From: Escherichia coli
GTDB lineage: Bacteria > Pseudomonadota > Gammaproteobacteria > Enterobacterales > Enterobacteriaceae
Assembly (NCBI RefSeq): GCF_965641715.1
Contig: NZ_OZ282453.1
Length of the DNA stretch: 64,000 bases
Strand: one strand, 5' to 3'
Translations under genes and position numbers: made by a program
In this document: positions 1 to 64,000 of the stretch, piece after piece
Numbering within the stretch: the first letter of the stretch is position 1
How the letters are laid out: the number at the start of each line of letters is the position of its first letter
The notes under the pieces: generated by a model
Told to the model about the DNA's origin: nothing
Database searches by the model: none
The model's input: only the letters and a program-made list of their open reading frames with translations

Positions 1-1060
1 GGTCGTACTGATGGCGGGCCTGCAAGGTGCCGGTAAAACAACCAGCGTTGGTAAACTCGGTAAGTTCCTGCGCGAGAAGCACAAGAAGAAAGTGCTGGTG
101 GTTTCTGCCGACGTTTATCGCCCGGCGGCAATCAAACAGCTTGAGACGCTGGCAGAGCAGGTGGGCGTTGATTTCTTCCCTTCTGATGTTGGTCAGAAGC
201 CGGTAGATATCGTTAACGCGGCGCTGAAAGAAGCCAAACTGAAATTCTACGACGTGCTGCTGGTGGATACCGCTGGTCGTCTGCACGTTGACGAAGCGAT
301 GATGGACGAGATCAAACAAGTCCATGCGTCGATTAACCCGGTTGAAACCCTGTTTGTGGTTGACGCCATGACCGGTCAGGATGCGGCCAATACGGCAAAA
401 GCATTCAATGAAGCGTTACCGCTTACCGGCGTAGTGTTGACCAAAGTGGACGGCGATGCCCGCGGCGGTGCGGCGCTCTCTATTCGTCACATCACTGGCA
501 AACCGATCAAGTTCCTCGGTGTTGGCGAGAAAACTGAGGCGCTGGAGCCGTTCCATCCGGACCGCATCGCGTCGCGTATTCTCGGCATGGGCGACGTACT
601 GTCGCTGATCGAAGATATCGAAAGCAAAGTTGACCGCGCGCAGGCAGAGAAATTAGCCAGCAAGCTGAAAAAAGGTGACGGCTTCGATCTCAACGACTTT
701 CTTGAGCAGCTGCGCCAGATGAAAAATATGGGCGGCATGGCTAGCCTGATGGGCAAGCTGCCGGGCATGGGGCAGATCCCGGATAACGTCAAGTCACAGA
801 TGGACGATAAAGTGCTGGTGCGTATGGAAGCCATCATCAACTCGATGACGATGAAAGAGCGCGCTAAGCCAGAAATCATCAAAGGTTCGCGTAAACGCCG
901 TATTGCTGCCGGTTGCGGTATGCAGGTGCAGGACGTTAACCGTCTTCTGAAACAGTTCGACGACATGCAGCGCATGATGAAGAAAATGAAGAAGGGCGGA
1001 ATGGCGAAGATGATGAGAAGCATGAAGGGGATGATGCCGCCGGGATTTCCTGGTCGCTAA
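1..1060 (+). CDS. ffh: Signal recognition particle protein Ffh, C-terminal ~352 aa (5' end outside window, frame continues from nt 2)
   Basis: SRP54 GTPase motifs GLQGAGKTT, DTAGR, TKVDGD and Met-rich M domain; synteny with rpsP-rimM-trmD-rplS. Confidence 0.95.
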   Translation, partial: VVLMAGLQGAGKTTSVGKLGKFLREKHKKKVLVVSADVYRPAAIKQLETLAEQVGVDFFPSDVGQKPVDIVNAALKEAKLKFYDVLLVDTAGRLHVDEAMMDEIKQVHASINPVETLFVVDAMTGQDAANTAKAFNEALPLTGVVLTKVDGDARGGAALSIRHITGKPIKFLGVGEKTEALEPFHPDRIASRILGMGDVLSLIEDIESKVDRAQAEKLASKLKKGDGFDLNDFLEQLRQMKNMGGMASLMGKLPGMGQIPDNVKSQMDDKVLVRMEAIINSMTMKERAKPEIIKGSRKRRIAAGCGMQVQDVNRLLKQFDDMQRMMKKMKKGGMAKMMRSMKGMMPPGFPGR

Positions 1061-1118
1061 ATGACCTTATGCGACAGAGTTATTAACTGCTGATTGCATT
1101 TTCTCCAGAAATCAGTAA

Positions 1119-1445
<327 letters not shown>

Positions 1446-1463
1446 TCTGTCACGGTGGTCATG

Positions 1464-2012
1464 ATGAGCAAACAACTCACCGCGCAAGCACCTGTTGATC
1501 CCATCGTTTTGGGAAAAATGGGTTCGTCTTACGGTATTCGTGGGTGGCTCAGAGTGTTTTCTTCCACCGAAGACGCCGAAAGCATTTTTGACTATCAGCC
1601 CTGGTTTATCCAGAAGGCGGGTCAGTGGCAGCAAGTCCAGCTGGAAAGCTGGAAGCACCACAATCAGGACATGATCATCAAGCTGAAAGGCGTTGACGAT
1701 CGTGATGCGGCGAACCTGCTGACGAATTGTGAAATTGTCGTGGATTCATCGCAGCTGCCTCAGCTTGAAGAGGGGGACTACTACTGGAAAGACCTTATGG
1801 GCTGCCAGGTAGTAACCACTGAAGGCTACGATCTCGGTAAAGTCGTCGATATGATGGAAACCGGATCCAATGACGTTCTCGTCATTAAGGCAAACCTGAA
1901 AGATGCGTTTGGTATCAAGGAACGTCTCGTACCGTTCCTCGATGGGCAGGTTATCAAGAAAGTCGATCTCACTACTCGTTCAATCGAAGTAGATTGGGAT
2001 CCTGGTTTTTAA
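1464..2012 (+). CDS. rimM: 16S rRNA processing protein RimM
   Basis: ORF 1455..2012; [18 protein letters not shown]... matches the remembered 182-aa RimM from ATG 1464. Confidence 0.9.
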
Positions 2013-2042
2013 ACCACCGGATAAACGGTAAAAGACGGCGCT

Positions 2043-2810
2043 ATGTGGATTGGCATAATTAGCCTGTTTCCTGAAATGTTCCGCGCAATTACCGATTACG
2101 GGGTAACTGGCCGGGCAGTTAAAAATGGCCTGCTGAGCATCCAGAGCTGGAGTCCTCGCGACTTCACGCATGACCGGCACCGTACCGTGGACGATCGTCC
2201 TTACGGCGGCGGACCGGGGATGTTAATGATGGTGCAACCCTTGCGGGACGCCATTCATGCAGCAAAAGCCGCGGCGGGTGAAGGCGCAAAGGTGATTTAT
2301 CTGTCACCACAGGGACGCAAGCTTGATCAAGCGGGCGTCAGCGAGCTAGCAACGAATCAAAAATTGATTCTGGTGTGCGGTCGCTACGAAGGTATAGATG
2401 AGCGCGTGATCCAAACCGAAATTGACGAAGAATGGTCAATCGGCGATTACGTTCTCAGTGGTGGTGAGTTACCAGCAATGACGCTGATTGACTCCGTTTC
2501 CCGGTTTATTCCGGGAGTACTGGGACATGAAGCCTCGGCAACGGAAGATTCCTTTGCTGAAGGATTGCTGGATTGCCCGCACTATACGCGGCCTGAGGTG
2601 TTAGAAGGGATGGAAGTTCCGCCAGTGTTACTGTCGGGCAACCATGCCGAGATACGTCGCTGGCGTTTGAAACAGTCGCTGGGCCGTACCTGGCTTAGAA
2701 GACCTGAACTTCTGGAAAACCTGGCTCTGACTGAAGAGCAAGCAAGGTTGCTGGCGGAGTTCAAAACGGAACACGCACAACAGCAACATAAACATGATGG
2801 GATGGCGTAA
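2043..2810 (+). CDS. trmD: tRNA (guanine37-N1)-methyltransferase TrmD
   Basis: 255-aa [16 protein letters not shown]..., operon position. Confidence 0.95.
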
Positions 2811-2848
2811 GCCCCCGAGATATCAGTTTACCCAGGATAAGAGATTAA

Positions 2849-3199
<351 letters not shown>

Positions 3200-3227
3200 G
3201 ATTTCGCTTAAGCGACATCCTGTTAAG

Positions 3228-3258
3228 AAGGGCTGGCCAATTGGCTGGCCCTTTTTTT
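3228..3258. terminator. Intrinsic terminator after rplS (convergent with yfiB)
   Basis: aagggctggccaattggctggccc hairpin followed by T7 run. Confidence 0.7.
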
Positions 3259-3275
3259 ATCTGTTTGCTCGTGTT

Positions 3276-3758
3276 TTAAGGGGTAGTAATCACCACTGCG
3301 ACGCGGCGGTTCTCGGCGCGGCCCTGGGCGGTCTTGTTACTGGCTATGGGATATTTTTTTCCTAAACCCTGTGCGGTGAGATTGCTGCGCGGAATTTGTC
3401 CACCCTTAGCCCATGCATCGGCCACGACATTCGCCCGTTTCAATGATAAGCCTTCGTTGTAACTGTCTTCACCATAGTTATCGGTGTGTCCATCCATACG
3501 GGCATGTGTTAGCCCTGTCGAGGCCAATTTGGCTGCCATGGTTTGGATCTGTTGCTGGCTTTCCGGGAGCAATTTGTAGTCATTTTTTGCGAACAGAATG
3601 GCATCTGATAAGCCCAGCGACCAGTCGCCGGCGGATTCAGTAAATCCATAAGATTGCATAGCGGCGACTTGCTCAGGAGTAAACTTTCCCTGAGGGGACT
3701 GGCAGCCAGTCAGTATTAGTGAGGTGAAAATCAGGGGTGCTACCAGGTGCTTTATCAT
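3276..3758 (-). CDS. yfiB: OmpA-family outer-membrane lipoprotein YfiB
   Basis: Lipobox LILTGCQ and OmpA-like C-terminal domain (GHTDNYG..., NRRV); yfiRNB operon. Confidence 0.9.
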   Translation of the reverse strand: MIKHLVAPLIFTSLILTGCQSPQGKFTPEQVAAMQSYGFTESAGDWSLGLSDAILFAKNDYKLLPESQQQIQTMAAKLASTGLTHARMDGHTDNYGEDSYNEGLSLKRANVVADAWAKGGQIPRSNLTAQGLGKKYPIASNKTAQGRAENRRVAVVITTP

Positions 3759-3773
3759 ATCGATATATCCTTG

Positions 3774-5000
3774 TTATCTCACCAGCTTTTCGGCACGCTG
3801 GTGTTTGGCCTGATACATATTGTGATCGGCAAGCTCTTGTAATTTTTCCGCAGAGGCGTGCTCAATGGTCATCGCGTAACCAATGCTTAATGTCATGGTG
3901 GTCTGATGGCCATTATTAAGATCAAACGGGAGATTAAAGATTTGTGTCAGTGCTGAGCATATCTGCTGCACTTCAGATTCCGACTGTACATCATAGAGCA
4001 CCATAGCGAATTCATCGCCGCCCAGGCGGTATGCTTTATGTCGCAGCCCGCCAAATTCAGCTAACCGTTTTGCGATTTCAATCAAGACTCTATCGCCCGT
4101 CGCATGACCCCAGGTATCATTGATATATTTGAAATTATCGCCATCAAGAAATAGTAACGCCGACGTTTTTCGGGCATCGGAATTGTTCATCAACGTATTG
4201 ATGCCGCTACGAAACGCTGCGCGGTTAGCCAGCCCGGTTAATGGGTCATGTAGCGCGGTACGCAGAAGCTGCGCATTTTTGGCCTGTAAACGAAGCTGCC
4301 ACTCTTCCATTTCATCCAGCAGACTGTTGAAGTCGAGAGCGAAGCGGTGAAACTCAGCGATACGTTCTTCCGAAACTCGTCGGGAAAAATTGCGGTTGGA
4401 ACGCACATCATGTACGACATCGGTGATATTTTTCAGTGCTTCCACCAGGCCATTGTGCAAATGGCGGGTGAGGGTAATTGCGATTCCTGATGCCAGCAGA
4501 ATACAACCGGTCAGTACGGCGAGCGAAAACCAGATAAAATGGCTGATTGAACTGTCGCGAGCGGTTAAGCGTACTTCGCCAATGGTTTCACCATTGTGAC
4601 GAATCGGCTGAATGATGGGGGCAGGGAAGAGCCAGTGGCTTATGAAATTGCTGAAAGTATCGCCTGGATCCTTACGGGTGTAATGCCAGGATGCCAGAAT
4701 ATTTTGCTGCTTATCACGTACTTCTGCAGTTGAAAATTGCCCTTGCTGGCCCAGCGCTGCCAGTGTTTCAGTTGCTGCAGGGCCATCGGCAAAAACGACA
4801 GCTGCTTCCAGACTGTAAGTCATTGTTGCTGCTGTCAGTGCCAGGTTTTTTTGCGCGTACTGTTTCAGGGTCAGCACCGAGGTCACGGAAAGCAGCAACC
4901 AGATCAGCATCATAGTGATAAATATGCTGGTCATACTGATGTTGCGTAATGCTCTTTTAAACGTGGGGCGCTTATTAAGAGAATTATCGTTATCCATCAT
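3774..5000 (-). CDS. dgcN: Membrane diguanylate cyclase DgcN (YfiN)
   Basis: 408-aa ORF with TM segments, HAMP-like linker and GGDEF motif ([10 protein letters not shown]). Confidence 0.9.
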
Positions 5001-5508
5001 TTTTCTTCCGTGCGAGCATTAAGACATCCGGGTTGACCTTTACACCGCTACGCGATAAGGCATCCAGGTTTACGGCAAATCTGACGTCATTATTGTGGAT
5101 GATTAGACAAAAGGCGCTACCAATAATGCACTCGGTATTTTGTTCGGCAATTAATAATAACGCCTTTGACGGATATTGTTCGGTTAATTCCATCTGGAAT
5201 GTCGGTGACTCGTTGCCAAAATAAAAACCATTGCAGCCTGAAATCATCGCCTCTTGTTGAGTGTGAATGATGACAGGCAGATAAGGCAAAGATGTCGCGG
5301 CATTCTCTTGTAGGGCGGTACTAAAACGTGAAGATGAAAAGATACATAACTTTGGTGGCCCTGATAGCGCAGGCCAGCGGGTGTAACTGACAATACCGGA
5401 AACCATCATACGCACGTTTTTCGCAACGTCAGAAGGCTCCTGAGCGAGTATTGGTGCTCCCGTCAGCAGGAGAATCAGAAGTAAGAACAGTCGGTGAGAA
5501 AAACGCAT
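4990..5508 (-). CDS. yfiR: Periplasmic DgcN inhibitor YfiR
   Basis: 172-aa ORF with signal peptide; overlaps the dgcN start. Confidence 0.85.
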
Positions 5509-5657
5509 TCAGGGATCCCCACCATCTTCGCTCGAAATGCATCGATATTTTTTCAGAATGCTCATTAAAATATCATTATTTCATGCGGTCGTCATCATTG
5601 TGAGAAATAAAACATAATGAGTAAAATCTTATGTTTAATTTATTTGTGGGGTTTTAA

Positions 5658-6023
5658 TTAATTTAATCGTATTGCGCTGGCATTTTCATCAGCCCCTTTT
5701 TGCCATACTTCATGCAGTTGGCTGGCATTTTCAACATTGTTGCAGCTGGCAGGAAAGCTTTTACCGGAAAGTCCTCGGGCATAAGTAAAATCGGTCTGGC
5801 AAGTTTTCTTTTGTCCTTCGGCATATCCTTTAAGGTATAGACCGCGATCCGCCTGTGAATCGCTAAATGCATCGTCATCTTTTATGGCGCTGCCCGATAT
5901 CGCATCTTCCATACCAACATCATACCAGTCGGTGCTGGTCAAGGTTGGCGCGTGAGTATAAGGATCAATCTGGCATCCGCTAACCAGTAAAGCCAACAAG
6001 GGGGCGATAAACTTTTTCATCAT
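5658..6023 (-). CDS. yfiL: Lipoprotein YfiL
   Basis: MMKKFIAPLLALLVSGCQ lipobox; start at ATG 6023 preceded by aaggag. Confidence 0.8.
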   Translation of the reverse strand: MMKKFIAPLLALLVSGCQIDPYTHAPTLTSTDWYDVGMEDAISGSAIKDDDAFSDSQADRGLYLKGYAEGQKKTCQTDFTYARGLSGKSFPASCNNVENASQLHEVWQKGADENASAIRLN

Positions 6024-6068
6024 TTCTTTCTCCTTTTTCAAAGCATAGCGGATTGTTTTCAAAGGTGG

Positions 6069-6161
6069 TGTAAATTTATCTATACAGAATCAAGGATTGA
6101 AAGCGCGAATAAATTGCTTATGTAAAGAAAAATGTACGAAATATGGATTGAAAACTTTACT
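6069..6161 (+). promoter_or_regulatory. Three TyrR boxes of the aroF-tyrA control region
   Basis: TGTAAATTTATCTATACA (6069-6086), TGTAAAGAAAAATGTACG (6121-6138), TGGATTGAAAACTTTACT (6144-6161) fit TGTAAA-N6-TTTACA. Confidence 0.7.
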
Positions 6162-6232
6162 TTATGTGTTATCGTTACGTCATCCTCGCTGAGGATCAAC
6201 TATCGCAAACGAGCATAAACAGGATCGCCATC

Positions 6233-7303
6233 ATGCAAAAAGACGCGCTGAATAACGTACATATTACCGACGAACAGGTTTTAATGACTCCGGCACAACT
6301 GAAGGCCGCTTTTCCATTAAGCCTGCAACAAGAAGCCCAGATTGCTGACTCGCGTAAAACCATTTCAGATATTATCGCCGGGCGCGATCCTCGTCTGCTG
6401 GTAGTATGTGGTCCTTGTTCCATTCATGATCCGGAAACTGCTCTGGAATATGCTCGTCGATTTAAAGCCCTTGCCGCAGAGGTCAGCGATAGCCTCTATC
6501 TGGTAATGCGCGTCTATTTTGAAAAACCCCGTACCACTGTCGGCTGGAAAGGGTTAATTAACGATCCCCATATGGATGGCTCTTTTGATGTAGAAGCCGG
6601 GCTGCAGATCGCGCGTAAATTGCTGCTTGAGCTGGTGAATATGGGACTGCCACTGGCGACGGAAGCGTTAGATCCGAATAGCCCGCAATACCTGGGCGAT
6701 CTGTTTAGCTGGTCAGCCATTGGTGCTCGTACAACGGAATCGCAAACTCACCGTGAAATGGCCTCCGGGCTTTCCATGCCGGTTGGTTTTAAAAACGGCA
6801 CCGACGGCAGTCTGGCAACAGCAATTAACGCTATGCGCGCCGCCGCCCAGCCGCACCGTTTTGTTGGCATTAACCAGGCAGGGCAGGTTGCGTTGCTACA
6901 AACTCAGGGGAATCCGGACGGGCATGTCATCCTGCGCGGTGGTAAAGCGCCGAACTATAGCCCTGCGGATGTTGCGCAATGTGAAAAAGAGATGGAACAG
7001 GCGGGACTGCGCCCGTCTCTGATGGTAGATTGCAGCCACGGTAATTCCAATAAAGATTATCGCCGTCAGCCTGCGGTGGCAGAATCCGTGGTTGCTCAAA
7101 TCAAAGATGGCAATCGCTCAATTATTGGTCTGATGATCGAAAGTAATATCCACGAGGGCAATCAGTCTTCCGAGCAACCGCGCAGTGAAATGAAATACGG
7201 TGTATCCGTAACCGATGCCTGCATTAGCTGGGAAATGACCGATGCCTTGCTGCGTGAAATTCATCAGGATCTGAACGGGCAGCTGACGGCTCGCGTGGCT
7301 TAA
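6233..7303 (+). CDS. aroF: Tyr-sensitive DAHP synthase AroF
   Basis: [24 protein letters not shown]... 356 aa from ATG 6233 inside ORF 6164..7303. Confidence 0.95.
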
Positions 7304-7313
7304 GAGGTTTATT

Positions 7314-8435
7314 ATGGTTGCTGAATTGACCGCATTACGCGATCAAATTGATGAAGTCGATAAAGCGCTGCTGAATTTATTAGCGAAGCGTCTGGAACTG
7401 GTTGCTGAAGTGGGAGAGGTGAAAAGCCGCTTTGGACTGCCTATTTATGTTCCGGAGCGAGAGGCATCTATGTTGGCCTCGCGTCGTGCAGAGGCGGAAG
7501 CTCTGGGTGTACCGCCAGATCTGATTGAGGATGTTTTGCGTCGGGTGATGCGTGAATCTTACTCCAGTGAAAACGACAAAGGATTTAAAACACTTTGTCC
7601 GTCACTGCGTCCGGTGGTTATCGTCGGCGGTGGCGGTCAGATGGGACGCCTGTTCGAGAAGATGCTGACACTATCGGGTTATCAGGTGCGGATTCTGGAG
7701 CAACATGACTGGGATCGAGCGGCTGATATTGTTGCCGATGCCGGAATGGTGATTGTTAGTGTGCCAATCCACGTTACTGAGCAAGTTATTGGCAAATTAC
7801 CGCCTTTACCGAAAGATTGTATTCTGGTTGATCTGGCATCAGTGAAAAATGGACCATTACAGGCCATGCTGGCGGCGCACGATGGCCCGGTACTGGGGTT
7901 ACACCCAATGTTCGGTCCGGACAGCGGTAGCCTGGCAAAGCAAGTTGTGGTCTGGTGTGATGGACGTAAACCGGAAGCATACCAATGGTTTCTGGAGCAA
8001 ATTCAGGTCTGGGGCGCTCGGTTGCATCGTATTAGCGCCGTCGAGCACGATCAGAATATGGCGTTTATTCAGGCACTGCGCCACTTTGCTACTTTTGCTT
8101 ACGGGCTGCACCTGGCAGAAGAAAATGTTCAGCTTGAGCAACTTCTGTCGCTCTCTTCGCCGATTTACCGCCTTGAGCTGGCGATGGTCGGGCGACTGTT
8201 CGCTCAGGATCCGCAGCTTTATGCCGACATTATTATGTCGTCAGAGCGTAATCTGGCGTTAATCAAACGTTACTATAAGCGTTTCGGCGAGGCGATTGAG
8301 TTGCTGGAGCAGGGCGATAAGCAGGCGTTTATTGACAGTTTCCGCAAGGTGGAGCACTGGTTCGGCGATTACGCACAGCGTTTTCAGAGTGAAAGCCGCG
8401 TGTTATTGCGTCAGGCGAATGACAATCGCCAGTAA
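7314..8435 (+). CDS. tyrA: Chorismate mutase / prephenate dehydrogenase TyrA
   Basis: 373-aa ORF; N-terminal chorismate-mutase helix plus GGGGQMG NAD-binding site. Confidence 0.95.
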
Positions 8436-8442
8436 TAATCCA

Positions 8443-8470
8443 GTGCCGGATGATTCACATCATCCGGCAC
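8443..8470. terminator. Bidirectional hairpin between convergent tyrA and pheA
   Basis: gtgccggatg / catccggcac perfect 10-bp stem. Confidence 0.7.
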
Positions 8471-8477
8471 CTTTTCA

Positions 8478-9638
8478 TCAGGTTGGATCAACAGGCACTA
8501 CGTTCTCACTTGGGTAACAGCCCAATACCTTCATTGAACGGGTGATTTCCCCTAACTCTTTCAATGCTTTTTGCATTTCCGCTGATTCAAGATTGGCCTG
8601 AATATCCAGATAAAACATCTCTTCCCATGGATTACCGTGAATCGGGCGTGATTCCAGACGGGTCATAATCAGATTGTGGTTGCGCAGTACCAGCAACGCT
8701 TCAACCAGCGCACCGGCTTGTTGCCCGGTCGCCATTAACAACGTCGTTTTCGCCGGAACCTGATCAGACACGTTAATGGCTTTACGCGCCAACACCACAA
8801 ATCGGGTGAAGTTTTGTCGCTGATTCGCTTCAATCCGCTCCAGTACCTGCAAACCGTACAAAGTGCCGCCAGCTTCGCTTCCCAACGCAGCAACATGCGG
8901 TGATTTTGCCTGTGCAACCTTTTCCATTGCCGCAGACGTACTTTCGGTATATTCAATCTTCCAGTGCGGATAACGATTAAGGAATTTGCTGCATTGCTGG
9001 AATGGCTGCGGATGGCTGTAGACCGTATTGATGGTGGATAAATCAGTAGTGCCGGAGACCAACAAACAATGGTCGATAGTTAACGTCATCTCGCCAACAA
9101 TCGACAAGCTGGTATGTTGCAGCAGATCGTAAACGTCATTTATGGCACCGGAGCTGGTATTTTCAATCGGTACGACGGCATAGTCGGCCTGGCCGGTTTC
9201 CACCTGATTAAAAATATCGGCAAATTTGGCGCAGCCACTTTCAATGAATTGCTCAAAGTGACGGGCAGCATACTGGCGCGCCGCAAGATGGGAATAAGAA
9301 CCTTTGGGGCCGAGAAAAGCGATGCGTGCTGAGTGCGGATTAATTTTATTGAGATGTTGTTGGAGCAAAGCCTGCTGAGTTAATACGGAATCTTCAATGA
9401 TGAGCTGGAACAGGCGAGTAATGTAATGGGCGTCCAGATGGTGCGCTTTACCGAGCGTAATTAATCTTTCCAGTAAATCGCGTTCACGATCAATATCACG
9501 TACCGGGCGATGCGAGAGCAGTTTGGCTTTTCCCACCTCGACGGCCAGTTCGCGCCGCTCTGCGAGTAATGCTAATAATTTTTCATCCAGCGCGCTGATT
9601 TTCTCTCGCAGCGCCAGTAACGGGTTTTCCGATGTCAT
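8478..9638 (-). CDS. pheA: Chorismate mutase / prephenate dehydratase PheA
   Basis: 386-aa [25 protein letters not shown]... Confidence 0.95.
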
Positions 9639-9661
9639 AGTGTTGCCTTTTTGTTATCAAT

Positions 9662-9690
9662 AAAAAAGGCCCCCCGATTTGGGAGGCCTT
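9662..9690 (-). terminator. pheA attenuator terminator
   Basis: Minus strand reads aaggcctcccaaatcggggggcctttttt, between pheL and pheA. Confidence 0.8.
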
Positions 9691-9736
9691 ATTGTTCGTC
9701 TTCGCATTCTGTTTCATACGACGAAACGCCTCCCAT

Positions 9737-9784
9737 TCAGGGGAAGGTAAAAAAGAATGCGAAGAAAAACGGTGTGTGTTTCAT
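9737..9784 (-). CDS. pheL: pheA leader peptide PheL (15 aa, below the ORF-track cutoff)
   Basis: Minus strand atgaaacacacaccgtttttcttcgcattcttttttaccttcccctga = [15 protein letters not shown] with 7 Phe codons. Confidence 0.9.
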   Translation of the reverse strand: [15 protein letters not shown]

Positions 9785-9840
9785 GTTTGTTTCCTTAAGT
9801 GACTTTAGTACAGTACCCGTACTGTTTTCACGCTGTCAAC
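9785..9840 (-). promoter_or_regulatory. pheL-pheA promoter region (-35 TTGACA at 9834..9839)
   Basis: Minus strand gTTGACAgcgtgaaaacagtacgggTACTGTACTAAAgtc upstream of pheL; the -10 choice is ambiguous. Confidence 0.6.
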
Positions 9841-9865
9841 AAAAAACGCGCCCGAAGGTGCGTTG
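9839..9865. repeat. attL core
   Basis: acaaaaaacgcgcccgaaggTgcgttg; 26/27 identical to 45803..45829. Confidence 0.85.
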
Positions 9866-9866
9866 T

Positions 9867-9912
9867 AAAACCCACTGAATTCAATGTTTTCCCTTTGTTT
9901 TCAGTGGGTTTT
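9867..9912. terminator. 13-bp inverted repeat hairpin downstream of int (candidate bidirectional terminator or P' arm element)
   Basis: aaaacccactgaa (9867-9879) / ttcagtgggtttt (9900-9912); a third aaaacccact copy lies at 9943-9952. Confidence 0.5.
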
Positions 9913-9951
9913 GTTATTGGTGGGGGGTACTGATTACCCTATAAAACCCAC

Positions 9952-10941
9952 TTATGTGGATGAAATGTGGATGCCTCCTTTTAACGGATTAAGTGAAATT
10001 GCATCCTGGAGGAAATCAGGAGCGAGGTGCGCATAGGTCATAGTTTGCTGGATCGTGGCGTGCCCCATAATTCGCTGGAGCGTAAGTATATTTCCTCCAT
10101 TAATCATAAAGTGAGCTGCAAAGGTATGGCGTAGAACATGTACTGCCTGCCCTTTTGGTAGATCAGGTTTAACACTGCGAAGCACCTTGCGATATTCCTC
10201 ATAATTGACGTCAAACAAAAGGCCGGATTTCTTTGTTTTGATCTCGCTAACAACTTCATCAGAGACAGGAATAATTCGAACTTTTCCGTTTTTAGTTTTG
10301 TTAAACGTCACGCGGTTATTGATGATGTGTTCCGCGCGCAGATTTTTCGCTTCTCCCCATCTCGCACCAGTACTGAGACAAAGTAGCGTAATCCGCCGGG
10401 CATCACCGCTTACTGCATCCAGTAATTTGGCAATTTCTTCCGTGGTGAGATACGTCATTTCGGGTGATTTTCGTTTCAAAGAGGGGAGGGCGCGGAGCGG
10501 ATTTTCTCCGTGAAATTCCCCGGCATTTGCCAGGAGTGTAAACATTCCTCCGAGATCCGACTCATCACGCCGAACAGTAGACTCTTTTACTCCCAAAGAT
10601 AAACGGGAGCTTCGATAAGCGGCCATGAAACGAGCATTAATCTGGCTAACCCTTGGATCATTCATTTCTTTGATGATTTTTTTCAACCTGGTTAGAACGC
10701 CGTTAGCATATGGCTTATTGCGTCCACCCAATTCCCACCATAACGGAAGCAGATCTGAGAGATGACGTTGCTCTGTTGGCTTTTCAAGCCATTCCTTATC
10801 GTGCATGTGGCTGAGAACATAACGCTCAAAGGCCACTGCATCTGCCTTTTTCTTAAAAATCCGCTGAATCCGACGTCCACTTCGGCCACGCGGTCTAACA
10901 TCCACTTTATACCGTCCACCATCGAGTGCTTTAATTGCCAT
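9952..10941 (-). CDS. int: Tyrosine recombinase / phage integrase
   Basis: C-terminal catalytic motifs (ARWGEA..., HVLRHTFAAHF, GHATIQQTMTYAHL); ATG 10941 has a ggaggg RBS, while the ORF-track start 10974 has none. Confidence 0.9.
   Translation of the reverse strand: MAIKALDGGRYKVDVRPRGRSGRRIQRIFKKKADAVAFERYVLSHMHDKEWLEKPTEQRHLSDLLPLWWELGGRNKPYANGVLTRLKKIIKEMNDPRVSQINARFMAAYRSSRLSLGVKESTVRRDESDLGGMFTLLANAGEFHGENPLRALPSLKRKSPEMTYLTTEEIAKLLDAVSGDARRITLLCLSTGARWGEAKNLRAEHIINNRVTFNKTKNGKVRIIPVSDEVVSEIKTKKSGLLFDVNYEEYRKVLRSVKPDLPKGQAVHVLRHTFAAHFMINGGNILTLQRIMGHATIQQTMTYAHLAPDFLQDAISLNPLKGGIHISST
9954..9973 (+). repeat. Candidate Int arm-type sites (2 x ATGTGGATG, 11-bp phasing)
   Basis: atgtggatg at 9954-9962 and 9965-9973; matching TGTGGA pair near attR (45743-45762). 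Confidence 0.45.
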
Positions 10942-11007
10942 TGGCAAGCCCTCCGGTGAAACGAGGAAAGACATTTCCAGTTTGTAAAACGTAAGAATAA
11001 TAAAGGG

Positions 11008-11310
11008 TTAACCAATTTTCCTTTCGGATGGGGGTAAATCCGTTGGTTCTTGCCCATAGTGTGCGAGAGCCGGAGCTATCTGCCCGGATTCAGGCGCAAT
11101 TTTTCCAGTCATAAACCACAACGCATATTTCTCAAATCTGGGGTTGTTTAGTATTTGCTCAATTACTTCAGCATTAGGGATAGTTTTACCGCTTTCATAT
11201 CTCCACAGAGCATCACGGTTTAAACCAAGCATTTTTGCTGTATCCGGGAGGCTAGTAAGTCTCTCGCTTTCACGCATGATTTTTATGCGCTCTCCAATAG
11301 TCATACGCAT
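11008..11310 (-). CDS. C: P2 C-type immunity repressor (HTH)
   Basis: KYALWFMTGKIAPESGQIAPALAHYGQ closely matches the remembered P2 C; ~100 aa from ATG 11310 (the ORF-track start 11325 is TTG). Confidence 0.85.
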   Translation of the reverse strand: MRMTIGERIKIMRESERLTSLPDTAKMLGLNRDALWRYESGKTIPNAEVIEQILNNPRFEKYALWFMTGKIAPESGQIAPALAHYGQEPTDLPPSERKIG

Positions 11311-11358
11311 GTTGCAATTCTCCAACGTCTGTATTAATGTTTATACAAATGAGTTTGA

Positions 11359-11390
11359 TTTGGGGCATCCGTCGCAAGAAATACCCCAAA
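11359..11390. promoter_or_regulatory. 10-bp inverted repeat in the C/cox switch region (candidate operator)
   Basis: tttggggcat (11359-11368) / ataccccaaa (11381-11390), 9/10 complementary, 12-bp spacer. Confidence 0.35.
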
Positions 11391-11405
11391 CAGGGAGATT
11401 ATCAC

Positions 11406-11732
11406 ATGAATGAAGAACTATTGAGGGCATTGTTTAAGATCCCAGACCCCATCACCGTCGATGAGTTTTCCCGCCGCACAGGTAAGACCGAATCAGCCGT
11501 AAGAAAGTTGGTAGAGCGTCGACTCATCCCTCTAACTACTGAGCGCGAGGTTTTAGGCGAGGAAGGGAGTTCGCGCCGTCTTCTCATCCTTTGGAATGAG
11601 TGGCTCGAAATGGTCTATGACGCAACGAAACAGCTTCCTCCTGAGCGTAAAGATTGGCGCAATCACTGGCTGAAGAAAGCCAAGAAGCTGGCGGAAGATT
11701 TGGGATTAGGTTTTCTTAATTTTGCTGCATGA
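11406..11732 (+). CDS. Cox/Apl-like early regulator-excisionase (putative)
   Basis: First gene divergent from C; ATG 11406 has a gggag RBS; HTH-like VDEFSRRTGKTESAVRKLVERRLIP resembles the P2 Cox N-terminus. Confidence 0.55.
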   Translation: MNEELLRALFKIPDPITVDEFSRRTGKTESAVRKLVERRLIPLTTEREVLGEEGSSRRLLILWNEWLEMVYDATKQLPPERKDWRNHWLKKAKKLAEDLGLGFLNFAA

Positions 11733-11750
11733 GATGCAGGGAGTTTTGAT

Positions 11751-12092
11751 ATGAAACAGCAACGTAATTCACGCTTTCGTAATGGCGCTGAACGCCACGC
11801 TAACCGTTTCGCTACCAGCGCATCACGCAGCAACATCCGCTACAGCCTGAGTGATACACACGCAACGCCGGATGGCTACCCAGTAAAACAAATCGGCGAG
11901 CATGCCTGGCTGATTGAAAAAGCTGGAATCGTGGTCCACAAATGCCCACGCAATCCGTTTACCGGAAACCGCATTTTTGCATTGAGCTGCGGCGACAATC
12001 AGTTCGGGCAGGATTTCACATTGTACGAAGCGCTACGCACGGTTGATCGTCTGCTCCGCGGACAAAGTTTTATTAAACAGGCTGATTTATAA
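11751..12092 (+). CDS. Hypothetical early-operon protein
   Basis: 113-aa ORF in the early operon. Confidence 0.5.
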   Translation: MKQQRNSRFRNGAERHANRFATSASRSNIRYSLSDTHATPDGYPVKQIGEHAWLIEKAGIVVHKCPRNPFTGNRIFALSCGDNQFGQDFTLYEALRTVDRLLRGQSFIKQADL

Positions 12093-12102
12093 CAGGTGCT
12101 TT

Positions 12103-12390
12103 ATGACCAAAGACCATGCACAAGGTGTATTTATCCGTTTTATTGATTTTCGCGGTGAACTGTTATTACGCGCATCCGCTATTGATGGAGTGGCTCCGGC
12201 GGGTAAAAACGGAGCCGACGAAGCCACTTACGTTTATCTGAACGGCACGCGACTGCTTGTGGAACTTCCGTACCAGACCGTACGAGAAATCATTAGCAAA
12301 GCTGAAAAAGCGCGCCAGGCTAATGGCAATGAACCCTATATCGAAATTATTTGCATGGATTCAGAAGCTGAAATCCAGAAAGCAGATTAA
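12103..12390 (+). CDS. Hypothetical early-operon protein
   Basis: ATG 12103 follows aggtg and the stop of the previous ORF; 95 aa. Confidence 0.5.
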   Translation: MTKDHAQGVFIRFIDFRGELLLRASAIDGVAPAGKNGADEATYVYLNGTRLLVELPYQTVREIISKAEKARQANGNEPYIEIICMDSEAEIQKAD

Positions 12391-12401
12391 AGGGCGTTGC
12401 G

Positions 12402-12644
12402 ATGGGCAAAGAATATAAAACTCTCATTAACAAAGCACTTGAGCGTTTCTATTTTCGCTTAAGTGCATCAGGCGCTCATGCTGAACGTGCTGCCCGTGAC
12501 TCATTGACCAGGGCAATCCGGAGTCTGTATGACGTGGCTTTTTACGCTGATGATCTGGATGCACCTAACGAACTTTCCGAGCTGATCTGTGCCGCAGAAT
12601 GCGGGGAACATATTGAACCGTATAAGCTGGGGAATATCGCATGA
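12402..12644 (+). CDS. Hypothetical early-operon protein
   Basis: 80-aa ORF. Confidence 0.5.
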   Translation: MGKEYKTLINKALERFYFRLSASGAHAERAARDSLTRAIRSLYDVAFYADDLDAPNELSELICAAECGEHIEPYKLGNIA

Positions 12645-12754
12645 GTATATTTATCTCATGGCTTGTTCTGATTATTTCGGTGGTCTGCGCCATTGGGATT
12701 ATGCGAATTATTAATTCAGTGAAAAAGATCGAGCGTTTTTTCTCTGATGAATAA
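12641..12754 (+). CDS. Small hydrophobic peptide, 37 aa (not in the ORF track)
   Basis: ATGA overlap with the upstream stop; MSIFISWLVLIISVVCAIGIMRIINSVKKIERFFSDE has one TM helix and a basic tail. Confidence 0.45.
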   Translation: MSIFISWLVLIISVVCAIGIMRIINSVKKIERFFSDE

Positions 12755-12846
12755 CGATACAAATAAAACATCAAATTAAATAAGAAAACGTGAAAACCAT
12801 CCGTATTAACGGAGGTATTCGCACACGTAAATAATGGAGATATAAA

Positions 12847-13263
12847 ATGAACGCAAAAGAAGAAGGCATTATCGACACATTAAAAAAAATATCAGAAGCG
12901 GAAGATGAAATGGCTAAAGATGACGTGAAGCGTAGCCAACATATGGCAGCACTTCACGCACTGACCATCGCAAAAATCACCGCTGACGCAGCCAAAATTA
13001 TTGAGGAACAGGGCAAAGAAATCGACACTCTTAAAACACAGTCAACAGTTGCAGCCATGAATCCGTCCAGCATTGGACGCCGCATTTACATTCTTGGTTC
13101 GGCAATAATGACGCAATACACCATTATTGCCGAACTGCACGGCAAATACCTGATAACGCCTTACCACACAAAAGAGTCAGAGCTTCTGACAAATCTCCGC
13201 CTGATAGAACGCTCTCAAGCTGTATTCATTGATGACGCGCAACGTGCCGTATTTAACGCATAG
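12847..13263 (+). CDS. Hypothetical protein
   Basis: 138-aa ORF preceded by ggagat. Confidence 0.55.
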   Translation: MNAKEEGIIDTLKKISEAEDEMAKDDVKRSQHMAALHALTIAKITADAAKIIEEQGKEIDTLKTQSTVAAMNPSSIGRRIYILGSAIMTQYTIIAELHGKYLITPYHTKESELLTNLRLIERSQAVFIDDAQRAVFNA

Positions 13264-13286
13264 GGTTACTGGACAAAGGGGGCGCA

Positions 13287-13490
13287 ATGGCAATTAAGCA
13301 TTTTCCCGTCGTTCGCTTTACCTCCAGAGGGCGCGAATACGAGGTCGACGAACGCCTGATTACCACTATCGACAAACATCGTTCGGAAAAGGATGCACAC
13401 CACATCTACCTCACTGACGGCACTTACTTCTGCGCCACCAACGTGGCGCGGGTGAATCTTATCCGACAGGTACAGGAGCCACACAGATGA
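13287..13490 (+). CDS. Hypothetical protein
   Basis: 67-aa ORF; its stop overlaps the next start (ATGA). Confidence 0.5.
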   Translation: MAIKHFPVVRFTSRGREYEVDERLITTIDKHRSEKDAHHIYLTDGTYFCATNVARVNLIRQVQEPHR

Positions 13491-13753
13491 CCATTCTGGA
13501 CTACATCGCTACTCATCCGGGGTGTAGCGGCGGAGAGATCGCCGCAGCACTGAATACTCCAACCACAGCCATTAATGCTGAGTTACGCCAACTTTGGCGC
13601 GGCGGCTTAGTCATCAGAACAAACCGCAGCACAGGTGGTCGCGCTCGCAAAACTGGAGGCCAGGCTTCTTACCACGTAAACCCGATGCCGTTCGGGTGTA
13701 GCAATCCACTTACTCACATGTTTAACCAGCTACTGAAGGAAGCCAGAGCATGA
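13487..13753 (+). CDS. Putative winged-helix DNA-binding protein
   Basis: 88 aa; ILDYIATHPGCSGGEIAAALNTPTTAINAELRQLWRGGLV looks like a MarR/wHTH recognition unit. Confidence 0.45.
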   Translation: MTILDYIATHPGCSGGEIAAALNTPTTAINAELRQLWRGGLVIRTNRSTGGRARKTGGQASYHVNPMPFGCSNPLTHMFNQLLKEARA

Positions 13754-14049
13754 GCACCATCAACCACCAGAAGCTACGCGAACTGGCATTTGCCCTGCAA
13801 CGAATGGCAACGCCTCAAAAATTACTGGCATTTCGCGCAATGCTCTCGCCGTCTGCTGTGCTGGCATTGCTGGATGAGCTGGAGCACGCCAGAACCACGG
13901 CTCCTGCCATTCGCCTGACGCTCCATCATGAAATCGCTGATTTCTGCGCGACATTGGAGGCGCCAGGCGAACCGGAAACGCCGGAAGCAATACAGCAAGA
14001 GCCGCTGCAACGCATTGACAAGGTTTTTGATTTTTTTCTGAACCAGTAA
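13750..14049 (+). CDS. Hypothetical protein
   Basis: 99-aa ORF translationally coupled (ATGA) to the upstream ORF. Confidence 0.5.
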   Translation: MSTINHQKLRELAFALQRMATPQKLLAFRAMLSPSAVLALLDELEHARTTAPAIRLTLHHEIADFCATLEAPGEPETPEAIQQEPLQRIDKVFDFFLNQ

Positions 14050-14141
14050 GAAACCAGAGCATGCACACACAAAAAAACCGCTTGCCATGCCGCAATCAGT
14101 CAGGTTACATTTTCGCTGCACCTCATAAAACGGGTGCCGGG

Positions 14142-14166
14142 TTTCGCAGCCTGCTGACAACCAAAG
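14142..14166 (+). promoter_or_regulatory. Upstream target boxes a1 (tttcgcagc) and b1 (caaccaaag) for the c4-like RNA
   Basis: Complementary to 14287-14293 and 14272-14280 respectively. Confidence 0.5.
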
Positions 14167-14232
14167 CGCACAACCGCGCCAGCGGTTTTTTTGTGCGTAC
14201 TGTATTGCCACGTTTTTTTCGCGTCAGAATTA

Positions 14233-14314
14233 TGGCGGGGCGTACGGGGCCGACTTCGGTCGGGCCGGGTTCTTTGGTTGCCGGTACTGCGAACCCCGTA
14301 CGTCTCGCCACCCA
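14233..14314 (+). ncRNA. P1 c4-like antisense regulatory RNA (~80 nt)
   Basis: 16-17 bp terminal helix (14233-14249 / 14294-14310) followed by ACCCA; UUCG-tetraloop hairpin 14250-14263; second hairpin whose 12-nt loop carries b'; single-stranded a' 14287-14293. Confidence 0.55.
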
Positions 14315-14317
14315 CAG

Positions 14318-14364
14318 TTTCGCAGCTCTGGATGGTGAGTTTTCAAAACTTACAACCAAAGAGG
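14318..14364 (+). promoter_or_regulatory. Downstream target boxes a2 (14318-14326) and b2 (14353-14362); b2 overlaps the SD aagagg of ORF 14372
   Basis: caaccaaaga is a perfect 10-nt complement of loop 14271-14280. Confidence 0.5.
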
Positions 14365-14371
14365 CCACACC

Positions 14372-14602
14372 ATGGCAAACCGCAAACAGCACCGCGCTAT
14401 CGCGGAGCGTCGTCACATCCAGACTGAAATCAACCGCAGACTTTCCCGCGCATTCCGCGTCGCTAAAATCATGCACATCAATATGCTGCATGAGCGTAGC
14501 TGCGAACTTTCAAACCTCTACTCATCCGCTGTTTTCAGCTATCTGGCGGATGATCTGCGCGAGCTTCAACAGCTCATCCAGCAGCAAAACAAACTCCATT
14601 AA
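14372..14602 (+). CDS. Hypothetical 76-aa protein in the position of P1 icd (first gene under c4-like control)
   Basis: ATG with SD aagagg; basic helical protein; the similarity to icd is positional only. Confidence 0.5.
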   Translation: MANRKQHRAIAERRHIQTEINRRLSRAFRVAKIMHINMLHERSCELSNLYSSAVFSYLADDLRELQQLIQQQNKLH

Positions 14603-14674
14603 TTCCTGTTCCGGGCCTTTCCTGCACCTTGCGGCGGGAGGCCTTCGCACATCTGTAACAAGAGGATTGCCGCA

Positions 14675-15040
14675 ATGATTCTCGCCAACGACTTTCTTGA
14701 ATACCTGCTCAACACAGAGCGTGATCTTGCCGCTCGCGTACGTGATCGTTATGACATGTATCTGAAATCCCTGCCTGTACCGCAGCTCGCTGACGGAAAG
14801 ATTGTTATTGATGGTCGCTACATGATTGACAGCCACGAGGGAAATTACAGGCTTTACCGCATTGAAGGTGGCACCCCGTCCGTTATTGGCATTTACCAGC
14901 GCCCATCCTCTGCAATCGTCGATGTGATTGCCGACAGCATCCGCATCACACATCGCCATGCCGACACAGAAGACACCGTGCTGGAAATTCAGCGGCTGGC
15001 TGCCGTCTGCCGCGACACCCTGAATGGCATGACGAAGTAA
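14675..15040 (+). CDS. Hypothetical protein
   Basis: 121-aa ORF immediately upstream of gene A. Confidence 0.55.
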   Translation: MILANDFLEYLLNTERDLAARVRDRYDMYLKSLPVPQLADGKIVIDGRYMIDSHEGNYRLYRIEGGTPSVIGIYQRPSSAIVDVIADSIRITHRHADTEDTVLEIQRLAAVCRDTLNGMTK

Positions 15041-15046
15041 ATCACT

Positions 15047-17869
15047 ATGACGGCAGAGTACATCAGGGACTGGCAACAACCGCGCCACGCAGTGGGACGT
15101 GAAGGAACGGGGATCCCCGTTCCTGAATCCGCGCTTTCCTCCTGGCTGGATGCCTACCGGGCAGAGAACGAGCGCCGCCAGGAAATGGCTGATGCGGCGT
15201 TCTCCGCCACGCCGCTGGGCAACCTGATTAATAAAAGCCTGGATGCACAGGAAAAACAGGACAAAACCATCACACTGGCAGGAGACGCCAGAAAACAGGT
15301 ACGCGGTGCGGTGGATGAAGCCATGGCCTCGCTGCGCCTGCTGCCGTCCTATCTGCGCGATCCGCTTATTCGCCACCTCTCCTTCCTGCGCAAAAAACAG
15401 GAAGCCGATCGCCGGAAAGGCAAAAAGAGCTGGCAGGCTGAACGCTACGCGCGCGGAACCCTGCGCAAAATATTCGAACGTCTGGACCGCACCGACCACC
15501 GCTGGCTGACACCGGGTTATCGCTCCCTTGCCGGACGCGAACGCCTGGATGATTTGCTTTACCTGCCGCAGCTCAACAAGCACCAGATACAGACGCTGGC
15601 CACCATGACGGCGGCGATGTTCAGCAGCACCTTCGAAAAACTCTGCGATGGCTTTGGCGCGACTGATGGCGAGCTGACCATGGATGTAACGCTGAAGGCG
15701 TATCAGATGCTGGCCCGCATGGCGTTACACCTGCACGCCATGCCTCCGCATTATGATGCACTGACAACAGACAAAGACCGGAGGAACGAACCGGACACGG
15801 AGCTGCTGCCGGGCGCAATCCTTCGCCTGACCTGTGCGGAATGGTGGAAACGCAAACTGTGGCTGTTACGTTGCGAGTGGCGGGAAGAACAACTCCGCGC
15901 CGCCTGTCTGGTTTCCAGAAAAACATCGCCCTATCTGAGCCAGGACGCGTTAAGCGAGTTTCGCGCACAGCGCGAGAAAACACGCGATTTCCTGAAAAGT
16001 TTCATGCTGGAAAACGAAGACGGGTTCACGATTGATCTCGAGACGGTGTATTACGCGGGAGTAAGTAACCCGGTTCATCGTAAGGCAGAAATGATGGCCA
16101 CCATGAAGGGGCTGGAACTTCTGGCCGAAGCCCGTGGCGACAAAGCGGTGTTTCTGACTGTCACCTGCCCGTCAAAATACCACGCCACAACAGAGAACGG
16201 TCATCCGAATCCCAAATGGAACGGGGCCACCATGCGCGACTCCAGCGATTACCTGGTTAACACGTTTTTTGCGGCGGTCCGCAAGAAACTGAACCGCGAC
16301 GGCCTGCGCTGGTATGGCATCCGCACGGTGGAGCCTCACCATGACGGCACCGTGCACTGGCATATGATGGTCTTTGCTCATCCGGAAGAAATCGACACCA
16401 TTGTGTCCCACACCCGCGATATTGCCATTCAGGAAGATCGTCACGAGCTGGGTGATGATATTACCCCACGCTTTAAGGCGGAGTACGTCGACGGCTCAAA
16501 AGGCACACCGACCAGCTACATCGCCACCTACATCGGGAAAAACCTGGACAGCCGTGCCGTGGATGGCATCGACCCGAAAACGGGCAAGCCACGCGTTGAC
16601 CACGAAACCGGAAAATCAATGGCCGAGAGCGTGGAACGCGCCATCGGCTGGGCGCGCCTTCATCGGGTCCGCCAGTTCCAGTTCTTTGGCATCCCCTCCC
16701 GTCAGGTGTGGCGTGAACTGCGCCGCCTTGCCAGCCAGATGGCTCGCAACCCGGAAGGACCGCAACGGCTGAAGGATGACGCAATGGACGCGGTTCTTGC
16801 TGCCGCTGATGCCGGATGTTTTGCCACCTACATAGAGAAACAGGGCGGCGTACTTGTTCCACGCAAGGACTACCTGATTCGCACCGCCTACGACCTCGCA
16901 GATGAGCTGAACGATTACGGTGAACAGAGCGTACAGATTTACGGGATCTGGTCACCGCTCATCGGGGAGTCTTCCCGCGTATGCACGCATCCGGACAACT
17001 GGAAGCTGGTAAGACGCAAACCGGAAGCGGAAGACAGCGCCCGCGAAAATGGTTTTGACCTTCAGGGCGGCCCTGCCGCCCCTTGGACTCGTGGCAATAA
17101 CTGTCCCCGTGTACAGGAAACAGGCAACAGCGGGACAGAACAGTCGAAAGAACGGCCAGCACCGTGGCCGCAGCTTCCTGACGGCGTTGACGTGAACGAA
17201 TGGATGCGCTCACTGAAACGGCACGAACGCCGGGCGCTGATGCGTTCGCTTCGTGACAAACAGGCAAAAAACAGCAGTGATGAAATGCAGAGCTGGACAC
17301 AGAGCCGCAAACAGCCACGGCCTTTGCCTGATAACCACGAATTACTCGCTAAAGAATGGCGGGAGTCTGCTGAATCTCTCGGCCTGCATATCGGTGAACA
17401 ACAGATGCAGCACCTGTTACGGGGCGGCAGTCTGTACGTTGACGGCAGCATCATTGCACCGCAGGGATTTGAAATTGTACGCAAACCGGATACCCGCCCG
17501 GACAGCCGAATCACGCAGCTCTGGCAGCGCCTGAGCCGTAATCATGGCGTAAGCAGCACGGAGATCCGCCATAACCCGGTCGCCAGCTATCTGGCACAGC
17601 TGGGGGCATCAGACCCTGAAGCCGCCGCACGCCTGGCATCCACACTTCAGCAGGACCAGAACACCATGAAAACACCCGTTACCGTGCTTTCTGACATGCT
17701 GCGCGCCATCCGCGACGCAGAGCACGCACAGAGAATCAGTGAAACCACTGAACGCGCCAGCCGCAAAGCAGACCTGCTGCGGGGTGGCCTGACCAGTGGA
17801 AACAAAAAACAGACAGAAACGGGATTCACAAATCCCATAAATGAGCAAAAAACGTGCCGCGATATATGA
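15047..17869 (+). CDS. A: P2 gpA-type rolling-circle replication initiator (HUH endonuclease) with a long C-terminal extension
   Basis: HUH-like VHWHMMVF and YIATYIGK tyrosine motif; 940 aa versus ~760 aa remembered for P2 A. Confidence 0.85.
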   Translation: MTAEYIRDWQQPRHAVGREGTGIPVPESALSSWLDAYRAENERRQEMADAAFSATPLGNLINKSLDAQEKQDKTITLAGDARKQVRGAVDEAMASLRLLPSYLRDPLIRHLSFLRKKQEADRRKGKKSWQAERYARGTLRKIFERLDRTDHRWLTPGYRSLAGRERLDDLLYLPQLNKHQIQTLATMTAAMFSSTFEKLCDGFGATDGELTMDVTLKAYQMLARMALHLHAMPPHYDALTTDKDRRNEPDTELLPGAILRLTCAEWWKRKLWLLRCEWREEQLRAACLVSRKTSPYLSQDALSEFRAQREKTRDFLKSFMLENEDGFTIDLETVYYAGVSNPVHRKAEMMATMKGLELLAEARGDKAVFLTVTCPSKYHATTENGHPNPKWNGATMRDSSDYLVNTFFAAVRKKLNRDGLRWYGIRTVEPHHDGTVHWHMMVFAHPEEIDTIVSHTRDIAIQEDRHELGDDITPRFKAEYVDGSKGTPTSYIATYIGKNLDSRAVDGIDPKTGKPRVDHETGKSMAESVERAIGWARLHRVRQFQFFGIPSRQVWRELRRLASQMARNPEGPQRLKDDAMDAVLAAADAGCFATYIEKQGGVLVPRKDYLIRTAYDLADELNDYGEQSVQIYGIWSPLIGESSRVCTHPDNWKLVRRKPEAEDSARENGFDLQGGPAAPWTRGNNCPRVQETGNSGTEQSKERPAPWPQLPDGVDVNEWMRSLKRHERRALMRSLRDKQAKNSSDEMQSWTQSRKQPRPLPDNHELLAKEWRESAESLGLHIGEQQMQHLLRGGSLYVDGSIIAPQGFEIVRKPDTRPDSRITQLWQRLSRNHGVSSTEIRHNPVASYLAQLGASDPEAAARLASTLQQDQNTMKTPVTVLSDMLRAIRDAEHAQRISETTERASRKADLLRGGLTSGNKKQTETGFTNPINEQKTCRDI

Positions 17870-17917
17870 AGCGCGCACAAAACAGGCAAAAGCGGGATTT
17901 AAAAATCCTGTAAACGA
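17802..17917 (+). repeat. Two ~42-bp imperfect direct repeats, each with a palindrome (candidate parC / ParR operator)
   Basis: acaaaaaacagacagaaacGGGATTCACAAATCCCataaatga (17802-17844) versus acaaaacaggcaaaagcGGGATTTAAAAATCCtgtaaacga (17877-17917). Confidence 0.35.
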
Positions 17918-17945
17918 TTAATTAATCAACATAAGGAAAAGCGAC

Positions 17946-18905
17946 ATGAAAATTTGTATCGACGACGGCTCCACCAACATCAAGCTGGCATGGACTGAGA
18001 ACGGCGAACGCCGCAACGCCATCAGCCCGAACAGCTTCAAGTCGGAATGGTCTGCGCCGTTCGGTGGCTCGCAGCCCGCGAACTACATGCTTGATGGCGT
18101 GCGCTATGGTTTTGATCCGGTCAGCGATCGCTTTGTCCAGACGACCGACACGCAATACCAGTACAGCGATGTGAATGTCATTGCCATTCATCACGCGCTG
18201 GTCAAATCAGGCATCACGCCACAGGAGGTGGATGTGGTTGTCACCCTGCCATTGAGCGAGTATTTCGACACAAACGCACAGCCGGACATGGCCAACATCA
18301 GCCGCAAAAAAGCGAACGTTATGCGCCCGGTGGAGTACCAGAACGGCGAAACATTCACTATCCGTAACGTACGGGTTATGCCTGAATCCATTCCGGCTGG
18401 CTTTAAAGCACTGGCTGACATGAGTCCGCTTGAATCCCTGCTGATTGTGGATTTGGGCGGAACCACACTGGATGTGGCAAAGGTTCAGGGGCAACTGGCA
18501 GGTATCAGCCAGGTGTTTTGCGATCCACACGTAGGCGTTTCCCTGATGGCCGATGCCGTACTGTCGGTGATGGCCACTAACGGTATGCGTATCAGTCACC
18601 ACATCGCCAATACCATTATCGAACATCGCCATGATGAAGCCTGGTTGCGCCAGCACATCCACAATGACGCGCATTACGCCAGCCTGATGGCGGTTATTCG
18701 TGAAAAGGAAGAAACACTGAAACAACGCGTGATCCGCGCGCTGGCGGTTTTTTCGGGTTACGGGCGGGTGATGGTTGTCGGTGGCGGGGCGGAGATTGTG
18801 GCACCCGCTATCCGCGAAGCCTGCGGAGTTAATGCGACTTTCATCGCGGACGGGGTGCCACAGTTTGCTCTGGTTAATGGGCTGTACGCAATGGACAAGG
18901 AGTAA
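17946..18905 (+). CDS. parM: ParM/StbA actin-like plasmid-segregation ATPase
   Basis: Full-length similarity to remembered R1 ParM (IDDGSTNIKL, ISPNSFK, YSDVNVIAIHHAL, RKKAN, VMPESIPAG, DLGGTTLD, GGGAE). Confidence 0.85.
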   Translation: MKICIDDGSTNIKLAWTENGERRNAISPNSFKSEWSAPFGGSQPANYMLDGVRYGFDPVSDRFVQTTDTQYQYSDVNVIAIHHALVKSGITPQEVDVVVTLPLSEYFDTNAQPDMANISRKKANVMRPVEYQNGETFTIRNVRVMPESIPAGFKALADMSPLESLLIVDLGGTTLDVAKVQGQLAGISQVFCDPHVGVSLMADAVLSVMATNGMRISHHIANTIIEHRHDEAWLRQHIHNDAHYASLMAVIREKEETLKQRVIRALAVFSGYGRVMVVGGGAEIVAPAIREACGVNATFIADGVPQFALVNGLYAMDKE

Positions 18906-18909
18906 ACCA

Positions 18910-19221
18910 ATGACGACTCCAACCAGACGGATAAGTTTCTATCTGAAGCCCGCCGCCGTCAAGAACGAAGGTGAAGCATGCGCCTGGCTGGACAGCCTTA
19001 CACCAGAAGCGCGCAAAAGCGGCCAACGCGTGGCTTTTCTGGCCGGGCTGGCACTTCTGAAAATGAATCCGGCAGAGGCTTACCGACTGGCTGCATGGGC
19101 TGATGATGAAGCGTTATCAGTGACACAAACCAGGACAGAACGCCCCGCGTCACAGCCAGTATCAACCGCACAGATAACCAGTCAGATGGCCGGAAATATC
19201 CGGGCGTTATTTCCCGAATAA
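18910..19221 (+). CDS. parR: ParR-like centromere-binding adaptor
   Basis: ATG 18910 follows aaggag, 4 nt after the parM stop; ISFYLKP...LDSLTPEARKSGQRVAFLAGLAL and C-terminal IRALFPE resemble R1 ParR. Confidence 0.7.
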   Translation: MTTPTRRISFYLKPAAVKNEGEACAWLDSLTPEARKSGQRVAFLAGLALLKMNPAEAYRLAAWADDEALSVTQTRTERPASQPVSTAQITSQMAGNIRALFPE

Positions 19222-19284
19222 CACAACATCAGGGCGCATCCGCCCTGATGACTTTAACCCGGGAACATAAACAAGGGGGACACA

Positions 19285-19620
19285 ATGCAACGCATTGACA
19301 GAGAAAAAGCGCAGCGACTGATTGAGCGGATGGAAGCGCTGGCGAAAGAAGAAAATGTCAACATCCAAAAAATAGCTGAATGTGGCCAGATAGTTCTTCG
19401 TCGTGAAAAAGACCTCAAACAACTGATGTCTGGCGAAACCAGCAAAACATGGACTTCAGGTGAGGAGACGATTTATTGCAGCTTCTGCAATAAATCCCAG
19501 TACGAAGTCACAAAGGTGATTGCCGGACCGTCTGTTTACATCTGCAATGAGTGCGTTGATTTGTGCAATGAAGTTATCAGGAGAGAAGTGACAGACCATG
19601 AAGAAAAAACGCATGAATGA
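19285..19620 (+). CDS. Orphan ClpX N-terminal zinc-binding-domain (zf-C4_ClpX) protein with no AAA+ module
   Basis: Residues ~60-101, [39 protein letters not shown], versus E. coli Clp[40 protein letters not shown]. Confidence 0.85.
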
Positions 19621-19786
19621 CGAATTTGACGGCTTTTAATTTTATCGGGGCGCACTGTCGCCCTGCATGGAGAAAAACAATAAAAAAGATGAATAACTGC
19701 TCATGTCAGACGCGCTGCGGGCAAGTCTGGCACCCTGCCCTGTCTCCGCAAAGGCTGTTGTCTTAACACGACAGAGTATGCCAGCA

Positions 19787-20194
19787 TTAAATATAATCTT
19801 CTTCGTAGTCGCTGATTAATTCATTGCCATAATCAGACAGCAATTTCAAAGCAAAGGTAACTTCCTCAAGGGTAGCTATCCCCATTGCTGAAAACACCGT
19901 TAATTTAACCAGCAGCAGGGAGTTTGAAAGTTCGGAAGAGTTCATCATTAAAAATATTGATGCAGCCTGAAAAGCTGTGCGTTTATTCCCATCATGAAAG
20001 GCATGAGCCTTGGCTATACCAATCAAATACATAGCAGCCAGAGCATGAATATCATCAACCCCTTCATAGTAGTGTAGTGTCCTGACGCGATTTAAAGCAC
20101 CTTCAAGTAGCCCGTCATTGGCATTTCCGCTCTGGGGTAAAGTTTCAGCATGGATACGTTCTACTTGTTCTTTTGACAAAAACACTATGTCCAT
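19787..20194 (-). CDS. doc: Doc (death-on-curing) Fic-fold toxin
   Basis: Doc signature HAFHDGNKRTAF; 135 aa; start overlaps the antitoxin stop (TGATG). Confidence 0.85.
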   Translation of the reverse strand: MDIVFLSKEQVERIHAETLPQSGNANDGLLEGALNRVRTLHYYEGVDDIHALAAMYLIGIAKAHAFHDGNKRTAFQAASIFLMMNSSELSNSLLLVKLTVFSAMGIATLEEVTFALKLLSDYGNELISDYEEDYI

Positions 20195-20550
20195 CAGTTA
20201 TCCTCAAGCTTTTTAATGATATCCGCATGTTTTTCTCTTGTACGCTTCATTGCATCTTCAAAAGACAATCCTTTTTTTCTCTGTGCGACAAGAGCTGGAT
20301 GACGTTTTTCCAGATCTCTCACTGCATTTATTAAGAGTGGTTGCTTCATTTTGTTTATTTGATCCCGCAGTTTTTTGGTTTTGCCAAGGACAGCCCGTAT
20401 TTCAGGACTAAGATCAGAACCAGCAAGAACAACATCCTTCCCTCCCTGCGCCGTGATAACGACACTGCCACCGGAAGAAAGGTAATCCAGAATTTCACTC
20501 AGGTTCTCACGAAATTCATCATCAGTTACAGTTTTCATATTCATTTCCAT
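20194..20550 (-). CDS. Phd/YefM-type antitoxin (extended C-terminus)
   Basis: Upstream of and coupled to doc; N-terminus MKTVTDDEFRENLSEILDYLSSGGSVVIT is Phd/YefM-like; the true start may be 20538. Confidence 0.7.
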   Translation of the reverse strand: MEMNMKTVTDDEFRENLSEILDYLSSGGSVVITAQGGKDVVLAGSDLSPEIRAVLGKTKKLRDQINKMKQPLLINAVRDLEKRHPALVAQRKKGLSFEDAMKRTREKHADIIKKLEDN

Positions 20551-20624
20551 TATGCACGCCCATAACGTAAGTATAACGGCTTGTTGGGCAGTAATAACAC
20601 CGCCATATTTTCATTTTATACACC

Positions 20625-20650
20625 GCACAATAGTGCACAAATTTGCACAA
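20625..20650 (-). promoter_or_regulatory. 3 x TTGTGC (GCACAA on the plus strand) at exact 10-bp phasing next to TATAAAAT: candidate phd-doc promoter/operator
   Basis: gcacaa at 20625, 20635 and 20645; minus strand reads TTGTGCaaatTTGTGCactaTTGTGCggtgTATAAAAT. Confidence 0.45.
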
Positions 20651-20746
20651 TTTTTTTGAACAACTTTTTACCCTTCCGGCCCGCGTGGCGACTGGATCCG
20701 TCAAGGATCCGTGCGTGCACAAAAAAACGCGTTTTTTCTGCGCGCA

Positions 20747-20765
20747 GGTGACGGGGGAACAGCCC
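20747..20765. other. Candidate cos cohesive-end sequence
   Basis: GGTGACGGGGGAACAGCCC versus remembered P2 cos GGCGAGGCGGGGAAAGCAC (about 12/19), ~310 bp beyond the end of Q as in P2. Confidence 0.3.
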
Positions 20766-21074
20766 GCGTTTCAGGGGGTAAATAGCATTCCCTGAACGAT
20801 GTCGCAGCGACACAACAGAATGGCTGTATTTCTCACACTGAGCGTGAAAAAGGCGTGAGGGCTTTTGATTTGATGGGGTGACAGATAAGGCCGTCAAAAT
20901 CGCACTGAGGCGGCAAGAACATGCAGTCAACGCGGTGGGATTGCGTAAGAGCCTGACCGTCGATGATGGCGATAAGCTGGAAGACGTCGTGAAATTATCT
21001 GATTGATACAGGAGCTGGAGAGTCGGGGCATAAATTTTTTATGCCCCGGCGAAGCAGCAGACAAGCGAAGCGCG

Positions 21075-22121
21075 TCAGGATGTGGGCTGGGTGTCCAGCA
21101 GTGCGTAAGGGTTAAAGCGGATCACCTCTTCGCCAAGCCAGTCATTGATATGCTTCATGGCCTCCATGACGGGCATCAGCTCGTTAATTGCGTAAACCCG
21201 CGCTGCCTTCTCCACATCACCAAACGCACTTTTTTCGCCCGGCATCGCCCCCATCAGTTGCGGCGGAACGCGGTGCGCAGCCAGCACATCATCACGGGAT
21301 GCCGCCTTAACATTCATGAACTCATCCTTTGCGGTGATCTGCTGGAACGGCAAAATTTGCACACCTTCTTTGCCCCCGTTGGGCGCGTGAATGAGCACGT
21401 TTTTAAATGCACCACCACCACGCGCACCCTGTAGCGTTTCCTTCAGGGAGTCCATGCTTTCGCGGTTTACCTGCGCTGCACCGATGTAGATGATGCACCC
21501 GGCGTGGGATCCATTGTCGTAGTACAGTTTTCTGAACATGTCCGCCGAATGAGACAGGCTGGCCGAGAGTAATGCGCCAAGATATTCCGGCATGCCGTAA
21601 ATTTCCTGGTTAATGTCCGGATTCATCAGGTGGCACACTTTGCCAGGGCGAAACTGAAACGCGTCCTTGCCATCCTGCACATACCACCATGATTCAAGAT
21701 CGCTTCCGCGTCGCATGTATTTCGCCAGTGCGTGCCGTAATTTAAGTGGTTCGCCGAGCATATTGCTCCGAAGCTCAAGGAATGCGTTACCGAACACAAA
21801 CCAGTCCAGCGCCAGCGCCGAGAAATCCTGCCGGGAAAGCAGCGGGTGCGGGATGTAGCAACCGAGCAATACATTGCGCTTAAAGTAAAGCGCAGACTGA
21901 TGCCAGGACGTTTGCCGGGCGGCTCTTGCCAGACCGTACCAGTCCACCGGGGTTTCATACCACCGCCCGTTATCAGCACAGTACATATTGTCCAGCAGGT
22001 CATGCCCGGTCAGGCGGTAAGGACCATCAAATGTGAATGCACTGAGCGACGATTCTTTCCTGAGCGCATCAGCGAGATCAATGCGTGAACTCATGCGCAC
22101 TTTTTTATTTTTTCTGCTCAT
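21075..22121 (-). CDS. Q: Portal protein (P2 gpQ-like)
   Basis: 348-aa ORF upstream-coupled to the terminase gene; P2 Q-P orientation. Confidence 0.85.
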   Translation of the reverse strand: MSRKNKKVRMSSRIDLADALRKESSLSAFTFDGPYRLTGHDLLDNMYCADNGRWYETPVDWYGLARAARQTSWHQSALYFKRNVLLGCYIPHPLLSRQDFSALALDWFVFGNAFLELRSNMLGEPLKLRHALAKYMRRGSDLESWWYVQDGKDAFQFRPGKVCHLMNPDINQEIYGMPEYLGALLSASLSHSADMFRKLYYDNGSHAGCIIYIGAAQVNRESMDSLKETLQGARGGGAFKNVLIHAPNGGKEGVQILPFQQITAKDEFMNVKAASRDDVLAAHRVPPQLMGAMPGEKSAFGDVEKAARVYAINELMPVMEAMKHINDWLGEEVIRFNPYALLDTQPTS

Positions 22122-23872
22122 CAGAACTCCATAACCGTGAAACGCTCGTTTTCTCCTTCGCCGCCAATTGGTTCGTTAATGACAGCAAGCATGGTTGCCC
22201 ACGCAAGGTCGCCGTGGCTGATCCCCCTCGCGCGGTCCGTTTCGTAAGTGATAAAGCCGCCCGGTGTTTTCACCTTACGCACGGCGTTAAAGGCCGCGAC
22301 CAGCTCGCGTTCGGCGCGATCGTATTCCCACCGCCCGGCACGCATTATTTGCAGCATTTTCAGTACCAGCGACCGTTTTGATGACAGCGTGAAGGTGTAC
22401 GGAATAGCGGCAGGGAAAAACCGTTTCACTATCTGATAAACAGCCTCCCCGTTCCCGCCCGTCACATCAATGCCGATGTGTTCCACGTTGTAGCGACACG
22501 TGAACTCTTCAATGACTCTGGCCTGTTCTTCAAACTCCAGCCCCTGAACGCGTCGCGTCTCCACCGTTCGAAAACGGCCACCAGGAACAGCCGGAGGAAC
22601 CACCACGGACACCGCGCCACTGTCGCCGTTTCCACTGCTGCCGTTTGCGTCATACCCAATCCATACCGGACGATTCCCCATCGGGCGGGGAGCAAAAGGT
22701 TTCCAGTCTTTCCAGTCGTCGTATCCGTCAACACCGCAGCCAATCAGGATATTCAGGTTAAATGCCGATTCCCCTTCGCGGACAAACTCACACATATAGA
22801 GATTGCGGAACTCGTCTTCGGTGTTTTCATCACGAATTTCATCAATATCGGTGTGTTTCCAGCCGTGATTAACCACATCTTCCAGCGTGACAATTTGCCG
22901 CCACGTCCGGTCGGGGCAGATAAGCCCGTTATGCAGCGTTTTCCAGTCCACAGAAAAACGCTGGCGTTTATGCGCGGCCTTTTTCTCGTTCCAGCGGTCG
23001 CCGTTCCAGTAGACGTATGCCTCGTGCGTTTCGGTTGATGGCGTGGAGAAGTAGGTGCGTCGCAGCCCGCTGAGGGTTGCCATAGCGCCAGCCACCTTGC
23101 GCAGTTCAGCAAAGCGACTGACCCAGAAAAATTCATCAAAATAAAAATTGCCTGTGTAGGACTGTGCCGTCGCAGCAGAAGTGCCGAGAAAATGCAGCTC
23201 TGCGCCGTTGGAGAGGATGATTTTATCGCCCCCTTTCAGCTCCACATCAACTTCAGATGCAGCCTTCTGAATAATGCTTTTAAACTGGAACGCCTGACGA
23301 CGCGACGCAGACAAAAAAATCTGGTTACGCTGGTAAGGTTGCGCCACATCGTCACGCAGCGCCATCAGCAGTGCTTCCTGTGCAAAATACCAGGTCGCCC
23401 CAATCTGTCGGGATTTCAGGATCATCCTGTTACGTATCCCGGCTTCCCTGCAAAGGGTCAGGGAGTCAAACCAGCCCCGCTGATGCCACTCCAGCCTGCT
23501 GATGATTTTTTCCCGCAGTGCGGCAATCTGTTCCGGCGTGAAATGATTTTTAAGCTTTTTCGCCCGGCCTTTCTTTCCTGTGGCCGTCGCATCCGGCTGG
23601 CCATCATGCAGTTTTTTAAGCTGCCGGGTCAGCAGGTCTATTTCCTTAAAGTCACCGCCTGTTTTATTCTGTTTTTCAGTAAGCTGGATGAGGCGCGCAT
23701 CGATGGACTGCGTGACACGCTGCACGGGTGGCGTTTCATCCCACTGGTCGCGTTTTTTCCACGCATAAATCGTGTTCGGGTTTATTCCCATCAGACGTGA
23801 TATTTCAGCGGGCGGATAACCCTGCCAGTAAAGTTGTCGCGCACGCTGGCGCACAAAAGCGTCCTGAATCAT
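22121..23872 (-). CDS. P: Terminase large (ATPase) subunit (P2 gpP-like)
   Basis: 583 aa; N-terminal HTH (YPPAEISRLMGINPNTIYAWKKRDQWDE) and terminase ATPase/nuclease body; gggggag RBS. Confidence 0.88.
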   Translation of the reverse strand: MIQDAFVRQRARQLYWQGYPPAEISRLMGINPNTIYAWKKRDQWDETPPVQRVTQSIDARLIQLTEKQNKTGGDFKEIDLLTRQLKKLHDGQPDATATGKKGRAKKLKNHFTPEQIAALREKIISRLEWHQRGWFDSLTLCREAGIRNRMILKSRQIGATWYFAQEALLMALRDDVAQPYQRNQIFLSASRRQAFQFKSIIQKAASEVDVELKGGDKIILSNGAELHFLGTSAATAQSYTGNFYFDEFFWVSRFAELRKVAGAMATLSGLRRTYFSTPSTETHEAYVYWNGDRWNEKKAAHKRQRFSVDWKTLHNGLICPDRTWRQIVTLEDVVNHGWKHTDIDEIRDENTEDEFRNLYMCEFVREGESAFNLNILIGCGVDGYDDWKDWKPFAPRPMGNRPVWIGYDANGSSGNGDSGAVSVVVPPAVPGGRFRTVETRRVQGLEFEEQARVIEEFTCRYNVEHIGIDVTGGNGEAVYQIVKRFFPAAIPYTFTLSSKRSLVLKMLQIMRAGRWEYDRAERELVAAFNAVRKVKTPGGFITYETDRARGISHGDLAWATMLAVINEPIGGEGENERFTVMEF

Positions 23873-24026
23873 TGCTCCCCCTGAGTAATTACAGGAAGAT
23901 TACCCGCGCGCGAAACCGTTCTCCTTAACCCCCTGTTCTGGCCATTTTCTTACAACAAAAGCCCTTTGTATCAGCCTGTTACGCTTTGCCATCATGACTG
24001 AAGAACCAGTCAGAGGGGCAAAAACT

Positions 24027-24863
24027 ATGGCTAATGAAAAAAAGACATCACGCAAAAAGTTTCGCGTGGCTGTCTCCGGATCAACTGTTGATGGCCGCGA
24101 AATCAGTCCGGTGCATCTGCGTGAAGCTGCTGAGAACTTCGACCCGGATGTTTACGCTGCCCGCGTGAACGTTGAGCACTATCTCTCGCCATGCCCGTCA
24201 AGCGAATTTTCCGCAATGGGCGATGTCACCGCACTGAGTACGGAAGACATTACGGAAGGTCCGCTGGCCGGGCGTACTGCGCTGTATGCAGAAATCGAAC
24301 CGACCGAGCGCATGAAGAAGCTTGTCGCTGACGGCAAGAAAATTTATTCCAGTATCGAACTGCACCCGCAGTTCTCCGTTAACGGGCGCGCCTATCTGGT
24401 CGGGCTGGCGATGACCGACACCCCGGCAAGCCTGGGCACTGAACGTCTGAAATTCACGGCACAGCAACGTCAGGCAGTGATGAAATTCAACAGTGTCCAG
24501 GGTGAGGCTCCGCTTATCTCCGAAGCCATCGAGTCTGAAATCATCGAAATGGCAGAACAACGCCAGGAAGAAGGCACCCAGTGGTTTAACCGCGTAATGG
24601 GAATTATTGGCCGTGGCCGCAAAGCGGATGACGCCAGTTTTTCCCGTATTCAGGAAGCGGTGGAAGGCGTCGCAACGTCACAGGCCGACATTATCGACCG
24701 TTTTAATGCACTGGAAGCCCGCCATAAGCAGGACCGTCAGAAAATCACGTCACTGACCACAGAGCTGACAGCACTGAAGGAAAAACTGCGCACGCAGGAC
24801 GGCGATCCGCAGAACCGGTTCACCGCAACGGGCGCAGCCTCCGACCAACTGGCTGACTTCTGA
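24027..24863 (+). CDS. O: Capsid scaffolding protein (P2 gpO-like)
   Basis: FRVAVSGSTVDGREI..., YLVGLAMTDTPASLGTE matches remembered gpO; ATG 24027 has a gagggg RBS. Confidence 0.85.
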   Translation: MANEKKTSRKKFRVAVSGSTVDGREISPVHLREAAENFDPDVYAARVNVEHYLSPCPSSEFSAMGDVTALSTEDITEGPLAGRTALYAEIEPTERMKKLVADGKKIYSSIELHPQFSVNGRAYLVGLAMTDTPASLGTERLKFTAQQRQAVMKFNSVQGEAPLISEAIESEIIEMAEQRQEEGTQWFNRVMGIIGRGRKADDASFSRIQEAVEGVATSQADIIDRFNALEARHKQDRQKITSLTTELTALKEKLRTQDGDPQNRFTATGAASDQLADF

Positions 24864-24886
24864 TAAGACAAAGGAGCAAAATTTTT

Positions 24887-25939
24887 ATGAATCTGGTGAT
24901 GTCAGATAATGCCCGTAACAAGCTGGGCTGCTACATGACGCAGCAGGCGTCGCTTAACAATATCCCGGTTTCTGCGCTGGTATCGCGATTTACCGTCAAT
25001 CCATCGGTACAACAGCGTTTTGAAAACGCTTCAAAGGAAAGTACCGAATTTACGAAAAGAATTAACGTAATCGGTGTAACTGACCAGAAAGGCGAAAAAG
25101 TTCTCCTGGACACCACCGGGCCGATTGCGCGCACGAATACCAGTTATGACGGCACAGATCGCCGTAATCCGATTAACGCTGTCGATATGAAGGCTCGTCA
25201 GTACCAGTGTGAACAGGTGAACTACGACACCTTTATTTCGTATCCGAAGCTTGATGCCTGGGCGGCTCACAGCGATTTTCAGTCGCGCATCAGCACACAG
25301 ATTGCCCGGCAGGTGGCGCTTGACCGCATCATGATCGGCTTTAACGGCACATCACACGCGGAAAAATCCAATTTCAGCACCAACAAGCTGCTTCAGGACG
25401 TTAACGTGGGCTGGCTGGAGCACATCAGAACCGATGCCAGTGAACGCGTAATGAATGACGTGACGCTGACTTCCCGCAACATGGACAACACCGTGGCGCA
25501 CGCGGGTAAGTATGCGAACGCTGATGCACTCGTACAGGACGCGCGCTCATCCCTGCTGGATGAATGGCACAAGGAAGCAGACGACCTCGTGGTGATTATG
25601 GGGCGCAACCTGTTTAACTCGCTGCGTCTGCCCGTTCTGAACAGCATCAGCGGCCAGAATCCCAATGCGGAATTACTCGCCGGACAGCTCATCCTGTCAT
25701 CGCGCACCATTGGCGGGCTGGATGTATTCCTTGCGCCGTTCTTCCCGGATGCAACGATGCTGATTACCTCATTCAACAACCTGTCAATTTACTGGCAGAG
25801 AGGCTCAATGCGTCGCCTGATGAAAGACGAGCCGGAATACAACCGCATCGCCACTTACCAGTCCATCAATGACGCTTATGTCGTTGAAGACTATGGCAAG
25901 TGCGCGATGGTCACTGGCCTGAAGTTCGCCGACAGCTAA
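24887..25939 (+). CDS. N: Major capsid protein (P2 gpN-like)
   Basis: FTVNPSVQQ..., IMIGFNGT..., VGWLE..., LSIYWQ blocks are colinear with gpN. Confidence 0.88.
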   Translation: MNLVMSDNARNKLGCYMTQQASLNNIPVSALVSRFTVNPSVQQRFENASKESTEFTKRINVIGVTDQKGEKVLLDTTGPIARTNTSYDGTDRRNPINAVDMKARQYQCEQVNYDTFISYPKLDAWAAHSDFQSRISTQIARQVALDRIMIGFNGTSHAEKSNFSTNKLLQDVNVGWLEHIRTDASERVMNDVTLTSRNMDNTVAHAGKYANADALVQDARSSLLDEWHKEADDLVVIMGRNLFNSLRLPVLNSISGQNPNAELLAGQLILSSRTIGGLDVFLAPFFPDATMLITSFNNLSIYWQRGSMRRLMKDEPEYNRIATYQSINDAYVVEDYGKCAMVTGLKFADS

Positions 25940-25984
25940 TCAACTCACGGCGGGCATCATGCCCGCCTGTAACGGAGAGAAAGA

Positions 25985-26785
25985 ATGATTACCCCTGCAC
26001 AGCAACACTGGCAGAACGTGATGGCGCAGCGCGCAGGCCGGGCGAATGAAGGCGTGGATCACGCCGCACGTACCGCGCATGAAGAGGTGCTGTATCGTCT
26101 GCGTCTGGCACAGGCCCGACTTAAGGGCGTACAGGCCAGAAGCGCCAAAGCCGCCATCAAAAAAGAGTTGTTACCGGACTTTTCTGGCTGGATTGAAGGA
26201 ACGCTGGAGGCTGACGGCGGGCAGCAGGATGAGGTGATTGCCACGCTGATGGTGTGGGCGATTGACTGTGGCGATCTTCCGCTGGCATTGCGTATTGGTG
26301 CGTATGTGGTCCGTCACAACCTCATCATGCCGGATAACTTTGGCCGTACTGCTGCCACAGTGCTGACCGAAGAAATCTGCAACCCGGTACTGACGCAGGC
26401 CGGGACGGATGCCGACGCGGATTTGTCCGCCTTTATCGAACCACTGGACACCCTCCGGGAGATTGTCACCGACCAGGATATGCCGGACGAAGTACGCGCC
26501 AAATTATGCAAGGCGTGCGCCTTTGCCCGCCGTGGCCTGAGCGATGCGGACAGCATGGCCCTGTCACTGAAGCTGCTGCGCGAAGCGATGCACCTGAACC
26601 CGAACGCAGGTGTGAAACGCGAGATTGCAACCCTTTCCCGCGCCCTGAAAAAAGCCGATTCCGCAGCCGCCCCAGATGACGCCAGCGCACAGCAGGCGCA
26701 GGACGAAAGCAGCAAAAGTAAAAAGACAACGCGGAAGCCTGCAACACGAAAAACCACCGCGACGCAGAAGGCGAAGCGCGTTTAA
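25985..26785 (+). CDS. M: Terminase small/endonuclease subunit (P2 gpM-like)
   Basis: DMPDEVRAKLCKA and AGVKREI blocks as in gpM; basic C-terminal tail. Confidence 0.85.
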   Translation: MITPAQQHWQNVMAQRAGRANEGVDHAARTAHEEVLYRLRLAQARLKGVQARSAKAAIKKELLPDFSGWIEGTLEADGGQQDEVIATLMVWAIDCGDLPLALRIGAYVVRHNLIMPDNFGRTAATVLTEEICNPVLTQAGTDADADLSAFIEPLDTLREIVTDQDMPDEVRAKLCKACAFARRGLSDADSMALSLKLLREAMHLNPNAGVKREIATLSRALKKADSAAAPDDASAQQAQDESSKSKKTTRKPATRKTTATQKAKRV

Positions 26786-26886
26786 CGACTGACCCCGTCA
26801 GCGGGCGGCGTGCACGGTGTTCCGGTTTGACTCCGTGACCGTTTACACCGCGCACCCACCGCCCGATTTTTTCAGGAGTGAACCCC

Positions 26887-27381
26887 ATGAGTATGGTTGC
26901 CAGAACCAACCCCGGCCCCGCAGAGGACGACATCACCGATACCGATGATGGTGATACCCGTATTTCAGCGGGCGCATTCTGGCCGGATATTGTGCTGCGT
27001 GAGCTGCGTCTGGCGATACGACTGCCGGGCCGTGTGACCACCTCCCGCCTGCTGCATACCGCCACCGGGGCCGTGGCACACGTTACCCGCGAGCTGGAAG
27101 CGTGGCAGCAGGAACAGCAGGCGGCTGGCCACCAGACGCTGGCCGATGTTCCGGCACCCGTAATTAACGGAGAAAGCGTCAATCTCTGGCACTGGCGCAA
27201 TGCCGTTTATACCGCCACACGCGCCCTGATTCTGGAGCGTTACCGCGATGCGGACACAACGGATAAGGGCGACCGCCGGGCGGACGCACTGGATATACAG
27301 ACATCGGATTTGTGGCGCGATGTGAGCTGGGCCATCTCTGACATTCTGGGACGACCGCGAATCTTTGCGGAGTTGTGCTGA
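26887..27381 (+). CDS. L: Head completion/stabilisation protein (P2 gpL-like)
   Basis: LADVPAPVINGESV...ERYRDADTTDKGDRRADALD...LWRDVSWAI resembles gpL; alternative GTG start at 26878. Confidence 0.8.
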   Translation: MSMVARTNPGPAEDDITDTDDGDTRISAGAFWPDIVLRELRLAIRLPGRVTTSRLLHTATGAVAHVTRELEAWQQEQQAAGHQTLADVPAPVINGESVNLWHWRNAVYTATRALILERYRDADTTDKGDRRADALDIQTSDLWRDVSWAISDILGRPRIFAELC

Positions 27382-27581
27382 TGAAAGTGAAGGCACTGGA
27401 AGGCGACACCGTGGATTCGCTCTGTTTCCGGTACTACGGCACGACGCAGGGCGTCACCGAAAAGGTGCTGGATGCCAACCCCGGACTCTGTCAGCAGGTA
27501 TTTCTGGACCCCGGGCAGGACGTGGAGATGCCGGAGCCGGAGAAGAAGAAACGAGAAATGATTCAGTTGTGGGGGGAGTAG
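27381..27581 (+). CDS. X: Tail protein X (LysM-like, P2 gpX-like)
   Basis: MKVKALEGDTVDSLCFRYYGTTQGVTEKVLDANPGL versus gpX; ATG overlaps the L stop (TGATG). Confidence 0.85.
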   Translation: MKVKALEGDTVDSLCFRYYGTTQGVTEKVLDANPGLCQQVFLDPGQDVEMPEPEKKKREMIQLWGE

Positions 27582-27583
27582 TA

Positions 27584-27907
27584 GTGAGCACTATTCAAAC
27601 AGGGATCACAGAGCAGGTTATTGCGTGGCTCTTTGACCACCTGCCAACGGTGTATGCAGCAGGCGCGGCAGTCAGCATTTCCGCGCTGATGAGTCTTTAT
27701 GACGGACGAACGCTGGTTCAGACCGTAACGGGATCGCTGGCGTGCGGCGTTCTTGCCATGGCCGTGGCCGGGTCGTTGCGCTTCTTCGGAGTTCCTGAAG
27801 ATGCCGTGACGTTTTTCGGCGCATCTATCGGTTTTATGGGCGCAGAAAAAGCACGCGACAAGATCATTGCCGCCTTTAACCGCATAACCCAAAAGGGAGA
27901 TGAATAA
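27584..27907 (+). CDS. Class I holin, lambda S-like (not P2 Y-like)
   Basis: GTG 27584 follows ggggggag; ~107 aa, multi-TM; GRTLVQTVTGSLACGVLAMAV...FGASIGFMGAEKARDKI is colinear with lambda S. Confidence 0.7.
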   Translation: MSTIQTGITEQVIAWLFDHLPTVYAAGAAVSISALMSLYDGRTLVQTVTGSLACGVLAMAVAGSLRFFGVPEDAVTFFGASIGFMGAEKARDKIIAAFNRITQKGDE

Positions 27908-27961
27908 GTCGCAGGCTTAAAGCCGGTAATCACCATAAAAATCATTCACAGAGGTGACGAA

Positions 27962-28507
27962 ATGAAATCGAAAGACGAAATTTTTGATGTCGTTCTTGGC
28001 AAAGAAGGCGGCTACGTCAATCACCCGGATGACAGAGGCGGTCCGACAAAATGGGGCATCACTGAAAAGGTGGCACGGGCGCACGGATACCGTGGCGATA
28101 TGCGTGATTTAACTCGCGGACAGGCACTGGAAATCCTTGAAGCTGATTACTGGTACGGACCGCGTTTTGATCAGATAGCGAAGCTGTCCCCGGATATTGC
28201 CGCAGAACTGTGTGACACCGGAGTAAATATGGGGCCGTCTGTGGCAACCAGAATGCTTCAGCGCTGGCTGAACGTATTCAATCAGGGCGGGAAACTGTAT
28301 CCCGATATGGACACGGACGGACGCACTGGCCCACGCACGATTAACGCATTGCGTGCATATCTGGAAAAACGCGGTCGGGACGGCGAGATGGTGATGTTGT
28401 CTGCAATGAACTGTACGCAGGGCGAACGCTATCTGGAGCTGGCAGAGAAACGCGAGGCTAACGAGTCGTTTGTCTATGGCTGGATGAAAGAACGTGTAGC
28501 CCTGTAA
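27962..28507 (+). CDS. Endolysin: GH108-type muramidase with a C-terminal peptidoglycan-binding domain
   Basis: N-terminal KEGGYVNHPDDRGGPTKWGIT (GH108 EGGY motif); 181 aa. Confidence 0.8.
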   Translation: MKSKDEIFDVVLGKEGGYVNHPDDRGGPTKWGITEKVARAHGYRGDMRDLTRGQALEILEADYWYGPRFDQIAKLSPDIAAELCDTGVNMGPSVATRMLQRWLNVFNQGGKLYPDMDTDGRTGPRTINALRAYLEKRGRDGEMVMLSAMNCTQGERYLELAEKREANESFVYGWMKERVAL

Positions 28508-28547
28508 CCTCATGAACTGCAACAAGTGAATAACGAGGACAACAACC

Positions 28548-29015
28548 ATGCTGAAAACTGATTCCCTGCGTGAAGCCATGACCCGTTCATGCCGATGGTG
28601 TCAGGCCAACCCGGAAAAATTCACCATTTTCGTGGAGAGCGGCAACATTGAAACGACCGGAGAAACGCCCTCGTTTGTTTACCGCTATCAGATGGTGATG
28701 TTTGTCATGGATTACGCCGGAGAGCTGGACGACCTCACGCTGCCGCTGCTGGCGTGGTTATCCGAAAATCAGCCACAGTTGTTGCTTAATCCGGAGTGTA
28801 ATCAGGACATCAAATTTTCCGCCGTTATCAATGACGATGACAGCGCCGATCTCCTGTTTACGCTCCCCCTGCGGGAACGCGTTCGCATCACGCGCAACAG
28901 TCAGGGGACACCGCAGGCAGAACACCTGCCGGAGCCAAAACCCCGCCTGCCCTCCTCCGAAGGCGACTGGTCGCATGTATTCCAGGATGTGACGTGGGGT
29001 GAAAGCGATGGATAA
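28548..29015 (+). CDS. R: Tail completion protein (P2 gpR-like)
   Basis: MLKTDSLREAM..., LPLLAWLSENQP versus gpR MLKPDSLRRAL..., VPVLAWLRENQP. Confidence 0.85.
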   Translation: MLKTDSLREAMTRSCRWCQANPEKFTIFVESGNIETTGETPSFVYRYQMVMFVMDYAGELDDLTLPLLAWLSENQPQLLLNPECNQDIKFSAVINDDDSADLLFTLPLRERVRITRNSQGTPQAEHLPEPKPRLPSSEGDWSHVFQDVTWGESDG

Positions 29016-29643
29016 GGCATTCACCCGCGTGGATGAAACCTTTGAGGCCATCCGCGACAGCCTGAATCAGCAGGCCATCAATAACATCGCCAGAAAGCTG
29101 GCACAGGATTTACGCCGCGCCCAGCAGGCGCGCATCCGGTCACAGAAAGCGCCGGACGGGACCGCATGGACACCACGCAGACGCCGCGTAACCCGGATAC
29201 AGGAGCGCATTCGCTTTATCTGGAATAACGAAGCACGCACGCTGAAAAACTGGCATCACGACACGGGGAAATACGGGCGAACCATCACCGGGTGGGATGA
29301 GGATAAAAACAGCATCCGCACGTTTTACCGGGATGACATCGACCGCTTTCTGGAAATACGCACCCGGCGCATCAACCAGGACAGCACCAGGCGCGTCCCC
29401 ATGTTCGTAAAACTGCGCACCGCCCGCTACCTGAAAGCCCGTGCAGATGCTTCCGGTGTGACGGTGGGTTACAGCGGCGTGGCCGCACGTATTGCACGCG
29501 TTCATCAGTTCGGTGAGCGCGATCAGGTTGCGCCGGGCATTTTCACCGATTACCCGGTACGTGAGCTGCTGGGTATCAGCCAGGCAGATGAGCGCCTGAT
29601 TTATAACACGGTGCTGGGCCGGATTGCGGAGGCTGTACGGTGA
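29008..29643 (+). CDS. S: Tail completion / virion morphogenesis protein (P2 gpS-like)
   Basis: Position after R; ATG 29008 overlaps the R stop. Confidence 0.7.
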   Translation: MDKAFTRVDETFEAIRDSLNQQAINNIARKLAQDLRRAQQARIRSQKAPDGTAWTPRRRRVTRIQERIRFIWNNEARTLKNWHHDTGKYGRTITGWDEDKNSIRTFYRDDIDRFLEIRTRRINQDSTRRVPMFVKLRTARYLKARADASGVTVGYSGVAARIARVHQFGERDQVAPGIFTDYPVRELLGISQADERLIYNTVLGRIAEAVR

Positions 29644-30221
29644 GCGCAGAACTCATGCGGCTACTGAGCAATATCATCCGCACCGGGATCATCTCTGAAG
29701 TTGATGAGAAGTCCTGGCGCGTGCGCGTTCGCAGCGGCGAACTGGAAACAGGCTGGTTGCGCTGGAACACCACGCGCGCGGGAGCCTTCAATGTGTGGCT
29801 GCCGCCATCACCAGGCGAACAGGTGGTCATTGCCTGCATTGGCGGCAACCCGGAAACCGCCATGATAATTGGCAGCCTGTGGAGTGATGCCATTCCGGCC
29901 CCAGGCAAAAGCCTGAAAGAAATCGTGGTCAGCGCGCCGGATGGCGCGGTGTTCCGCTACGACGCAGACGCAGGCGCACTGAGCGCCAGCGGCATGAAAA
30001 CGGCCACCCTGCAGGCATCCGTCAGTGTGACACTGGACACGCCTGTCGTGGAATGCACAGACCTTCTGAGAACAGCGACGCTTGACGTCACAAAAGGGGG
30101 AAAGATGAGCGGCAATATCACGCACAGCGGCGGCGATTTCACCTCAAACGGCATCACAGTGCATACGCATAAACACGGTGGCGTTAAAGGTGGCAGCGAT
30201 TCGACAGGAGGCCCGCAGTGA
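29640..30221 (+). CDS. V: Baseplate central spike (P2 gpV-like)
   Basis: 193 aa; GTGA overlap with S; C-terminal HTHKHGGVKGG apex motif. Confidence 0.85.
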   Translation: MSAELMRLLSNIIRTGIISEVDEKSWRVRVRSGELETGWLRWNTTRAGAFNVWLPPSPGEQVVIACIGGNPETAMIIGSLWSDAIPAPGKSLKEIVVSAPDGAVFRYDADAGALSASGMKTATLQASVSVTLDTPVVECTDLLRTATLDVTKGGKMSGNITHSGGDFTSNGITVHTHKHGGVKGGSDSTGGPQ

Positions 30222-30568
30222 CAACCCGCTACACAGGAATGAACCCGGACGGGACGGGAAACCTGAACGATATGGAGCACCTGAAACAGTCAGTCAGGGA
30301 CATCCTGATCACCCCGCTGGCAAGCCGGGTTATGCGACGGGAATATGGCAGCCTTGTGCCTGATTTAATTGACGAACCCATGAATAACACCACGCGTCTG
30401 CAATGCATGAGTGCTGCCGTGATTGCACTGACGCGATGGGAACCCCGCATTGCCCTGGATGCCATCGACGTTGTCTGGAAAGCAGGAGGCCGCGCCGGGG
30501 TGACGCTGTCGGGTACTGTCATGCAGACCATGCAGAATGTTGAATTAACCATCACGCTGAGGGAGTAA
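30218..30568 (+). CDS. W: Baseplate wedge protein (P2 gpW / gp25-like)
   Basis: 116 aa; SVRDILITPLASRVMRREYGS GPW/gp25 signature. Confidence 0.85.
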   Translation: MTTRYTGMNPDGTGNLNDMEHLKQSVRDILITPLASRVMRREYGSLVPDLIDEPMNNTTRLQCMSAAVIALTRWEPRIALDAIDVVWKAGGRAGVTLSGTVMQTMQNVELTITLRE

Positions 30569-30571
30569 ATC

Positions 30572-31468
30572 ATGCCTGCCGTTGACCTTTCCCAGTTACC
30601 GGAACCCGCCATCATCGCGGAGCCTGACTTTGAAGCAATTCTGGCTGACACAAAGGCCATGATGATTGCGGCTTATCCCGCCGAACAGCGTGAAGCCGTC
30701 TCCGCCGCGCTGGAGCTGGAATCGGAACCCCTGAACGTTATCGCTCAAACCATGTCGTTTCGTGAAATGCTGTTACGCCAGCGGGTTAACGAGGGCGCAC
30801 GCGCCTGCATGTTGAGCCACAGCACCGGAACAGACCTGGACAACCTCGCGGGCAATATGAACACAAAGCGCCTGGTTATCACTCCGGCAACGGATACCAC
30901 CGACGCGGTGATGGAGAGCGACACCTCGCTGAGACTGCGGGCGCAACGGGCGTATGATGGTCTGAGTGTTGCTGGCCCGTCAGGCGCATACGAGTATTTT
31001 GCACGCAGCGCCAGCGGTCTGGTGCGCGATGCGCGGGCCATCAGCCCGTCTCCGGCCAACGTGACGGTTTCCATCCTGTCCACTGAGGGCGACGGCACAG
31101 CAACGGAGGCGTTGCTTAATACCGTTCGCGCCGTTCTGAATGCAGAGGATACCCGCCCGGTGGCCGACCGCCTGACCGTACAGAGTGCCAGAATCGTGAC
31201 ATGGCGGCTGAATGCAAAACTGTACTTTTACCCCGGCCCGGAATCCGAACCTATTCTGGCGGCGGCTGAATCGTCGTTCAGGAAGTGGCTGGCTGAGCAG
31301 GGGCTTATCGGTCAGGACGTGGCGTTGTCCGCCATTGCTGCCGCACTGCATGTGCACGGTGTGCAACGCGTGGAGATAATCGAACCCACACAGAATCTGG
31401 CCATCAGCGACATACAGGCGGCGCGCTGTGAGTCATTCACCATCAGCGAAGGTGGGCGCAATGAGTAA
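30572..31468 (+). CDS. J: Baseplate wedge protein (P2 gpJ-like)
   Basis: 298-aa ORF in V-W-J-I order. Confidence 0.85.
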   Translation: MPAVDLSQLPEPAIIAEPDFEAILADTKAMMIAAYPAEQREAVSAALELESEPLNVIAQTMSFREMLLRQRVNEGARACMLSHSTGTDLDNLAGNMNTKRLVITPATDTTDAVMESDTSLRLRAQRAYDGLSVAGPSGAYEYFARSASGLVRDARAISPSPANVTVSILSTEGDGTATEALLNTVRAVLNAEDTRPVADRLTVQSARIVTWRLNAKLYFYPGPESEPILAAAESSFRKWLAEQGLIGQDVALSAIAAALHVHGVQRVEIIEPTQNLAISDIQAARCESFTISEGGRNE

Positions 31469-31991
31469 TTCACTGTTACCGCCATCAGCCAGCCGTTTCA
31501 TGCGTTGCGCCGAAGCTGTCGGAGCGCGCATTACAGACATCCCGGTAGACCTCAACACGCTGTGGTCACCGGACACCTGCCCGGTGCATTTGCTGCCTTA
31601 TCTCGCCTGGGCATTTTCCGTTGACCGCTGGGATCGCAACTGGCCGGAAGAGACAAAGCGACAGGTGATTCGTGATGCATGGCTGATACACCGACACAAA
31701 GGGACCATCAGCGCACTGCGCCGGGCCATTGAGCCGCTGGGATACCTCATTCGCGTGTCTGAGTGGTGGGAGTTCGACGGAGAACCGGGAACATTTACCG
31801 TTGAAGTCGGCACGCTGGACAGTGGCGTGACGGAGGAAATGTATCTGGAAATGGAGCGGTTGATTGCTGATGCCCGCCCGGTCAGCCGCCACATGACAGG
31901 GCTGAATATCATTCAGGAGATCCCGGGAGATATTTTCGCGGCGGCAGCAACTTACGACGGTGAAGTCATTACCATTTATCCGGACGATTAA
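31461..31991 (+). CDS. I: Baseplate/tail protein (P2 gpI-like)
   Basis: 176 aa from ATG 31461 (ATGAGTAA overlap with J). Confidence 0.8.
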   Translation: MSNSLLPPSASRFMRCAEAVGARITDIPVDLNTLWSPDTCPVHLLPYLAWAFSVDRWDRNWPEETKRQVIRDAWLIHRHKGTISALRRAIEPLGYLIRVSEWWEFDGEPGTFTVEVGTLDSGVTEEMYLEMERLIADARPVSRHMTGLNIIQEIPGDIFAAAATYDGEVITIYPDD

Positions 31992-31993
31992 GC

Positions 31994-34288
31994 ATGAGTA
32001 CCACAACACGAAAATTTAAAACCGTTATCACCGATACGGGTGCAAAAAAATTAGCTCAGGCAGCCGCGCCAGATGGTAAGCCTGTCCGCCTGACTCATAT
32101 GGCCGTGGGCGACGGTGGCGGCACGTTGCCCACACCAGACAGTAAGCAGACCCGTCTGGTGCATGAGGTGTGGCGACACACTGTTAATCGCGTCATCCTG
32201 GACGCAACACATCAGAACCGCATTATTGCGGAGCTGGTTATTCCTCCAGAAACGGGCGGATTCTGGATCCGGGAAATTGGTGTGTTTGATGAGCACGGCG
32301 ATTTAATCGCAGTAGGCAATACTGCCGAAAGTTACAAGCCAACCGTTGCCGAAGGGTCAGGACGTGCACAAACATTTCGCACCATTCTGACCGTATCCAG
32401 CACTGCCACCGTGGCGCTTACCGTGGATAACACCATGGTAATGGCCACAGTGGATTACGTGGATGACAAACTGAAAGAGCATGAACACTCACGACGTCAC
32501 CCGGACGCCTCGCTGACCGCAAAAGGCTTTGTTCAACTTAGCAGCGCCACTAACAGCACGTCTGAAACGCTTGCGGCAACGCCAAAGGCTGTTAAGGCGG
32601 CATATGACCTGGCTAATGGCAAATACACCGCACAGGACGCTACCACTGCGCGAAAAGGGATAGTTCAGCTCAGTAGCGCCACCAACAGCACGTCTGAAAC
32701 GCAGGCTGCAACGCCGAAAGCAGTAAAGGCCGCGTATGACCTTGCTAACGCAAAATATACCGCTCAGGACGCCACGACGGCACAAAAAGGGATAGTCCAG
32801 CTCAGTAGTGCCACCAACAGCACGTCTGAAACACTGGCCGCGACATCGAAAGCGGTTAAGGCGGTAATGGATGAAACGAACAAGAAAGCGCCCTTAAACA
32901 GTCCTGCGCTGACCGGAACGCCAACAACGCCAACTGCGCGACAGGGAACGAATAATACCCAAATCGCAAGCACGGCTTTCGTTATGGCTGCGATTGCCGC
33001 CCTTGTAGATTCGTCACCTGACGCACTGAATACGCTGAACGAGTTAGCGGCGGCGCTGGGAAACGACCCGAATTTTGCGACCACCATGACTAACGCGCTT
33101 GCGGGTAAGCAACCGAAAGATGCCACCCTGACGGCGCTGGCCGGGCTTGCTACTGCGGCAGACAGGTTTCCGTATTTTACGGGGAATGATGTCGCCAGCC
33201 TGGCAACCCTGACAAAAGTCGGGCGGGATATTCTTGCGAAATCGACCGTTGCTGCCGTTATCGAATACCTCGGTTTACAGGAAACGGTAAACAGGGCTGG
33301 TAACGCCGTGCAAAAAAATGGCGATACTTTGTCCGGTGGGCTTACTTTTGAAAATGACTCAATCCTTGCCTGGATTCGAAATACTGACTGGGCGAAGATT
33401 GGATTTAAAAATGATGCCGATGGTGACACTGATTCATACATGTGGTTTGAGACAGGCGACAACGGCAATGAATATTTCAAATGGAGAAGCAAACAAAGCA
33501 CCACAACAAAAGACCTGATGAATCTTAAATGGGATGCTTTGTATGTTCTTGTTAAAGCTCTTTTCAGCAGTGAAGTAAAAATATCGACAGTCAATGCACT
33601 GAGGATATTTAATTCATCTTTTGGTGCCATTTTTCGCCGTTCTGAAGAATGCCTGCATATCATCCCTACACGAGAGAATGAGGGGGAAAATGGTAATATA
33701 GGGCCACTACGTCCCTTTACGCTTAATCTCAGAACTGGCCGCATAACTATGGGGCATGGTCTGGATGTTACAGGAGATATAACAACTAACGCCTGGGTGT
33801 ATGCAAACAGGTTTGCTATTAATAGTGGCTCAACCTCATGGATTGATATGCGAAACCAGAATGTCATTTTTGGTAGAAACGCAGTATCAACAAGTTCTGC
33901 GCAGGCTTTGTTAAGACAAGACCATGCAGAACGCAAATTTTTTGTCGGTGGACTTGGTAACTACCAGTTTGGTTTTTACATGATTAATAACTCAAGGACA
34001 GCCAATGGCACCGATGGTCAGGCGTACATGGACAATAACGGTAACTGGCTTTGTGGCTCGCAAGTTATTCCTGGCAACTATGGCAATTTTGATTCCAGAT
34101 ATGTGAGAGATGTTCGCCTGGGTACGCGAGTTGTTCAATTGATGGCGCGTGGTGGTCGTTATGAAAAAGCCGGACACGCAATTACCGGATTAAGAATCAT
34201 TGGTGAAGTAGATGGCGATGATGAAGCCATCTTCAGGCCAATACAAAAATACATCAATGGCACATGGTATAACGTCGCACAGGTGTAA
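31994..34288 (+). CDS. H: Tail fibre protein (P2 gpH-like N-terminus fused to a Mu S / P1 S-type invertible C-terminus)
   Basis: 764 aa; 3 x 44-aa fibre repeats; crossover site at 33258-33283; C-terminal ...FRPIQKYINGTWYNVAQV. Confidence 0.9.
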   Translation: MSTTTRKFKTVITDTGAKKLAQAAAPDGKPVRLTHMAVGDGGGTLPTPDSKQTRLVHEVWRHTVNRVILDATHQNRIIAELVIPPETGGFWIREIGVFDEHGDLIAVGNTAESYKPTVAEGSGRAQTFRTILTVSSTATVALTVDNTMVMATVDYVDDKLKEHEHSRRHPDASLTAKGFVQLSSATNSTSETLAATPKAVKAAYDLANGKYTAQDATTARKGIVQLSSATNSTSETQAATPKAVKAAYDLANAKYTAQDATTAQKGIVQLSSATNSTSETLAATSKAVKAVMDETNKKAPLNSPALTGTPTTPTARQGTNNTQIASTAFVMAAIAALVDSSPDALNTLNELAAALGNDPNFATTMTNALAGKQPKDATLTALAGLATAADRFPYFTGNDVASLATLTKVGRDILAKSTVAAVIEYLGLQETVNRAGNAVQKNGDTLSGGLTFENDSILAWIRNTDWAKIGFKNDADGDTDSYMWFETGDNGNEYFKWRSKQSTTTKDLMNLKWDALYVLVKALFSSEVKISTVNALRIFNSSFGAIFRRSEECLHIIPTRENEGENGNIGPLRPFTLNLRTGRITMGHGLDVTGDITTNAWVYANRFAINSGSTSWIDMRNQNVIFGRNAVSTSSAQALLRQDHAERKFFVGGLGNYQFGFYMINNSRTANGTDGQAYMDNNGNWLCGSQVIPGNYGNFDSRYVRDVRLGTRVVQLMARGGRYEKAGHAITGLRIIGEVDGDDEAIFRPIQKYINGTWYNVAQV
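32519..32890 (+). repeat. Three tandem 132-bp (44-aa) tail-fibre repeats
   Basis: KG(F/I)VQLSSATNSTSET-AAT-KAVKA-YDLAN-KYTAQDATTA repeats starting at 32522, 32654 and 32786. Confidence 0.85.
33258..33283 (+). repeat. Left recombination site (gix/cix-like)
   Basis: ttatcgaatacctcggtttacaggaa; close to the remembered gix sequence TTATCCAAAACCTCGGTTTACAGGAA. Confidence 0.8.
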
Positions 34289-34819
34289 ATGATGCAGCAT
34301 TTAAAAAATATTAAGTCTGGAAATCCTAAAACGAAAGAACAATATCAGCTAACAAAGAATTTTGATGTTATCTGGTTATGGTCCGAAGACGATAAAAACT
34401 GGTATGAGGAAGTGAAAAACTTTCAGCCAGACACAATAAAGATTGTTTACGATGCAAATAATATTATTGTCGCCATCACTAAAGATGCCTCCACGCTTAA
34501 CCCTGAAGGTTTTAGCGTCGTTGAGGTTCCTGATATTACAGCCAACCGCCGCGCTGATGATTCAGGAAAGTGGATGTTTAAGGATGGAGCTGTAGTTAAA
34601 CGGATTTATACGGCAGACGAACAGCAACAACAAGGCGAATCACAAAAGGCCGCATTGCTTTCCGAAGCTGAATCAGTCATCCAGCCGCTGGAACGCGCTG
34701 TCAGGCTGAATATGGCAACAGACGAGGAACGCACACGACTGGAAGCATGGGAACGCTACAGTGTTCTGGTCAGCCGTGTGGATACGGCAAATCCTGAATG
34801 GCCACAAAAGCCTGAATAA
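34289..34819 (+). CDS. G: Tail fibre assembly chaperone (P2 gpG / Mu U-like), expressed orientation
   Basis: 176 aa, directly follows H. Confidence 0.85.
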
Positions 34820-34847
34820 AAATTAAGGCCCGCGATCGGGCCTTGTC

Positions 34848-35381
34848 TCATTCAGGTTGTTCGGGAAATGTTACTGGCAGGCTGGAGGTGTCTGTAGATT
34901 CGACTTTCTGCGCATAGAGCATCCACTCGGTTAATTTTTGTTTATTCTCGTCGGAAATGATGCCCAGCCGTAGCTGTGAGTCCCATAGCTGGGTTTTATC
35001 CCTAACGAGCTGTAGCAGGCTTTGCTTTTCATTTTCCGCCTGCTGCCTCTGCTCTTCCTCGGTATAAGTTCGCTTTACCACTACGCCATCTTTGAACATC
35101 CATTTACCAGAAATATCAGCCCGGCGATTTGCTGTAATATCAGGAACCTCAACGACGCTTGCGCCTTCTGGATTAATTGCTGAAACATCCTTTTCAATAC
35201 AAATAATAACGTTGTTGTGGTCATAGACCATTTTCAACGTATCAGGCTGAAAGTTCTTTTGTTCCTCATACCAGTTTTTCCCATCCTCTGTATAAAGCCA
35301 TTTGATGTTAAATTGTTTCGTTAGCTGGTATTGCTCTTTTGTTTTAGGGTTGCCAGCAGTAATATTTTTTAAGTGCATCAT
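34848..35381 (-). CDS. Alternative tail fibre assembly chaperone (U'-like), silent orientation
   Basis: 177 aa; N-terminal ~110 aa nearly identical to 34289..34819; divergent C-terminus. Confidence 0.85.
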
Positions 35382-35383
35382 AA

Positions 35384-36335
35384 TTAAATACTCCCCGCGT
35401 TATACCACGTCCCATTAATGCAATACTGAATTGGCCTTGCCTGAGTTGTATCAATTAATTCATCACGGTTTCCGTTAACTGAACCCGTAACGACATAACC
35501 TGACCTGTCAGACCAGCCGGGACCATTCCATGTCTGAACAGATGACAGACCGCCAAGGCGAATACCTGTAATAAACCTTGAGTTACATTCTGCCTGCGTG
35601 TATGCACCAACATCTCCCGCAGAGGGTTTGCGGGTCGTGGTGTAAAACTCTGACCAGTTAGCCTCAAATCCATAACCATCACGCGCTGAACGATAAAAAA
35701 TACCGCCGTTCCTGTAATTCACGCGGAACTGTACAGCAGGGCAGCTCCCCGTATTCATATTGAAGTGGAGGATTAATGTCGATGCACCGCTGATATCTGC
35801 ATCATAAACACCGCTATTCCAGTTCCAGCCAACAGCTTTATCATTTGCAACCCTGCTTCCTGTTTGCCCTAAAGCAAATGCAGGCTGCTGGTTTTTCGTG
35901 TTGTAGTCTCTTCGCCAGCCAGGAGCATAAGCATCACCATGATTAATATAAGTGAATTGAGCGTTAGAGGTGCCGCCTCCGGTGGAAGTGCTTGGTGTTG
36001 TTACACGGATGGTCATGGCACCTTTATTACCCATAACCTCAATAACGCAACCTGCAAGATGAATAGTTCCACAGCCAGTATCGGTAATAATTTTATTATT
36101 GCCGTATGACCATGAACATTTGCACATCCAGTATGGGTGATTGAATGCCCCTTGAGAATCCAGCCATTCAATCAATTGTGCCGTTGTCCAGTTCCCTGCC
36201 CCTGTACTAATAGCACTGTGAAAAGCGCGACATGCACCAATATTTTTTGTGAAGGTATCTTTTCCTGGAATATCTGCGCCGTTCTGGTTTTTCTGTAATG
36301 CGCCAGAAGCCTGATTTACCGTTTCTTGTAAACCG
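35384..36335 (-). CDS. Alternative tail-fibre C-terminal segment (S'-like), promoterless and start-less in this orientation
   Basis: Open frame runs from the crossover centre (36335/36336) to the stop at 35384; after inversion it joins the H frame as ...[29 protein letters not shown]... Confidence 0.8.
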
Positions 36336-36348
36336 AGGTTTTAGATAA
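36323..36348 (-). repeat. Right recombination site (gix/cix-like)
   Basis: ttcttgtaaaccgaggttttagataa, the inverted copy of 33258-33283. Confidence 0.8.
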
Positions 36349-36402
36349 TGGCCGTTTCTGACCTGCATGGCATGATTTACGCTTTTGGACGGGAGATTCA
36401 GC

Positions 36403-36990
36403 GTGCTGATTGGCTATGTAAGGGTATCAACAAATGACCAGAATACAGACCTGCAACGAAACGCTCTTGTTTGTGCAGGATGTGAACAAATATTTGAAGA
36501 TAAATTAAGCGGGACAAAGACAGACCGACCGGGATTAAAACGCGCTTTAAAGCGTCTTCAAAAAGGTGACACGCTGGTTGTCTGGAAACTGGATCGCCTC
36601 GGGCGAAGCATGAAACATCTGATTTCTCTCGTCGGGGAACTACGGGAGCGAGGGATTAATTTTCGCAGTCTGACCGACAGCATAGATACATCTTCTCCAA
36701 TGGGGCGTTTTTTCTTCCACGTGATGGGTGCCCTGGCTGAAATGGAACGTGAATTAATTGTTGAACGTACACTGGCCGGACTGGCAGCAGCGCGCGCACG
36801 GGGGCGCACAGGCGGACGTCGCCCGAAGCTGACAAAAGAACAGCATGAGCAAATAGCAAGGCTGATTAAAAACGGTCACGACAGAAAACAACTGGCAATA
36901 ATTTACGGCATTGGTACATCGACGATTTATCGTTACCACCCCGCAGGAGAATCAAGCGGAGCAATAGAGAAGAGTCAGAAAACAAAATAA
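36403..36990 (+). CDS. Serine DNA invertase (Gin/Cin/Hin/Pin family)
   Basis: (GTG)LIGYVRVSTNDQNTDLQRNAL..., catalytic Ser, C-terminal HTH; GTG 36403 follows gggag. Confidence 0.9.
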   Translation: MLIGYVRVSTNDQNTDLQRNALVCAGCEQIFEDKLSGTKTDRPGLKRALKRLQKGDTLVVWKLDRLGRSMKHLISLVGELRERGINFRSLTDSIDTSSPMGRFFFHVMGALAEMERELIVERTLAGLAAARARGRTGGRRPKLTKEQHEQIARLIKNGHDRKQLAIIYGIGTSTIYRYHPAGESSGAIEKSQKTK

Positions 36991-37017
36991 CCGCTAATCT
37001 GACCATTAGCGGTTTTT
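36989..37017 (+). terminator. Intrinsic terminator after the invertase gene
   Basis: aaccgctaat / attagcggtt stem followed by a T run. Confidence 0.7.
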
Positions 37018-37025
37018 GTGTTAAA

Positions 37026-37520
37026 TCAGAACAGCCCTTTAACTGAACTGGCCGCGCTGTTAAGAGATGATGTCACCTTATCTTTGAAGCCGGACAGCAT
37101 ATCGCTGAACGATGAGGATTGCAGGCGCTCCCGCAAATCCTCATCACAGCGTTCAAGGGTCAGTGAAAATTCTATCTTTTTCGCCTTACCGTAGCGATCA
37201 AACTCGGAACGGGTCGTATTCGTTCCGGTCAGGACATACATGCCGTAAATCTGCCCGACACCATCAATCAGAGGCCAGGGGCGTCCTGTATATGCCTGCG
37301 TGGTCAGCAACGAAAGCGACACTTCGCCACCTGTAATTTCAGGATAAAGCACACCAGAAAGAACGATGCGATCATCGCCTGCCCCGATATACTGCCAGCT
37401 TGCTGAACGGTTAACGCGTTCATTTTTCACATGCCGCCAGCTTTTGTTTTGCTGTAACTGCTGATGCGGCAACGTGCGCAGCTCAAAAACAAACATGCCG
37501 TAGATCATCATCATGGCCAT
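37026..37520 (-). CDS. U: Tail protein (P2 gpU-like)
   Basis: FVFELRTLPHQQLQQNKSWRHV...LSGVLYPEITGG versus gpU FVFMLRTVPYQELQYQRSWRHV. Confidence 0.85.
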   Translation of the reverse strand: MAMMMIYGMFVFELRTLPHQQLQQNKSWRHVKNERVNRSASWQYIGAGDDRIVLSGVLYPEITGGEVSLSLLTTQAYTGRPWPLIDGVGQIYGMYVLTGTNTTRSEFDRYGKAKKIEFSLTLERCDEDLRERLQSSSFSDMLSGFKDKVTSSLNSAASSVKGLF

Positions 37521-37526
37521 GACTCC

Positions 37527-40334
37527 TCAATCTTTATCGTAAAAACTGCCACGCCCGGCACGGGCGCGCCGTTCCATTTCTGCCCTGACCATTTCACCGA
37601 CCAGTTTCGCCAGTTCGCGGGGATTCTGCGTAACAACGTTATGCAGATGAACATGAATTTCACCACCAAATCCGGAGGCAACAGGCTCCCGGTTACGGGA
37701 AGTTACAGGAACTGATGCCACTGGAGATCGTATGGCCTCCGCCACCGGGCGGGAGCTGGCCGCAACAACAGGGACCAGCGCCGGAGGCAGCGGAGCCGGG
37801 ACCACGGGGGTGATATTAATTGCGGGGGCAGGCTTACTGACCTGCGCAATCTTCCGCTCCTGCCACTCCCCACGAACAGCAAGTGCGCGGGGCAGGTTCT
37901 TAAAGACAATATCGCCGGGGCCAATGCGTTTTTTCGTCTCATCAACCAGCTTACCTGTGTTATCAGCAATTTTGCTGAGTCTGCGTAGCGTCCCGGTATT
38001 GCTGTCTGTGAGCGGTTTATTGTCTTTGGGGTTATCACCTCCGGTGCCATTGCCATTTTCCACAGGCTTCGGCGGATTGATTTTCGCCAGGTCCCCCTGA
38101 AGCAAGGCAACCTTGTCCTGAAGAATGGCCGCACGCTGTGCGTCTTCGATTTTCTTTCTCGCCCTTTCCGCTTCATCCGGAAGCACACCGAGTTTTTCAA
38201 GTATCCACGCCAGCGTATCCAGCAGCATTTTTGCAGGCGTCAGAACAAGCTGTAGCGCGCCACCAAGAACGTTACCGAATATCTCGCCAGCACTGGTACA
38301 TTTATCCAGCGTTTCCTTGCTGGACTCCATCGGTGACAGCAGCGATTTAAACCAGTTAAAGAGCTGAATAATCCCATCGCGCACGACATCAAAAACAGGA
38401 CCAAACCGTTCAAAGGTTTCGCGCAACGGAGCCAGCCGTTCCATAATTCCACTGAACACCCCGGCATAAAACGCCTTGATGGGTTCCCAGTATTTCCAGA
38501 TGAGAACCGCCGCAGCCACAAACGCGGCAACAATCAATCCGACCGGACTGAACAGCGCCCCGATAGCGCCACCCAGCAACGAGATGGAACCTGTTACCAT
38601 TCCCCATAGTGCTGGCAGCACCCTGACGACATTCATTGATCCGGTCAGGAGAGAAAAACCAAGACGTAACGTGGCCAGTTTCCCGTGAAGCACGCCAATA
38701 ACCAGCGACAACGAGCCAATCGTTGCAGTCATTGCCAGCAACGCACCGCCTGCTATCAGTAGCTGGCGCGTCAGTGCCGGATGGGCCTGCGCCAGCGCCG
38801 TCACCCTTGATACCACCCGCGTGAGCCACTGCGTGACAGAACGCAGCGGGCCGTCAATCAGATCTGCAATGCGGATGCGCAACCCTTCCCATGCACTGCC
38901 GAGTGATTTCAGATCGCCGTCAAGGTTGTTGGCCATAACCTTTGCTGTGCGTTCAGCCTCACCGCGCGCGCCTTCAAGTTCTTTTCTCAGTTTAGGTAAG
39001 GAACCGTCACCCGCTGCATCAACGAGCGCCATAAACGATGTGAAAGCCTCTTCTCCGGCAATGTCCTTAAAGAACGATACCCGGTCAACTTCCCCGTATT
39101 TGCGGGTGGCTTTATAAAGGTCGGCCAGCACATCCTCCATCGGGCGCATTTTGCCGTTCGCGTCAGAGACTGCCACACCAAGCTCTTTCAGCGCCTCTGC
39201 TGCCGCCTTTGGCGGTGATGCAAGACGAGCCAGGCTGGCACGCATTGCCGTCCCGGCATCACTTCCCCTGATACCCATATTCGCCAGCACGCCCGCCATC
39301 GCTGCGGCCTGCTCCAGCGATATTCCCAGCTTGCCCGCCACCGGACCTGCATATTTCATGGTTTCGCCCAGTGCGCGAAGGTCAGTGTTGGTACGGGTAA
39401 ACGCTGCGGTGAGCGTGTCACCGACCCGGTCCATCTGGTCAGCAGAAAGGCCGAACTGCGTCAGGATATTTGAGCCAATATCTGCCGTCTCGCCGAGATC
39501 CATACCGCCAGCCGTTGCCATGCTCAGCACTCCGGGGAGCGCAGCCTGAATGGCCTGCGGTGTGAAGCCAGCCATTGCAAGAAATGCCTGCCCACTGGCG
39601 GCATCGCCTGCGGTGAACTGCGTTTCAGAGCCAAGTTTTAACGCCTGCTCACGCAGCGCCTTAAACTGCGGGCTGTTCTGGTCGATTCGCGTCAGCGCCT
39701 GAACGCGGGACATCTCTTTGCCGAACCCGATCGCGGGCTGCAAAAAACGCCCGGCAGCATAGCCGCCCGCCGCTGCCGCACCAATTGCCAGCGCACCACC
39801 TGTTTTCAGTTTTCCCGCGGTTTCCTGCGCGCGCGAATACCGCTCACGCGCCCGCGTTACACGCGCAAGCGCCTGCCGTTCGCGTTCAAGCTGGTTGTTG
39901 TACTGTTCGGTGCGTCTGATGGCCTGCTGGATGGTGTTATCGCTGCCTGTCAGGGAAATGCCGTGGCGTTTCAGCTCTCCGCCAAGTTCCCGCATTTTCT
40001 GAATTTCCCGTGTGCGCGATTCATTCAGGCGTTCAAGCCGGGTGCTTAACTGCTGCATCAGCTTTTGTTGTTTTTCGCTGAGCACTGTACCCGTGCGTTG
40101 TAACTGATTAAGAGCGTTAAGCTGGCGTCGTGCTTTCAATATGCCAGCATCCGCTTTACTGACAGCGTCACGGGCGCGCTCAAATGAACGCGCCTGACGC
40201 TCGAGATTTTTGATCGCCCCCTGCGTTCGCTGGATGGAGTCACCAAACTGCCCCATCAGGCGGCGGGCGTTTTCGGCAGGCCGGGTCAGCCTGTCAACGG
40301 CGCTGAAAGCGACCCGGATATCAAGAGTCTTCAT
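37527..40334 (-). CDS. T: Tail tape-measure protein (P2 gpT-like)
   Basis: ~935 aa, coiled-coil plus TM-rich middle; ATG 40334 follows gggaa. Confidence 0.85.
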   Translation of the reverse strand: MKTLDIRVAFSAVDRLTRPAENARRLMGQFGDSIQRTQGAIKNLERQARSFERARDAVSKADAGILKARRQLNALNQLQRTGTVLSEKQQKLMQQLSTRLERLNESRTREIQKMRELGGELKRHGISLTGSDNTIQQAIRRTEQYNNQLERERQALARVTRARERYSRAQETAGKLKTGGALAIGAAAAGGYAAGRFLQPAIGFGKEMSRVQALTRIDQNSPQFKALREQALKLGSETQFTAGDAASGQAFLAMAGFTPQAIQAALPGVLSMATAGGMDLGETADIGSNILTQFGLSADQMDRVGDTLTAAFTRTNTDLRALGETMKYAGPVAGKLGISLEQAAAMAGVLANMGIRGSDAGTAMRASLARLASPPKAAAEALKELGVAVSDANGKMRPMEDVLADLYKATRKYGEVDRVSFFKDIAGEEAFTSFMALVDAAGDGSLPKLRKELEGARGEAERTAKVMANNLDGDLKSLGSAWEGLRIRIADLIDGPLRSVTQWLTRVVSRVTALAQAHPALTRQLLIAGGALLAMTATIGSLSLVIGVLHGKLATLRLGFSLLTGSMNVVRVLPALWGMVTGSISLLGGAIGALFSPVGLIVAAFVAAAVLIWKYWEPIKAFYAGVFSGIMERLAPLRETFERFGPVFDVVRDGIIQLFNWFKSLLSPMESSKETLDKCTSAGEIFGNVLGGALQLVLTPAKMLLDTLAWILEKLGVLPDEAERARKKIEDAQRAAILQDKVALLQGDLAKINPPKPVENGNGTGGDNPKDNKPLTDSNTGTLRRLSKIADNTGKLVDETKKRIGPGDIVFKNLPRALAVRGEWQERKIAQVSKPAPAINITPVVPAPLPPALVPVVAASSRPVAEAIRSPVASVPVTSRNREPVASGFGGEIHVHLHNVVTQNPRELAKLVGEMVRAEMERRARAGRGSFYDKD

Positions 40335-40850
40335 TGTCTGTATTCCCGCTGCGAAGTGCCGCCCGCTCACGCCAGCTAACCACTTCGCCGGGAGTCATCA
40401 TGAAGATTTCGGCGGGCGACCAGTTAAAAATGGCGGCAATATCCGCCACAAAGTCTTCTATGTGCTCAAAGCACACAACCGTGATCAGGCTTCCGTCGCC
40501 TGTTCGTTCTTCCCGCCAGAGTCCGCACCGCTCAAAAAATTTACGGCAACCACACATAACTGAATAAAGTCACGGGATGCCATTTTTTTGATCGTCACTT
40601 CATCCAGTCGCGGTGATGTCACGCGTGACAGCAGCGTAAACATGGATTCCGCTTTCAGATTCAGCACATCAGACAGCGACAAATCTCGCAGAGATCCAGC
40701 CTGCTCAATAGCCCCGGTGATCTCCACATACGTGATTTTTTCGCCGCCTCGCTCAATTGGTTGGGTAAGTTTTACGCCACGCTCACTGGTTTCTTTCACA
40801 GTGTCAGTAACTACCGTGTTTTCGGTATCGATGTTTTTCGTCTCTTTCAT
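40321..40850 (-). CDS. gpE+E' -1 frameshift fusion chaperone
   Basis: T TTT TTG heptamer (complement of 40533..40539) in the E zero frame; the -1 frame is open to 40321 (ORF 40321..40557). Confidence 0.7.
40485..40850 (-). CDS. E: Tail assembly chaperone (P2 gpE-like)
   Basis: 121-aa ORF between FII and T; contains the slippery TTTTTTG. Confidence 0.8.
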   Translation of the reverse strand: MKETKNIDTENTVVTDTVKETSERGVKLTQPIERGGEKITYVEITGAIEQAGSLRDLSLSDVLNLKAESMFTLLSRVTSPRLDEVTIKKMASRDFIQLCVVAVNFLSGADSGGKNEQATEA

Positions 40851-40904
40851 CAGGAAACTCCTTTCAGTCAGAGGCGACGCACTGCGCCGCCTGCATATTA
40901 CTTA

Positions 40905-41417
40905 TCAGCCAAGCCCAAGCGCGGAACGGATACGGTCAGGCACAATGTCCTTGCCGTCCTTCCGGTAGATGAAGTTCAGCAGGTCAATCTCCCACAACGG
41001 GCGATCGTTAACACTCAGCTTGTAGTAGGTGTTTTTAATGGCGTAAGTGTGTGATGTGGCTTCGCCCTGTTTGGCTTCCCCCATATCAATTTCCGTCACA
41101 CGTCCGCGCATTTCGACTTCATACAGGTCGCTTTCTGCATCGGTGTAGTATTCACCCGCAAAACGCAGCAGCGTGCCGTCAATCGTGCCGCCATACTTAA
41201 GGAACAGCTCACGAACTGCGCCCCCCATGACAAAGCTCGCATCAAGCGCGGAGTCGTCCAGACCGAGATCAATACTTACCGCACCCATCATGCCGCCACC
41301 CCGGTAGCTGTCGGTTTTGCGCGTCAGCTTAGGCAGAGTGACGGACGTCACCTTACCCACTTCGTTTTCACCATCCACAAACAGCGTAAAAAAGCGAAGA
41401 TGTTTTGGCACAGCCAT
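40905..41417 (-). CDS. FII: Tail tube protein (P2 gpFII-like)
   Basis: 170 aa, follows the sheath gene. Confidence 0.85.
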   Translation of the reverse strand: MAVPKHLRFFTLFVDGENEVGKVTSVTLPKLTRKTDSYRGGGMMGAVSIDLGLDDSALDASFVMGGAVRELFLKYGGTIDGTLLRFAGEYYTDAESDLYEVEMRGRVTEIDMGEAKQGEATSHTYAIKNTYYKLSVNDRPLWEIDLLNFIYRKDGKDIVPDRIRSALGLG

Positions 41418-42601
41418 CAGGCACCTCCCAGCACCGCAAATGCGGGTTCAAAGTATTCATCAGTAAACGTCTGGTAAAGCTCCATGTCTTCCAGTGGCGG
41501 AACGGGCGTATATTTGTAGCGAATACGCACGCGCCCCTGACGTAAATCCGTGGTGCTGTTATCCACCACGTCATACCAGCACTCCGCGCCAATCAGTTTC
41601 CCGGCAGTAACCAGTGAATCCAGTTTTGCCCTGATGGCACTGATAACATCCTTCACGTTCGCAGGCGTCAGTGGACTGTCGATGGTTTCAAACTGCGCTT
41701 CCGCAATTGAATCAGCCAGCACCTGTGCGGTTCGGGTATACACCTCAAAGATGTAGGCGTTCGTTTCCGGTGTGCGGTTGCCCCAGAAGCGGAACCCGTT
41801 GCGACGAATAATGGTCGTGATTTCTTTGTTGTTGAGGCTGTTGGCATCGCTGTCTTCGGCCTGCAACGACCAGAACACATGCTTCGACATCCCCAGCACA
41901 TTTTTAACCGGAACGTTGGACAGTGATTTGTGCCACCCCTGCTCATGGTCAATGTACGCACGAAGGCCGCACGCATAGGCAGGTGCGGGGAACGTTTCGT
42001 TTTTGCCACTTTTCGGGTTGTAGGCGATGAAGTCCGGCCATAAGAGCATCACCTCACGTTCGTTGAATTTCTGGCGGTAGGTAATCGCCTCAGCCATCGT
42101 GTTACAGCCGTGACATGAGGCATACACAAACGCGCGCAGTTTACCCGCAATCACGCACAGGGATTTTGTTACAGCCTCCGTGTCCAGCTCCGGCGCGGCC
42201 AGAATACGCGGACGGTATCCGATGCTTTCATCCTGCTCTGCAACAAGCAGCGCATACATCCCCGTATAGCTGCCGTCAGATTCAGAACCACCGATAACCA
42301 GTTGATCCTGCGTCTTTCCGTCTTCTTCTTTGTGTTCAGCCACGCGAACGACGATCACCTTTGTGCTCACCTGGTCTGCGATGGCCTTAAGCGCACGATA
42401 AAGCGTCCCCGTTGTCCCGCATTTTCCCAGCACGTCATTGACGCGGGTCAGCAGTGTGGGCTTGTTCAGCGGGAACAGCTTCGCGTCCGCATCATCCGCC
42501 GTTGCCACGATACCGATAACGCTGGAATCAACATCGTTAATCGCTGTTACCAGGTCGGTATTTTCCGTAACACGGGCACCATGAAAACGAGTTTCACTCA
42601 T
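41417..42601 (-). CDS. FI: Contractile tail sheath protein (P2 gpFI-like)
   Basis: 394 aa, size and order as in P2. Confidence 0.88.
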   Translation of the reverse strand: MSETRFHGARVTENTDLVTAINDVDSSVIGIVATADDADAKLFPLNKPTLLTRVNDVLGKCGTTGTLYRALKAIADQVSTKVIVVRVAEHKEEDGKTQDQLVIGGSESDGSYTGMYALLVAEQDESIGYRPRILAAPELDTEAVTKSLCVIAGKLRAFVYASCHGCNTMAEAITYRQKFNEREVMLLWPDFIAYNPKSGKNETFPAPAYACGLRAYIDHEQGWHKSLSNVPVKNVLGMSKHVFWSLQAEDSDANSLNNKEITTIIRRNGFRFWGNRTPETNAYIFEVYTRTAQVLADSIAEAQFETIDSPLTPANVKDVISAIRAKLDSLVTAGKLIGAECWYDVVDNSTTDLRQGRVRIRYKYTPVPPLEDMELYQTFTDEYFEPAFAVLGGA

Positions 42602-42758
42602 AGCTTCAGCCCCTTGTATCCGTTAAATGATTCGGCAACAATCATCACCCACCACGCGCGTAATCTCACCCCTGCGCCGTTCTCCCGCCACGGCGACAAC
42701 AAAAAGCAGTAACCCCCTCCGCACGCACATGCGACCATGCCGCACAGGGAGGGAGCAG

Positions 42759-43868
42759 ATGACCGACACCACCATGCAATTGCTCAGTCAGGGCACAGAC
42801 CCCGTGAAAATGCCGGATTTTGATATTCTCGCGGAGGGTAAAACGCTGTCAGGCGTGGCAGAGCGCCTGATGAGCCTGTCAGTGACCGACAACCGGGGAT
42901 TTGAAGCGGACCAGCTCACCATCACGCTGGATGATGCGGATGGTCAGTTGCAGCTACCGCCACGGGGCGCGCGCCTGACGGTTCTCATTGGCTGGAAAGG
43001 AGAACCGCTGACAGAAAAAGGCACTTACATTGTTGATGAAATCGCTCACGAAGGACCGCCGGACAGGCTGACTGTTTCAGCCAGAAGCGCAGATTTTCGG
43101 GATGAATTTAACGTTAAACGTGAGGTGTCCTGGCATGATGTGACCGTTGAGCGTGTGGTATCCGCCATCGCTCATCGGTACGGTCTGAAACCGCAAATCA
43201 GCGAAATGCTGATGGATATCGAAATCGACCACGCCGACCAGACCGAAGAAAGCGACATGTCCTTTCTTACGCGCATGGCGGAAATGCTGGGCGCAATCAC
43301 CACGGTAAAAAGCGGTAATCTGTTATTCATTATGCCAGGCGGTGGCGTGAACGCACAGGGCCAGCCGTTGCCCTCGTTCGCCATCACGCGCAGCAGTGGC
43401 GATCGCCATCAGTTCCGCATTGCTGACCGCGAAGCGTATACGGGGGTACGCGCTTACTGGCTTGATCTTAATTACGGGAAAAAGAAAAAAGTCAGCGTGA
43501 AACGCCGCAAACCGCCAAAACCCAAAAAGGAGAAAAGCAGCAGCCGTGAAGGTGATTATATGGAAGGTGCGGAAGGCAATGTGTTTGTGTTACGCAAGAC
43601 TTATCAGAACGAGCAGGCAGCAAGACGCGCAGCGGCGGCAAAGTGGCAGCAACTACAACGCGGAGCCGCATCATTCTCCATCACGCTGACACGTGGACGA
43701 GCAGAACTCTACCCCGAAATGCATGGCACGGTAACAGGATTTAAAAGCGAGATTGATAATCAGGACTGGATTATTGCGAAAGCCGAGCACACCATTGATA
43801 ACAGTGGCTTTACCACGCAGCTTGAGCTTGAAGCAAAAATCCCGGAATGGATAGCAGAAACAGAGTGA
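42759..43868 (+). CDS. D: Late control / tail protein D (P2 gpD-like)
   Basis: ATG 42759 follows gggaggga; 369 aa; the earlier part of ORF 42627.. is likely non-coding. Confidence 0.85.
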   Translation: MTDTTMQLLSQGTDPVKMPDFDILAEGKTLSGVAERLMSLSVTDNRGFEADQLTITLDDADGQLQLPPRGARLTVLIGWKGEPLTEKGTYIVDEIAHEGPPDRLTVSARSADFRDEFNVKREVSWHDVTVERVVSAIAHRYGLKPQISEMLMDIEIDHADQTEESDMSFLTRMAEMLGAITTVKSGNLLFIMPGGGVNAQGQPLPSFAITRSSGDRHQFRIADREAYTGVRAYWLDLNYGKKKKVSVKRRKPPKPKKEKSSSREGDYMEGAEGNVFVLRKTYQNEQAARRAAAAKWQQLQRGAASFSITLTRGRAELYPEMHGTVTGFKSEIDNQDWIIAKAEHTIDNSGFTTQLELEAKIPEWIAETE

Positions 43869-43910
43869 GCAACTTAGAATAGCGGCAGCACCACGTTAAG
43901 GGAGGTCGCT

Positions 43911-44171
43911 ATGTTCCGTTGTCCGCTTTGTGGCGCATCTGCCCGTATCCGCACCAGTCGTCCGGAAAATGATTCAAACACCGTGCGGCAAAAGTATTAC
44001 CAGTGTAACAATCTGGAATGCGGCGTATGCTTCTCAACACTGGAAGCTTTCCATAAATTCACATCGAAACACGCCTCCGGCGTTCACTCTTCAGAAGGTA
44101 TCCCGTGGCATGAGCTGCCAGCTTCACACAGGGGAAACAATCAGATGAGTTTGCCTTTATCTCAGAATTAA
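43911..44171 (+). CDS. ogr: Ogr/Delta-type zinc-finger late transcription activator
   Basis: MFRCPLCGASARIRTSR...YYQCNNLECGVCF versus P2 Ogr MFHCPLCQHAAHARTSR...YHQCQNVNCSATF. Confidence 0.88.
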   Translation: MFRCPLCGASARIRTSRPENDSNTVRQKYYQCNNLECGVCFSTLEAFHKFTSKHASGVHSSEGIPWHELPASHRGNNQMSLPLSQN

Positions 44172-44259
44172 CAGGCAGAATTGCCGGAGTAACAAAAAAG
44201 CGATAGATTACGCGCGGGTGCCTTTCGGCTGATGGTCGGAGGGAATACCCGAAGGCCAG

Positions 44260-44496
44260 ATGTGGAAAGGCCCCGGAAAACATTTCTGTTTAACCGAGGC
44301 CCTAACACTTCTTACCTTCGCAAGTAGAAGGTTAGCGCCTCTCCTCTCAGGAGACAAGCGTTATGACGCAAATTCCGTTAAAAACCCTGTTACTTTGCAT
44401 AACTGCGGTAGCGATAATCTGGATCCTCCACACATCACCGTGCGAGTTACGATTCAGGTTTGCTGGCACGGAAATTGCGGCATTCTTACTATGTAA
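44260..44496 (+). CDS. mok-like overlapping reading frame of the hok-type locus
   Basis: ATG 44260 follows gaagg; overlaps the whole toxin ORF in another frame, as mok does in R1 hok/sok. Confidence 0.4.
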   Translation: MWKGPGKHFCLTEALTLLTFASRRLAPLLSGDKRYDANSVKNPVTLHNCGSDNLDPPHITVRVTIQVCWHGNCGILTM

Positions 44497-44503
44497 TAAG
44501 TAA
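44363..44503 (+). CDS. Hok/Gef-family type I toxin, 46 aa (not in the ORF track)
   Basis: MTQIPLKTLLLCITAVAIIWILHTSPCELRFRFAGTEIAAFLLCNK: TM helix plus the CE(L/I)R...E(V/I)AAF signature shared with HokA/HokB/Hok-R1; the SD aggaga is sequestered in tctcct-ctc-aggaga. Confidence 0.75.
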   Translation: MTQIPLKTLLLCITAVAIIWILHTSPCELRFRFAGTEIAAFLLCNK

Positions 44504-44512
44504 GATAACCGC

Positions 44513-44534
44513 GACGGGGGAGTAATCCCCCGTC
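44513..44534 (+). other. GC-rich hairpin at the 3' end of the hok-like mRNA
   Basis: gacggggg agtaat cccccgtc. Confidence 0.5.
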
Positions 44535-44590
44535 AATCGGTTGCTAAGGTTGGTCGAAACGGCATCCTATCTCACAGACATGAACAACAA

Positions 44591-44623
44591 ACCCGCAGCG
44601 TAAAAACTGCGGGTTTTCTTTTT
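44591..44623 (+). terminator. Intrinsic terminator
   Basis: acccgcag / ctgcgggt stem followed by tttctttttg. Confidence 0.75.
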
Positions 44624-44664
44624 GCTACCCTCACAAATGAGGGCACCATACATAAGCAATAGGC

Positions 44665-44715
44665 ATAACAGATCGATGCAATAAATCCGATCGATAAAAA
44701 CGATCGATTTGTTAT
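44665..44715 (+). promoter_or_regulatory. Dyad-symmetric region with three GATCGAT (Dam GATC) sites upstream of the com-like gene
   Basis: gatcgat at 44671, 44689 and 44702; outer arms ataacagatcgat / atcgatttgttat. Confidence 0.6.
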
Positions 44716-44752
44716 CATATCGGCAGCAGTAACCACACAAGAGGTGCCGCAA

Positions 44753-44950
44753 ATGACGCAAAATGTACGATGCAAAAATTGCAACAAACTACTTGCCCGC
44801 GCCTCATTTCACTACATTGAAATAAAATGTCCGCGCTGCAAAACACTTAACCAGATAACGAGAGCCATCGAGCACCCCACACACATGAGGAGTTATGACC
44901 GTGGGGATCGCAATCCAGCACCAACCAGCACATACGCCAGAACACACTAA
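44753..44950 (+). CDS. com: Mu Com-like zinc-finger translational regulator
   Basis: MTQNVRCKNCNKLLARASFHYIEIKCPRCKTLNQITRAIEHPT versus Mu Com MKSIRCKNCNKLLFKADSFDHIEIRCPRCKRHIIMLNACEHPT; aagaggtg RBS. Confidence 0.85.
   Translation: MTQNVRCKNCNKLLARASFHYIEIKCPRCKTLNQITRAIEHPTHMRSYDRGDRNPAPTSTYARTH
44875..44906 (+). promoter_or_regulatory. Stem-loop enclosing the SD and ATG of the methyltransferase gene
   Basis: CCCCAC (44875-44880) / GTGGGG (44901-44906) flank gaggag and ATG 44895. Confidence 0.5.
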
Positions 44951-45701
44951 GGTTTATCAGACTGACAATGTCACGCTCTGTTGTGGGAATGCACTGGAAA
45001 TATTGCCGCTGATTGAGCCAGAAAGCATTGATGCCTTAATCACTGACCCGCCTTACAGTTCGGGTGCGACACACAAGGCCGGACGCACCAATCAGGGCAG
45101 CCATGCAAAATATCTGAACGGCGAGAACCTTCACCGCTTTGATGGGTTCGCGGGTGAAAACATGGACGCCCGTTCGTGGGCTTACTGGACACAATTATGG
45201 ATGGCACAGGCACACCGCGCAGTCAGGCCAGGCGGTTATGCCATGGTATTTACTGACTGGCGACAACTACCAGCTTTAACCGATGCGTTTCAGGCCAGTG
45301 GCTTTACATGGCGCGGCATCATTGCGTGGAACAAGGGGAGGGGGTCACGAACACCACATACCGGGTATTTCCGGCATCAGTGCGAATACATCGTCTGGGG
45401 CAGCAAAGGCCATTTAGATAAATCGCCTTCGGGGCCGTTCGACGGCTGCATGACGTACCCGGTTATCCCGTCAAAGAAAATGCACCCGACCGGAAAACCA
45501 GAAGAACTAATGGCGGAACTGGTCAGGACTGTGAATAGTGGCGGAACAGTCCTTGATCCTTTTATGGGGTCAGGGACAACGGGTGTGGCTGCACTGAAAG
45601 CAGGGCGAAAATTTATTGGTATAGAAACCAGTGATCATTATTTTGAGGTAGCAGCGCAGCGGCTTCGGGGGACTATTACCACAACCATTTCGGCTACATA
45701 A
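44895..45701 (+). CDS. Beta-class N6-adenine/N4-cytosine DNA methyltransferase
   Basis: Motif IV DPPY (res 51-54) lies N-terminal to motif I VLDPFMGSGTTG; the start lies 56 nt inside the com-like ORF. Confidence 0.85.
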   Translation: MTVGIAIQHQPAHTPEHTKVYQTDNVTLCCGNALEILPLIEPESIDALITDPPYSSGATHKAGRTNQGSHAKYLNGENLHRFDGFAGENMDARSWAYWTQLWMAQAHRAVRPGGYAMVFTDWRQLPALTDAFQASGFTWRGIIAWNKGRGSRTPHTGYFRHQCEYIVWGSKGHLDKSPSGPFDGCMTYPVIPSKKMHPTGKPEELMAELVRTVNSGGTVLDPFMGSGTTGVAALKAGRKFIGIETSDHYFEVAAQRLRGTITTTISAT

Positions 45702-45705
45702 GACA

Positions 45706-45728
45706 AAGCCCGCATTTTTTGCGGGCTT
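45706..45728 (+). terminator. Hairpin after the methyltransferase gene
   Basis: aagcccgc attttttt gcgggctt. Confidence 0.6.
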
Positions 45729-45742
45729 GTATATCATTACTG

Positions 45743-45762
45743 ATGTGGACAGTTTGTGGATG
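45743..45762 (+). repeat. Candidate Int arm-type sites near attR (2 x TGTGGA, 11-bp phasing)
   Basis: atgtggac 45743-45750 and tgtggatg 45755-45762. Confidence 0.45.
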
Positions 45763-45802
45763 TTTATAAGAAATAAGCTAATAGAAACAATTTGTTAGCT
45801 TT

Positions 45803-45829
45803 ACAAAAAACGCGCCCGAAGGCGCGTTG
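45803..45829. repeat. attR core, which is also the functional raiA intrinsic terminator
   Basis: acaaaaaacgcgcccgaaggCgcgttg; minus strand reads caacgcgccttcgggcgcgttttttgt. Confidence 0.85.
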
Positions 45830-45851
45830 GCGATACACTCAATATAAAGGA

Positions 45852-46247
<396 letters not shown>

Positions 46248-46463
46248 TCAAAATGTGTGATGGAAATCTCATAATTTTGTCACTTTTTGTCAACGAATCT
46301 TTTTTGTGAGAAATCGCAGGAAGAGGTGTTTTTTTACTTGAGGAATATCTCAAAGCGAGCCATATTTGATGAGATCGATAGTGACTAAATCGCTTCAGTT
46401 TCACAACTGACAGAATAAAAAAACGGCAGCTCAAGGGCTGCCGTTTTGTGTTTCAGGTTTCTG

Positions 46464-47201
46464 TTATGTATTGCTGCTGTTTGCGGCGATGATTTTCGCT
46501 ACTTTTTCAGCTTGCGCATTCATCTGCATCTGACGGTATGCATTTTCCATCAGCGGCAGCGCATCACGCGTAGCCTGGGTATCCGGGTAGTCGCGCAACA
46601 TGCCTTCTACGCGGTTAACGACGGCAACCCATGCGCCACGTTCTGTATAGTACTCGGCCACGGAGTATTCATATTTCGCCAGACGATCTTTCAGGAATAC
46701 CAGACGTTTGGTGGCATCGGTGGTGTACTGACTGTTTGGATAGCCGCGCACCAGTTTGGAAAAGTCACTAAACGCAGCTCGTGCATGTTGAGGATCGCGA
46801 TCGCTACGGTCAACGCCAAAGAACCCTTGCAGCGCACTGTCATCCAGCGCCATATTGGTCAGGCCACGCATGTACATGACATAATCGATATTCGGATGGG
46901 TCGGGTTAAGGCGAATAAAACGATCGATGGCAGCCTGCGCTAACGGCAAATCGGCGTTTTTATAGTAGGCGTAGATGAGATCCAGCTGCACCTGCTGCGA
47001 ATACGGACCAAACGGATAGCGATTATCTAACGCTTCCAGTTGCGTTATTGCCTGTCTCCAGTTACCGTCCTGCAGCTTTTGTTGTGCAGTCGCGTAAATT
47101 TCATTTGGCGGATTATCAGGTACTTCTTCCTTTGACCCCGAGCAACCCGCCAAAAACAGGCTTAGTGTGGCGGCTGCCACCAGATATTTCATGCGCGTCA
47201 T
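46464..47201 (-). CDS. bamD: Outer-membrane protein assembly factor BamD
   Basis: 245 aa, lipobox [11 protein letters not shown]-like repeats. Confidence 0.95.
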
Positions 47202-47335
47202 GACGTTTTGACTTTCCTCAAAATGTAATACGGGAGATTCTCTGTTCCTGCTCCCGGTTAAGACCAGCTACAATAGCACACTATATTAAACGGCAAAGCC
47301 GTAAAACCCCAACGATAAACGAAGAAGCAGTATAT

Positions 47336-48316
47336 ATGGCACAACGAGTACAGCTCACTGCAACGGTGTCCGAAAACCAACTCGGTCAACGCTTAGATCA
47401 GGCTTTGGCCGAAATGTTCCCGGATTATTCACGTTCGCGAATAAAAGAATGGATCCTCGACCAGCGCGTGCTGGTTAACGGCAAACTTTGTGATAAGCCG
47501 AAAGAAAAAGTATTGGGTGGCGAGCAGGTTGCCATCAACGCAGAGATTGAAGAAGAAGCGCGTTTTGAACCGCAGGATATCCCGCTGGATATCGTCTATG
47601 AAGATGAAGACATCATCGTCATTAATAAACCGCGCGACCTGGTGGTTCATCCTGGCGCGGGTAACCCGGATGGCACGGTACTGAATGCGTTGCTTCATTA
47701 TTATCCGCCTATTGCCGATGTACCGCGTGCGGGCATCGTCCATCGTCTGGATAAAGACACCACTGGCCTGATGGTTGTGGCAAAAACCGTTCCGGCTCAG
47801 ACGCGTTTAGTCGAATCTTTGCAAAGGCGTGAAATTACTCGTGAGTACGAAGCGGTGGCGATTGGTCATATGACCGCTGGCGGTACGGTGGATGAGCCAA
47901 TCAGTCGCCACCCGACCAAACGTACTCACATGGCGGTGCATCCGATGGGCAAACCAGCGGTGACTCACTATCGCATCATGGAACACTTCCGTGTGCACAC
48001 GCGTCTGCGGTTGCGTCTGGAAACTGGACGTACGCACCAGATCCGCGTGCATATGGCCCATATCACTCATCCGCTGGTGGGCGATCCGGTTTATGGTGGC
48101 CGTCCGCGTCCGCCAAAAGGTGCTTCGGAAGCGTTTATCTCCACGCTGCGTAAATTTGACCGCCAGGCGCTTCATGCAACCATGCTGCGTCTTTATCACC
48201 CGATCTCCGGTATCGAAATGGAATGGCATGCGCCTATTCCACAAGATATGGTGGAGCTGATTGAGGTGATGCGCGCCGATTTCGAAGAGCATAAAGATGA
48301 AGTGGACTGGTTATGA
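47336..48316 (+). CDS. rluD: 23S rRNA pseudouridine synthase RluD
   Basis: 326 aa, S4 domain plus HRLDKDTTG catalytic motif. Confidence 0.95.
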   Translation: MAQRVQLTATVSENQLGQRLDQALAEMFPDYSRSRIKEWILDQRVLVNGKLCDKPKEKVLGGEQVAINAEIEEEARFEPQDIPLDIVYEDEDIIVINKPRDLVVHPGAGNPDGTVLNALLHYYPPIADVPRAGIVHRLDKDTTGLMVVAKTVPAQTRLVESLQRREITREYEAVAIGHMTAGGTVDEPISRHPTKRTHMAVHPMGKPAVTHYRIMEHFRVHTRLRLRLETGRTHQIRVHMAHITHPLVGDPVYGGRPRPPKGASEAFISTLRKFDRQALHATMLRLYHPISGIEMEWHAPIPQDMVELIEVMRADFEEHKDEVDWL

Positions 48317-49044
48317 GTAAGCTGATTGTCCCGCAGTGGCCGCTGCCAAAAGGTGTTGCGGCCTGTAGCTCTACTCGTATCGGCGGCGTGAGCTTGCCCC
48401 CGTATGACTCGCTCAACCTCGGTGCCCATTGTGGCGATAACCCGGATCACGTTGAGGAGAATCGCAAGCGACTTTTTGCTGCGGGCAATTTGCCTTCTAA
48501 ACCGGTCTGGCTTGAGCAGGTACACGGCAAAGATGTGCTTAATCTTACTGGCGAACCTTATGCCTCAAAACGAGCAGATGCCTCTTATAGCAATACGCCC
48601 GGCACGGTTTGCGCAGTGATGACTGCCGACTGCCTCCCTGTGCTGTTTTGCAATCGAGCGGGAACGGAAGTCGCCGCCGCTCATGCTGGCTGGCGTGGAC
48701 TGTGCGCAGGCGTGCTGGAAGAGACAGTTTCCTGTTTTGCTGATAATCCAGAAAATATTCTCGCCTGGTTAGGGCCGGCAATTGGTCCACGCGCGTTCGA
48801 AGTGGGGGCGGAGGTTCGCGAGGCGTTTATGGCAGCAGACGCCAAAGCGAGTACAGCTTTCATTCAGCATGGTGATAAGTATCTGGCGGATATTTATCTG
48901 CTTGCCCGGCAGCGTCTGGCGAGCGTTGGTGTTGAACAAATTTTCGGCGGCGACCGTTGTACATATACGGAAAATGAGACTTTCTTCTCTTATCGTCGCG
49001 ACAAGACCACCGGGCGTATGGCAAGTTTCATTTGGCTGATATAA
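48313..49044 (+). CDS. yfiH: Polyphenol oxidase/laccase-domain protein YfiH (PgeF)
   Basis: 243 aa; overlaps the rluD stop. Confidence 0.9.
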   Translation: MSKLIVPQWPLPKGVAACSSTRIGGVSLPPYDSLNLGAHCGDNPDHVEENRKRLFAAGNLPSKPVWLEQVHGKDVLNLTGEPYASKRADASYSNTPGTVCAVMTADCLPVLFCNRAGTEVAAAHAGWRGLCAGVLEETVSCFADNPENILAWLGPAIGPRAFEVGAEVREAFMAADAKASTAFIQHGDKYLADIYLLARQRLASVGVEQIFGGDRCTYTENETFFSYRRDKTTGRMASFIWLI

Positions 49045-49106
49045 CCTAAAGAATCAAGACGATCCGGTACGCGTGATTTTCTTTTCACATTAATCTGGTC
49101 AATAAC

Positions 49107-49135
49107 CTTGAATAATTGAGGGATGACCTCATTTA
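49107..49135 (+). promoter_or_regulatory. sigma32 heat-shock promoter of clpB
   Basis: CTTGAAT - 13 nt - CCTCATTTA fits CTTGAAA / CCCCATnT. Confidence 0.65.
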
Positions 49136-49173
49136 ATCTCCAGTAGCAACTTTGATCCGTTATGGGAGGAGTT

Positions 49174-51747
49174 ATGCGTCTGGATCGTCTTACTAATAAA
49201 TTCCAGCTTGCTCTTGCCGATGCCCAATCACTTGCACTCGGGCACGACAACCAATTTATCGAACCACTTCATTTAATGAGCGCCCTGCTGAATCAGGAAG
49301 GGGGTTCGGTTAGTCCTTTATTAACATCCGCTGGCATAAATGCTGGCCAGTTGCGCACAGATATCAATCAGGCATTAAATCGTTTACCGCAGGTTGAAGG
49401 TACTGGTGGTGATGTCCAGCCATCACAGGATCTGGTGCGCGTTCTGAATCTTTGCGACAAGCTGGCGCAAAAACGTGGTGATAACTTTATCTCGTCAGAA
49501 CTGTTCGTTCTGGCGGCACTTGAGTCTCGCGGCACGCTGGCCGACATCCTGAAAGCAGCAGGGGCGACCACCGCCAACATTACTCAAGCGATTGAACAAA
49601 TGCGTGGAGGTGAAAGCGTGAACGATCAAGGTGCTGAAGACCAACGTCAGGCTTTGAAAAAATATACCATCGACCTTACCGAACGAGCCGAACAGGGCAA
49701 ACTCGATCCGGTGATTGGTCGTGATGAAGAAATTCGCCGTACCATTCAGGTGCTGCAACGTCGTACTAAAAATAACCCGGTACTGATTGGTGAACCCGGC
49801 GTCGGTAAAACTGCCATCGTTGAAGGTCTGGCGCAGCGTATTATCAACGGCGAAGTGCCGGAAGGGTTGAAAGGCCGCCGGGTACTGGCGCTGGATATGG
49901 GCGCGCTGGTGGCTGGGGCGAAATATCGCGGTGAGTTTGAAGAACGTTTAAAAGGCGTGCTTAACGATCTTGCCAAACAGGAAGGCAACGTCATCCTGTT
50001 TATCGACGAATTACATACCATGGTCGGCGCGGGTAAAGCCGATGGCGCAATGGACGCCGGAAACATGCTGAAACCGGCGCTGGCGCGTGGTGAATTGCAC
50101 TGCGTAGGTGCCACGACGCTTGACGAATATCGCCAGTACATCGAAAAAGATGCTGCGCTGGAACGTCGTTTCCAGAAAGTGTTTGTTGCCGAGCCTTCTG
50201 TTGAAGATACCATTGCGATTCTGCGTGGCCTGAAAGAACGTTACGAATTGCACCACCATGTGCAAATTACTGACCCGGCAATTGTTGCAGCGGCGACGTT
50301 GTCTCATCGCTATATTGCTGACCGTCAGCTGCCGGATAAAGCCATCGACCTGATCGATGAAGCAGCATCCAGCATTCGTATGCAGATTGACTCAAAACCA
50401 GAAGAACTCGACCGACTCGATCGCCGTATCATCCAGCTCAAACTGGAACAACAGGCGTTAATGAAAGAGTCTGATGAAGCCAGTAAAAAACGTCTGGATA
50501 TGCTCAACGAAGAACTGAGCGACAAAGAACGTCAGTACTCCGAGTTAGAAGAAGAGTGGAAAGCAGAGAAAGCATCGCTTTCTGGTACGCAGACCATTAA
50601 AGCGGAACTGGAACAGGCGAAAATCGCTATTGAACAGGCTCGCCGTGTGGGTGACCTGGCGCGGATGTCTGAACTGCAATACGGCAAAATCCCGGAACTG
50701 GAAAAGCAACTGGAAGCCGCAACGCAGCTCGAAGGCAAAACTATGCGTCTGTTGCGTAATAAAGTGACCGACGCCGAAATTGCTGAAGTGCTGGCGCGTT
50801 GGACGGGGATTCCGGTTTCTCGCATGATGGAAAGCGAGCGCGAAAAACTGCTGCGTATGGAGCAAGAACTGCACCATCGCGTAATTGGTCAGAACGAAGC
50901 GGTTGATGCGGTATCTAACGCTATTCGTCGTAGCCGTGCGGGGCTGGCGGATCCAAATCGCCCGATTGGTTCATTCCTGTTCCTCGGCCCAACTGGTGTG
51001 GGGAAAACAGAGCTTTGTAAGGCGCTGGCGAACTTTATGTTTGATAGCGACGAGGCGATGGTCCGTATCGATATGTCCGAGTTTATGGAGAAACACTCGG
51101 TGTCTCGTCTGGTTGGTGCGCCTCCGGGATATGTTGGTTATGAAGAAGGTGGCTACCTGACCGAAGCTGTGCGTCGTCGTCCGTATTCCGTCATCCTGCT
51201 GGATGAAGTGGAAAAAGCGCATCCGGATGTCTTCAACATTCTGTTGCAGGTACTGGATGATGGGCGTCTGACTGACGGGCAGGGGAGAACGGTCGACTTC
51301 CGTAATACGGTTGTCATTATGACCTCTAACCTCGGTTCCGATTTGATTCAGGAACGCTTCGGTGAACTGGATTATGCGCATATGAAAGAGCTGGTGCTCG
51401 GTGTGGTAAGCCATAACTTCCGTCCGGAGTTCATTAACCGTATCGATGAAGTGGTGGTCTTCCATCCGCTGGGCGAACAGCACATTGCCTCGATTGCGCA
51501 GATTCAGTTGAAACGTCTGTACAAACGTCTGGAAGAACGTGGTTATGAAATCCACATTTCTGACGAGGCGCTGAAACTGCTGAGCGAGAACGGTTACGAT
51601 CCGGTCTATGGTGCACGTCCTTTGAAACGTGCTATCCAGCAGCAGATCGAAAACCCGTTGGCACAGCAAATACTGTCTGGTGAATTGGTTCCGGGTAAAG
51701 TTATTCGCCTGGAAGTTAATGAAGACCGGATTGTCGCCGTCCAGTAA
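49174..51747 (+). CDS. clpB: Disaggregase chaperone ClpB
   Basis: [18 protein letters not shown]..., two AAA+ modules ([16 protein letters not shown]); ATG 49174 follows gggagga. Confidence 0.95.
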
Positions 51748-51752
51748 TGATA

Positions 51753-51778
51753 AAACGAGCCCTTCGGGGCTCGTTTTT
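51753..51778 (+). terminator. clpB intrinsic terminator
   Basis: aacgagccc ttcg gggctcgtt plus T run. Confidence 0.8.
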
Positions 51779-51861
51779 GTCTATAAGTTAGACGGAAAAG
51801 ACTATATTTAAGATGTTTTGCCTGAAAAATGAGCGAACGATAAAGTTTTTATATTTTTCGC

Positions 51862-51889
51862 TTGTCAGGCCGGAATAACTCCCTATAAT
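51862..51889 (+). promoter_or_regulatory. rrn P1 promoter
   Basis: TTGTCA - 16 nt - TATAAT with an AT-rich UP element upstream and a GCGC discriminator. Confidence 0.8.
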
Positions 51890-51979
51890 GCGCCACCACT
51901 GACACGGAACAACGGCAAACACGCCGCCGGGTCAGCGGGGTTCTTCTGAGAATCTCAACAGAGAAAAGCAAAAAAATGC

Positions 51980-52007
51980 TTGACTCTGTAGCGGGAAAGC
52001 GTATTAT
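51980..52007 (+). promoter_or_regulatory. rrn P2 promoter
   Basis: TTGACT - 16 nt - TATTAT. Confidence 0.75.
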
Positions 52008-52044
52008 GCACACCCCGCGCCGCTGAGAAAAAGCGAAGCGGCAC

Positions 52045-52057
52045 TGCTCTTTAACAA
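52045..52057 (+). promoter_or_regulatory. rrn leader boxA antitermination element
   Basis: tgctctttaacaa. Confidence 0.8.
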
Positions 52058-52188
52058 TTTATCAGACAATCTGTGTGGGCACTCGAAGATACGGATTCTT
52101 AACGTCGCAAGACGAAAAATGAATACCAAGTCTCAAGAGTGAACACGTAATTCATTACGAAGTTTAATTCTTTGAGCATCAAACTTTT

Positions 52189-53730
<1,542 letters not shown>

Positions 53731-53815
53731 CCTTAAAGAAGCGTACTTTGCAGTGCTCACACAGATTGTCTGATAGAAAGTGAAAAGCAAGGCGTCTTGC
53801 GAAGCAGACTGATAC

Positions 53816-53891
53816 GTCCCCTTCGTCTAGAGGCCCAGGACACCGCCCTTTCACGGCGGTAACAGGGGTTCGAATCCCCTAGGGGACGCCA
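53816..53891 (+). tRNA. gltW: tRNA-Glu (UUC) in the 16S-23S spacer
   Basis: gtccccttcgtctagaggcccagg...cccTTTCACgg...ggttcgaatcccctaggggacgcca; 76 nt. Confidence 0.95.
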
Positions 53892-54084
53892 CTTGCTGGT
53901 TTGTGAGTGAAAGTCGCCGACCTTAATATCTCAAAACTCATCTTCGGGTGATGTTTGAGATATTTGCTCTTTAAAAATCTGGATCAAGCTGAAAATTGAA
54001 ACACTGAACAACGAAAGTTGTTCGTGAGTCTCTCAAATTTTCGCAACACGATGATGGATCGCAAGAAACATCTTCGGGTTGTGA

Positions 54085-56988
<2,904 letters not shown>

Positions 56989-57080
56989 ACAACGCCGAAG
57001 CTGTTTTGGCGGATGAGAGAAGATTTTCAGCCTGATACAGATTAAATCAGAACGCAGAAGCGGTCTGATAAAACAGAATT

Positions 57081-57200
57081 TGCCTGGCGGCCGTAGCGCG
57101 GTGGTCCCACCTGACCCCATGCCGAACTCAGAAGTGAAACGCCGTAGCGCCGATGGTAGTGTGGGGTCTCCCCATGCGAGAGTAGGGAACTGCCAGGCAT
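57081..57200 (+). rRNA. rrfG: 5S rRNA
   Basis: tgcctggcggccgtagcgcggtgg ... gggaactgccaggcat; 120 nt. Confidence 0.97.
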
Positions 57201-57211
57201 CAAATTAAGCG

Positions 57212-57240
57212 AAAGGCCATCCTGACGGATGGCCTTTTTG
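57212..57240 (+). terminator. rrn operon terminator
   Basis: aaaggccatcc tgac ggatggccttt plus T run. Confidence 0.85.
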
Positions 57241-57258
57241 CATTGGCGCAGAAAAAAA

Positions 57259-57287
57259 TGCCTGATGCGACGCTGCGCGTCTTATAC
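57259..57287. repeat. REP-like element
   Basis: tgcctgatgcgacgctgcgcgtcttatac resembles the REP consensus. Confidence 0.5.
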
Positions 57288-57522
57288 TCCCACATATGCC
57301 AGATTGAGCAACGGATACGGTTTCCCCAACTTGCCTACTTCCATACGTGTCCTCCTTACCAGATATTTATCCTTAAGCTCCTCAATAACCATTTTCCTGC
57401 TAACTAAATTCATGGTTAAGGTTGCATAATGATACGCAACAAATGTATAACATTTTCTTTACCAAAAGAAATAAACAAAAGCGACCGACAAAAGCATCGG
57501 ATTACGGCAGGAGACTAATGGC

Positions 57523-58821
57523 ATGGCTGAAAGTACTGTAACGGCAGACAGCAAACTGACAAGTAGTGATACTCGTCGCCGCATTTGGGCGATTGTGGGG
57601 GCCTCTTCAGGTAATCTGGTCGAGTGGTTCGATTTCTATGTCTACTCGTTCTGTTCACTCTACTTTGCCCACATCTTCTTCCCTTCCGGGAACACGACGA
57701 CTCAACTACTACAAACAGCAGGTGTTTTTGCTGCGGGATTCCTGATGCGCCCAATAGGCGGTTGGCTATTTGGCCGCATAGCCGATAAACATGGTCGCAA
57801 AAAATCGATGCTGCTATCGGTGTGTATGATGTGTTTCGGCTCACTGGTAATCGCCTGTTTGCCTGGTTATGAAACAATCGGTACGTGGGCTCCGGCATTA
57901 TTGCTTCTCGCGCGTTTATTTCAGGGATTATCCGTTGGCGGAGAATATGGCACCAGCGCCACCTATATGAGTGAAGTTGCCGTTGAAGGGCGCAAAGGTT
58001 TTTACGCATCATTTCAGTATGTGACGTTGATCGGCGGACAACTGCTAGCCCTACTGGTTGTCGTGGTTTTACAACACACCATGGAAGACGCTGCACTCAG
58101 AGAGTGGGGATGGCGTATTCCTTTCGCGTTAGGAGCTGTGTTAGCTGTTGTGGCGTTGTGGTTACGTCGTCAGTTAGATGAAACTTCGCAACAAGAAACG
58201 CGCGCTTTAAAAGAAGCTGGATCTCTGAAAGGATTATGGCGCAATCGCCGTGCATTCATCATGGTTCTCGGTTTTACCGCTGCGGGCTCCCTTTGTTTCT
58301 ATACCTTCACCACTTATATGCAGAAGTATCTGGTAAATACTGCGGGAATGCATGCCAACGTGGCGAGTGGCATTATGACTGCCGCATTGTTTGTATTCAT
58401 GCTTATTCAACCACTCATTGGCGCGCTGTCGGATAAGATTGGTCGCCGTACCTCAATGTTATGTTTCGGTTCGCTGGCAGCCATTTTTACCGTTCCTATT
58501 CTCTCAGCATTGCAAAACGTTTCCTCGCCTTATGCCGCTTTTGGTCTGGTGATGTGTGCCCTGCTGATAGTGAGTTTTTATACATCAATCAGTGGAATAC
58601 TGAAGGCTGAGATGTTCCCGGCACAGGTTCGCGCATTAGGCGTTGGTCTGTCATATGCGGTCGCTAATGCTATATTTGGTGGTTCGGCGGAGTACGTAGC
58701 GTTGTCGCTGAAATCAATAGGAATGGAAACAGCCTTCTTCTGGTATGTGACCTTGATGGCCGTGGTGGCGTTTCTGGTTTCTTTGATGCTACATCGCAAA
58801 GGGAAGGGGATGCGTCTTTAG
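57523..58821 (+). CDS. kgtP: Alpha-ketoglutarate:H+ symporter (MFS)
   Basis: 432 aa, 12-[44 protein letters not shown]. Confidence 0.93.
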
Positions 58822-59141
58822 TGACGGGTCAGTTGCCAGACGGTATAGCCGGTGCTTGCACCGGCGACATCCCAGGCCAAATCCTTCCAGCTCCAGCCGC
58901 TCCCTTCGGGGCGGCTATCCCAAAGCTCTTTTGACGCCCCCAAACTGACAGAGAACATCAATCCAAACATGGCACTGCGATCCCGGCTCATCCCCTGATG
59001 CTGTGAATATTCATTTCCGGCGGCGGAAAGCATCGCCGAGGCGATAAAGTGTTGAGCTTTATCCTGCCCGCTCCAGCTATCGTTAGCCATATGGCTGCAT
59101 CCAGAAAGTAACAATAGCGAACAGACAAAAAGAATACGCAA
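58818..59141 (-). CDS. yfiM: Lipoprotein YfiM
   Basis: (TTG)[16 protein letters not shown] lipobox; TTG 59141 follows ggagg. Confidence 0.8.
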
Positions 59142-59186
59142 AACGTGGCCTCCAAAAAACAAACCCCGTACAGGGCGGGGTTGTGA

Positions 59187-60542
59187 TTACAGGATGCGGC
59201 TAATTAATCGGTCGATGCGGATACGGCGCAAACGGCGGATGAGTTTACGAACCTTCACCGGATAATCGGCAATACTTTGCAGATCGCGATAGTGCTTAAC
59301 GATGGTGGTATGCTCGCGGATCAGCTCCAGTTCTTTCTCTCGCTGCGGCGCAAGCTCCAGTTGTGGATCGTGGATCAAAATGGCGTTTTCCAGATCCAGA
59401 CGCCAGGCGCGCGGGTTCAGGTTATTACCGGTGATCAACATCCACTTATCATCAACCCACATCCCTTTTAGGTGATAGGTGTTGTCGTCATCTTTCCATA
59501 ACCGAACCACAAGCTGGTCAGTATTGACGTAATACTGCAAACGGCTCAGGAAACGACGCAGATTGATCTCATAGAGATAAGGCAATGCGCCAATTATCTT
59601 GAAAGGTTCATCTTCCGGAATGTAGAAGTCGTTCGCGGTTTTATCACCAACAATAATTTCGACCTTTTTCCCTTCGCGCAGCAACTGGATAATATTGCGC
59701 ACAAGGATTGCTGGCAGGTTGAAGTATGGCGTACAGATGGTTAGTTTCTGCTCGGCACAAGGCATAAGATGGAAAATGGTCTTGTTCAACAGACTCGATT
59801 TCCCCAGCCCCACTAGCGGCGTTACGGAAAGCTGATCGTTGTCGGCATCGCCCTGGAAATGATAAGCGGCATCACGCAGCTCCTGGCGGAACAGACGAAT
59901 ATCGTTCTTGATTTCCGGGCTTTTTGGCCGATTAACATCATCCAGACGATTAACGCCGCGGCCATTCATAATATTCTGTGTAACCCATTCAAACATAATG
60001 TCTGACATCTTACGGTTACGGATAAGATGATAACGGTCGTAGCGATATTTATCGTGCTGATGCAGGTAAACATCGTTCAGGCTGGCACCGCTATAAAGTA
60101 CGCTATCGTCGATGATAAAGCCTTTAAAGTGCAGAACGCCAAGGGCTTCACGGGTATTGATTGGAACGCCATAAACCGGAACATCTACGCCCGGATTTTC
60201 CTGCGCCATGCGGCAGTACCAGTCAGCGTTAGTGTTAGATGCCGCAGCGCCAATGCGTCCACGTTGTGCACGATGCCAGTCGACCAGCACCCGCACATCC
60301 AGTTCCGGACGCTGCCTTTTAGCTTCATACAACGCGTTCAGAATGCCTTTGCCACCGTCATCCTGTTCGAGATACAGGGCGACAATGCAAATGCGCTGCT
60401 TCGCGCTGGCTATTTTTTCCAGCAGCGTCTCCCGGAAGTCGGCGGGAGCGTAAAAGAAATCGACATCATCAACTGATTGAGAAATCTTGGGTAGTTGGGC
60501 AAGGTGTTGTTGATGTTTATTACGCTTAAATTTTGACAACAT
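59187..60542 (-). CDS. pssA: Phosphatidylserine synthase
   Basis: MLSKFKRNKHQQHLAQLPK..., two PLD HKD-type motifs; 451 aa. Confidence 0.93.
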   Translation of the reverse strand: MLSKFKRNKHQQHLAQLPKISQSVDDVDFFYAPADFRETLLEKIASAKQRICIVALYLEQDDGGKGILNALYEAKRQRPELDVRVLVDWHRAQRGRIGAAASNTNADWYCRMAQENPGVDVPVYGVPINTREALGVLHFKGFIIDDSVLYSGASLNDVYLHQHDKYRYDRYHLIRNRKMSDIMFEWVTQNIMNGRGVNRLDDVNRPKSPEIKNDIRLFRQELRDAAYHFQGDADNDQLSVTPLVGLGKSSLLNKTIFHLMPCAEQKLTICTPYFNLPAILVRNIIQLLREGKKVEIIVGDKTANDFYIPEDEPFKIIGALPYLYEINLRRFLSRLQYYVNTDQLVVRLWKDDDNTYHLKGMWVDDKWMLITGNNLNPRAWRLDLENAILIHDPQLELAPQREKELELIREHTTIVKHYRDLQSIADYPVKVRKLIRRLRRIRIDRLISRIL

Positions 60543-60655
60543 CACAGTGCATTTCTTCTCTGTTCATTGAAGGGTCCTCTGTGCAATGCAGACGACATAA
60601 GCGGGCAATAATAACACCAGTCCCGATTAAGTGGTCAACATTTCCAGTACCTTAC

Positions 60656-63316
60656 TCATGATTCCTCGCGTTGGGCAAGATTTAGCGTAAGCCCAACGAT
60701 CCCCTCTTCGAGCTGGATATCAACGTTAAACCCGAGCTTGCGGGCCAGCGCCACCATGCCACGATTATTTGGCATCGTAATACCATTCAGACGTTGTAGT
60801 CCGTGATCTCGCGTATAGGTAATCAACTTTTCCATTAAGCGTCGACCTAAGCCTAACCCTTTGAGATCCGAGCGAACCAGCACGGCAAATTCGGCATCGA
60901 TGTTATCAGGGTCGGAGATCGCACGCGTGACGCCGAGGATCTCTTCCGTTTGATCAATACGTCGTACCGCTACAAACGCCATTTCCCGATCGTAGTCGAT
61001 CTGCGTCATGTTGGCTAAATCTTCATGGGTAAATTCGTTGATCTCGCTAAAGTAGCGGTAATAAAGATCTTCTTTGGTGACTCGCGAAATGAATTGCTGA
61101 AGTTGTGGCTCATCTTCTGGCAAAATCGGGCGGAACAAGCAGCGTTCACCGTTTTTCAATTCTACCCATTCTTCCAGCTGATGCGGATAAGGGCGCACTG
61201 CCAGCCGACTCTCGTTATCGCCTTCAAACGGCGCGATATCCAGCGTGACATCCAGCGCGGTAAATTCACTGCCAGAAGCCAGCAAAGGATGAATATCCAG
61301 ACGCTGAATTTCCGGGCAATCGACAATCAAGTTGGAAACCTGCACCAGAAGCTGGCTCAAGCCTGCAACATCCAATGGGCGTAGCGCACTGCGCGCACGA
61401 ATCTTTTTACTTTTGATCCCCTGAATAACCAGATAGCGGGCCAGGTTCATATTCAGCGGCGGCAGTGCGACGACGGCTTGATCTTCAGGACGCCACTCCA
61501 CACCGCCTTCACCCAGCATGATCAACGGCCCAAAAACCGGATCGTGCTCAACCACAACCCGCAACTCCTGAGCGCCAGCACGGTTAGCCATACTTTGCAC
61601 CAACAGGCCGTGGACCCGCGCCTGCGGCCAGGTCATTTTTACGCGATCGAAAATAGCGTTTGCCGCTTGCTGGACTTCATTGGCTGTACGCAGGTACAGC
61701 ATGACGCCCTGAACTTCCGATTTATGTGGAATATCCGGCGAACGCAATTTCAGCGCCACCGGATAACCAATCTGTTCGGCAATATGCACCGCTTCCGTGC
61801 TATCACTGGCAATCCAGGTAGGGAGCGTGTTCATGCCATACGCTTGCATGATGGGCTGAACTTCATGGGTATCGAGCGACGTAGCCCCTTCGGCAATCGC
61901 CTGTTGCAACAGAAGATGCGCTTTTGCGGTATTGGAAGTCAGATTGCTGGGCAACGCCGGCGTTTCGCGTAGTTGCTTCTGATTACGCCGGTACTCCACC
62001 ATATGCATAAAAGCAGTGATGGTTCCTTCCGGGGTACGGTAGGTCGGCAGCCCGGCTTCGCTGAATAAACGTCGTGCCTCTTGCGAGGAGTGCTCGCCGC
62101 ACCAGTTCGTCAGCAGAGAAACATACTTGCTGCGGGGATGATGCTTTACCGCTTCAATTAATGCTTGCGCACTTTCTGTTGCGGGAGCAGCGGCGCTGGG
62201 CGAATGAATAACCATCAGCGCATCAAAATCCTGGCTATGGAGCAGAATGTCCAGCGTTTTGACATAATGCTCGCTGCTGGCGTCATCGCGCAGATCGAGC
62301 GGGTTAGAGATTGCCACATGTCCTGGCAGTGCATCGCGCAGTTTCTGGCAGGTTTCTTCGCTTAGTGTTGCCAGCTTGCCATTGCGTGACCATAAGGCAT
62401 CCAGCGCCAGCGCGGCAGGCGCAGCACCGTTGCTGATAATCATCAACCGGTCGCCACGCAGCGGGCGCATATGGCTAAGGGTTTCTACCGCCGAAAACAG
62501 TTCGTGGGTGTCCTGTACCCGCAACAAACCGGCACGCTGAATAGCCGCATCCCATGCCGGGTCCATTCCTGCCGTCGTGTTGAGCAGTCGCTGTGCCGCC
62601 GGGCTACGTCCGCTTTTAATCACCAGAATCGGTTTATTACGCGAGGCACTACGGGCCGCCGAAACAAAGCGTCGCGCGTCGCTTAACTGTTCGAGATAGA
62701 GCAGGATGGCGCTGGTTTTACTGTCGCGTGCCAGATAGTCAAGCAATTCATCAACGTCGATATCCAGGCTGTCGCCGAGCGCAATAAAGTAGGAAAAGCC
62801 CATCTCACGCTGTTGCGCCCAGTCGAGGATGGTGTTGGAGACGGCAGCCGATTGTGAAATAAACGCCAGCTTGCCGCGTTTAATCGGCACAGGCGAAAAG
62901 CTGGCATTCAGACCTTGCCAGGGAGCCAGTAAACCCAGACTGTTTGGTCCAAGCAGGCGCATGTTATGGCGCAGGGCGCAGGCGCGGAGATCTTCGTGTT
63001 GCGATGCCGGGGCGGAAAGAATAATGCAGGTTTTACAGCCTTTCTCGCCGAGCTCTTCCAGAAGAGCAAGATTACGGCTGGCATTGGTACATAAAACCGC
63101 AAGGTCGGGTGTAAAGGGCAAGCTGGCAATATCCGGCCAGGCCAACACACCCAACACCGCTTTCCAGGCTGGCGTCACCGGGAGTACCGGTCCGTTAAAG
63201 CCTCCCGCCAGCAGGTTACGCATCATCAGGTAACCTGCGCGATTGGGTTTCATCGACGCGCCAATTACCGCTATCGATTTTGGTCGCAGTAGTGCTTCCA
63301 GTCCTCGCTGACTCAT
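60656..63316 (-). CDS. patZ: Protein lysine acetyltransferase PatZ (YfiQ/Pka): CoA-ligase-like plus GNAT domain
   Basis: 886 aa; C-terminal GNAT (RSDLKGLGLGRRLMEKL). Confidence 0.92.
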   Translation of the reverse strand: MSQRGLEALLRPKSIAVIGASMKPNRAGYLMMRNLLAGGFNGPVLPVTPAWKAVLGVLAWPDIASLPFTPDLAVLCTNASRNLALLEELGEKGCKTCIILSAPASQHEDLRACALRHNMRLLGPNSLGLLAPWQGLNASFSPVPIKRGKLAFISQSAAVSNTILDWAQQREMGFSYFIALGDSLDIDVDELLDYLARDSKTSAILLYLEQLSDARRFVSAARSASRNKPILVIKSGRSPAAQRLLNTTAGMDPAWDAAIQRAGLLRVQDTHELFSAVETLSHMRPLRGDRLMIISNGAAPAALALDALWSRNGKLATLSEETCQKLRDALPGHVAISNPLDLRDDASSEHYVKTLDILLHSQDFDALMVIHSPSAAAPATESAQALIEAVKHHPRSKYVSLLTNWCGEHSSQEARRLFSEAGLPTYRTPEGTITAFMHMVEYRRNQKQLRETPALPSNLTSNTAKAHLLLQQAIAEGATSLDTHEVQPIMQAYGMNTLPTWIASDSTEAVHIAEQIGYPVALKLRSPDIPHKSEVQGVMLYLRTANEVQQAANAIFDRVKMTWPQARVHGLLVQSMANRAGAQELRVVVEHDPVFGPLIMLGEGGVEWRPEDQAVVALPPLNMNLARYLVIQGIKSKKIRARSALRPLDVAGLSQLLVQVSNLIVDCPEIQRLDIHPLLASGSEFTALDVTLDIAPFEGDNESRLAVRPYPHQLEEWVELKNGERCLFRPILPEDEPQLQQFISRVTKEDLYYRYFSEINEFTHEDLANMTQIDYDREMAFVAVRRIDQTEEILGVTRAISDPDNIDAEFAVLVRSDLKGLGLGRRLMEKLITYTRDHGLQRLNGITMPNNRGMVALARKLGFNVDIQLEEGIVGLTLNLAQREES

Positions 63317-63347
63317 ACCGGTCTCCCGCAGAAGTGACCGAATGATT

Positions 63348-64000
63348 TTAAACGCTTTCTAACTGTTCTGCTGTGATGCTACCCAGATGTTGCGTTTTTC
63401 CTGCCAGATAGCGTGTTTTAAAGCGGGTAAAATGCTCGCCTAACCCTGCTGCCGCCCCGGTATCGCCGGCCATATCTAACAGTGCGATGGCTACCTCGGC
63501 AGTACAATATTGGCCTTCAGCCTGGGCTTCACGCAGGCGATAGGCAGAAAGCCGGGAAAGATCGACGGAAATGACGGGAAGATTATCCAGATACGGACTT
63601 TTACGAAACATCTTGCGAGCTTCCGGCCAGGTACCATCGAGCATGATAAACAGCGGTGGCTTACCGGAAGGCGGGGTGAAGATCACTTCCCGTTGCTCAT
63701 CAGCATACGAGGCGGGAAAGACCACCATTGGCTGATAATCCGGGTTTTGTACCAGATCCAGCAAATCCTGCGAGGGTTCGGTACGCGACCATTGAAACGC
63801 AACGGTATCAGGCAAAATATCAGCAATCAGACGCCCGGTATTACTGGGCTTCATTGGCTCGGTGTCGAACATCAGCAAACAGAAGCGACTTTTTGCTTGT
63901 GCTGGGGTAATTGTCGAACAGAGACATAATTTCTCTGGCAAAAGACAGCGTTGGCAGCGACGAACGCGATTACCGCGGGCAAGAAAAGGACGTGTTGCGC
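63348..64000 (-). CDS. yfiP: DTW-domain tRNA-modifying protein YfiP (N-terminus beyond the window end)
   Basis: DGTWPEARKMF DTW motif; the frame stays open to the window edge. Confidence 0.85.
   Translation of the reverse strand, partial: ATRPFLARGNRVRRCQRCLLPEKLCLCSTITPAQAKSRFCLLMFDTEPMKPSNTGRLIADILPDTVAFQWSRTEPSQDLLDLVQNPDYQPMVVFPASYADEQREVIFTPPSGKPPLFIMLDGTWPEARKMFRKSPYLDNLPVISVDLSRLSAYRLREAQAEGQYCTAEVAIALLDMAGDTGAAAGLGEHFTRFKTRYLAGKTQHLGSITAEQLESV

What the first reader, a model, noticed from the sequence alone, without database searches (positions are those of the whole stretch)
14142..14374. P1 c4/icd-type antisense-RNA switch embedded in a P2-like early operon, just upstream of the replication gene block
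Seen directly:
- The 320-bp gap between ORF 13750..14049 and ORF 14372 has no credible ORF.
- It encodes an ~80-nt RNA-like fold. A 16-17-bp terminal helix (14233-14249 pairing with 14294-14310, two G-U pairs) is followed by ACCCA.
- There is a ccgac-UUCG-gucgg hairpin (14250-14263).
- A second hairpin (14264-14285) has a 12-nt loop containing tctttggttg.
- A single-stranded ctgcgaa lies at 14287-14293.
- Both single-stranded elements have complements on the same strand twice, in the order expected for antiparallel pairing. a1 tttcgcagc (14142-14150) and b1 caaccaaag (14158-14166) lie upstream. a2 tttcgcagc (14318-14326) and b2 caaccaaaga (14353-14362) lie downstream.
- b2 overlaps the Shine-Dalgarno aagagg of the 76-aa ORF at 14372.

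Established knowledge: this a1b1 - a'b' - a2b2 layout, the ~77-nt size, and an acceptor-stem-like helix that makes the precursor an RNase P substrate are the hallmarks of the P1/P7 immI c4 RNA. That RNA blocks the icd ribosome-binding site and thereby downstream ant expression.

Inference: here the regulated unit would be the 76-aa ORF, the 121-aa ORF and probably replication gene A. That would be an RNA-based second immunity or replication checkpoint in a P2-type phage, which normally relies on C/Cox only.
Basis: partly seen in the sequence, partly recalled or inferred. Interest (0 to 1): 0.78.

Follow-up and report, generated by a model that had tools for sequence, protein, structure and literature searches.

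The report
C4/IsrK antisense RNA switch, P88-like prophage
The gap holds a genuine, known-type phage antisense RNA (C4 family, as in P1 and P4) with its decoy and target sites, placed so that it should block translation of an anti-repressor-like gene and probably the replication gene of a very common P2-family E. coli prophage.

Summary
Rfam C4 (RF01695) matches 14228-14315 at 87.1 bits against a cut-off of 45. The upstream a1/b1 segment matches Rfam isrK (RF01394) at 14118-14192 with 65.9 bits and ends in an intrinsic terminator.

The 76-aa ORF whose Shine-Dalgarno is covered by b2 belongs to the family of the P4 epsilon "derepression" protein. The phage repressor is of the P2 C type. The element is a P88-like phage (Xuanwuvirus, Peduoviridae).

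In 43 distinct versions of the 300-nt module, the promoter, terminator and C4 helices are almost invariant. The six a/b sites are hypervariable and change together. All 688 a1:a'/b1:b' cells are paired, and 97.9% of 731 a':a2/b':b2 cells are paired. Across 151 contigs there are 29 specificity types.

The closest relative is the P4 seqA-CI-seqC-epsilon region, then Gifsy-1 IsrK/STnc1160-anrP, then P1 c4-icd-ant. The early regions of P2 and 186 lack the module.

The RNA family is known, so this is a new member in a phage lineage where I found no description of it. RNA processing, repression and any effect on gene A are inferred, not shown.

The parts
14082..14111 (+). Promoter-like site of the module (TTGCCA, 18-nt spacer, TACATT). 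The predicted start near 14118 coincides with position 1 of the isrK model.
   Evidence: Consensus scan. The hexamers are invariant or nearly so in 43 distinct versions, mean entropy 0.09 bits. Conservation begins about 12 nt upstream of the -35 whichever of two upstream contexts is present. Promoter activity was not tested.
14118..14192 (+). IsrK / P4-SeqA-type leader RNA. Hairpin 1 is 14118-14137. Hairpin 2 is 14138-14153 and presents a1 in its loop. b1 is single-stranded. An intrinsic terminator follows (stem 14172-14187, then a U run to 14192).
   Evidence: Rfam isrK RF01394, 65.9 bits (gathering 50), E 7e-12, model 1-77. Terminator-like site. The terminator is invariant in relatives.
14143..14149 (+). 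a1 site (uucgcag), complementary to a'.
   Evidence: 7 of 7 pairs. All 43 distinct sequences are paired, and 4 of the 7 pairs show changes on both sides.
14158..14166 (+). b1 site (caaccaaag), complementary to b'.
   Evidence: 9 of 9 pairs, 100% of cells paired, 7 of the 9 pairs with changes on both sides. Duplex energy -12.0 kcal/mol.
14228..14315 (+). C4 antisense RNA gene (extent of the covariance-model match). The predicted mature RNA is 14234-14312 (79 nt), by alignment to the annotated ends of P1 c4.
   Evidence: RF01695, 87.1 bits. Fold energy -49.7 kcal/mol, z -4.1. The P1 c4 misc_RNA is annotated at L004 844-920, inside the model match 838-923. The mature ends given here are inferred.
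14271..14280 (+). b' recognition loop of C4 (ucuuugguug).
   Evidence: Lies in the 12-nt loop of helix P3. It co-varies with both b1 and b2.
14287..14293 (+). a' single-stranded recognition element of C4 (cugcgaa).
   Evidence: Unpaired in the minimum-free-energy and consensus structures. It co-varies with both a1 and a2.
14319..14325 (+). a2 target site (uucgcag).
   Evidence: 7 of 7 pairs with a', 100% of cells paired, 4 pairs with changes on both sides.
14353..14364 (+). b2 target site (caaccaaaga, 14353-14362) overlapping the Shine-Dalgarno aagagg (14359-14364) of ORF76.
   Evidence: 10 pairs with b', 96.5% of cells paired, 6 pairs with changes on both sides. Duplex energy -14.8 kcal/mol. 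The SD overlap is read directly from the sequence.
14372..14602 (+). ORF76, a homologue of the P4 epsilon derepression (anti-repressor) protein. It is the directly gated gene.
   Evidence: Pfam PF25738, 29.5 bits (gathering 27). BLASTP against P4 epsilon gives 29% identity over 66 aa, E 1e-8. P4 epsilon itself scores 170 bits on PF25738. RefSeq names it 'derepression protein'.
14675..15040 (+). ORF121, unknown function, in the same transcription unit.
   Evidence: phrog_3237, unknown function. No Pfam or NCBIfam match. No similarity to P4 orf151.
15047..17869 (+). Replication endonuclease (P2 gene A family), probably a distal member of the regulated unit.
   Evidence: PF05840 Phage_GPA, 438 bits. 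It starts 7 nt after the ORF121 stop. No promoter-like or + strand terminator-like site lies between 14372 and 15100. Its regulation is inferred.
11008..11325 (-). P2 C-type immunity repressor. This is context: it is the presumed target of the ORF76 protein.
   Evidence: phmmer against PDB 2L49/2XCJ 'C protein', E 5e-25. HTH_31.
11403..11732 (+). Cox-like protein, first gene of the early operon (context).
   Evidence: PF10743 Phage_Cox, E 1.4e-5, 25.3 bits, just below the gathering score of 27.5. phrog_272 Cox-like. Close relatives are annotated 'Cox family DNA-binding protein'.

Best explanation
The segment 14082-14371 is a self-contained RNA regulatory cassette of the C4 / P4-CI kind, inside the early operon of a P88-like, P2-family prophage.

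Proposed mechanism:
1. A conserved promoter (about 14082-14111) starts transcription near 14118.
2. Most transcripts should stop at the intrinsic terminator (14172-14192). This yields a roughly 75-nt IsrK/SeqA-type RNA that displays a1 in a hairpin loop and b1 as a single strand.
3. Transcripts that read through, or that arrive from the early promoter Pe, carry the C4 element. By analogy with P1 and P4, this is cut out by RNase P at its 5' end and trimmed at its 3' end, giving a stable RNA of about 79 nt (predicted 14234-14312).
4. The two exposed elements of C4 pair with a2 (14319-14325) and b2 (14353-14362). The b'-b2 duplex covers the Shine-Dalgarno of ORF76, so the epsilon-like anti-repressor is not translated.
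5. The untranslated RNA is then expected to suffer Rho-dependent termination or decay, which would lower ORF121 and replication gene A. This is the mechanism described for P1 icd-ant and P4 kil/eta-alpha.
6. The upstream a1/b1 sites, free on the short RNA or present in cis, compete for C4 and so set the threshold of the switch. In Gifsy-1, IsrK supplied in trans activates translation of the downstream anti-repressor.
7. When the block is lifted, the ORF76 protein would inactivate the phage's P2 C-type repressor and open Pe.

Because the a and b elements differ between otherwise nearly identical phages, the RNA also defines an immunity specificity that can act in trans on phages of the same type.

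Shown here: family membership, the architecture, the pairing constraints on all four interactions, the overlap with the SD, and the homology of ORF76 and of the repressor.

Inferred: transcription, processing, the direction and size of the effect, polarity on gene A, and the ORF76-C interaction.
For: - Covariance-model matches are well above the curated cut-offs for C4 (87.1 against 45) and isrK (65.9 against 50).
- The same two models hit the experimentally defined P4 CI RNA (74.9 bits) and P4 seqA (60.8 bits), and P1 c4 (68.8 bits).
- The C4 fold leaves a' and b' unpaired, z -4.1.
- Covariation in 43 distinct sequences (alignment A2): a1:a' plus b1:b' are paired in 100% of 688 cells, 11 of 16 pairs have double changes, and the covariation score is 0.686 against 0.125 shuffled and at most 0.161 when slid. 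a':a2 plus b':b2 are paired in 97.9% of 731 cells, 10 of 17 pairs have double changes, score 0.630 against 0.139.
- Variation is concentrated in the six sites (0.65-0.94 bits per column). The promoter, terminator and helices show 0.00-0.21 bits.
- 29 (a', b') types occur in 151 contigs, each with matching targets. These were scored as exact Watson-Crick matches, so types whose b pairing includes G-U pairs or interior mismatches give shorter matches.
- b2 overlaps the SD.
- ORF76 belongs to the P4 epsilon family and the repressor to the P2 C family. P4 epsilon binds P2 C (cited in PMC2669165).
- The same isrK+C4 tandem precedes anti-repressor-type genes in mEp460 and in a Klebsiella phage-plasmid, and in P1 and P4.
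- In Gifsy-1, transcripts read through the IsrK terminator, an RNA of about 80 nt is processed from them, and IsrK in trans turns on anrP translation (PMC4825925).
- P88 is mitomycin-inducible. So is Sp13, a P2-like prophage with an epsilon-like gene whose repressor lacks a peptidase motif.
Against: - There are no expression data for this locus. The promoter, the efficiency of the terminator, RNase P processing and RNA stability are all unmeasured.
- ORF76 passes the PF25738 cut-off only narrowly (29.5 against 27) and is 29% identical to epsilon. Binding to its own C repressor is untested.
- Nothing here shows Rho-dependent polarity. ORF121 has its own SD (aagagg, 14660-14665), so gene A could be translated independently of ORF76.
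- Lytic transcripts from Pe must also pass the terminator and the C4 block, and I cannot say how they escape.
- In Gifsy-1 the authors explain activation by refolding of the mRNA rather than by titration of the C4-like RNA.
- The weak c4-a1b1 score here (19.6 bits against a gathering score of 46.7) shows that the upstream element is of the IsrK/P4 subtype, not the P1 subtype.
Confidence: 0.75

Rival explanations
1. The main action is transcription attenuation of the P4 type. C4 pairs with a1/b1 and a2/b2 on the nascent RNA and promotes termination, at the IsrK terminator and at Rho-dependent sites downstream. Blocking the SD would then be secondary. This rival is not exclusive of the best explanation.
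For: The module scores like P4 seqA and CI. b1 ends 6 nt before the stem of an invariant intrinsic terminator. P4 CI RNA is described as a termination factor that pairs with seqA and seqC (PMC4825925, discussion).
Against: b2 overlaps the SD in every variant, which points to translational control. No alternative anti-terminator pairing involving a1/b1 was evident in the folds.
Confidence: 0.3
2. The cassette serves mainly as an immunity or competition device between phages. Resident C4 RNA acts in trans on incoming P88-like phages of the same a/b type, shutting off their anti-repressor and replication genes. Diversifying selection for escape has produced the many specificity types.
For: The a and b elements are hypervariable within an otherwise 86-100% identical module, and a and b alleles are recombined in many combinations: 6 a loops by 18 b loops give 29 types. 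Identical ORF76 proteins are linked to different RNA types, for example L005. From my own knowledge, P1 and P7 are the precedent for heteroimmunity caused by c4 differences.
Against: No direct test was possible. Co-resident copies differ in 6 of 7 genomes, but identity is expected in only about 9.5% of random pairs, so this says nothing. The protein repressor C already provides immunity.
Confidence: 0.4
3. The cassette is a plasmid-style antisense copy-number control of replication initiator A, acting through a leader ORF as CopA-tap-repA does in plasmid R1. It would be used when the phage is maintained as an episome.
For: ParM and a partition protein lie directly downstream of A. A complete P88-like genome is deposited as a 34.5-kb circular plasmid. 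The layout is promoter, antisense RNA, small ORF, then rep gene.
Against: 1564 of 1566 places in complete E. coli genomes are chromosomal. The small ORF is an epsilon homologue, not a mere leader peptide. A 73-nt gap and ORF121 separate ORF76 from A. The plasmid record may simply be an excised phage circle.
Confidence: 0.12
4. The region encodes a protein, the 'ash family protein' as annotated in RefSeq, and the RNA-like features are incidental.
For: The + frame 14061-14678 matches Pfam Phage_ASH at 30 bits (gathering 26). PGAP annotates an 'ash family protein' pseudogene here.
Against: Indels of 1-2 nt in relatives break the frame: an insertion in a1 with a deletion at a2, changes in the length of the U run, and a 2-nt insertion in b'. 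Substitutions follow base-pairing rules, not codon rules. The frame overlaps ORF76. The same Pfam model hits the obsolete P4 'cI' ORF that spans the CI RNA.
Confidence: 0.02

Closest known systems
Satellite phage P4 immunity region (PLE - seqA - CI RNA/seqB - seqC - kil/eta - epsilon - orf151 - alpha)
   Same: The same two RNA families appear in the same order. P4 seqA matches isrK at 60.8 bits and P4 CI matches C4 at 74.9 bits. An intrinsic terminator follows the seqA-type element. An epsilon-family gene lies downstream (PF25738) and is followed by the replication gene.
   Different: - Here the epsilon homologue is the first ORF and its SD is the b2 target. In P4, epsilon lies about 250 nt further on; from my own knowledge, the nested kil/eta ORFs lie in between and are the ORFs that seqC gates.
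- The replication gene is a P2 A-type endonuclease, not the alpha primase-helicase.
- The host element is a complete P2-family phage with a C/Cox protein switch. P4 is a satellite whose immunity factor is the RNA itself.
- ORF121 is unrelated to orf151.
Gifsy-1 IsrK - STnc1160/orf45 - anrP locus of Salmonella (PMC4825925)
   Same: There is an IsrK-family RNA with a leaky intrinsic terminator, an RNA of about 80 nt processed from read-through transcripts, and a downstream anti-repressor whose translation is gated. The isrK+C4 tandem in the lambdoid phage mEp460 is about 72% identical to this one.
   Different: The downstream gene there is a large Rha/Ant-type anti-repressor in a lambdoid phage. 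The published model invokes refolding of the mRNA by IsrK and translation of orf45. Here no ORF in that position is conserved.
P1/P7 immI: c4 - icd - ant1/2
   Same: The a1 b1 - c4(b' a') - a2 b2 order is the same, and b2 lies at the ribosome-binding site of the first small ORF (annotated in NC_005856). P1 c4 matches C4 at 68.8 bits. The gated product antagonises the phage repressor.
   Different: ORF76 is not an Icd homologue, and there is no large Ant protein. The P1 a1b1 element is of the c4-a1b1 subtype (51 bits) and matches isrK only weakly (35 bits). The reverse is true here: isrK 65.9 bits and c4-a1b1 19.6 bits.
Sp13, the P2-like prophage of E. coli O157 Sakai that carries a P4 epsilon-like gene (PMC2669165)
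   Same: It is a P2-family prophage with an epsilon homologue and a repressor without a peptidase motif, yet it is mitomycin-inducible. The authors suggested that the epsilon-like gene is responsible.
   Different: That paper does not mention an antisense RNA. I did not examine the Sp13 sequence, so I have not established that it carries this cassette.

Membership tests
C4 antisense RNA (Rfam RF01695; P1/P7 c4, P4 CI) | Score at or above the curated gathering threshold of the covariance model, over the full model length | tested here: met
   87.1 bits against 45; model positions 1-87 of 87; E 8e-16.
C4 antisense RNA (Rfam RF01695; P1/P7 c4, P4 CI) | Long closing helix P1 enclosing a P2 hairpin with a stable tetraloop and a P3 hairpin. 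b' lies in the P3 loop and a' is single-stranded between P3 and the 3' strand of P1. | tested here: met
   17-bp P1, UUCG tetraloop, 12-nt P3 loop, in both the model alignment and the minimum-free-energy fold, z -4.1.
C4 antisense RNA (Rfam RF01695; P1/P7 c4, P4 CI) | Complementary target pairs on the same strand, upstream (a1, b1) and downstream (a2, b2), in antiparallel order | tested here: met
   The sites are present. Pairing is kept through compensatory changes in 43 distinct sequences and in 29 types across 151 contigs.
C4 antisense RNA (Rfam RF01695; P1/P7 c4, P4 CI) | b2 overlaps the ribosome-binding site of the first downstream ORF | tested here: met
   b2 is 14353-14362; the SD aagagg is 14359-14364; the ATG is at 14372. 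The AGAGG/AGGGG motif sits at the 3' end of b2 in most variants.
C4 antisense RNA (Rfam RF01695; P1/P7 c4, P4 CI) | Mature RNA of about 77 nt, released from a longer precursor by RNase P | not testable with these tools
   Only the acceptor-like helix followed by ACC(C)A, and alignment to the annotated P1 c4 ends, suggest this.
C4 antisense RNA (Rfam RF01695; P1/P7 c4, P4 CI) | Represses translation or transcription of a downstream anti-repressor or replication operon | not testable with these tools
   The gene content fits: an epsilon-family ORF followed by the GPA replication gene. The effect itself was not measured.
IsrK / P4 SeqA-type RNA (Rfam RF01394) | Score at or above the gathering threshold; two 5' hairpins followed by a Rho-independent terminator | tested here: met
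   65.9 bits against 50; model 1-77. Terminator-like site at 14172-14187 plus a T run.
IsrK / P4 SeqA-type RNA (Rfam RF01394) | Hfq binding, and trans-activation of the read-through mRNA | not testable with these tools
   Known only for Gifsy-1 (PMC4825925).
c4-a1b1 motif (Rfam RF03163) | Score at or above the gathering threshold | tested here: not met
   19.6 bits against 46.7. The element is of the IsrK subtype. I do not file it under RF03163, although it carries functional a1/b1 sites.
P4 epsilon 'Derepression' protein family (Pfam PF25738) | Score at or above the gathering threshold, and similarity to P4 epsilon | tested here: met
   29.5 bits against 27. BLASTP against P4 epsilon: E 1e-8, 29% identity over 66 aa. 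The alignment has 15 invariant columns, including F55-S56-Y57-L58.
P4 epsilon 'Derepression' protein family (Pfam PF25738) | Binds and inactivates a P2 C-type repressor | not testable with these tools
   A P2 C-type repressor is encoded by the same phage. The interaction was not tested.
P1 Icd (host cell division inhibitor) | Sequence similarity of the first gated ORF to Icd | tested here: not met
   ORF76 gave no Icd-type match in Pfam or NCBIfam. Its family is PF25738.

The most novel reading that the evidence does not exclude
P88-like helper-type phages carry the same RNA-gated epsilon cassette as the satellite P4. If so, the satellite's tool for derepressing its helper and its RNA immunity would be a borrowed copy of an induction switch that some P2-family phages use on their own C repressor, or the transfer went the other way. 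On this reading, the 29 or more combinatorial a/b types form an RNA 'immunity barcode' under diversifying selection. The barcode would decide which co-infecting phages, and possibly which P4-like satellites, can silence each other's anti-repressor and replication genes.
Probability: 0.3. Interest if true: 0.65.

Novelty: new member of a known kind. Interest (0 to 1): 0.45.

Why it matters
P88-like prophages are among the commonest E. coli prophages. The module is present in 1399 of 5426 complete genomes.

In the RefSeq and GenBank records I inspected, the locus carries no RNA annotation. It is either blank or labelled 'ash family protein' or 'hypothetical protein'.

Recognising the cassette gives a concrete, testable route by which a P2-family phage with a non-cleavable C-type repressor could be induced. 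It does this by linking the epsilon-like gene, noted in 2009 for the P2-like prophage Sp13, to an RNA gate.

It also supplies a natural set of at least 29 orthogonal antisense/target specificities in a constant scaffold. That set is useful for studying RNA-RNA recognition and for synthetic regulators.

Finally, it ties the regulatory region of satellite P4 to that of a helper-type phage.

Tried and rejected
- **Second promoter.** The promoter-like site at 14205-14233 has a -35 that is not conserved (TTGCCA or TCGCCA). Its -10 (AATTAT) is the conserved 5' flank of the C4 family itself, also present in P1. A start about 7 nt downstream would fall inside helix P1. I do not count it as a part.
- **Co-resident copies.** I tested whether copies in one genome carry different RNA types. 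They do in 6 of 7 genomes, but random expectation of identity is only about 9.5%, and the seventh pair is 0 mismatches over 931 nt at contig ends. The test is uninformative.
- **Genome-contig scan.** The scan with ORF76 returned only 3 loci. I used IMG/VR scans instead.
- **Duplex folding.** RNAcofold and duplexfold on whole RNAs gave uninformative or artefactual duplexes, because loop-loop pairing with an intact C4 fold cannot be represented. Only the local duplex energies are quoted.
- **Other protein comparisons.** ORF121 shows no similarity to P4 orf151. NCBIfam gave nothing for ORF76, ORF121 or gene A.
- **LexA box.** Read by eye, TACTGTAT at 14195-14202 is a good half-site, but the second half (ACAG) is missing. 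No SOS operator is claimed.
- **Extra a'-like sequence.** The CTGCGAA inside ORF76 (14500-14506) is consistent with chance.
- **Literature.** In the searchable library, none of the 22 titles and abstracts listed, out of 26 papers that use the phrase 'c4 antisense RNA', concerns P2-like phages. The P88 genome paper and a 2026 survey of P2-like viruses contain neither 'antisense' nor 'derepression'.
Full report

Yes. Reading 13700-14700 confirms every coordinate in the finding.
- The 17-bp closing helix is 14233-14249 with 14294-14310 and has two G-U pairs.
- The ccgac-UUCG-gucgg hairpin is 14250-14263.
- The GCCGG/CCGGU hairpin has a 12-nt loop (14269-14280).
- The single-stranded cugcgaa is 14287-14293.
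- The direct-strand complements are a1 (14142-14150), b1 (14158-14166), a2 (14318-14326) and b2 (14353-14362).
- b2 overlaps the aagagg Shine-Dalgarno, 7 nt before the ATG at 14372.

Rfam C4 (RF01695) matches 14228-14315 on the + strand at 87.1 bits (gathering score 45, E 8e-16, full model length). The RNA alone folds into the same structure at -49.7 kcal/mol, z -4.1. The reverse strand gives only z -1.9.

CAACCAAAG occurs three times in 64 kb, and all three lie here. The 7-mer of the a sites is not rare by itself.

**2. What else is there?**

The a1/b1 segment is itself a curated RNA family. Rfam isrK (RF01394) matches 14118-14192 at 65.9 bits (gathering score 50). It has three parts.
- A first hairpin.
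- A second hairpin whose loop is a1, followed by b1 as a single strand.
- An intrinsic terminator: stem 14172-14187, then a U run.

A promoter-like site (TTGCCA, 18 nt, TACATT; 14082-14111) would place the start at the first base of the isrK model.

The 76-aa ORF gated by b2 belongs to Pfam PF25738 'Derepression' (29.5 bits, cut-off 27). It is 29% identical to the P4 epsilon protein (E 1e-8). P4 epsilon itself scores 170 bits on that model.

Downstream lie ORF121 (unknown function), a 940-aa P2 A-type replication endonuclease (PF05840, 438 bits) and ParM.

Upstream lie a P2 C-type repressor (PDB 2XCJ/2L49, E 5e-25) and a Cox-like gene. The Cox match is just below the Pfam cut-off.

The element is a P88-like phage of genus Xuanwuvirus, family Peduoviridae. 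It is about 95% identical to P88 over 83% of a 23-kb query. It is integrated next to the pheL leader, with its integrase at 9952-10974.

**3. Evidence that the pairings matter**

I collected relatives of ORF76 with their flanks from IMG/VR, one RefSeq E. coli genome, phage P88 and three genomes from the genome collection. I then aligned the 43 distinct versions of the 300 nt upstream of the ATG (alignment A2).

The promoter hexamers, IsrK hairpin 1, the terminator and the C4 helices are almost invariant, at 0.00-0.21 bits per column. The six a/b sites carry 0.65-0.94 bits per column, and they change together.
- For a1:a' plus b1:b', all 688 cells are standard pairs. Eleven of 16 pairs have changes on both sides. 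The covariation score is 0.686, against 0.125 in shuffles and at most 0.161 with slid partners.
- For a':a2 plus b':b2, 97.9% of 731 cells pair and 10 of 17 pairs have double changes. The score is 0.630 against 0.139.

With two more scans, 151 contigs give 6 a' loops and 18 b' loops in 29 combinations. Each combination has complementary upstream and downstream sites. The sites were scored as exact Watson-Crick matches, so b sites that pair through G-U or with interior mismatches give shorter matches.

Identical ORF76 proteins occur with different RNA types, for example L005. The specificity elements are therefore exchanged or evolve faster than their surroundings.

This is strong evidence that C4 pairs with both target sets. 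It is the pattern expected of an immunity specificity.

**4. Not a protein**

RefSeq annotates an 'ash family protein' pseudogene over this DNA. The + frame 14061-14678 does reach the Pfam Phage_ASH cut-off (30 bits against 26).

The same model hits the obsolete P4 'cI' ORF (59.7 bits). That ORF spans the P4 CI RNA at 8420-8507.

In relatives the frame is broken by 1-2-nt indels. The substitutions obey base-pairing rules. I conclude that the 'Ash' signal is conserved RNA-coding DNA read as protein.

**5. Comparison with known systems**

The two Rfam models hit the experimentally defined elements of P4: CI at 74.9 bits and seqA at 60.8 bits. They also hit P1: c4 at 68.8 bits, with the a1b1 motif at 51 bits. 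P4 has epsilon and then its replication gene downstream of the RNA. P1 has icd-ant.

The Gifsy-1 study states that IsrK is the structural homologue of P4 SeqA. It reports that transcripts read through the IsrK terminator and that an RNA of about 80 nt (STnc1160) is processed from them. It also reports that IsrK in trans activates translation of the downstream anti-repressor (PMC4825925).

The isrK+C4 tandem also precedes a Rha-type anti-repressor in lambdoid mEp460. In a Klebsiella phage-plasmid that encodes a protelomerase, it precedes an icd-like gene and a Bro-N gene.

Weinberg et al. (PMC2864571, supplement) already reported 593 C4 representatives across Proteobacteria and phages, together with the a1b1 motif.

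By contrast, the int-to-end regions of P2 and 186 give no C4, isrK or c4-a1b1 match at E <= 1.

An epsilon-like gene in a P2-like prophage (Sp13 of O157 Sakai), and its possible link to mitomycin inducibility, was noted in 2009 (PMC2669165). P88 is also mitomycin-inducible.

In the searchable library I found no paper that connects a C4 RNA to P2-family phages.

**6. Most likely mechanism**

Steps marked (inferred) are not shown by my data.
1. The conserved promoter drives an IsrK-type RNA that mostly terminates at 14192 (inferred).
2. Read-through transcripts, or transcripts from Pe, carry C4. C4 is released by RNase P and 3' trimming as an RNA of about 79 nt, 14234-14312. These ends come from alignment to the annotated P1 c4 ends (inferred).
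3. C4 a'/b' pair with a2/b2. The b'-b2 duplex (-14.8 kcal/mol) covers the ORF76 SD. The pairing constraint and the SD overlap are shown. Repression is inferred.
4. Untranslated RNA is terminated or degraded, lowering ORF121 and A (inferred by analogy with P1 and P4).
5. a1/b1 compete for C4 and set the threshold. The pairing constraint is shown. The decoy role is inferred, with precedent in the P1 proposal and the Gifsy-1 data.
6. The ORF76 protein inactivates the P2 C-type repressor (inferred from homology to epsilon).

The hypervariable a/b types suggest that C4 also acts in trans as a type-specific immunity factor.

Rival or complementary readings are P4-style attenuation, a mainly inter-phage immunity role, and plasmid-style copy-number control. 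The last is suggested by ParM, the partition gene, and a complete P88-like genome deposited as a 34.5-kb circular plasmid. Each is set out with its tests in the rival explanations.

**7. Verdict**

Three refinements apply: an IsrK/SeqA-type leader with a terminator, an epsilon-type rather than Icd-type first gene, and P4 as the nearest relative.

The RNA and the module belong to a known, curated kind. What is new is the host lineage and the unusually clear population-level record of co-varying specificities. The host lineage is a P2-family helper-type phage that also has a C/Cox switch.

I rate it a new member of a known kind, with interest 0.45.

Noticed in passing
window 14061-14678 (+ frame); L003 8168-8584 (-): Pfam Phage_ASH (PF10554) matches the conceptual translation of the isrK/C4 DNA here (30 bits). 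It also matches the obsolete P4 'cI' ORF that spans the CI RNA (59.7 bits). The real P4 epsilon is PF25738 (170 bits). RefSeq 'ash family protein' calls at this locus therefore look like conserved RNA read as protein. A survey of P4-like satellites used PF10554 as its 'epsilon' marker (PMC8628076).
   Followed up: partly
window 17946-19221; L092 (NZ_CP148288.1): A ParM gene and a partition-protein gene lie directly after replication gene A in this P2-family prophage. A complete P88-like genome is deposited as a 34.5-kb circular, non-mobilizable E. coli 'plasmid'. This may indicate an episomal (phage-plasmid) state, or it may be an excised circle captured by assembly.
   Followed up: partly
window 9800-11772: The integrase, C and cox segment has no megablast match to P88; the match to P88 begins at about 11772. 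The rest of the phage is about 95% identical. The protein immunity region is therefore of a different type from that of P88, so the region is mosaic.
   Followed up: no
window 9660-10974: The prophage integrase (9952-10974, - strand) abuts the pheL leader (Rfam Phe_leader, 9660-9785). No tRNA gene lies at this end; the only tRNA in the window is tRNA-Glu in the rRNA operon at 53816. The attachment site was not determined.
   Followed up: no
L088 (mEp460) 1141-2292 against 1501-1689: The annotated 'regulatory protein Rha' CDS of phage mEp460 runs across full-length isrK (1501-1577) and C4 (1602-1689) matches. Its annotated start is probably too far upstream.
   Followed up: no
window 14045-14075, and the same position in L061, L010, L006 and L062: Conservation of the cassette starts abruptly about 12 nt upstream of the -35 hexamer. 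Two unrelated upstream contexts occur among relatives: ...AGTAAGAAACCAGA... after the Ead/Ea22-like ORF, and ...AGGATTTTTTAGTATGCCGTTCT.... This suggests the cassette plus its promoter is a recombination module.
   Followed up: partly
L007 (NZ_JBQPOM010000071.1): A contig labelled Vagococcus sp. (a Firmicute) carries a P88-like module with 84% ORF76 identity and an enterobacterial-type cassette. This is probably contamination or a mislabelled assembly.
   Followed up: no
window 14195-14202: TACTGTAT, a good LexA half-site, lies in the spacer between the IsrK terminator and C4. The second half-site is absent. This was read by eye only.
   Followed up: no

What the first reader, a model, noticed from the sequence alone, without database searches (positions are those of the whole stretch)
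17802..19221. R1-type parM-parR partition locus, with a candidate parC, inside an integrated P2-like prophage
- The 319-aa ORF is colinear over its full length with the R1 ParM/StbA actin-like ATPase as I remember it. All nucleotide-binding blocks are conserved.
- The coupled 103-aa ORF resembles ParR at both its N-terminal DNA-binding segment and its C-terminal ParM-interacting tail (..ALFPE).
- Immediately upstream lie two ~42-bp imperfect direct repeats, 75 bp apart. Each is centred on a palindrome (GGGATTCACAAATCCC at 17821-17836; GGGATTTAAAAATCC at 17894-17908).
- The first repeat lies inside the last codons of replication gene A.

P2-family phages are maintained by integration, so a type II plasmid partition system in the A-to-cos hot spot (tin/old in P2) is unexpected. 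It suggests an episomal lifestyle option, a plasmid-derived moron, or a repurposed filament system.
Basis: partly seen in the sequence, partly recalled or inferred. Interest (0 to 1): 0.66.

Follow-up and report, generated by a model that had tools for sequence, protein, structure and literature searches.

The report
ParMRC partition cassette in P2-like prophage
A plasmid-style DNA-segregation gene pair (ParM/ParR) with a likely two-site centromere does sit just after the replication gene of an integrated P2-family prophage, but it is an already annotated, conserved feature of P88-like phages present in about a quarter of complete E. coli genomes, and its role has not been tested.

Summary
Window 17946-18905 encodes a full-length ParM: Pfam E 4e-82 and 3.5e-68, and 47% identity to R1-type ParM with all ATP-binding blocks intact. 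Window 18910-19221 encodes a ParR of Pfam PF10784. Two 42-nt repeats lie upstream, 73 nt apart, each with a palindromic core. The element is an integrated 36-kb P88-like (Xuanwuvirus) prophage with att cores at 9839 and 45803.

It is not new. PGAP annotates both genes. The parC-parM segment occurs in 1302 of 5426 complete E. coli genomes (1439 chromosomal places, 2 on plasmids). Rousset et al. 2022 already noted a putative partition system in about a quarter of P2-like phages.

What I add:
- ParM homologues from P2-like prophages at 55-100% identity group together in a rough tree, separate from the plasmid and ICE ParMs sampled (53% or less).
- Purifying selection on ParM is strong (dN/dS 0.044).
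- The repeats are conserved across relatives while the spacer between them diverges.
- No sigma-70 promoter is recognisable, so parMR is probably transcribed with gene A.

I infer that it partitions the transient circular phage DNA after infection or excision, as SrpMRC does for SXT/R391 and AlpAC for CGP3. I do not think it maintains a stable plasmid prophage. Function is untested.

The parts
15047..17869 (+). Replication gene A (940 aa, P2 gpA-type rolling-circle initiator). Its last codons contain parC repeat 1.
   Evidence: Pfam Phage_GPA E 2.3e-131. PGAP calls it 'replication endonuclease' in the 99.9%-identical RM10740 copy.
17803..17844 (+). Candidate parC repeat unit 1: an A/C-rich arm plus the palindromic core GGGATTCACAAATCCC (17821-17836).
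   Evidence: family D1. It keeps 35 of 42 positions against the Hafnia relative, while the spacer keeps 15 of 31. Both sites are present in 86 of 87 related loci.
17845..17875 (+). 31-nt spacer between the two repeat units. It holds the gene A stop codon (17867-17869) and is poorly conserved.
   Evidence: 15 of 31 positions identical to Hafnia. No sigma-70-like promoter found.
17876..17917 (+). Candidate parC repeat unit 2, with core GGGATTTAAAAATCCT (17894-17909).
   Evidence: The arms GGGATT/AATCC are conserved while the central 4 nt vary (TAAA, TCAG, TGAA, CCAG) across 87 loci. The spacing to unit 1 is 73 nt in 83 of 86 loci.
17933..17937 (+). Shine-Dalgarno sequence AAGGA of parM, 8 nt before the ATG.
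   Evidence: Read from the sequence. Conserved in all aligned relatives.
17946..18905 (+). parM: actin-like segregation ATPase, 319 aa.
   Evidence: dN/dS 0.044 against the Hafnia relative at dS 0.66.
18910..19221 (+). parR: centromere-binding adaptor, 103 aa. It has an invariant N-terminal RRISFYLKP segment, a variable linker, and an invariant C-terminal N-I-x-x-x-F-P tail.
   Evidence: PF10784 E 1.6e-24. Family alignment. The low-confidence AF2 model shows helices at 20-61, a disordered stretch at 66-86 and a C-terminal helix at 87-100.
19227..19250 (.). GC-rich hairpin after parR, at the border with the variable cargo region. It may be a terminator.
   Evidence: flags it as terminator-like on the minus strand. 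There is no T-run on the plus strand.
19285..20550 (.). Variable hot-spot cargo in this copy. It is not part of the par module. It comprises a ClpX zinc-finger-only protein (19285-19620, +), Doc toxin (19787-20194, -) and Phd antitoxin (20194-20550, -).
   Evidence: This stretch is present in only 17 of 5426 genomes together with the rest of the query. Other loci carry different cargo here.
9839..45822 (.). The integrated P88-like prophage that carries the module. The att core is repeated at 9839-9858 and 45803-45822.
   Evidence: P88, PhiR44_2, P884B11 and phiSM match at 96-98%.

Best explanation
This is a functional type II (ParMRC) DNA-segregation cassette. It is a long-standing, lineage-conserved module of a clade of P2-like phages, not recent plasmid cargo.

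**Proposed mechanism (inferred).**
- ParR dimers bind, through the invariant N-terminal RRISFYLKP segment, to two palindromic GGG-N10-CCC cores. The cores sit 73 bp apart, about 7 helical turns, at the end of gene A.
- The invariant C-terminal N-I-x-x-x-F-P tail of ParR captures the growing ends of ParM-ATP filaments.
- The filaments push sister phage circles apart.

**When it acts (inferred).**
- The cassette follows gene A with no terminator and no recognisable promoter of its own. It is therefore probably expressed with the early operon.
- That means it is on only while the phage genome is an extrachromosomal, gpA-replicated circle: after infection and before integration, or after excision.
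- In that state it would spread the few circles to both daughter cells or organise replication. This would raise lysogen yield or replication efficiency and prevent loss.
- It would not maintain a stable plasmid prophage.

**Shown here:** gene identities, conservation, selection, repeat anatomy and chromosomal residence.

**Inferred:** ParR-parC binding, the timing of expression, and the benefit to the phage.
For: **Gene identity.** ParM and ParR belong to their families, and the ParM catalytic motifs are intact.

**Selection and conservation.**
- Against the Hafnia relative, ParM is 94% identical at dS 0.66 with dN/dS 0.044. gpA is only 62.5% identical in the same comparison.
- ParR keeps invariant N- and C-terminal segments around a free-drifting linker in at least 8 allele clusters.

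**Repeats.**
- The two repeat units are conserved (35 of 42 positions each) while the spacer is not (15 of 31).
- Both sites are present in 86 of 87 loci, with 73 +/- 1 nt spacing.
- Distant P2-like loci whose ParR has the TRR[IV]SFYL segment again carry two GGG-N10-CCC sites 72-73 bp apart.
- Loci whose ParR has NRKISFYL carry a different inverted repeat instead.

**Synteny and phylogeny.**
- The A-parM-parR-cargo-portal order is kept at 55-62% ParM identity in Plesiomonas, Serratia, Enterobacter and Hafnia.
- In a rough neighbour-joining tree the prophage ParMs group together without any of the labelled plasmid or ICE sequences.

**Expression context.** There is no plus-strand terminator between A and parM, and no sigma-70 match. 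The best score was 2.6, against a median best of 4.3 per 170 nt across the prophage.

**Residence.** 1439 chromosomal places against 2 on plasmids.

**Experimental precedents.**
- SrpMRC stabilises the excised, rolling-circle-replicating SXT/R391 element (PMC4489591).
- AlpAC of the integrated prophage CGP3 tethers circular phage DNA and is needed for efficient replication (PMC4446434).
Against: - There is no experimental evidence for this phage family. No paper in the searched library tests it.
- ParR binding to the palindromes is inferred from position and conservation only.
- Site 1 lies in coding sequence, so part of its conservation may be coding constraint. It carries a non-palindromic variant (GGGACT...) in many loci.
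- A centromere with only two sites is smaller than the R1 or pSK41 centromeres.
- The absence of a promoter rests on simple consensus scoring.
- One 34,461-bp circular record is a whole phage of this type, so an episomal state cannot be excluded.
Confidence: 0.6

Rival explanations
1. Facultative plasmid prophage. The cassette lets P88-like phages persist as low-copy plasmids when they do not integrate. This is the speculation of Rousset et al. and the first reader's 'episomal lifestyle option'.
For: - It is a complete partition cassette.
- The same prophage also carries plasmid-type addiction genes: Hok/gef at 44363-44503 and Phd/Doc.
- One 34,461-bp circular 'plasmid' record is an entire phage of this type.
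- Rousset 2022 raises the idea.
Against: - 1439 chromosomal places against 2 on plasmids in complete E. coli genomes.
- int, att and a P2-type C/Cox switch are intact.
- The only replication function seen near the module is gpA. In P2-type phages gpA sits in the repressor-controlled early operon (established P2 biology), so an immune lysogen should not replicate the circle.
- No promoter specific to par was found.
- The hot-spot segment tested from the circular record is 99.9% identical to a chromosomally integrated copy in another strain from the same strain series. The circle may therefore be an excised or induced form.
Confidence: 0.15
2. Hot-spot cargo that benefits the host or prophage in the integrated state. 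Examples would be exclusion or destabilisation of incoming plasmids or phages with a related centromere, or another defence-like role. The ParM filament would be repurposed.
For: - It lies in the A-to-Q region that Rousset et al. define as the P2 anti-phage hot spot.
- Bona fide variable cargo lies immediately downstream.
Against: - Unlike the cargo, parC-parM-parR is held in place and under strong purifying selection across deep divergence.
- All three parts of a canonical segregation machine are co-conserved.
- No true plasmid in PLSDB encodes a ParR close enough to share this centromere. Only prophage-bearing records hit.
Confidence: 0.1
3. The palindromes are not a centromere. They could be RNA hairpins or attenuators in the A-parM transcript, or binding sites for another phage or host protein. 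ParR would then bind elsewhere or not at all.
For: - Each core can form a 6-bp stem with a 4-nt loop.
- The loop of site 2 varies while the arms are kept. That pattern also fits a hairpin.
- Only two sites are present.
Against: - There are no compensatory changes. The common GGGACT variant of site 1 breaks the stem without compensation.
- No T-run follows either core on the plus strand.
- The position directly upstream of parM is where type II centromeres lie, as in R1, pSK41 and srpC.
- The repeat type changes together with the ParR N-terminal type in distant loci.
- The strict 73-nt phasing suits protein binding on one face of the helix.
Confidence: 0.12
4. Decaying relic of a plasmid-phage recombination event, with no current function.
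For: None beyond the unusual location.
Against: - dN/dS is 0.04-0.22 for parM in all comparisons.
- All 48 distinct ParM sequences recovered from the 87 loci where parM could be read are full length, 317-319 aa.
- Motifs are intact.
Confidence: 0.02

Closest known systems
ParMRC (stb) of plasmid R1 and IncF plasmids
   Same: - Gene order is parC-parM-parR.
- ParM is 47% identical over the full length with the same ATP-binding blocks.
- ParR is in the same Pfam family, PF10784.
- The CATAAGGA ribosome-binding context resembles that of the R1-type plasmid pHK08.
   Different: - It sits on an integrated phage.
- ParR is only about 28% identical and is undetectable by tblastn.
- The centromere is two 42-nt units with 16-bp palindromic cores 73 nt apart. 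R1 is known to have ten 11-bp A/C-rich iterons flanking a promoter (established knowledge; the A/C-rich region is visible).
- No embedded promoter is recognisable.
SrpMRC of SXT/R391 integrative conjugative elements (Carraro et al. 2015, PMC4489591)
   Same: - It is a type II partition system in an element that normally sits integrated in the chromosome.
- That element replicates as a circle by a rolling-circle (HUH-type) initiator when excised.
- Its centromere is small, with four repeats in direct and inverted orientation upstream of the ParM gene.
- It is co-resident with a toxin-antitoxin system.
- It is expressed only when the element is activated.
   Different: - It is an ICE, not a phage.
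- SrpM is only distantly related to R1 ParM, and SrpR has no recognisable ParR domain.
- Its function is experimentally shown, whereas here it is inferred.
AlpAC/alpS of Corynebacterium glutamicum prophage CGP3 (Donovan et al. 2015, PMC4446434)
   Same: - An integrated prophage encodes an actin-like ATPase plus an adaptor.
- The adaptor binds sites upstream of the operon.
- The system acts on the circular phage DNA after induction and is needed for efficient replication.
   Different: - The actin-like family is distant and the host is Gram-positive.
- It is not an R1-family ParM/ParR pair.
Partition systems of phage-plasmids (P1 ParABS, N15 SopAB)
   Same: A temperate phage encodes an active DNA partition system.
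   Different: - Those are type I (Walker ATPase) systems.
- They sit on phages whose prophage is a plasmid with a plasmid-type replicon (established knowledge).
- The prophage here is integrated.
'Putative plasmid partitioning system' of P2-like hot spots (Rousset et al. 2022, PMC9122126), and ParM/partition genes annotated in phage P88, P884B11 and phiSM records
   Same: It is very likely the same locus. P88-type records match the window at 96-98% and already carry these annotations.
   Different: - The literature treats it as hot-spot cargo and mentions it in one sentence.
- The centromere candidate, the grouping of phage ParMs apart from plasmid ones, and the selection data do not appear in the papers I could search.

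Membership tests
Type II (ParMRC) partition system | Actin-fold ATPase of the ParM/StbA family | tested here: met
   StbA_N E 4e-82 and ParM C-terminal domain 3.5e-68. R1 ParM structures E 7.5e-94, aligned end to end.
Type II (ParMRC) partition system | Intact nucleotide-binding and hydrolysis motifs in ParM | tested here: met
   DDGSTNIK, MPESIPAG, DLGGTTLD and GGGAE are all aligned and identical or conservative against R1-type ParM.
Type II (ParMRC) partition system | Small adaptor ParR encoded immediately downstream of parM, with an N-terminal DNA-binding domain of the ParR family | tested here: met
   The gap between the genes is 4 nt. PF10784 E 1.6e-24. R1-type and IncI1 ParR hit the same model. 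The ribbon-helix-helix fold itself is not confirmed, because the AF2 monomer model has pLDDT 57 and there is no PDB sequence hit.
Type II (ParMRC) partition system | ParR C-terminal tail that binds ParM | tested here: inconclusive
   N-I-x-x-x-F-P is invariant in 16 diverse prophage ParRs despite a free-drifting linker. The N-x-x-x-L-F-P tail is shared with distant P2-like ParRs and an IncI1 ParR. Binding was not tested.
Type II (ParMRC) partition system | Repeated cis sites (centromere) directly upstream of parM | tested here: met
   Two 42-nt units are present, with none of 300 shuffles as good. They are conserved across relatives. They occur in 86 of 87 loci with 73 +/- 1 nt spacing.
Type II (ParMRC) partition system | ParR binds the centromere, and the cassette stabilises an unstable replicon | not testable with these tools
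   This needs EMSA or footprinting and plasmid stabilisation assays.
R1-type parC architecture | Two sets of five 11-bp direct iterons flanking the par promoter | tested here: not met
   The R1-type upstream region is A/C-rich. Here there are two palindromic cores and no sigma-70 match.
Phage-plasmid (P1/N15/SSU5-like) | Prophage maintained extrachromosomally | tested here: not met
   The att cores flank the element in the chromosome. There are 1439 chromosomal places against 2 on plasmids in complete genomes. A single 34-kb circular record exists.
Phage-plasmid (P1/N15/SSU5-like) | Plasmid-type replicon (Rep/iteron or similar) in addition to lytic replication | not tested
   Only gpA was identified near the module. 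The whole prophage was not scanned systematically for a second replicon.
Variable cargo of the P2 A-to-Q hot spot | Presence or absence and identity vary between otherwise similar phages | tested here: not met
   parC-parM is 96-98% identical in all 14 matching phage records, and its position is kept down to 55% ParM identity. Variability starts inside or after parR.

The most novel reading that the evidence does not exclude
P88-like P2-family phages may have a regulated, actively partitioned episomal stage. In this stage a gpA-replicated circle would be held in dividing cells by ParMRC and backed by Hok and other toxin-antitoxin modules. That would make them integrative phages with a facultative carrier or plasmid state, in roughly a quarter of E. 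coli genomes. It would also show that a two-site palindromic centromere is enough for ParM-driven segregation.
Probability: 0.12. Interest if true: 0.7.

Novelty: already known. Interest (0 to 1): 0.3.

Why it matters
Very common E. coli prophages carry a complete, strongly constrained plasmid-type segregation machine, and nobody has tested what it does for an integrating phage. If it partitions transient phage circles, active partition would extend from ICEs (SXT/R391) and one actinobacterial prophage to a major enterobacterial phage family. It could also help explain how efficiently these phages establish or keep lysogeny. The compact two-site centromere would be a convenient minimal model for ParR-parC assembly. 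As a sequence finding it is ordinary, because the genes are routinely annotated and already noted in the literature.

Tried and rejected
- **ParR against PDB sequences.** No hit, even at E<=1.
- **AlphaFold2 model of ParR from a 16-sequence alignment.** pLDDT was 57, too weak for a fold search, so none was run.
- **ParR tblastn against 72,556 plasmids.** It found only records that carry the prophage itself, so no plasmid donor could be named.
- **Genome-contig scan with ParM.** It gave only 3 near-identical loci. Distant relatives had to be reached through the protein search and contig look-ups.
- **Promoter search.** Both the consensus scan and my own weight-matrix scan found nothing convincing in 17780-17950. 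I therefore dropped an R1-like autoregulated promoter inside parC as the default.
- **Host of the 34-kb circular record.** I tried to learn whether its host strain also has an integrated copy. That strain did not appear among the E. coli genome hits. The best match was a 99.9% identical integrated copy in a different strain, so the question stays open.
- **ParR allele type against the central bases of site 2.** No correlation.
- **Rfam scan of the prophage.** It gave nothing in the par region.
- **Literature searches for a functional study of ParM in P2-like, P88 or Xuanwuvirus phages.** None found.
- **Relic or pseudogene reading.** Rejected on dN/dS.

Full report
**1. The observation**

- Window 17946-18905 encodes a 319-aa protein. 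It matches both Pfam ParM domains: StbA_N at E 4e-82 and the ParM C-terminal domain at 3.5e-68.
- It aligns end to end with the crystallised R1 ParM (E 7.5e-94, residues 2-316 against 2-318).
- It is 47% identical (151 of 318, two gaps) to the ParM of the IncF plasmid pHK08. The phosphate-1, catalytic, phosphate-2 and adenosine blocks are all conserved.
- Four nucleotides after its stop codon, 18910-19221 encodes a 103-aa protein. The ATG is at 18910, not 18911. It matches PF10784 Plasmid_stab_B (E 1.6e-24). The R1-type and IncI1 ParR proteins hit the same model.

Two 42-nt direct repeats lie upstream, at 17803-17844 and 17876-17917.
- They share 33 of 42 positions and start 73 nt apart.
- None of 300 dinucleotide shuffles of the region gave a repeat that good; the maximum was 27 of 42.
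- Each unit has a palindromic core: GGGATTCACAAATCCC and GGGATTTAAAAATCCT.
- The shared motif occurs nowhere else in the 64-kb window.
- Repeat 1 lies inside gene A, which is 15047-17869 (Phage_GPA E 2.3e-131).

**2. What the element is**

The window comes from an E. coli chromosome.
- The region is 99.9% identical to strain RM10740.
- The prophage is integrated between pheA and the raiA-bamD-rluD region. A tyrosine integrase lies at 9952-10974. A 20-nt att core is repeated at 9839 and 45803, about 36 kb apart.
- It belongs to the P88-like P2-family phages. P88, PhiR44_2, Xuanwuvirus P884B11, Citrobacter phiSM and others match at 96-98% across the end of gene A, parM and the start of parR.

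**3. Already known**

- PGAP annotates the two genes as 'plasmid segregation protein ParM' and 'plasmid partitioning/stability family protein'. The phage records carry similar labels.
- The parC-parM segment alone (17800-18905) is found in 1302 of 5426 complete E. coli genomes. That is 1439 places on chromosomes and 2 on plasmids.
- Rousset et al. [quoted passage not shown]
- The phiSM paper lists the gene as a 'fitness' factor (PMC6456863).
- I found no paper that tests the function.

**4. Not a recent plasmid-derived moron**

- Among 72,556 plasmids, ParM hits fall into two groups. Six records are at 95-99% identity; the six plasmid records matched at that level in the DNA search all show a replication endonuclease and/or ParM of this prophage under the match. 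Everything else is below 60%, and the best true plasmids listed are at about 52.6%.
- ParR has no tblastn hit on any true plasmid.
- ParM homologues at 55-62% identity were examined in Plesiomonas, Serratia, Enterobacter and a second Hafnia lineage. All four sit in the same place, in the order gpA-parM-parR-variable cargo-portal, in P2-like prophages.
- The three homologues examined at 53% or lower sit next to plasmid Rep3 genes or conjugation genes.
- In a rough neighbour-joining tree, the prophage ParMs form a clade of 17 of 108 tips that contains no plasmid- or ICE-labelled sequence. No bootstrap was run.
- Selection is strong. Against the Hafnia relative L009, ParM is 94% identical at dS 0.66 (dN/dS 0.044). 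gpA is only 62.5% identical and ParR 74%.
- All 48 distinct ParM sequences recovered from the 87 loci where parM could be read are full length, 317-319 aa.

**5. ParR anatomy**

- Sixteen diverse prophage ParRs, down to 43% identity, share an invariant N-terminal RRISFYLKP segment and conserved helices. They also share a freely varying linker (about residues 66-93) and an invariant C-terminal N-I-x-x-x-F-P.
- At least eight allele clusters below 80% identity coexist with nearly identical ParM and parC.
- Nucleotide homology between many phages breaks at about window 18964, inside parR. The parR 3' half therefore travels with the neighbouring variable region.
- An N-x-x-x-L-F-P tail also ends the ParRs of the distant P2-like loci and of an IncI1 plasmid. 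R1 ParR ends KKNAMKLIN.
- The low-confidence AF2 model shows helices, a disordered linker and a C-terminal helix. This fits the known ParR plan of a DNA-binding head, a flexible linker and a ParM-binding tail (established knowledge of R1 ParR). It does not prove that plan.

**6. The parC candidate**

- Between the window and the Hafnia relative, each repeat unit keeps 35 of 42 positions. The 31-nt spacer keeps 15 of 31, and the preceding gene A sequence keeps 27 of 43.
- In Hafnia the gene A stop codon lies in the centre of core 1.
- Across 87 loci, 86 carry both cores. Spacing is 73 nt in 83 loci, 74 in 2 and 72 in 1. One locus (L035) has a single hybrid unit, as expected from recombination between the repeats.
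- The arms of core 2 are constant while its central four bases vary (TAAA, TCAG, TGAA, CCAG). This variation does not track ParR allele type.
- Core 1, which is coding, often carries GGGACT, and this breaks the palindrome.
- In the distant loci there is coarse co-variation. Where ParR begins TRR[IV]SFYL (Plesiomonas, Hafnia), there are again two GGG-N10-CCC sites 72-73 bp apart. Where it begins NRKISFYL (Serratia, Enterobacter), the upstream region holds a 14-20-nt inverted repeat with 26-28 nt between the arms.
- This supports the repeats as the cognate cis site of ParR, but binding is not shown.
- The architecture differs from the A/C-rich upstream region of R1-type plasmids.

**7. Expression context**

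- No plus-strand terminator-like site lies between gene A and parM.
- Neither the consensus scan nor a weight-matrix scan found a sigma-70 promoter in 17780-17950. The best score was 2.6, against a median best of 4.3 per 170-nt window across the prophage.
- I therefore infer that parMR is read through from the early operon together with gene A. It would be on when the phage is extrachromosomal and replicating, and off under immunity. This is an inference from weak negative evidence.

**8. How it most likely works**

P2-type replication yields monomeric circles from a gpA nick (established P2 biology). These are the kind of substrate a ParMRC machine moves.

Two experimentally studied systems are functional analogues.
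- SrpMRC of SXT/R391 ICEs stabilises the excised form of an element that is normally integrated. That excised form is replicated by a rolling-circle mechanism. Its centromere has four small repeats (PMC4489591).
- AlpAC of the integrated prophage CGP3 tethers circular phage DNA to actin-like filaments and is needed for efficient replication (PMC4446434).

I therefore favour a role in partitioning or positioning the transient phage circles after infection or excision (confidence about 0.6).

The rivals are:
- **Stable plasmid prophage.** It is disfavoured by the 1439:2 chromosomal bias, the intact int and att, and the early-operon position of gpA. It cannot be excluded. One 34,461-bp circular record is a whole phage of this type. 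The hot-spot segment I tested from it is 99.9% identical to an integrated copy in another strain.
- **Defence-like or exclusion cargo role.** It is disfavoured by the fixed position and the co-conservation of all three parts.
- **The palindromes are RNA hairpins or sites for another protein.** It is not excluded.

**9. Verdict**

The finding is real and correctly identified, but it is already annotated and already noted in the literature. What this analysis adds is the grouping of phage ParMs apart from plasmid ones, the strong constraint on ParM, the conserved phased two-site centromere candidate, the lack of a promoter, and the ICE and CGP3 analogies. The biological role remains an open and readily testable question.

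Noticed in passing
window 14118-14315 (+): Rfam matches to isrK (14118-14192, 65.9 bits) and C4 antisense RNA (14228-14315, 87.1 bits) lie directly upstream of a 76-aa 'Derepression' family protein (14372-14602). This is a P1/P7-style antisense control of an antirepressor inside a P2-like prophage.
   Followed up: partly
window 44363-44503 (+): A 46-aa Hok/gef family toxin ORF (PF01848, E 2.5e-08) lies next to the Ogr/Delta-like zinc-finger gene (43911-44171). No Sok or hok RNA reached the Rfam gathering threshold. Related phage records annotate a 'MokW-like host killing protein' here. A plasmid R1-type killer module is thus co-resident with the R1-type par module.
   Followed up: partly
window 19285-19620 (+): A 111-aa protein consists of an N-terminal region plus a ClpX C4 zinc-finger domain only (E 3.1e-17), with no AAA+ module. 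It recurs next to different cargo in other P88-like prophages. It could interfere with ClpX substrate or adaptor recognition. In this copy it sits beside Phd/Doc, and the P1 Phd antitoxin is a ClpXP substrate (established knowledge).
   Followed up: no
window 19787-20550 (-): A Phd/Doc toxin-antitoxin pair (Doc TIGR01550 E 2.3e-14; Phd just below the Pfam cut-off) forms the variable hot-spot cargo. The full query including this cargo is found in only 17 of 5426 complete E. coli genomes.
   Followed up: partly
window 18964 onward (inside parR), and loci L005, L012: parR is mosaic. Nucleotide homology between P88-like phages often ends about 55 nt into parR. At least eight ParR allele clusters (52-98% identity) sit behind ParM that is at least 96% identical, apart from three 94%-identical Hafnia copies. 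dS between alleles is 0.9-1.4. The hot-spot recombination boundary seems to lie within parR.
   Followed up: partly
locus L035 (IMG/VR UViG_2657245439_000011), upstream of parM: One of 87 loci has lost exactly one 73-nt repeat interval. This leaves a single hybrid core fused to the end of gene A. It is a natural one-site variant that could be compared experimentally.
   Followed up: no
locus L004 (NZ_CP148288.1, 34,461-bp circular record): A complete P88-like phage genome, with int, is deposited as a circular 'plasmid' of a cat E. coli isolate. The hot-spot segment I tested from it is 99.9% identical to a copy integrated in the chromosome of a human isolate from the same strain series, Z1323HEC0067. 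Whether the circle is a maintained episome or induced phage DNA is unknown.
   Followed up: partly
window 44744-45701 (+): A Com-like zinc-ribbon ORF (PF10122, E 1.1e-11) overlaps the start of an N6/N4 DNA methylase gene (E 3.2e-33) at the right end of the prophage, next to attR. This resembles the Mu com-mom arrangement.
   Followed up: no
locus L006 (NZ_JBQPOM010000071.1, labelled Vagococcus sp.): A 226-kb contig labelled as Vagococcus (a Firmicute) carries a ParM 97% identical to the E. coli prophage ParM, together with gpA. This is probably contamination or mislabelling of that assembly.
   Followed up: no

Follow-up and report, generated by a model that had tools for sequence, protein, structure and literature searches.

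A partition cassette of the R1 type and a phd-doc module in the gpA-gpQ hot spot of a P88-like prophage of Escherichia coli

The gpA-gpQ locus of P2-like phages was defined by Rousset et al. 2022 (PMC9122126) as a hot spot enriched in anti-phage systems. Table S5 of the same work lists exactly the arrangement StbA + Plasmid_stab_B + zf-C4_ClpX + Fic + PhdYeFM that is described below, and plasmid maintenance was already suggested there. The accessions of Phd, ParR and the ClpX zinc-binding-domain (ZBD) protein in the table are those of the RefSeq relative matching our sequence. The stretch of E. coli DNA analysed here (64,000 nucleotides of contig NZ_OZ282453.1, assembly GCF_965641715.1; referred to as the window) is one instance of this catalogued arrangement, and the plasmid-maintenance idea is not new.

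Two phages of the same type have been described. P88 is a viable temperate phage induced from strain K88. phiSM, which carries parMR, is a viable temperate phage as well, and its integration at pdxB in the K-12 chromosome was shown experimentally (PMC6456863). A prophage-borne system of comparable design, AlpACS, is encoded by the integrated prophage CGP3 of Corynebacterium glutamicum; it is induced early, its adaptor binds DNA upstream of the operon that encodes it, and without the system the excised circle does not replicate efficiently (PMC4446434). In the literature searched, no expression, localisation or deletion data on parMRC of any P2-like phage were found.

The prophage and its gpA-gpQ hot spot

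The element in the window is an intact, chromosomally integrated P88-like prophage (Xuanwuvirus, P2-family), as supported by the integrase gene and by the 20-bp att repeat at positions 9839 and 45803. It is inserted with pheA on one side and raiA on the other; we take the gene beside attL to be pheA from ORF length and gene order, and the gene beside attR to be raiA from the recognisable start of its translation. The features framing the element and its hot spot are as follows.

9839..9858, attL core, 20-bp direct repeat ACAAAAAACGCGCCCGAAGG, left prophage end, adjoining pheA
9952..10974, minus strand, tyrosine integrase (Pfam Int_N 5.6e-23, Phage_integrase 3.7e-17)
15047..17869, plus strand, gpA rolling-circle replication initiator, 940 aa (Phage_GPA 2.3e-131)
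20605..20700, conserved right boundary of the hot spot, including a terminator-like palindrome at 20633-20648
21075..22121, minus strand, portal gene gpQ, right flank of the hot spot (from a relative's annotation and the P88 layout)
45803..45822, attR core, right prophage end, adjoining raiA

The 20-bp direct repeat is the longest exact repeat common to both prophage ends. The gene order is that of phage P88 and of the A-orf91-tin-old-cos-Q region of P2, and the segment at 17.8-20.6 kb corresponds to the variable gpA-gpQ hot spot that P2-like phages have close to cos. A RefSeq relative, RM10740, matches the hot spot of the window at 100%.

The rolling-circle nickase gpA is the only replication gene recognised in the element. 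P2 gpA (761 aa) aligns to its residues 77-800 with 30% identity. The length of 940 aa given by the sequence-only reading is correct, but the C-terminal extension of ~180 aa that it proposed resolves into ~140 aa at the C-terminus and ~35 aa net at the N-terminus; gpA of P88 likewise has 940 aa. Homology with relatives devoid of parMR stops inside the 3' end of the gpA gene, and the last ~25 gpA codons are part of the parMRC cassette.

Gene modules of the hot spot and of the right prophage end

Between gpA and gpQ, as well as near attR, the following features were assigned.

17803..17844, parC-like repeat 1, 42 nt, inside the 3' end of gene A, holding the palindrome ACGGGATTCACAAATCCCAT
17876..17917, parC-like repeat 2, 42 nt, 73 bp past repeat 1 and ~30 bp before the parM start, holding the palindrome GCGGGATTTAAAAATCCTGT
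17946..18905, plus strand, parM, actin-like segregation ATPase of the R1 type (Pfam StbA_N 4e-82, ParM C-terminal domain 3.5e-68)
18910..19221, plus strand, parR/stbB adaptor, 103 aa (Pfam Plasmid_stab_B 4e-24, PHROG partition protein 1e-58)
19227..19250, 10-bp inverted repeat without mismatches in the gap from parR to the ZBD gene, marking roughly where the parMRC cassette ends on the right
19285..19620, plus strand, stand-alone ClpX zinc-binding-domain protein, 111 aa (zf-C4_ClpX 3e-17)
19787..20194, minus strand, doc, Fic-fold death-on-curing toxin (Pfam Fic 3.5e-11)
20194..20550, minus strand, phd-family antitoxin (PHROG Phd-like 4e-5)
44216..44503, plus strand, hok/sok-like type I toxin locus (Hok ORF 44363-44503, overlapping mok-like ORF 44260-44496)

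ParM aligns over its full length with ParM of plasmid R1 (PDB 1mwk; E=7.5e-94, 47% identity, residues 2-316), and its nucleotide/phosphate-binding motifs IDDGST, MPESIPAG and DLGGTTLD align to those of the R1 protein. The true start of parR is at 18910, with the start codon 4 nt past the parM stop; the mechanical ORF start at 18775 was rejected. A sequence search for solved-structure homologues of ParR returned none. The N-terminal 18 aa of ParR and its C-terminal NIxxxFPE are kept among related loci, while the middle is split into at least three alleles. The dN/dS of parM lies at 0.01-0.2 over seven loci from E. coli, E. albertii and Salmonella, with reading frames intact in all seven; parMRC is under strong purifying selection.

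The motif GGGATTNNNNAATCC has only two matches in the 64-kb window, and these are the two parC-like repeats. Their palindromes, ~20 bp each, are present in every parMR-carrying locus that was aligned or pattern-scanned, and absent from two relatives without parMR. The cassette has the order cis site, parM, parR, with the repeats upstream of parM. From their sequence and position the two palindrome-bearing repeats are a candidate for parC and operator; as two sites are far below the ten iterons of R1 parC, they may be an operator only. The best sigma-70-like site upstream of parM agrees at 7 of 12 positions at most, and no terminator on the plus strand was found between gene A and parM. Since parMR follows gene A on the same strand and no promoter or terminator is recognisable between them, it is probably co-expressed with the operon for early replication. 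There may be a weak promoter under ParR control between the two palindromes, and thus parMR could be expressed in lysogens.

The ZBD protein is composed of an N-terminal part of ~60 aa and the zinc-binding domain, and it matches the structure of the E. coli ClpX N-domain (1ovx) at E=2e-19. By a hand count on the printed alignment the domain is ~77% identical to that of the host ClpX. The protein is the product of a phage accessory gene, and its zinc-binding domain is a copy of that of ClpX. A homologue occurs on an unrelated ~90-kb plasmid amid phage early genes, with neither parMR nor phd-doc as neighbours.

Doc scores 53.6 bits with TIGR01550 DOC_P1 (2.3e-14), above the cutoff of 38.65. It matches Doc of phage P1 at E=6e-13, its Fic motif HAFHDGNKR aligning to HIFNDANKR of P1 with HxFxDxNKR intact. 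Phd is below the cutoffs, in Pfam by a narrow margin (PhdYeFM 29.2 bits versus 29.8; NCBIfam 16.6 versus 20.8); the corresponding protein of a relative is named Phd/YefM antitoxin in RefSeq, and its start in relatives corresponds to position 20538 here. The phd and doc frames overlap where phd ends and doc begins. At the other end of the prophage Hok is matched by Pfam HOK_GEF (2.5e-8, 33.8 bits versus a cutoff of 22) and by the MokW-like PHROG (2.8e-13), and the Rfam sok model matches 44216-44374 with E=1.8e-9 and 47.4 bits, under its gathering score of 59. The equivalent of the hok gene in P88 is gp52.

The sequence-only reading had named an active partition module at 17946-19221, a phd-doc addiction module at 19787-20550 with the ClpX-ZBD gene placed between the two, a hok-like killer at the other prophage end, a functional-looking integrase and intact att sites. 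All these assignments are borne out by the profile matches, the comparison with solved structures and the terminal repeats given above, Phd falling just short of its Pfam cutoff.

Distribution of the modules and their possible roles

Among 5426 complete E. coli genomes parMR was found in 1306, at 1451 chromosomal places and at 2 on plasmids, and in a spread sample of matching records 39 of 40 carry a ParM/ParR annotation. The phd-doc allele of the window is present in 19 of the same 5426 genomes, its 19 copies being at least 99.5% identical, and it is missing from ~98.5% of the genomes that carry parMR; ~1100 further genomes match the phd-doc query only in the ~80-nt stretch of the right boundary. 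This phd-doc is a rare, recently acquired toxin-antitoxin moron. P88 and many relatives possess the ZBD gene but no phd-doc, an ST131-type relative possesses parMR but no ZBD gene, and in another relative the distal slot holds a toxin of the YafO family. As parMR, the ZBD gene and phd-doc differ in distribution, the modules are separate cassettes.

By a rough estimate ~6% of close relatives lack parMR, so that it is dispensable for phage viability. In two close relatives, both having the same portal protein accession as RM10740, the whole parMR cassette is replaced by a recognised defence system, in one by IetAS and in the other by a PD-Lambda-5-like methylase + ATPase. Homologues of ParM are encoded by at least 5000 plasmids, and all 4994 outside P88-like records are <60% identical to the prophage ParM. 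Among the matches listed, the closest plasmid ParM that is not P88-like has ~53% identity, and those closer than this are 6 records of P88-like DNA only. Among 50,697 phage records the only ParM outside the P88 group is that of D6, with 47.5% identity. The parMRC cassette is old, specific to the P88-like lineage and nearly fixed there. Because phage P88 has the 940-aa A, parMR, the ZBD gene and hok, all four are standard for the lineage, and the combination of modules is not special to this prophage.

The explanation which we favour with moderate confidence is that three separate cassettes occupy the gpA-gpQ hot spot, of which parMRC is expressed early and acts on phage circles, and phd-doc is cargo of the lysogen. 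The gene arrangement suggests that parM and parR would be transcribed together with the early replication operon of gene A. With ParR attached to the two palindromes, ParM filaments would relocate or pull apart replicating phage circles, whether these are excised from the chromosome or freshly injected. By analogy, the role of parMRC would resemble that of AlpA/AlpC in CGP3 rather than the upkeep of a stable plasmid prophage. The phd-doc pair is most likely cargo that the lysogen expresses for addiction or abortive infection; it lies on the opposite strand, in the orientation of the lysogenic-conversion genes tin and old of P2.

The sequence-only reading saw here the repertoire of P1 and of plasmid prophages, and a phage-plasmid hypothesis is also stated in PMC9122126. 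P88-like phages would then alternate between the integrated and a stably inherited low-copy plasmid state, with parMRC partitioning the episome and hok/sok and phd-doc killing the cells that lose it. A complete R1-type partition cassette kept by purifying selection, the conservation of hok in the P88-like lineage and the use of a ParM of the same family by the bona fide phage-plasmid D6 agree with this. So does a circular record of 34,461 bp that is filed as plasmid and could represent a persistent episome; it contains an entire P88-like genome, joined at the int/att junction. However, over 25 kb it is 100% identical to a chromosomal copy in another strain, and because of this integrated copy the circle may be an excised or induced form. 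Judging from strain names and accessions, the circle and the integrated copy apparently belong to the same sequencing project. The other plasmid matches examined or listed are an IS26-bounded prophage fragment within a 228-kb IncC plasmid, records of 228 kb to 1.4 Mb and a 26.8-kb linear fragment. The ratio of 1451 chromosomal to 2 plasmid places, the integrated state of phiSM lysogens, the integrase and the 20-bp att duplication of the present element and the rarity of phd-doc beside parMR all argue against a plasmid lifestyle; no plasmid-type replicon was identified, the gpA nickase being the only replication gene recognised, and nothing in the 5426 complete genomes and the plasmid records speaks for a plasmid state that is stable. 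We consider such a lifestyle unlikely.

It is less probable still that ParR and ParM made by the prophage interfere with incoming plasmids or phages, or otherwise benefit the host. The parMRC slot is the one taken by IetAS and the PD-Lambda-5-like system in close relatives, in a hot spot rich in anti-phage systems. This location is what stands of the earlier suggestion that the modules are co-opted defence or exclusion cargo. ParM, ParR, the ZBD protein, Phd and Hok have no match among the defence models of PADLOC-DB v2, and Doc gives only weak matches to the candidate models PDC-S23 and PDC-M59B (E 1e-5 to 6e-4), so what the hot spot carries in this prophage is no recognised defence system. 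In addition, the orientation and spacing of parMRC are those of an extension of the early operon, unlike the lysogen-expressed morons tin/old and phd-doc, and the palindromic sites travel with the cassette, although interference in trans needs no cis-acting site. The limited identity to the listed plasmid ParMs (~53% at most) makes cross-reaction less likely.

P1 Phd is a substrate of ClpXP, and a ZBD protein so similar to the host ClpX, physically adjacent to both neighbours in the window, might couple partition and addiction, for example by tuning the degradation of Phd, with the segment from parM to phd selected as a unit. We regard this as very improbable, and the "one functional island" of the sequence-only reading does not hold: parMR is in 1306 genomes and the phd-doc allele in 19, the ZBD gene is found without phd-doc, and on a plasmid without either neighbour, parMR occurs without the ZBD gene, and in one relative the distal slot holds a YafO-family toxin. 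The near identity of the 19 phd-doc copies makes its co-occurrence with the ZBD gene look like one recent acquisition, not a repeated association. The word counts in the examined part of Rousset Table S5 (StbA 489, ClpX 43, Phd 10) point the same way. Equally improbable is that parMR is a functionless relic of a plasmid-borne ancestor. The relatives without it would agree with decay, but this is contradicted by the selection analysis of the seven copies, by the annotation of ParM/ParR in nearly all sampled records and by the conservation of the cis sites and of the ParR termini.

Comparison with known systems

The locus has the same A-to-Q position beside cos as the hot spot of P2-like phages and shows the same wholesale swapping of cargo among near-identical phages; nothing essential differs. 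In P2 itself the place is occupied by orf91, tin and old. P88 and phiSM (Xuanwuvirus, Peduoviridae) match the present prophage with 97-98% nucleotide identity over the end of A, parM and parR, in P88 over the ZBD gene as well. They share the layout of the present prophage, including the 940-aa A, the inverted block of tail genes and hok beside ogr. P88 has hypothetical genes at the place of phd-doc, and the insertion site is the pheA/raiA gap here versus pdxB for phiSM and RM10740.

In ParMRC of R1/NR1 (stbA-stbB), a type II partition system, ParM is homologous over its full length and ParR belongs to the StbB Pfam family. That system is plasmid-borne, whereas the present one is located in an integrated prophage. 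The candidate centromere consists of two 42-nt units 73 bp apart with one palindrome each, in contrast to R1 parC, which is made of ten 11-bp iterons, and no clear promoter is seen inside the candidate site.

The phage-plasmids P1 and D6 have plasmid replicons and do not integrate into the chromosome, while the present element possesses an integrase as well as att sites and occurs in the integrated state. P1 carries ParAB and the archetypal phd-doc, to which the prophage Doc is related; D6 carries a partition system of the ParM/StbA type.

AlpA/AlpC/alpS of CGP3 belongs to a different host phylum and phage type. As in the present element, the genes for an actin-like filament protein and a DNA-binding adaptor are carried by an integrated prophage, and the likeness is one of functional analogy.

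Layout of the prophage and of its hot spot

A 20-bp sequence repeated directly at 9839 and 45803, together with the integrase, delimits a prophage of ~36 kb, in line with the integrase and att sites noted in the sequence-only reading. The flanking genes pheA and raiA were named by ORF size, translation and gene order alone. The cargo lies in a hot spot, as that reading had it, namely the one flanked by the replication gene (A) and the portal gene (Q), and all the named reading frames are present with strong family assignments:

17803-17844 and 17876-17917: two 42-nt repeats upstream of parM
17946-18905: ParM, with both Pfam ParM domains (4e-82 and 3.5e-68)
18910-19221: ParR, starting 4 nt past parM; StbB family, Plasmid_stab_B (4e-24)
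19285-19620: 111-aa protein with a C-terminal ClpX zinc-binding domain (ZBD), zf-C4_ClpX (3e-17)
19787-20194, minus strand: Doc, above the NCBIfam DOC_P1 cutoff, with the catalytic HxFxDxNKR kept relative to P1 Doc
upstream of doc and overlapping it: Phd-like gene, 29.2 bits against a Pfam cutoff of 29.8
44363-44503: Hok, passing Pfam HOK_GEF
gene A product (gpA), 940 aa: P2 gpA aligns to residues 77-800, leaving a C-terminal extension of ~140 aa

The length of gpA thus stands, while its extension, put at ~180 aa before, is shortened by the P2 gpA alignment. The Phd-like gene is recognised by PHROGs, and its RefSeq relative is named a Phd/YefM antitoxin. Directly upstream of the Hok ORF there is a sub-threshold Rfam match to sok (E=1.8e-9). 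In 17600-21100 Rfam gave no RNA family, even with E allowed up to 1.

The hot-spot block shows 94-98% nucleotide identity to P88-like phages (genus Xuanwuvirus, Peduoviridae). The gene order in P88 is the 940-aa A, ParM, ParR, the ZBD gene, hypothetical genes, portal and terminase, and the neighbour of ogr is a hok gene. Since P88 itself has all four, the A extension, parMR, the ZBD gene and hok are standard for this lineage. P2 carries orf91, tin and old between A and Q, adjoining cos. Rousset et al. 2022 (PMC9122126) describe the gpA-gpQ locus of P2-like phages as a genetically variable hot spot and list this arrangement; the Phd, ParR and ZBD accessions of their entry are those of the RefSeq relative matching the window hot spot. 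Both the gene arrangement and the plasmid-maintenance idea were already in print, and their novelty is low. A 2026 follow-up on P2/P4 hot spots makes no mention of partition or Doc.

RM10740, the RefSeq relative used for annotation, is 100% identical to the window in the hot spot but only 99.1% over an 11-kb comparison. Its prophage is integrated at pdxB, whereas the window copy lies between pheA and raiA, and its gene A annotation is 15 nt shorter. As an IS66-family element, ISCro1, follows a shortened tail-fibre gene (35520-38135 of the RM10740 locus, L001), this copy is probably defective. The window prophage has a complete 764-aa tail fibre and an invertase segment and appears intact; its tail-fibre, invertase, D and ogr reading frames are all full-length.

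Several features lie outside the hot spot. An invertible tail-fibre segment lies at 34848-36990, where alternative fibre/assembly genes run on the minus strand and a 201-aa ORF at 36385-36990 occupies the place of the P88 DNA invertase; this suggests that, as in P88, the host range can be switched. In the early region, Rfam matches above the gathering score to isrK (65.9 bits) and C4 antisense RNA (87.1 bits) at 14118-14315 (plus strand) sit within a mechanical 205-aa ORF with an Ash-family match, upstream of a 76-aa gene corresponding to the P88 'derepression protein' annotation. By these matches the site looks like an RNA immunity or anti-repressor module of P1/P7 c4 or P4 CI type in a P2-family phage. 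The attR end harbors a second variable spot past ogr and hok (window 44363-45701; locus L002 7133-8766; 110-1431 in pZ1323PEC0009-2, L004). In the window and in pZ1323PEC0009-2 it holds a Com zinc-ribbon gene and an N6/N4 DNA methyltransferase in a Mu com/mom-like arrangement, and in RM10740 a zinc-ribbon gene and a TagO-annotated gene.

The parMRC cassette and its candidate sites

The alignment of ParM with R1 ParM structures covers the full length (E=7.5e-94, 47% identity), and the nucleotide-binding motifs fall in register. Pairwise dN/dS of parM among the E. coli, E. albertii, Salmonella and phage P88 copies is 0.01-0.2 at dS of 0.2 or less. This evidence speaks for a functional parMRC (parM, parR and the upstream repeats) under purifying selection. 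In ParR the first 18 residues (MTTPTRRISFYLKPAAVK) and the C-terminal NIxxxFPE are kept, while the central part falls into three or more alleles. Conserved ends with a variable middle are what would be expected if constraint fell on the parts that in R1 ParR form the DNA-binding strand and the tail contacting ParM.

The window parM has 97-98% nucleotide identity to that of two loci with other ParR alleles (L006 and L011), although these alleles differ from the window one throughout the middle of parR. About half of the E. coli matches extend no further than the first ~55 nt of parR. A search of genome contigs with the single ParM protein returned three near-identical loci; an alignment query would reach further. 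One contig labelled Vagococcus sp. (L007, NZ_JBQPOM010000071.1) carries a P88-like parM with 97% identity to its E. coli counterpart, for which contamination or assembly mislabelling is more likely than a Gram-positive host.

Each of the two 42-nt repeats holds a ~20-bp palindrome with the consensus ACGGGATTnnnnAATCCCGT, and a pattern scan of the 64-kb window gives these two repeats as the sole matches. Both are kept in all seven aligned parMR-carrying loci, were found by pattern scan in an eighth, and are missing from both parMR-less relatives. They are the obvious candidate for parC or an operator, though R1 parC has far more sites. Reading the palindromes as RNA hairpins or gene A terminators was rejected: a T-run is lacking, conservation of the 42-nt units reaches past the stems, and the repeats strictly co-occur with parMR. 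The variants of the central spacer do not follow the ParR alleles, so no co-variation argument is made.

Distribution of the modules

Of 5426 complete E. coli genomes, 1306 (24%) have parMR. parM occurs in ~1307 records against ~1395 with P88-like flanks (at least 90% identity); by this rough estimate it is carried by ~94% of P88-like copies and is nearly fixed. It is absent from two near-identical P88-like prophages, L009 and L010, whose portal accession is that of RM10740. It is replaced there by a PD-Lambda-5_B-like methylase (8e-122) and an ATPase (L009, 4059-6619) and by IetA/IetS (9e-78 and 3e-51; L010, 3434-6804), which, judged by these matches, are recognised defence systems. Homology to the parMR-less relatives ends within the last ~25 codons of gene A, which makes parMR a swappable hot-spot cassette. 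In a sense, it is both core and cargo.

At least 5000 plasmids carry ParM homologues, and the 4994 outside P88-like records are all below 60% identity. Among the matches listed the closest plasmid ParM is at ~53%, and only six plasmid records have a closer one, all containing P88-like DNA. Among 50,697 phage records such a ParM was found only in the P88 group and in the P1-like phage-plasmid D6 (47.5% identity). Judged by these identities, the parMR cassette is old and phage-specific.

The phd-doc allele is found in 19 of the 5426 genomes, and all copies are at least 99.5% identical, which suggests that it was acquired once and recently. DNA specific to phd-doc spans ~845 bp (about 19762-20605), and its right edge is a short conserved stretch common to ~1100 genomes. 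P88 and many E. coli prophages have the ZBD gene without phd-doc. In an ST131-type relative parMR is followed by DUF4760 and hypothetical genes and the ZBD gene is absent; in another the ZBD gene is decayed and a YafO-family toxin is present. A ZBD homologue also lies amid ead/Ea22-type early genes on an unrelated ~90-kb plasmid with Ref and Icd-like genes. These distributions contradict the earlier proposal of one functional island: parMR, the ZBD gene and phd-doc are not a single island.

The ZBD part shares ~77% identity over 44 aa with the N-domain of E. coli ClpX (hand count of the printed alignment). The protein could be a competitor of ClpX for adaptors or substrates that depend on the ZBD. 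Our literature search found no study of a phage-encoded stand-alone ClpX ZBD. In this protein the near copy of the host ClpX N-domain is fused to a ~60-aa N-terminal part belonging to PHROG 6797 (unknown function).

In complete E. coli genomes parMR occupies 1451 places on chromosomes versus 2 on plasmids. Phage phiSM, which carries parM and parR, integrates at pdxB when lysogenising K-12 (PMC6456863), and P88 was induced from a chromosomal prophage (PMC5285337). Most plasmid-collection matches fall in very large records, and the one examined is a prophage fragment bounded by IS26 within a 228-kb IncC plasmid. The exception is pZ1323PEC0009-2 (NZ_CP148288.1), a 34,461-bp circle deposited as a 'plasmid', which comprises a complete P88-like genome with its closure at the int/att junction. 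Over 25 kb it has 100% identity to a chromosomally integrated copy in strain Z1323HEC0067; judging from strain names and accessions, both seem to stem from one project. Its gene table is without several structural genes, which may be pseudogenes from sequencing errors. The circle could be an excised or replicating form that was picked up in the assembly, and does not establish a stable plasmid state.

Possible role of parMRC in the phage life cycle

parM and parR lie on the same strand as A, after a gap of 76 bp. The gap has no plus-strand terminator and no sigma-70-like site above 7 of 12, and promoter scans gave nothing convincing upstream of parM or the ZBD gene. Given the shared strand, the short gap and the lack of a terminator or good promoter, both genes probably belong, as orf91 does in P2, to the early replication operon. 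Like tin and old of P2, phd-doc occupies the opposite strand; its promoter candidates are moderate.

On account of the early-operon arrangement and of a precedent in the Corynebacterium prophage CGP3, we propose that parMRC would act on circular phage genomes in an extrachromosomal phase rather than in long-term plasmid inheritance. It might be a viral DNA-handling machine which positions or separates P2-family circles during early replication or before integration, or it might support a transient plasmid-like carrier state raising lysogenisation or transmission; we give these two readings together a little less than an even chance. If either is true, a plasmid partition system serves a purpose of its own within the life cycle of a phage that integrates.

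A rival is that parMRC serves as exclusion cargo; the same slot holds the defence systems in L009 and L010. A stable episome, with which integration was earlier suggested, as one of two alternatives, to take turns, is not supported by the chromosome-to-plasmid count or by the integration of phiSM. That the cassette is a decaying relic is contradicted by the selection data. The genes noted in the sequence-only reading are thus confirmed and its hot-spot cargo reading is retained, while a single island and a stable episome find no support.

The finding serves mostly as a correction: the 'toolkit' consists of one cassette standard for the lineage and of unrelated, independently acquired cargo genes (morons), all in a hot spot already known. 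Added here are the candidate cis sites, the placing of the cassette boundaries within the end of gene A, the evidence of purifying selection, the phage-specific ParM clade and the chromosome-to-plasmid count. The literature searched yielded no functional work on parMR of P2-like phages and no test of actin-type partition in an integrating phage. Prophages of P88 type bearing parMRC reside in about a quarter of E. coli genomes, and what the system does for an integrating phage is the question at stake; as P88 and phiSM are culturable and engineerable, it would be cheap to answer.

In CGP3, an integrated prophage, the actin-like AlpC and its adaptor AlpA are induced early (PMC4446434). AlpA binds upstream of its own operon, and the excised circle requires both AlpA and AlpC to replicate efficiently (PMC4446434). 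This AlpACS system (AlpC, AlpA and alpS) is the closest functional precedent for parMRC, which may be its Gram-negative counterpart.

Follow-up and report, generated by a model that had tools for sequence, protein, structure and literature searches.

The locus analyzed here raises the question of what the docking domain of the ClpX unfoldase is doing, detached from the unfoldase, in a phage genome. Within the window, that is, the whole 64,000-nucleotide stretch of Escherichia coli DNA that was analyzed, a P2-like (Xuanwuvirus P88-type) prophage carries a gene at 19285..19620 (plus strand) for a protein of 111 aa (plus stop) that RefSeq names 'ClpX C4-type zinc finger protein'. A Shine-Dalgarno-like AAGGGGG (19273..19279, plus strand), read from the sequence, lies 5 nt 5' of the ATG. 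The protein consists of three parts, all encoded on the plus strand: an N-terminal helical hairpin unique to its family (residues 1-48, 19285..19428; delineated by AF2, homology search, and conservation), a flexible linker of variable length (residues 49-62, 19429..19470; pLDDT and family alignment), and a C-terminal ClpX-type C4 zinc-binding domain (ZBD) with cysteines 65, 68, 87, and 90 (residues 63-100, 19471..19584; Pfam, PDB, Foldseek, and comparison with ClpX).

A sequence-only reading of this DNA had described the product as an orphan ClpX ZBD without an AAA+ module, and both parts of this description held. The Pfam profile zf-C4_ClpX (PF06689), a search for which that reading had suggested, matched residues 64-99 with 62.6 bits (E = 3e-17; gathering cut-off, 27 bits). 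It was the sole Pfam match above cut-off, and no membership in SspB, RssB, or IraD/IraM/IraP and no relation to CsfB/Gin was detected at this level. Chains of the E. coli ClpX ZBD in the PDB (1ovx and 2ds5) were matched by phmmer at E values from 2e-19 to 9e-19; besides ClpX chains, the same search returned two weak RanBP2 matches (E = 0.07 and 0.6). In an alignment anchored on codons, 30 of 38 residues are identical to ClpX of E. coli K-12 (30/40 over a longer stretch, i.e., 75-79% in all), in agreement with the previous estimate of about 75%. C65, C68, C87, and C90, which are invariant across the family, are in register with C15, C18, C37, and C40 of ClpX, as had also been noted, and the core at positions 29-45, [16 protein letters not shown], agrees with genuine ClpX proteins, being identical to the core of the E. 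coli N-domain. Foldseek aligned the AF2 model of the ZBD with the crystal structures 2ds5, 2ds6, 2ds7, and 2ds8 (rmsd 0.6-0.8 Å, 72-78% identity, target-normalized TM 0.86-0.91) and with the NMR model 1ovx (1.6 Å). Judging by this single-chain model (input alignment of 8 sequences, pTM 0.39, oligomers outside its scope), the protein is predicted to adopt the four-cysteine treble-clef fold of the ClpX N-domain. Unlike ClpX, it lacks the AAA+ unfoldase, carries the domain at the C-terminus rather than at the N-terminus, and has the phage-specific hairpin and linker in front of it. A profile search for an AAA+ module in the 111-aa protein gave no match, and the ClpX equivalogs TIGR00382 and NF003745 scored 49.3 and 48.4 bits over profile positions ~3-53, far below their cut-offs of 370.75 and 359. 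By equivalog score, the orphan protein is thus outside the ClpX AAA+ unfoldase family.

The 60 residues that precede the ZBD had been taken for a charged helical region without an ATPase; helical and devoid of an ATPase they are, but they form a conserved, family-specific module and not a mere charged stretch. AF2 places helices at residues 6-23 and 27-48, followed by a segment with pLDDT <50 (residues 52-59). The profile match to phrog_6797 (193.3 bits; residues 1-105 aligned to positions 5-106 of the 107-position profile) assigns the protein to this uncharacterized family from enterobacterial temperate phages, and the N-terminal 62 aa alone scored 95 bits. An exhaustive HMMER search with residues 1-62 against 1.84 billion representatives yielded 11 matches, the short ones among which are members of the phrog_6797 family or fragments or truncated copies thereof; the 11 include one 1,212-aa protein with six matched stretches, which lies outside the short matches inspected. 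No Pfam domain was found in the N-terminal module, and Foldseek searches of PDB and BFVD with the orphan protein recovered zinc finger matches only, none for the hairpin. In the family alignment, E17, E23, and L38 of the hairpin are invariant, R39, R40, D43, L47, and G50 are nearly so, and the linker region accommodates insertions and deletions as long as about 14 columns. These comparisons identify the hairpin as a conserved domain specific to phrog_6797.

P2-like prophages harbor members of the family, in every case on the gpA strand and within the gpA-portal diversity hotspot, and so do phage-plasmids of roughly 90-110 kb. The gene is carried by 111 of the 5,426 complete E. coli genomes (about 2%). 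In PLSDB, 94 plasmid records match at least 80% of the gene length, and the replicons among the matches listed are mostly non-mobilizable, enterobacterial, and 77-115 kb in size. In a taxonomic survey of genome contigs, the matches listed were taken up by genuine clpX genes, and the one among them that looked full-length (L119) turned out to be a tig-clpP-clpX locus.

Directly 5' of the ZBD gene lies parR, the StbB/Plasmid_stab_B adaptor gene (18910..19221, plus strand; PF10784, 85.9 bits; phrog_2515), preceded by parM, which encodes the StbA actin-like segregation ATPase (17946..18905, plus strand; Pfam StbA_N, 274 bits; ParM C-terminal model, 229 bits). The parR-ZBD intergenic DNA holds a 10-bp GC-rich hairpin (19227..19250), which is kept in phage P88 and is terminator-like on the minus strand only. 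Given that the ZBD gene is on the gpA strand and that no plus-strand terminator follows parR, its transcription is probably shared with parM-parR or the early operon; no promoter was detected for the ZBD gene itself. Homology to P88 ends, in the pairwise DNA alignment, at a recombination junction in the ATGA stop/start overlap (19617..19620), and megablast matches stop at query position 396, which corresponds to 19617 in the window. On the 3' side of this junction, P88 continues into gp20 and the window into a doc-phd cassette. In most close relatives, P88 gp20 overlaps the stop codon of the ZBD gene, and other genes take its place elsewhere. A search of the loci for a constant partner gene found none, and the neighbors tested against PHROGs belong to unknown-function families or have no match, except for a divergent minus-strand ORF in L005 with one weak PHROG match (E ~1e-9). 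The conserved upstream parM-parR pair and the hotspot location had gone unmentioned in the sequence-only reading. According to a survey of P2 hotspots by Rousset et al., the gpA-gpQ locus is a high-turnover hotspot enriched for anti-phage systems, and the ZBD arrangement appears as an entry in its supplement (Table S5A, covering 18,150 hotspot loci) but not in the main text (PMC9122126).

Purifying selection acts on both conserved parts of the protein: in the hairpin, non-synonymous change is well below synonymous change, and dN/dS of the ZBD across the family is mostly 0.1-0.25. The ZBDs of the family are identical to E. coli ClpX at 27-34 of 38 positions (71-89%), whereas whole family proteins are only 35-50% identical, and the same codon is used at only 12-17 of those 27-34 ClpX-identical residues. 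Because this identity persists although synonymous sites are nearly randomized, the ZBD reflects maintained mimicry and not recent capture, and identity kept with diverged codons is the pattern expected of a mimic that must retain host partners. Recent capture from host clpX was rejected on the ZBD nucleotide identity to K-12 clpX of 67%, with 17/40 third positions identical, and on the codons, which are common to the two genes at only 13 of the 30 residues that agree. The mimicry is not strict in all members, given that the phage-plasmid branch replaces the otherwise invariant loop AGPSVY with AGDAVF. Typical of the family is also G19N in the first zinc knuckle, a position occupied by G in 98% of the ClpX sample, which is biased by word-seeding. 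The orphan ZBD may, judging only from its overall identity to ClpX, have retained the XB-peptide site.

The mechanism we consider most likely, tentatively and with a probability of roughly 40%, is that the orphan protein works, as a dimer, as a decoy or anti-adaptor and vies with the N-domain of ClpX for partners that depend on this domain. The gene product would be a phage-made mimic of the N-terminal docking domain of ClpX, its ZBD dimerizing as in ClpX and retaining the peptide surface for adaptor tails (the XB motif of SspB, and RssB). The same surface might also recognize N-domain-dependent substrates, such as lambda O-type initiators, FtsZ, and MuA-type complexes. Because the unfoldase is missing, such a protein would compete with ClpX's own N-domains and could selectively damp N-domain-dependent ClpX and ClpXP reactions while leaving pore-recognized degrons, such as ssrA, unaffected. 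The charged face of the hairpin (E17, E23, R39, R40, and D43) could provide a second, phage-chosen contact that confers specificity or avidity on the decoy. The beneficiary would be the whole phage or prophage, not the adjacent toxin-antitoxin (TA) pair. One candidate target, the ClpXP-dependent defense system CmdTAC, was rejected: it needs ClpXP via a C-terminal Ala-Ala degron, and if this degron is taken to be pore-recognized like ssrA, a ZBD decoy should not affect CmdTAC.

The premise of the sequence-only reading that the ZBD is the engagement site of SspB and lambda O agrees with the literature, in which lambda O, FtsZ, and the SspB adaptor are engaged by the ClpX ZBD (PMC7857489). Its suggestion of a decoy gains support from the retained ClpX identity and from an in vitro precedent: E. 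coli ZBD, purified and supplied in trans, inhibits the RssB-mediated breakdown of sigma-S by ClpXP (Micevski et al. 2020, PMC7226468). Inhibition was seen at 5-20 µM free ZBD, which crosslinks as a dimer, versus 0.6 µM ClpXP (PMC7226468). Considering that a roughly 10-30-fold molar excess over ClpXP was required in vitro, a phage decoy would need high expression or hairpin-derived affinity. The isolated ZBD also binds XB-containing degrader peptides with a Kd of 35-82 nM (PMC12373786). The conserved second module and its tether are consistent with a decoy, as are two features of the distribution. The ZBD gene stands alone among changing neighbors in P2-like prophages and phage-plasmids, and unrelated small ZBD-only ORFs recur beside replication genes in other temperate phages. 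The latter (phrog_12435, labeled 'protease'; phrog_5259; Pseudomonas phage PP9W2 gp081; and an unannotated ORF of Klebsiella phage ST846-OXA48phi9.2) resemble the orphan protein in that they are short, come from temperate phages, and are for the most part a ClpX-like zinc finger, but they lack the N-terminal hairpin, are far more diverged from ClpX (for example, IKGPSALIC and IAGPGVSIC), and are equally uncharacterized.

Isolated ClpX ZBD is said to have served as an in vitro competitor already in the work of Wojtyra in 2003 and Thibault in 2006. Such a recombinant ZBD, a free dimer that titrates N-domain-dependent adaptors or substrates, embodies the mechanism proposed here (PMC7226468), but it is a laboratory fragment, whereas the orphan ZBD, known from sequence, is a naturally selected gene with an additional conserved module. 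A second parallel is offered by the RssB inhibitors IraD, IraM, and IraP, small and partly horizontally acquired proteins that block one class of ClpXP clients while leaving the protease uninhibited; a shared docking site on RssB has been proposed for the ZBD and IraD (PMC7226468). The Ira proteins have, by the Pfam search, no sequence or fold relation to the orphan ZBD and bind the adaptor via their own folds, not via a copy of the receptor. If the decoy model is correct, it would also place the orphan protein alongside other phage genes that alter host proteolysis to the benefit of the phage. Among these modulators are T4 PinA and T7 Gp4.5, which act on Lon, and lambda RexB, which acts on ClpP-dependent antitoxin decay; they are unrelated in sequence and address other proteases or steps, and to our knowledge, none of them copies a domain of a protease.

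ClpXP governs initiators of phage replication (lambda O) and the transposition of Mu, and also antitoxins, the SOS response, and the general stress sigma factor; protease modulators encoded by phages are known for Lon. Our literature search turned up neither a phage protein reported to mimic the docking domain of ClpX nor a characterized orphan phage ZBD and, although phrog_6797 is already catalogued, no paper characterizing it, which concurs with the earlier statement that no characterized function is known for such a protein in P2-like phages. A decoy of the proposed kind would be a natural inhibitor selective for N-domain-dependent ClpX functions, a tool to dissect adaptor-mediated proteolysis, and a new route by which prophages change host stress physiology or exclude rivals.

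A possible though doubtful alternative is that the ZBD is used independently of ClpX, as a zinc-stabilized dimerization scaffold, with the hairpin holding an activity of another kind, such as the regulation of segregation by ParMR, of replication, or of a transcription factor. CsfB (Gin) of Bacillus subtilis (PDB 5N7Y) offers a model for such use, being a small dimeric treble-clef zinc finger that resembles the ClpX NTD, like the fold of the orphan ZBD, but has an unrelated function (PMC5890618). Similarly, cyanobacterial sigma factors carry zf-C4_ClpX as an accessory domain (PMC11119718), and in the orphan proteins P0059 and P0086, it is fused to other C-terminal regions. A role in segregation would fit the close linkage of parM-parR to the ZBD gene in two deeply diverged allele pairs: the parM-parR pair is upstream of the ZBD gene in 40/40 evaluable close IMG/VR loci, and the parR-ZBD linkage recurs in a deeply diverged allele pair (L078; ParR 56% and ZBD 35% identical), with a parR remnant beside the ZBD gene in L075. 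However, parMR is altogether absent near the ZBD gene in many members (Salmonella, E. coli P0015, L055/56, L073/86, and the phage-plasmids), and parMR is present in many P88-like phages that lack the ZBD gene. Furthermore, a scaffold has no need to stay 71-89% identical to ClpX while synonymous sites randomize; CsfB itself is only ~20% identical to ClpX and shows another interface pattern, and its homology to ClpX was doubted by its authors (PMC5890618).

Another reading is that of a specificity-swapping receptor or adaptor, in which the phage ZBD heterodimerizes with the ClpX N-domain or docks at the N-domain's site on the ring, and the tethered hairpin brings its bound target to ClpX for unfolding or degradation. 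A binding module joined, by a tether whose length varies, to a docking module related to ClpX is an arrangement that resembles tethering adaptors, and the hairpin has invariant charged surface residues. The helix that makes up much of the ZBD dimer interface (PMC5890618) departs from the ClpX sequence in just 4 places, most of them conservative. Nevertheless, we regard such a swap as unlikely. According to Wojtyra et al. in 2003, the ClpX ZBD homodimer is reportedly very stable; this stability, together with the high local concentration within the hexamer, would disfavor exchange with a free ZBD. In addition, the hairpin has no known target and, among the short matches inspected, no homologues outside the family.

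The location in the gpA-gpQ hotspot rich in anti-phage systems (PMC9122126) and the low GC content that marks the ZBD gene as cargo suggest a further role, in which a dominant-negative ClpX N-domain, made in the lysogen, excludes phages that need the ClpX N-domain, such as Mu-like transposable phages whose transpososome requires remodeling by ClpX. MuA transpososomes are indeed remodeled by ClpX (PMC7857489). The chances of this exclusion function appear slim: at E <= 0.01, no PADLOC-DB 2.0 family matched the ZBD protein, ParM, ParR, or Phd; a gene that lies on the strand of the early operon, and for which a search revealed no separate promoter, need not be expressed in the lysogen; the phage-plasmid copies stand among ea-type early accessory genes, not in defense islands; and the main text of the hotspot survey is silent on the gene (PMC9122126). 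The broader notion that the phage copied the ClpX docking domain as a weapon, be it a dominant-negative decoy, expressed from the P2 hotspot, that excludes ClpX-dependent rivals such as Mu-like phages or a receptor swap that equips ClpX with a phage-chosen binding module and redirects it to new targets, is likewise improbable; if true, it would be the first natural case of AAA+ protease control by receptor-domain mimicry.

The sequence-only reading was correct in placing a phd-doc module next to the ZBD gene. The Fic-fold toxin gene doc, convergent with the ZBD gene (19787..20194, minus strand; GC 0.40-0.42), matched TIGR01550 DOC_P1 with 53.6 bits (cut-off, 38.65) as well as Pfam Fic. The 118-aa antitoxin encoded in the same cassette (20194..20550, minus strand) scored 29.2 bits against PF02604, just below the cut-off of 29.8, and is named Phd/YefM in RefSeq. 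The proposed functional tie between the two modules was not supported: of the 111 complete E. coli genomes that carry the ZBD gene, 17 have doc-phd next to it, as do 4 of the 41 close IMG/VR loci. It is therefore very improbable that the orphan ZBD is a third component of the module that tunes the ClpXP-dependent decay of the Phd-like antitoxin, for example, to keep Doc from being released while the phage itself grows lytically, notwithstanding the adjacency of the genes in the window and the finding, reported by Lehnherr and Yarmolinsky (1995), that P1 Phd is a ClpXP substrate. The TA pair is missing beside the gene in the remaining 94/111 genomes and 37/41 viral loci, in P88, in the divergent members that P2-like prophages of Salmonella and E. 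coli carry, and in SSU5-like phage-plasmids. Conversely, the cassette exists without the ZBD gene (L094, L099, and L101-L107), as does the phd-doc of P1. GC content and orientation set the two modules apart, and recombination at the stop codon put the cassette in the place of P88 gp20-22, in a locus known as a high-turnover hotspot (PMC9122126). Doc-phd is a separate low-GC cassette and not a conserved partner of the ZBD gene. A second, independent ZBD/Doc juxtaposition, in divergent orientation, was found in a distant P2-like phage (L075; ZBD 35% and Doc 58% identical), and the phage-plasmid D6 carries both the ZBD gene and phd-doc, about 7.6 kb apart; the juxtaposition in L075 keeps a weak link between the ZBD and the TA pair conceivable.

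The open reading frame (ORF) at 19285-19620 on the plus strand begins with ATG, with a Shine-Dalgarno-like AAGGGGG 5 bases upstream, and encodes a 111-aa protein. A profile search matched residues 64-99 to the Pfam family zf-C4_ClpX with 62.6 bits (cut-off, 27 bits), and a sequence search of PDB chains retrieved the E. coli ClpX zinc-binding domain (ZBD) structures 1ovx and 2ds5 (E about 1e-19). When the first CxxC was used as the anchor, 30 of 38 residues were identical to residues 14-51 of E. coli K-12 ClpX, with all four cysteines in register. AlphaFold2 modeling (mean pLDDT 79 and pTM 0.39, from an input alignment of 8 sequences) predicted helices at residues 6-23 and 27-48, a low-confidence linker (residues 52-59), and a zinc finger that superimposes on crystal structures of the ZBD with an rmsd of 0.6-0.8 Å. 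The ATPase is absent: ClpX equivalog models scored only 48-49 bits vs cut-offs of 359-371. The protein carries a bona fide zf-C4_ClpX domain, yet is no ClpX. Adjoining its gene on the minus strand are genes for a Doc toxin (TIGR01550, 53.6 bits; cut-off, 38.65) and a Phd-like antitoxin (29.2 bits, just below the Pfam cut-off of 29.8; RefSeq name, Phd/YefM). The sequence-only reading, which had proposed the profile search and described an ORF with a ClpX-like four-cysteine domain, no ATPase, and a neighboring phd-doc module, is correct in its description of the locus.

The host element is a P2-like, Xuanwuvirus P88-type prophage in the E. coli chromosome. Upstream of the ZBD gene, on the same strand, are the genes for the gpA replication endonuclease (15047-17869), parM (17946-18905), and parR (18910-19221); past it, on the minus strand, follow doc, phd, portal (gpQ), and large terminase. 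The gpA-gpQ interval is a diversity hotspot of P2-like phages, with 1,650 arrangements among 18,150 loci and a putative partition system in about a quarter of the loci; "StbA + Plasmid_stab_B + zf-C4_ClpX + hypothetical" arrangements appear, uncommented, in the supplementary locus table of the same study (Rousset et al. 2022, PMC9122126). GC content, 0.54-0.60 in gpA and parMR, drops to 0.44-0.47 in the ZBD gene and 0.40-0.42 in doc-phd; the latter two are both imported cargo, unlike each other. Wherever it occurs in P2-like phages, the ZBD gene shares the gpA strand and lies distal to gpA. Relatives are otherwise found on phage-plasmids, where, in D6 and PhiR41_1, the gene lies amid Ead/Ea22-type early accessory genes.

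In close relatives, parM-parR precedes the ZBD gene at all 40 evaluable loci, and the same linkage is found at a second, deeply diverged allele pair (locus L078: ParM 97%, ParR 56%, ZBD 35%); many P88-like phages carry parMR without the ZBD gene. The module is a complete type II ParM/ParR partition system (17946-19221) within an integrated prophage, and plasmid-state maintenance has been suggested for P2-like phages with such modules (PMC9122126). Two 42-nt direct repeats, 79% identical (17803-17844 and 17876-17917), span the end of gpA and the spacer between gpA and parM. A palindrome of the GGGATT-N6-AATCCC type occurs in each repeat, and together they are candidates for a parC-like centromere or ParR operator. 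The parR-ZBD gene spacer contains a conserved, GC-rich 10-bp hairpin (19227-19250) that resembles a terminator on the minus strand only, the sole strand on which a T-run follows, so that it may stop leftward late or toxin-antitoxin transcripts entering parMR antisense. Given this polarity and the lack of a detectable sigma-70-like promoter upstream of the ZBD gene, the gene is likely co-transcribed with parMR or with the early operon.

The family corresponds to phrog_6797, of unknown function, and is currently named "ClpX C4-type zinc finger protein" in RefSeq; "carboxylate--amine ligase" is a common mislabel in GenBank and older RefSeq records (P88 gp19, D6 gp034, and many NCBI entries). In PLSDB, 94 plasmid records match at least 80% of the gene length; those listed are replicons from Escherichia, Salmonella, and Shigella that are non-mobilizable and about 77-115 kb long. 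The N-terminal 62 residues had 11 matches among 1.84 billion representative proteins, one of them a 1,212-aa protein with six matched stretches; of the short matches, those read were family members or truncated copies. Within the family, E17, E23, and L38 are invariant and R39, R40, D43, L47, and G50 nearly so, and linker lengths differ by as many as about 14 alignment columns. Synonymous change far exceeds non-synonymous change in both modules (N-terminal domain, pN 0.37-0.49 and pS 0.76-0.92; ZBD, dN/dS mostly 0.1-0.25). The gene is an intragenic mosaic: between 19285-19617 and the diverged E. coli allele P0015 (locus L009, 6001-6330), the ZBD half has a synonymous divergence of 0.27 and the N-terminal half one of 0.77, which suggests recombination in the linker. 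In helix 2, L38-R39-R40 of VLRRE (residues 37-41, 19393-19407) loosely resembles LRVVK, the XB motif of SspB bound by the ClpX ZBD, a likeness raising the idea that VLRRE may act as an intramolecular or inter-subunit pseudo-ligand.

Family members are only 35-50% identical overall, yet 27-34 of the 38 ZBD residues are identical to E. coli ClpX, with 34 in the Salmonella allele. The same codon is used at only 12-17 of these identical residues, and nucleotide identity is 64-77%. About 75% identity to the query ZBD is also seen, among the matches listed, in genuine ClpX proteins of Gammaproteobacteria, for example those of Pseudomonas, which places the phage domain inside the range of true orthologues. 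A 16-residue core is unaltered in P2-type alleles, and the phage-plasmid branch departs from it (AGDAVF); against a ClpX sample biased by word-seeded retrieval, differences concentrate at positions 19, 23-28, 46, and 49-50. The mimicry of ClpX is thus maintained rather than recent.

The ClpX ZBD forms a dimer and engages lambda O, FtsZ, and the SspB adaptor (PMC7857489). Its deletion abolishes the breakdown of sigma-S that RssB mediates and leaves ssrA substrates unaffected; purified free ZBD crosslinks to RssB and, at 5-20 µM, inhibits this degradation at 0.6 µM ClpXP (PMC7226468). XB-containing degrader peptides bind the isolated ZBD at 35-82 nM (PMC12373786). A free phage ZBD, kept ClpX-like, should inhibit in vivo as the purified domain does in vitro, and would be a selective decoy or anti-adaptor against N-domain-dependent ClpX reactions, with the conserved hairpin adding specificity or avidity. 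The protease-decoy role proposed from sequence is thus plausible, with indirect support from the selection patterns and the in vitro precedent, and we assign it a probability of roughly 40%. Use of the fold as a ClpX-independent dimerization scaffold has a precedent in CsfB (PMC5890618); the high identity of the ZBD to ClpX speaks against this reading, which we consider doubtful. A heterodimer of the phage ZBD with ClpX, serving as a receptor swap or adaptor, appears clearly unlikely, and an exclusion factor acting against ClpX-dependent phages, quite improbable. The decoy or anti-adaptor reading would liken the protein to those by which phages and prophages modulate host AAA+ proteolysis and to ClpXP anti-adaptors, with the proposed difference that it would copy the protease's own docking domain.

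The other part of the earlier proposal, a functional tie to the toxin-antitoxin pair, is not supported. The ZBD gene is present in 111 of 5,426 complete E. coli genomes, only 17 of which have contiguous ZBD, doc, and phd genes; among 41 close IMG/VR loci (ZBD protein at least 90% identical), doc-phd is present in 4, gp20 in 27, and something else in 10. P88 and the prophage are 97.8% identical until the ZBD stop codon and divergent after it: next in P88 comes gp20, its ATG overlapping that stop, and the prophage has the low-GC doc-phd cassette (19617-20650) in place of gp20-gp22, the recombination point falling precisely on the ATGA stop/start overlap. Neither doc-phd nor parMR accompanies diverged members between gpA and portal (the Salmonella allele, 43% identity; P0015, 53%; loci L055/56 and L073/86). 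In the P88-like phage L094, which lacks both parMR and the ZBD gene, an identical cassette lies directly between gpA and portal, and relatives of doc-phd occur at nine more loci without the ZBD gene (L098, for which only the downstream side was covered, L099, and L101-L107). In the distant P2-like phage L075 (gpA 35%, ZBD 35%, Doc 58%), doc-phd is upstream of and divergent from the ZBD gene; between phd and that gene, the remnant of a parR pseudogene, interrupted by in-frame stops (4700-4990), indicates insertion of doc-phd into an ancestral parM-parR-ZBD locus, a second independent insertion beside a ZBD gene. Given the turnover of the hotspot, we read this juxtaposition as co-occupancy, though it may reflect a weak ZBD-toxin-antitoxin link. 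As a conserved partner, phd-doc was rejected, and an accessory role of the ZBD protein in phd-doc function is hardly credible.

The protein does not belong by sequence to the SspB, RssB, Ira, or CsfB families, and PADLOC has no model for it. A literature search found no characterized orphan phage ZBD. The gene family is common, lends itself to clean tests, and may be new in mechanism, and what we say of its function we infer throughout. Unrelated short ZBD-only ORFs lie beside replication genes in other temperate phages, so that orphan ZBDs are a recurrent, unexplained phage theme. In Pseudomonas phage PP9W2, such an ORF (gp081) follows dnaB, and in Klebsiella phage ST846-OXA48phi9.2, an unannotated 73-aa plus-strand ORF with a ClpX-like zinc finger (locus L012, 3001-3222, corresponding to MK416022.1 13044-13265) lies 15 bp upstream of a replication gene; the deposited annotation has a minus-strand hypothetical ORF there instead. 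Unrelated to the ZBD gene, the sole tRNA in the window is tRNA-Glu(UUC) (53816-53891), presumably in an rRNA operon spacer.
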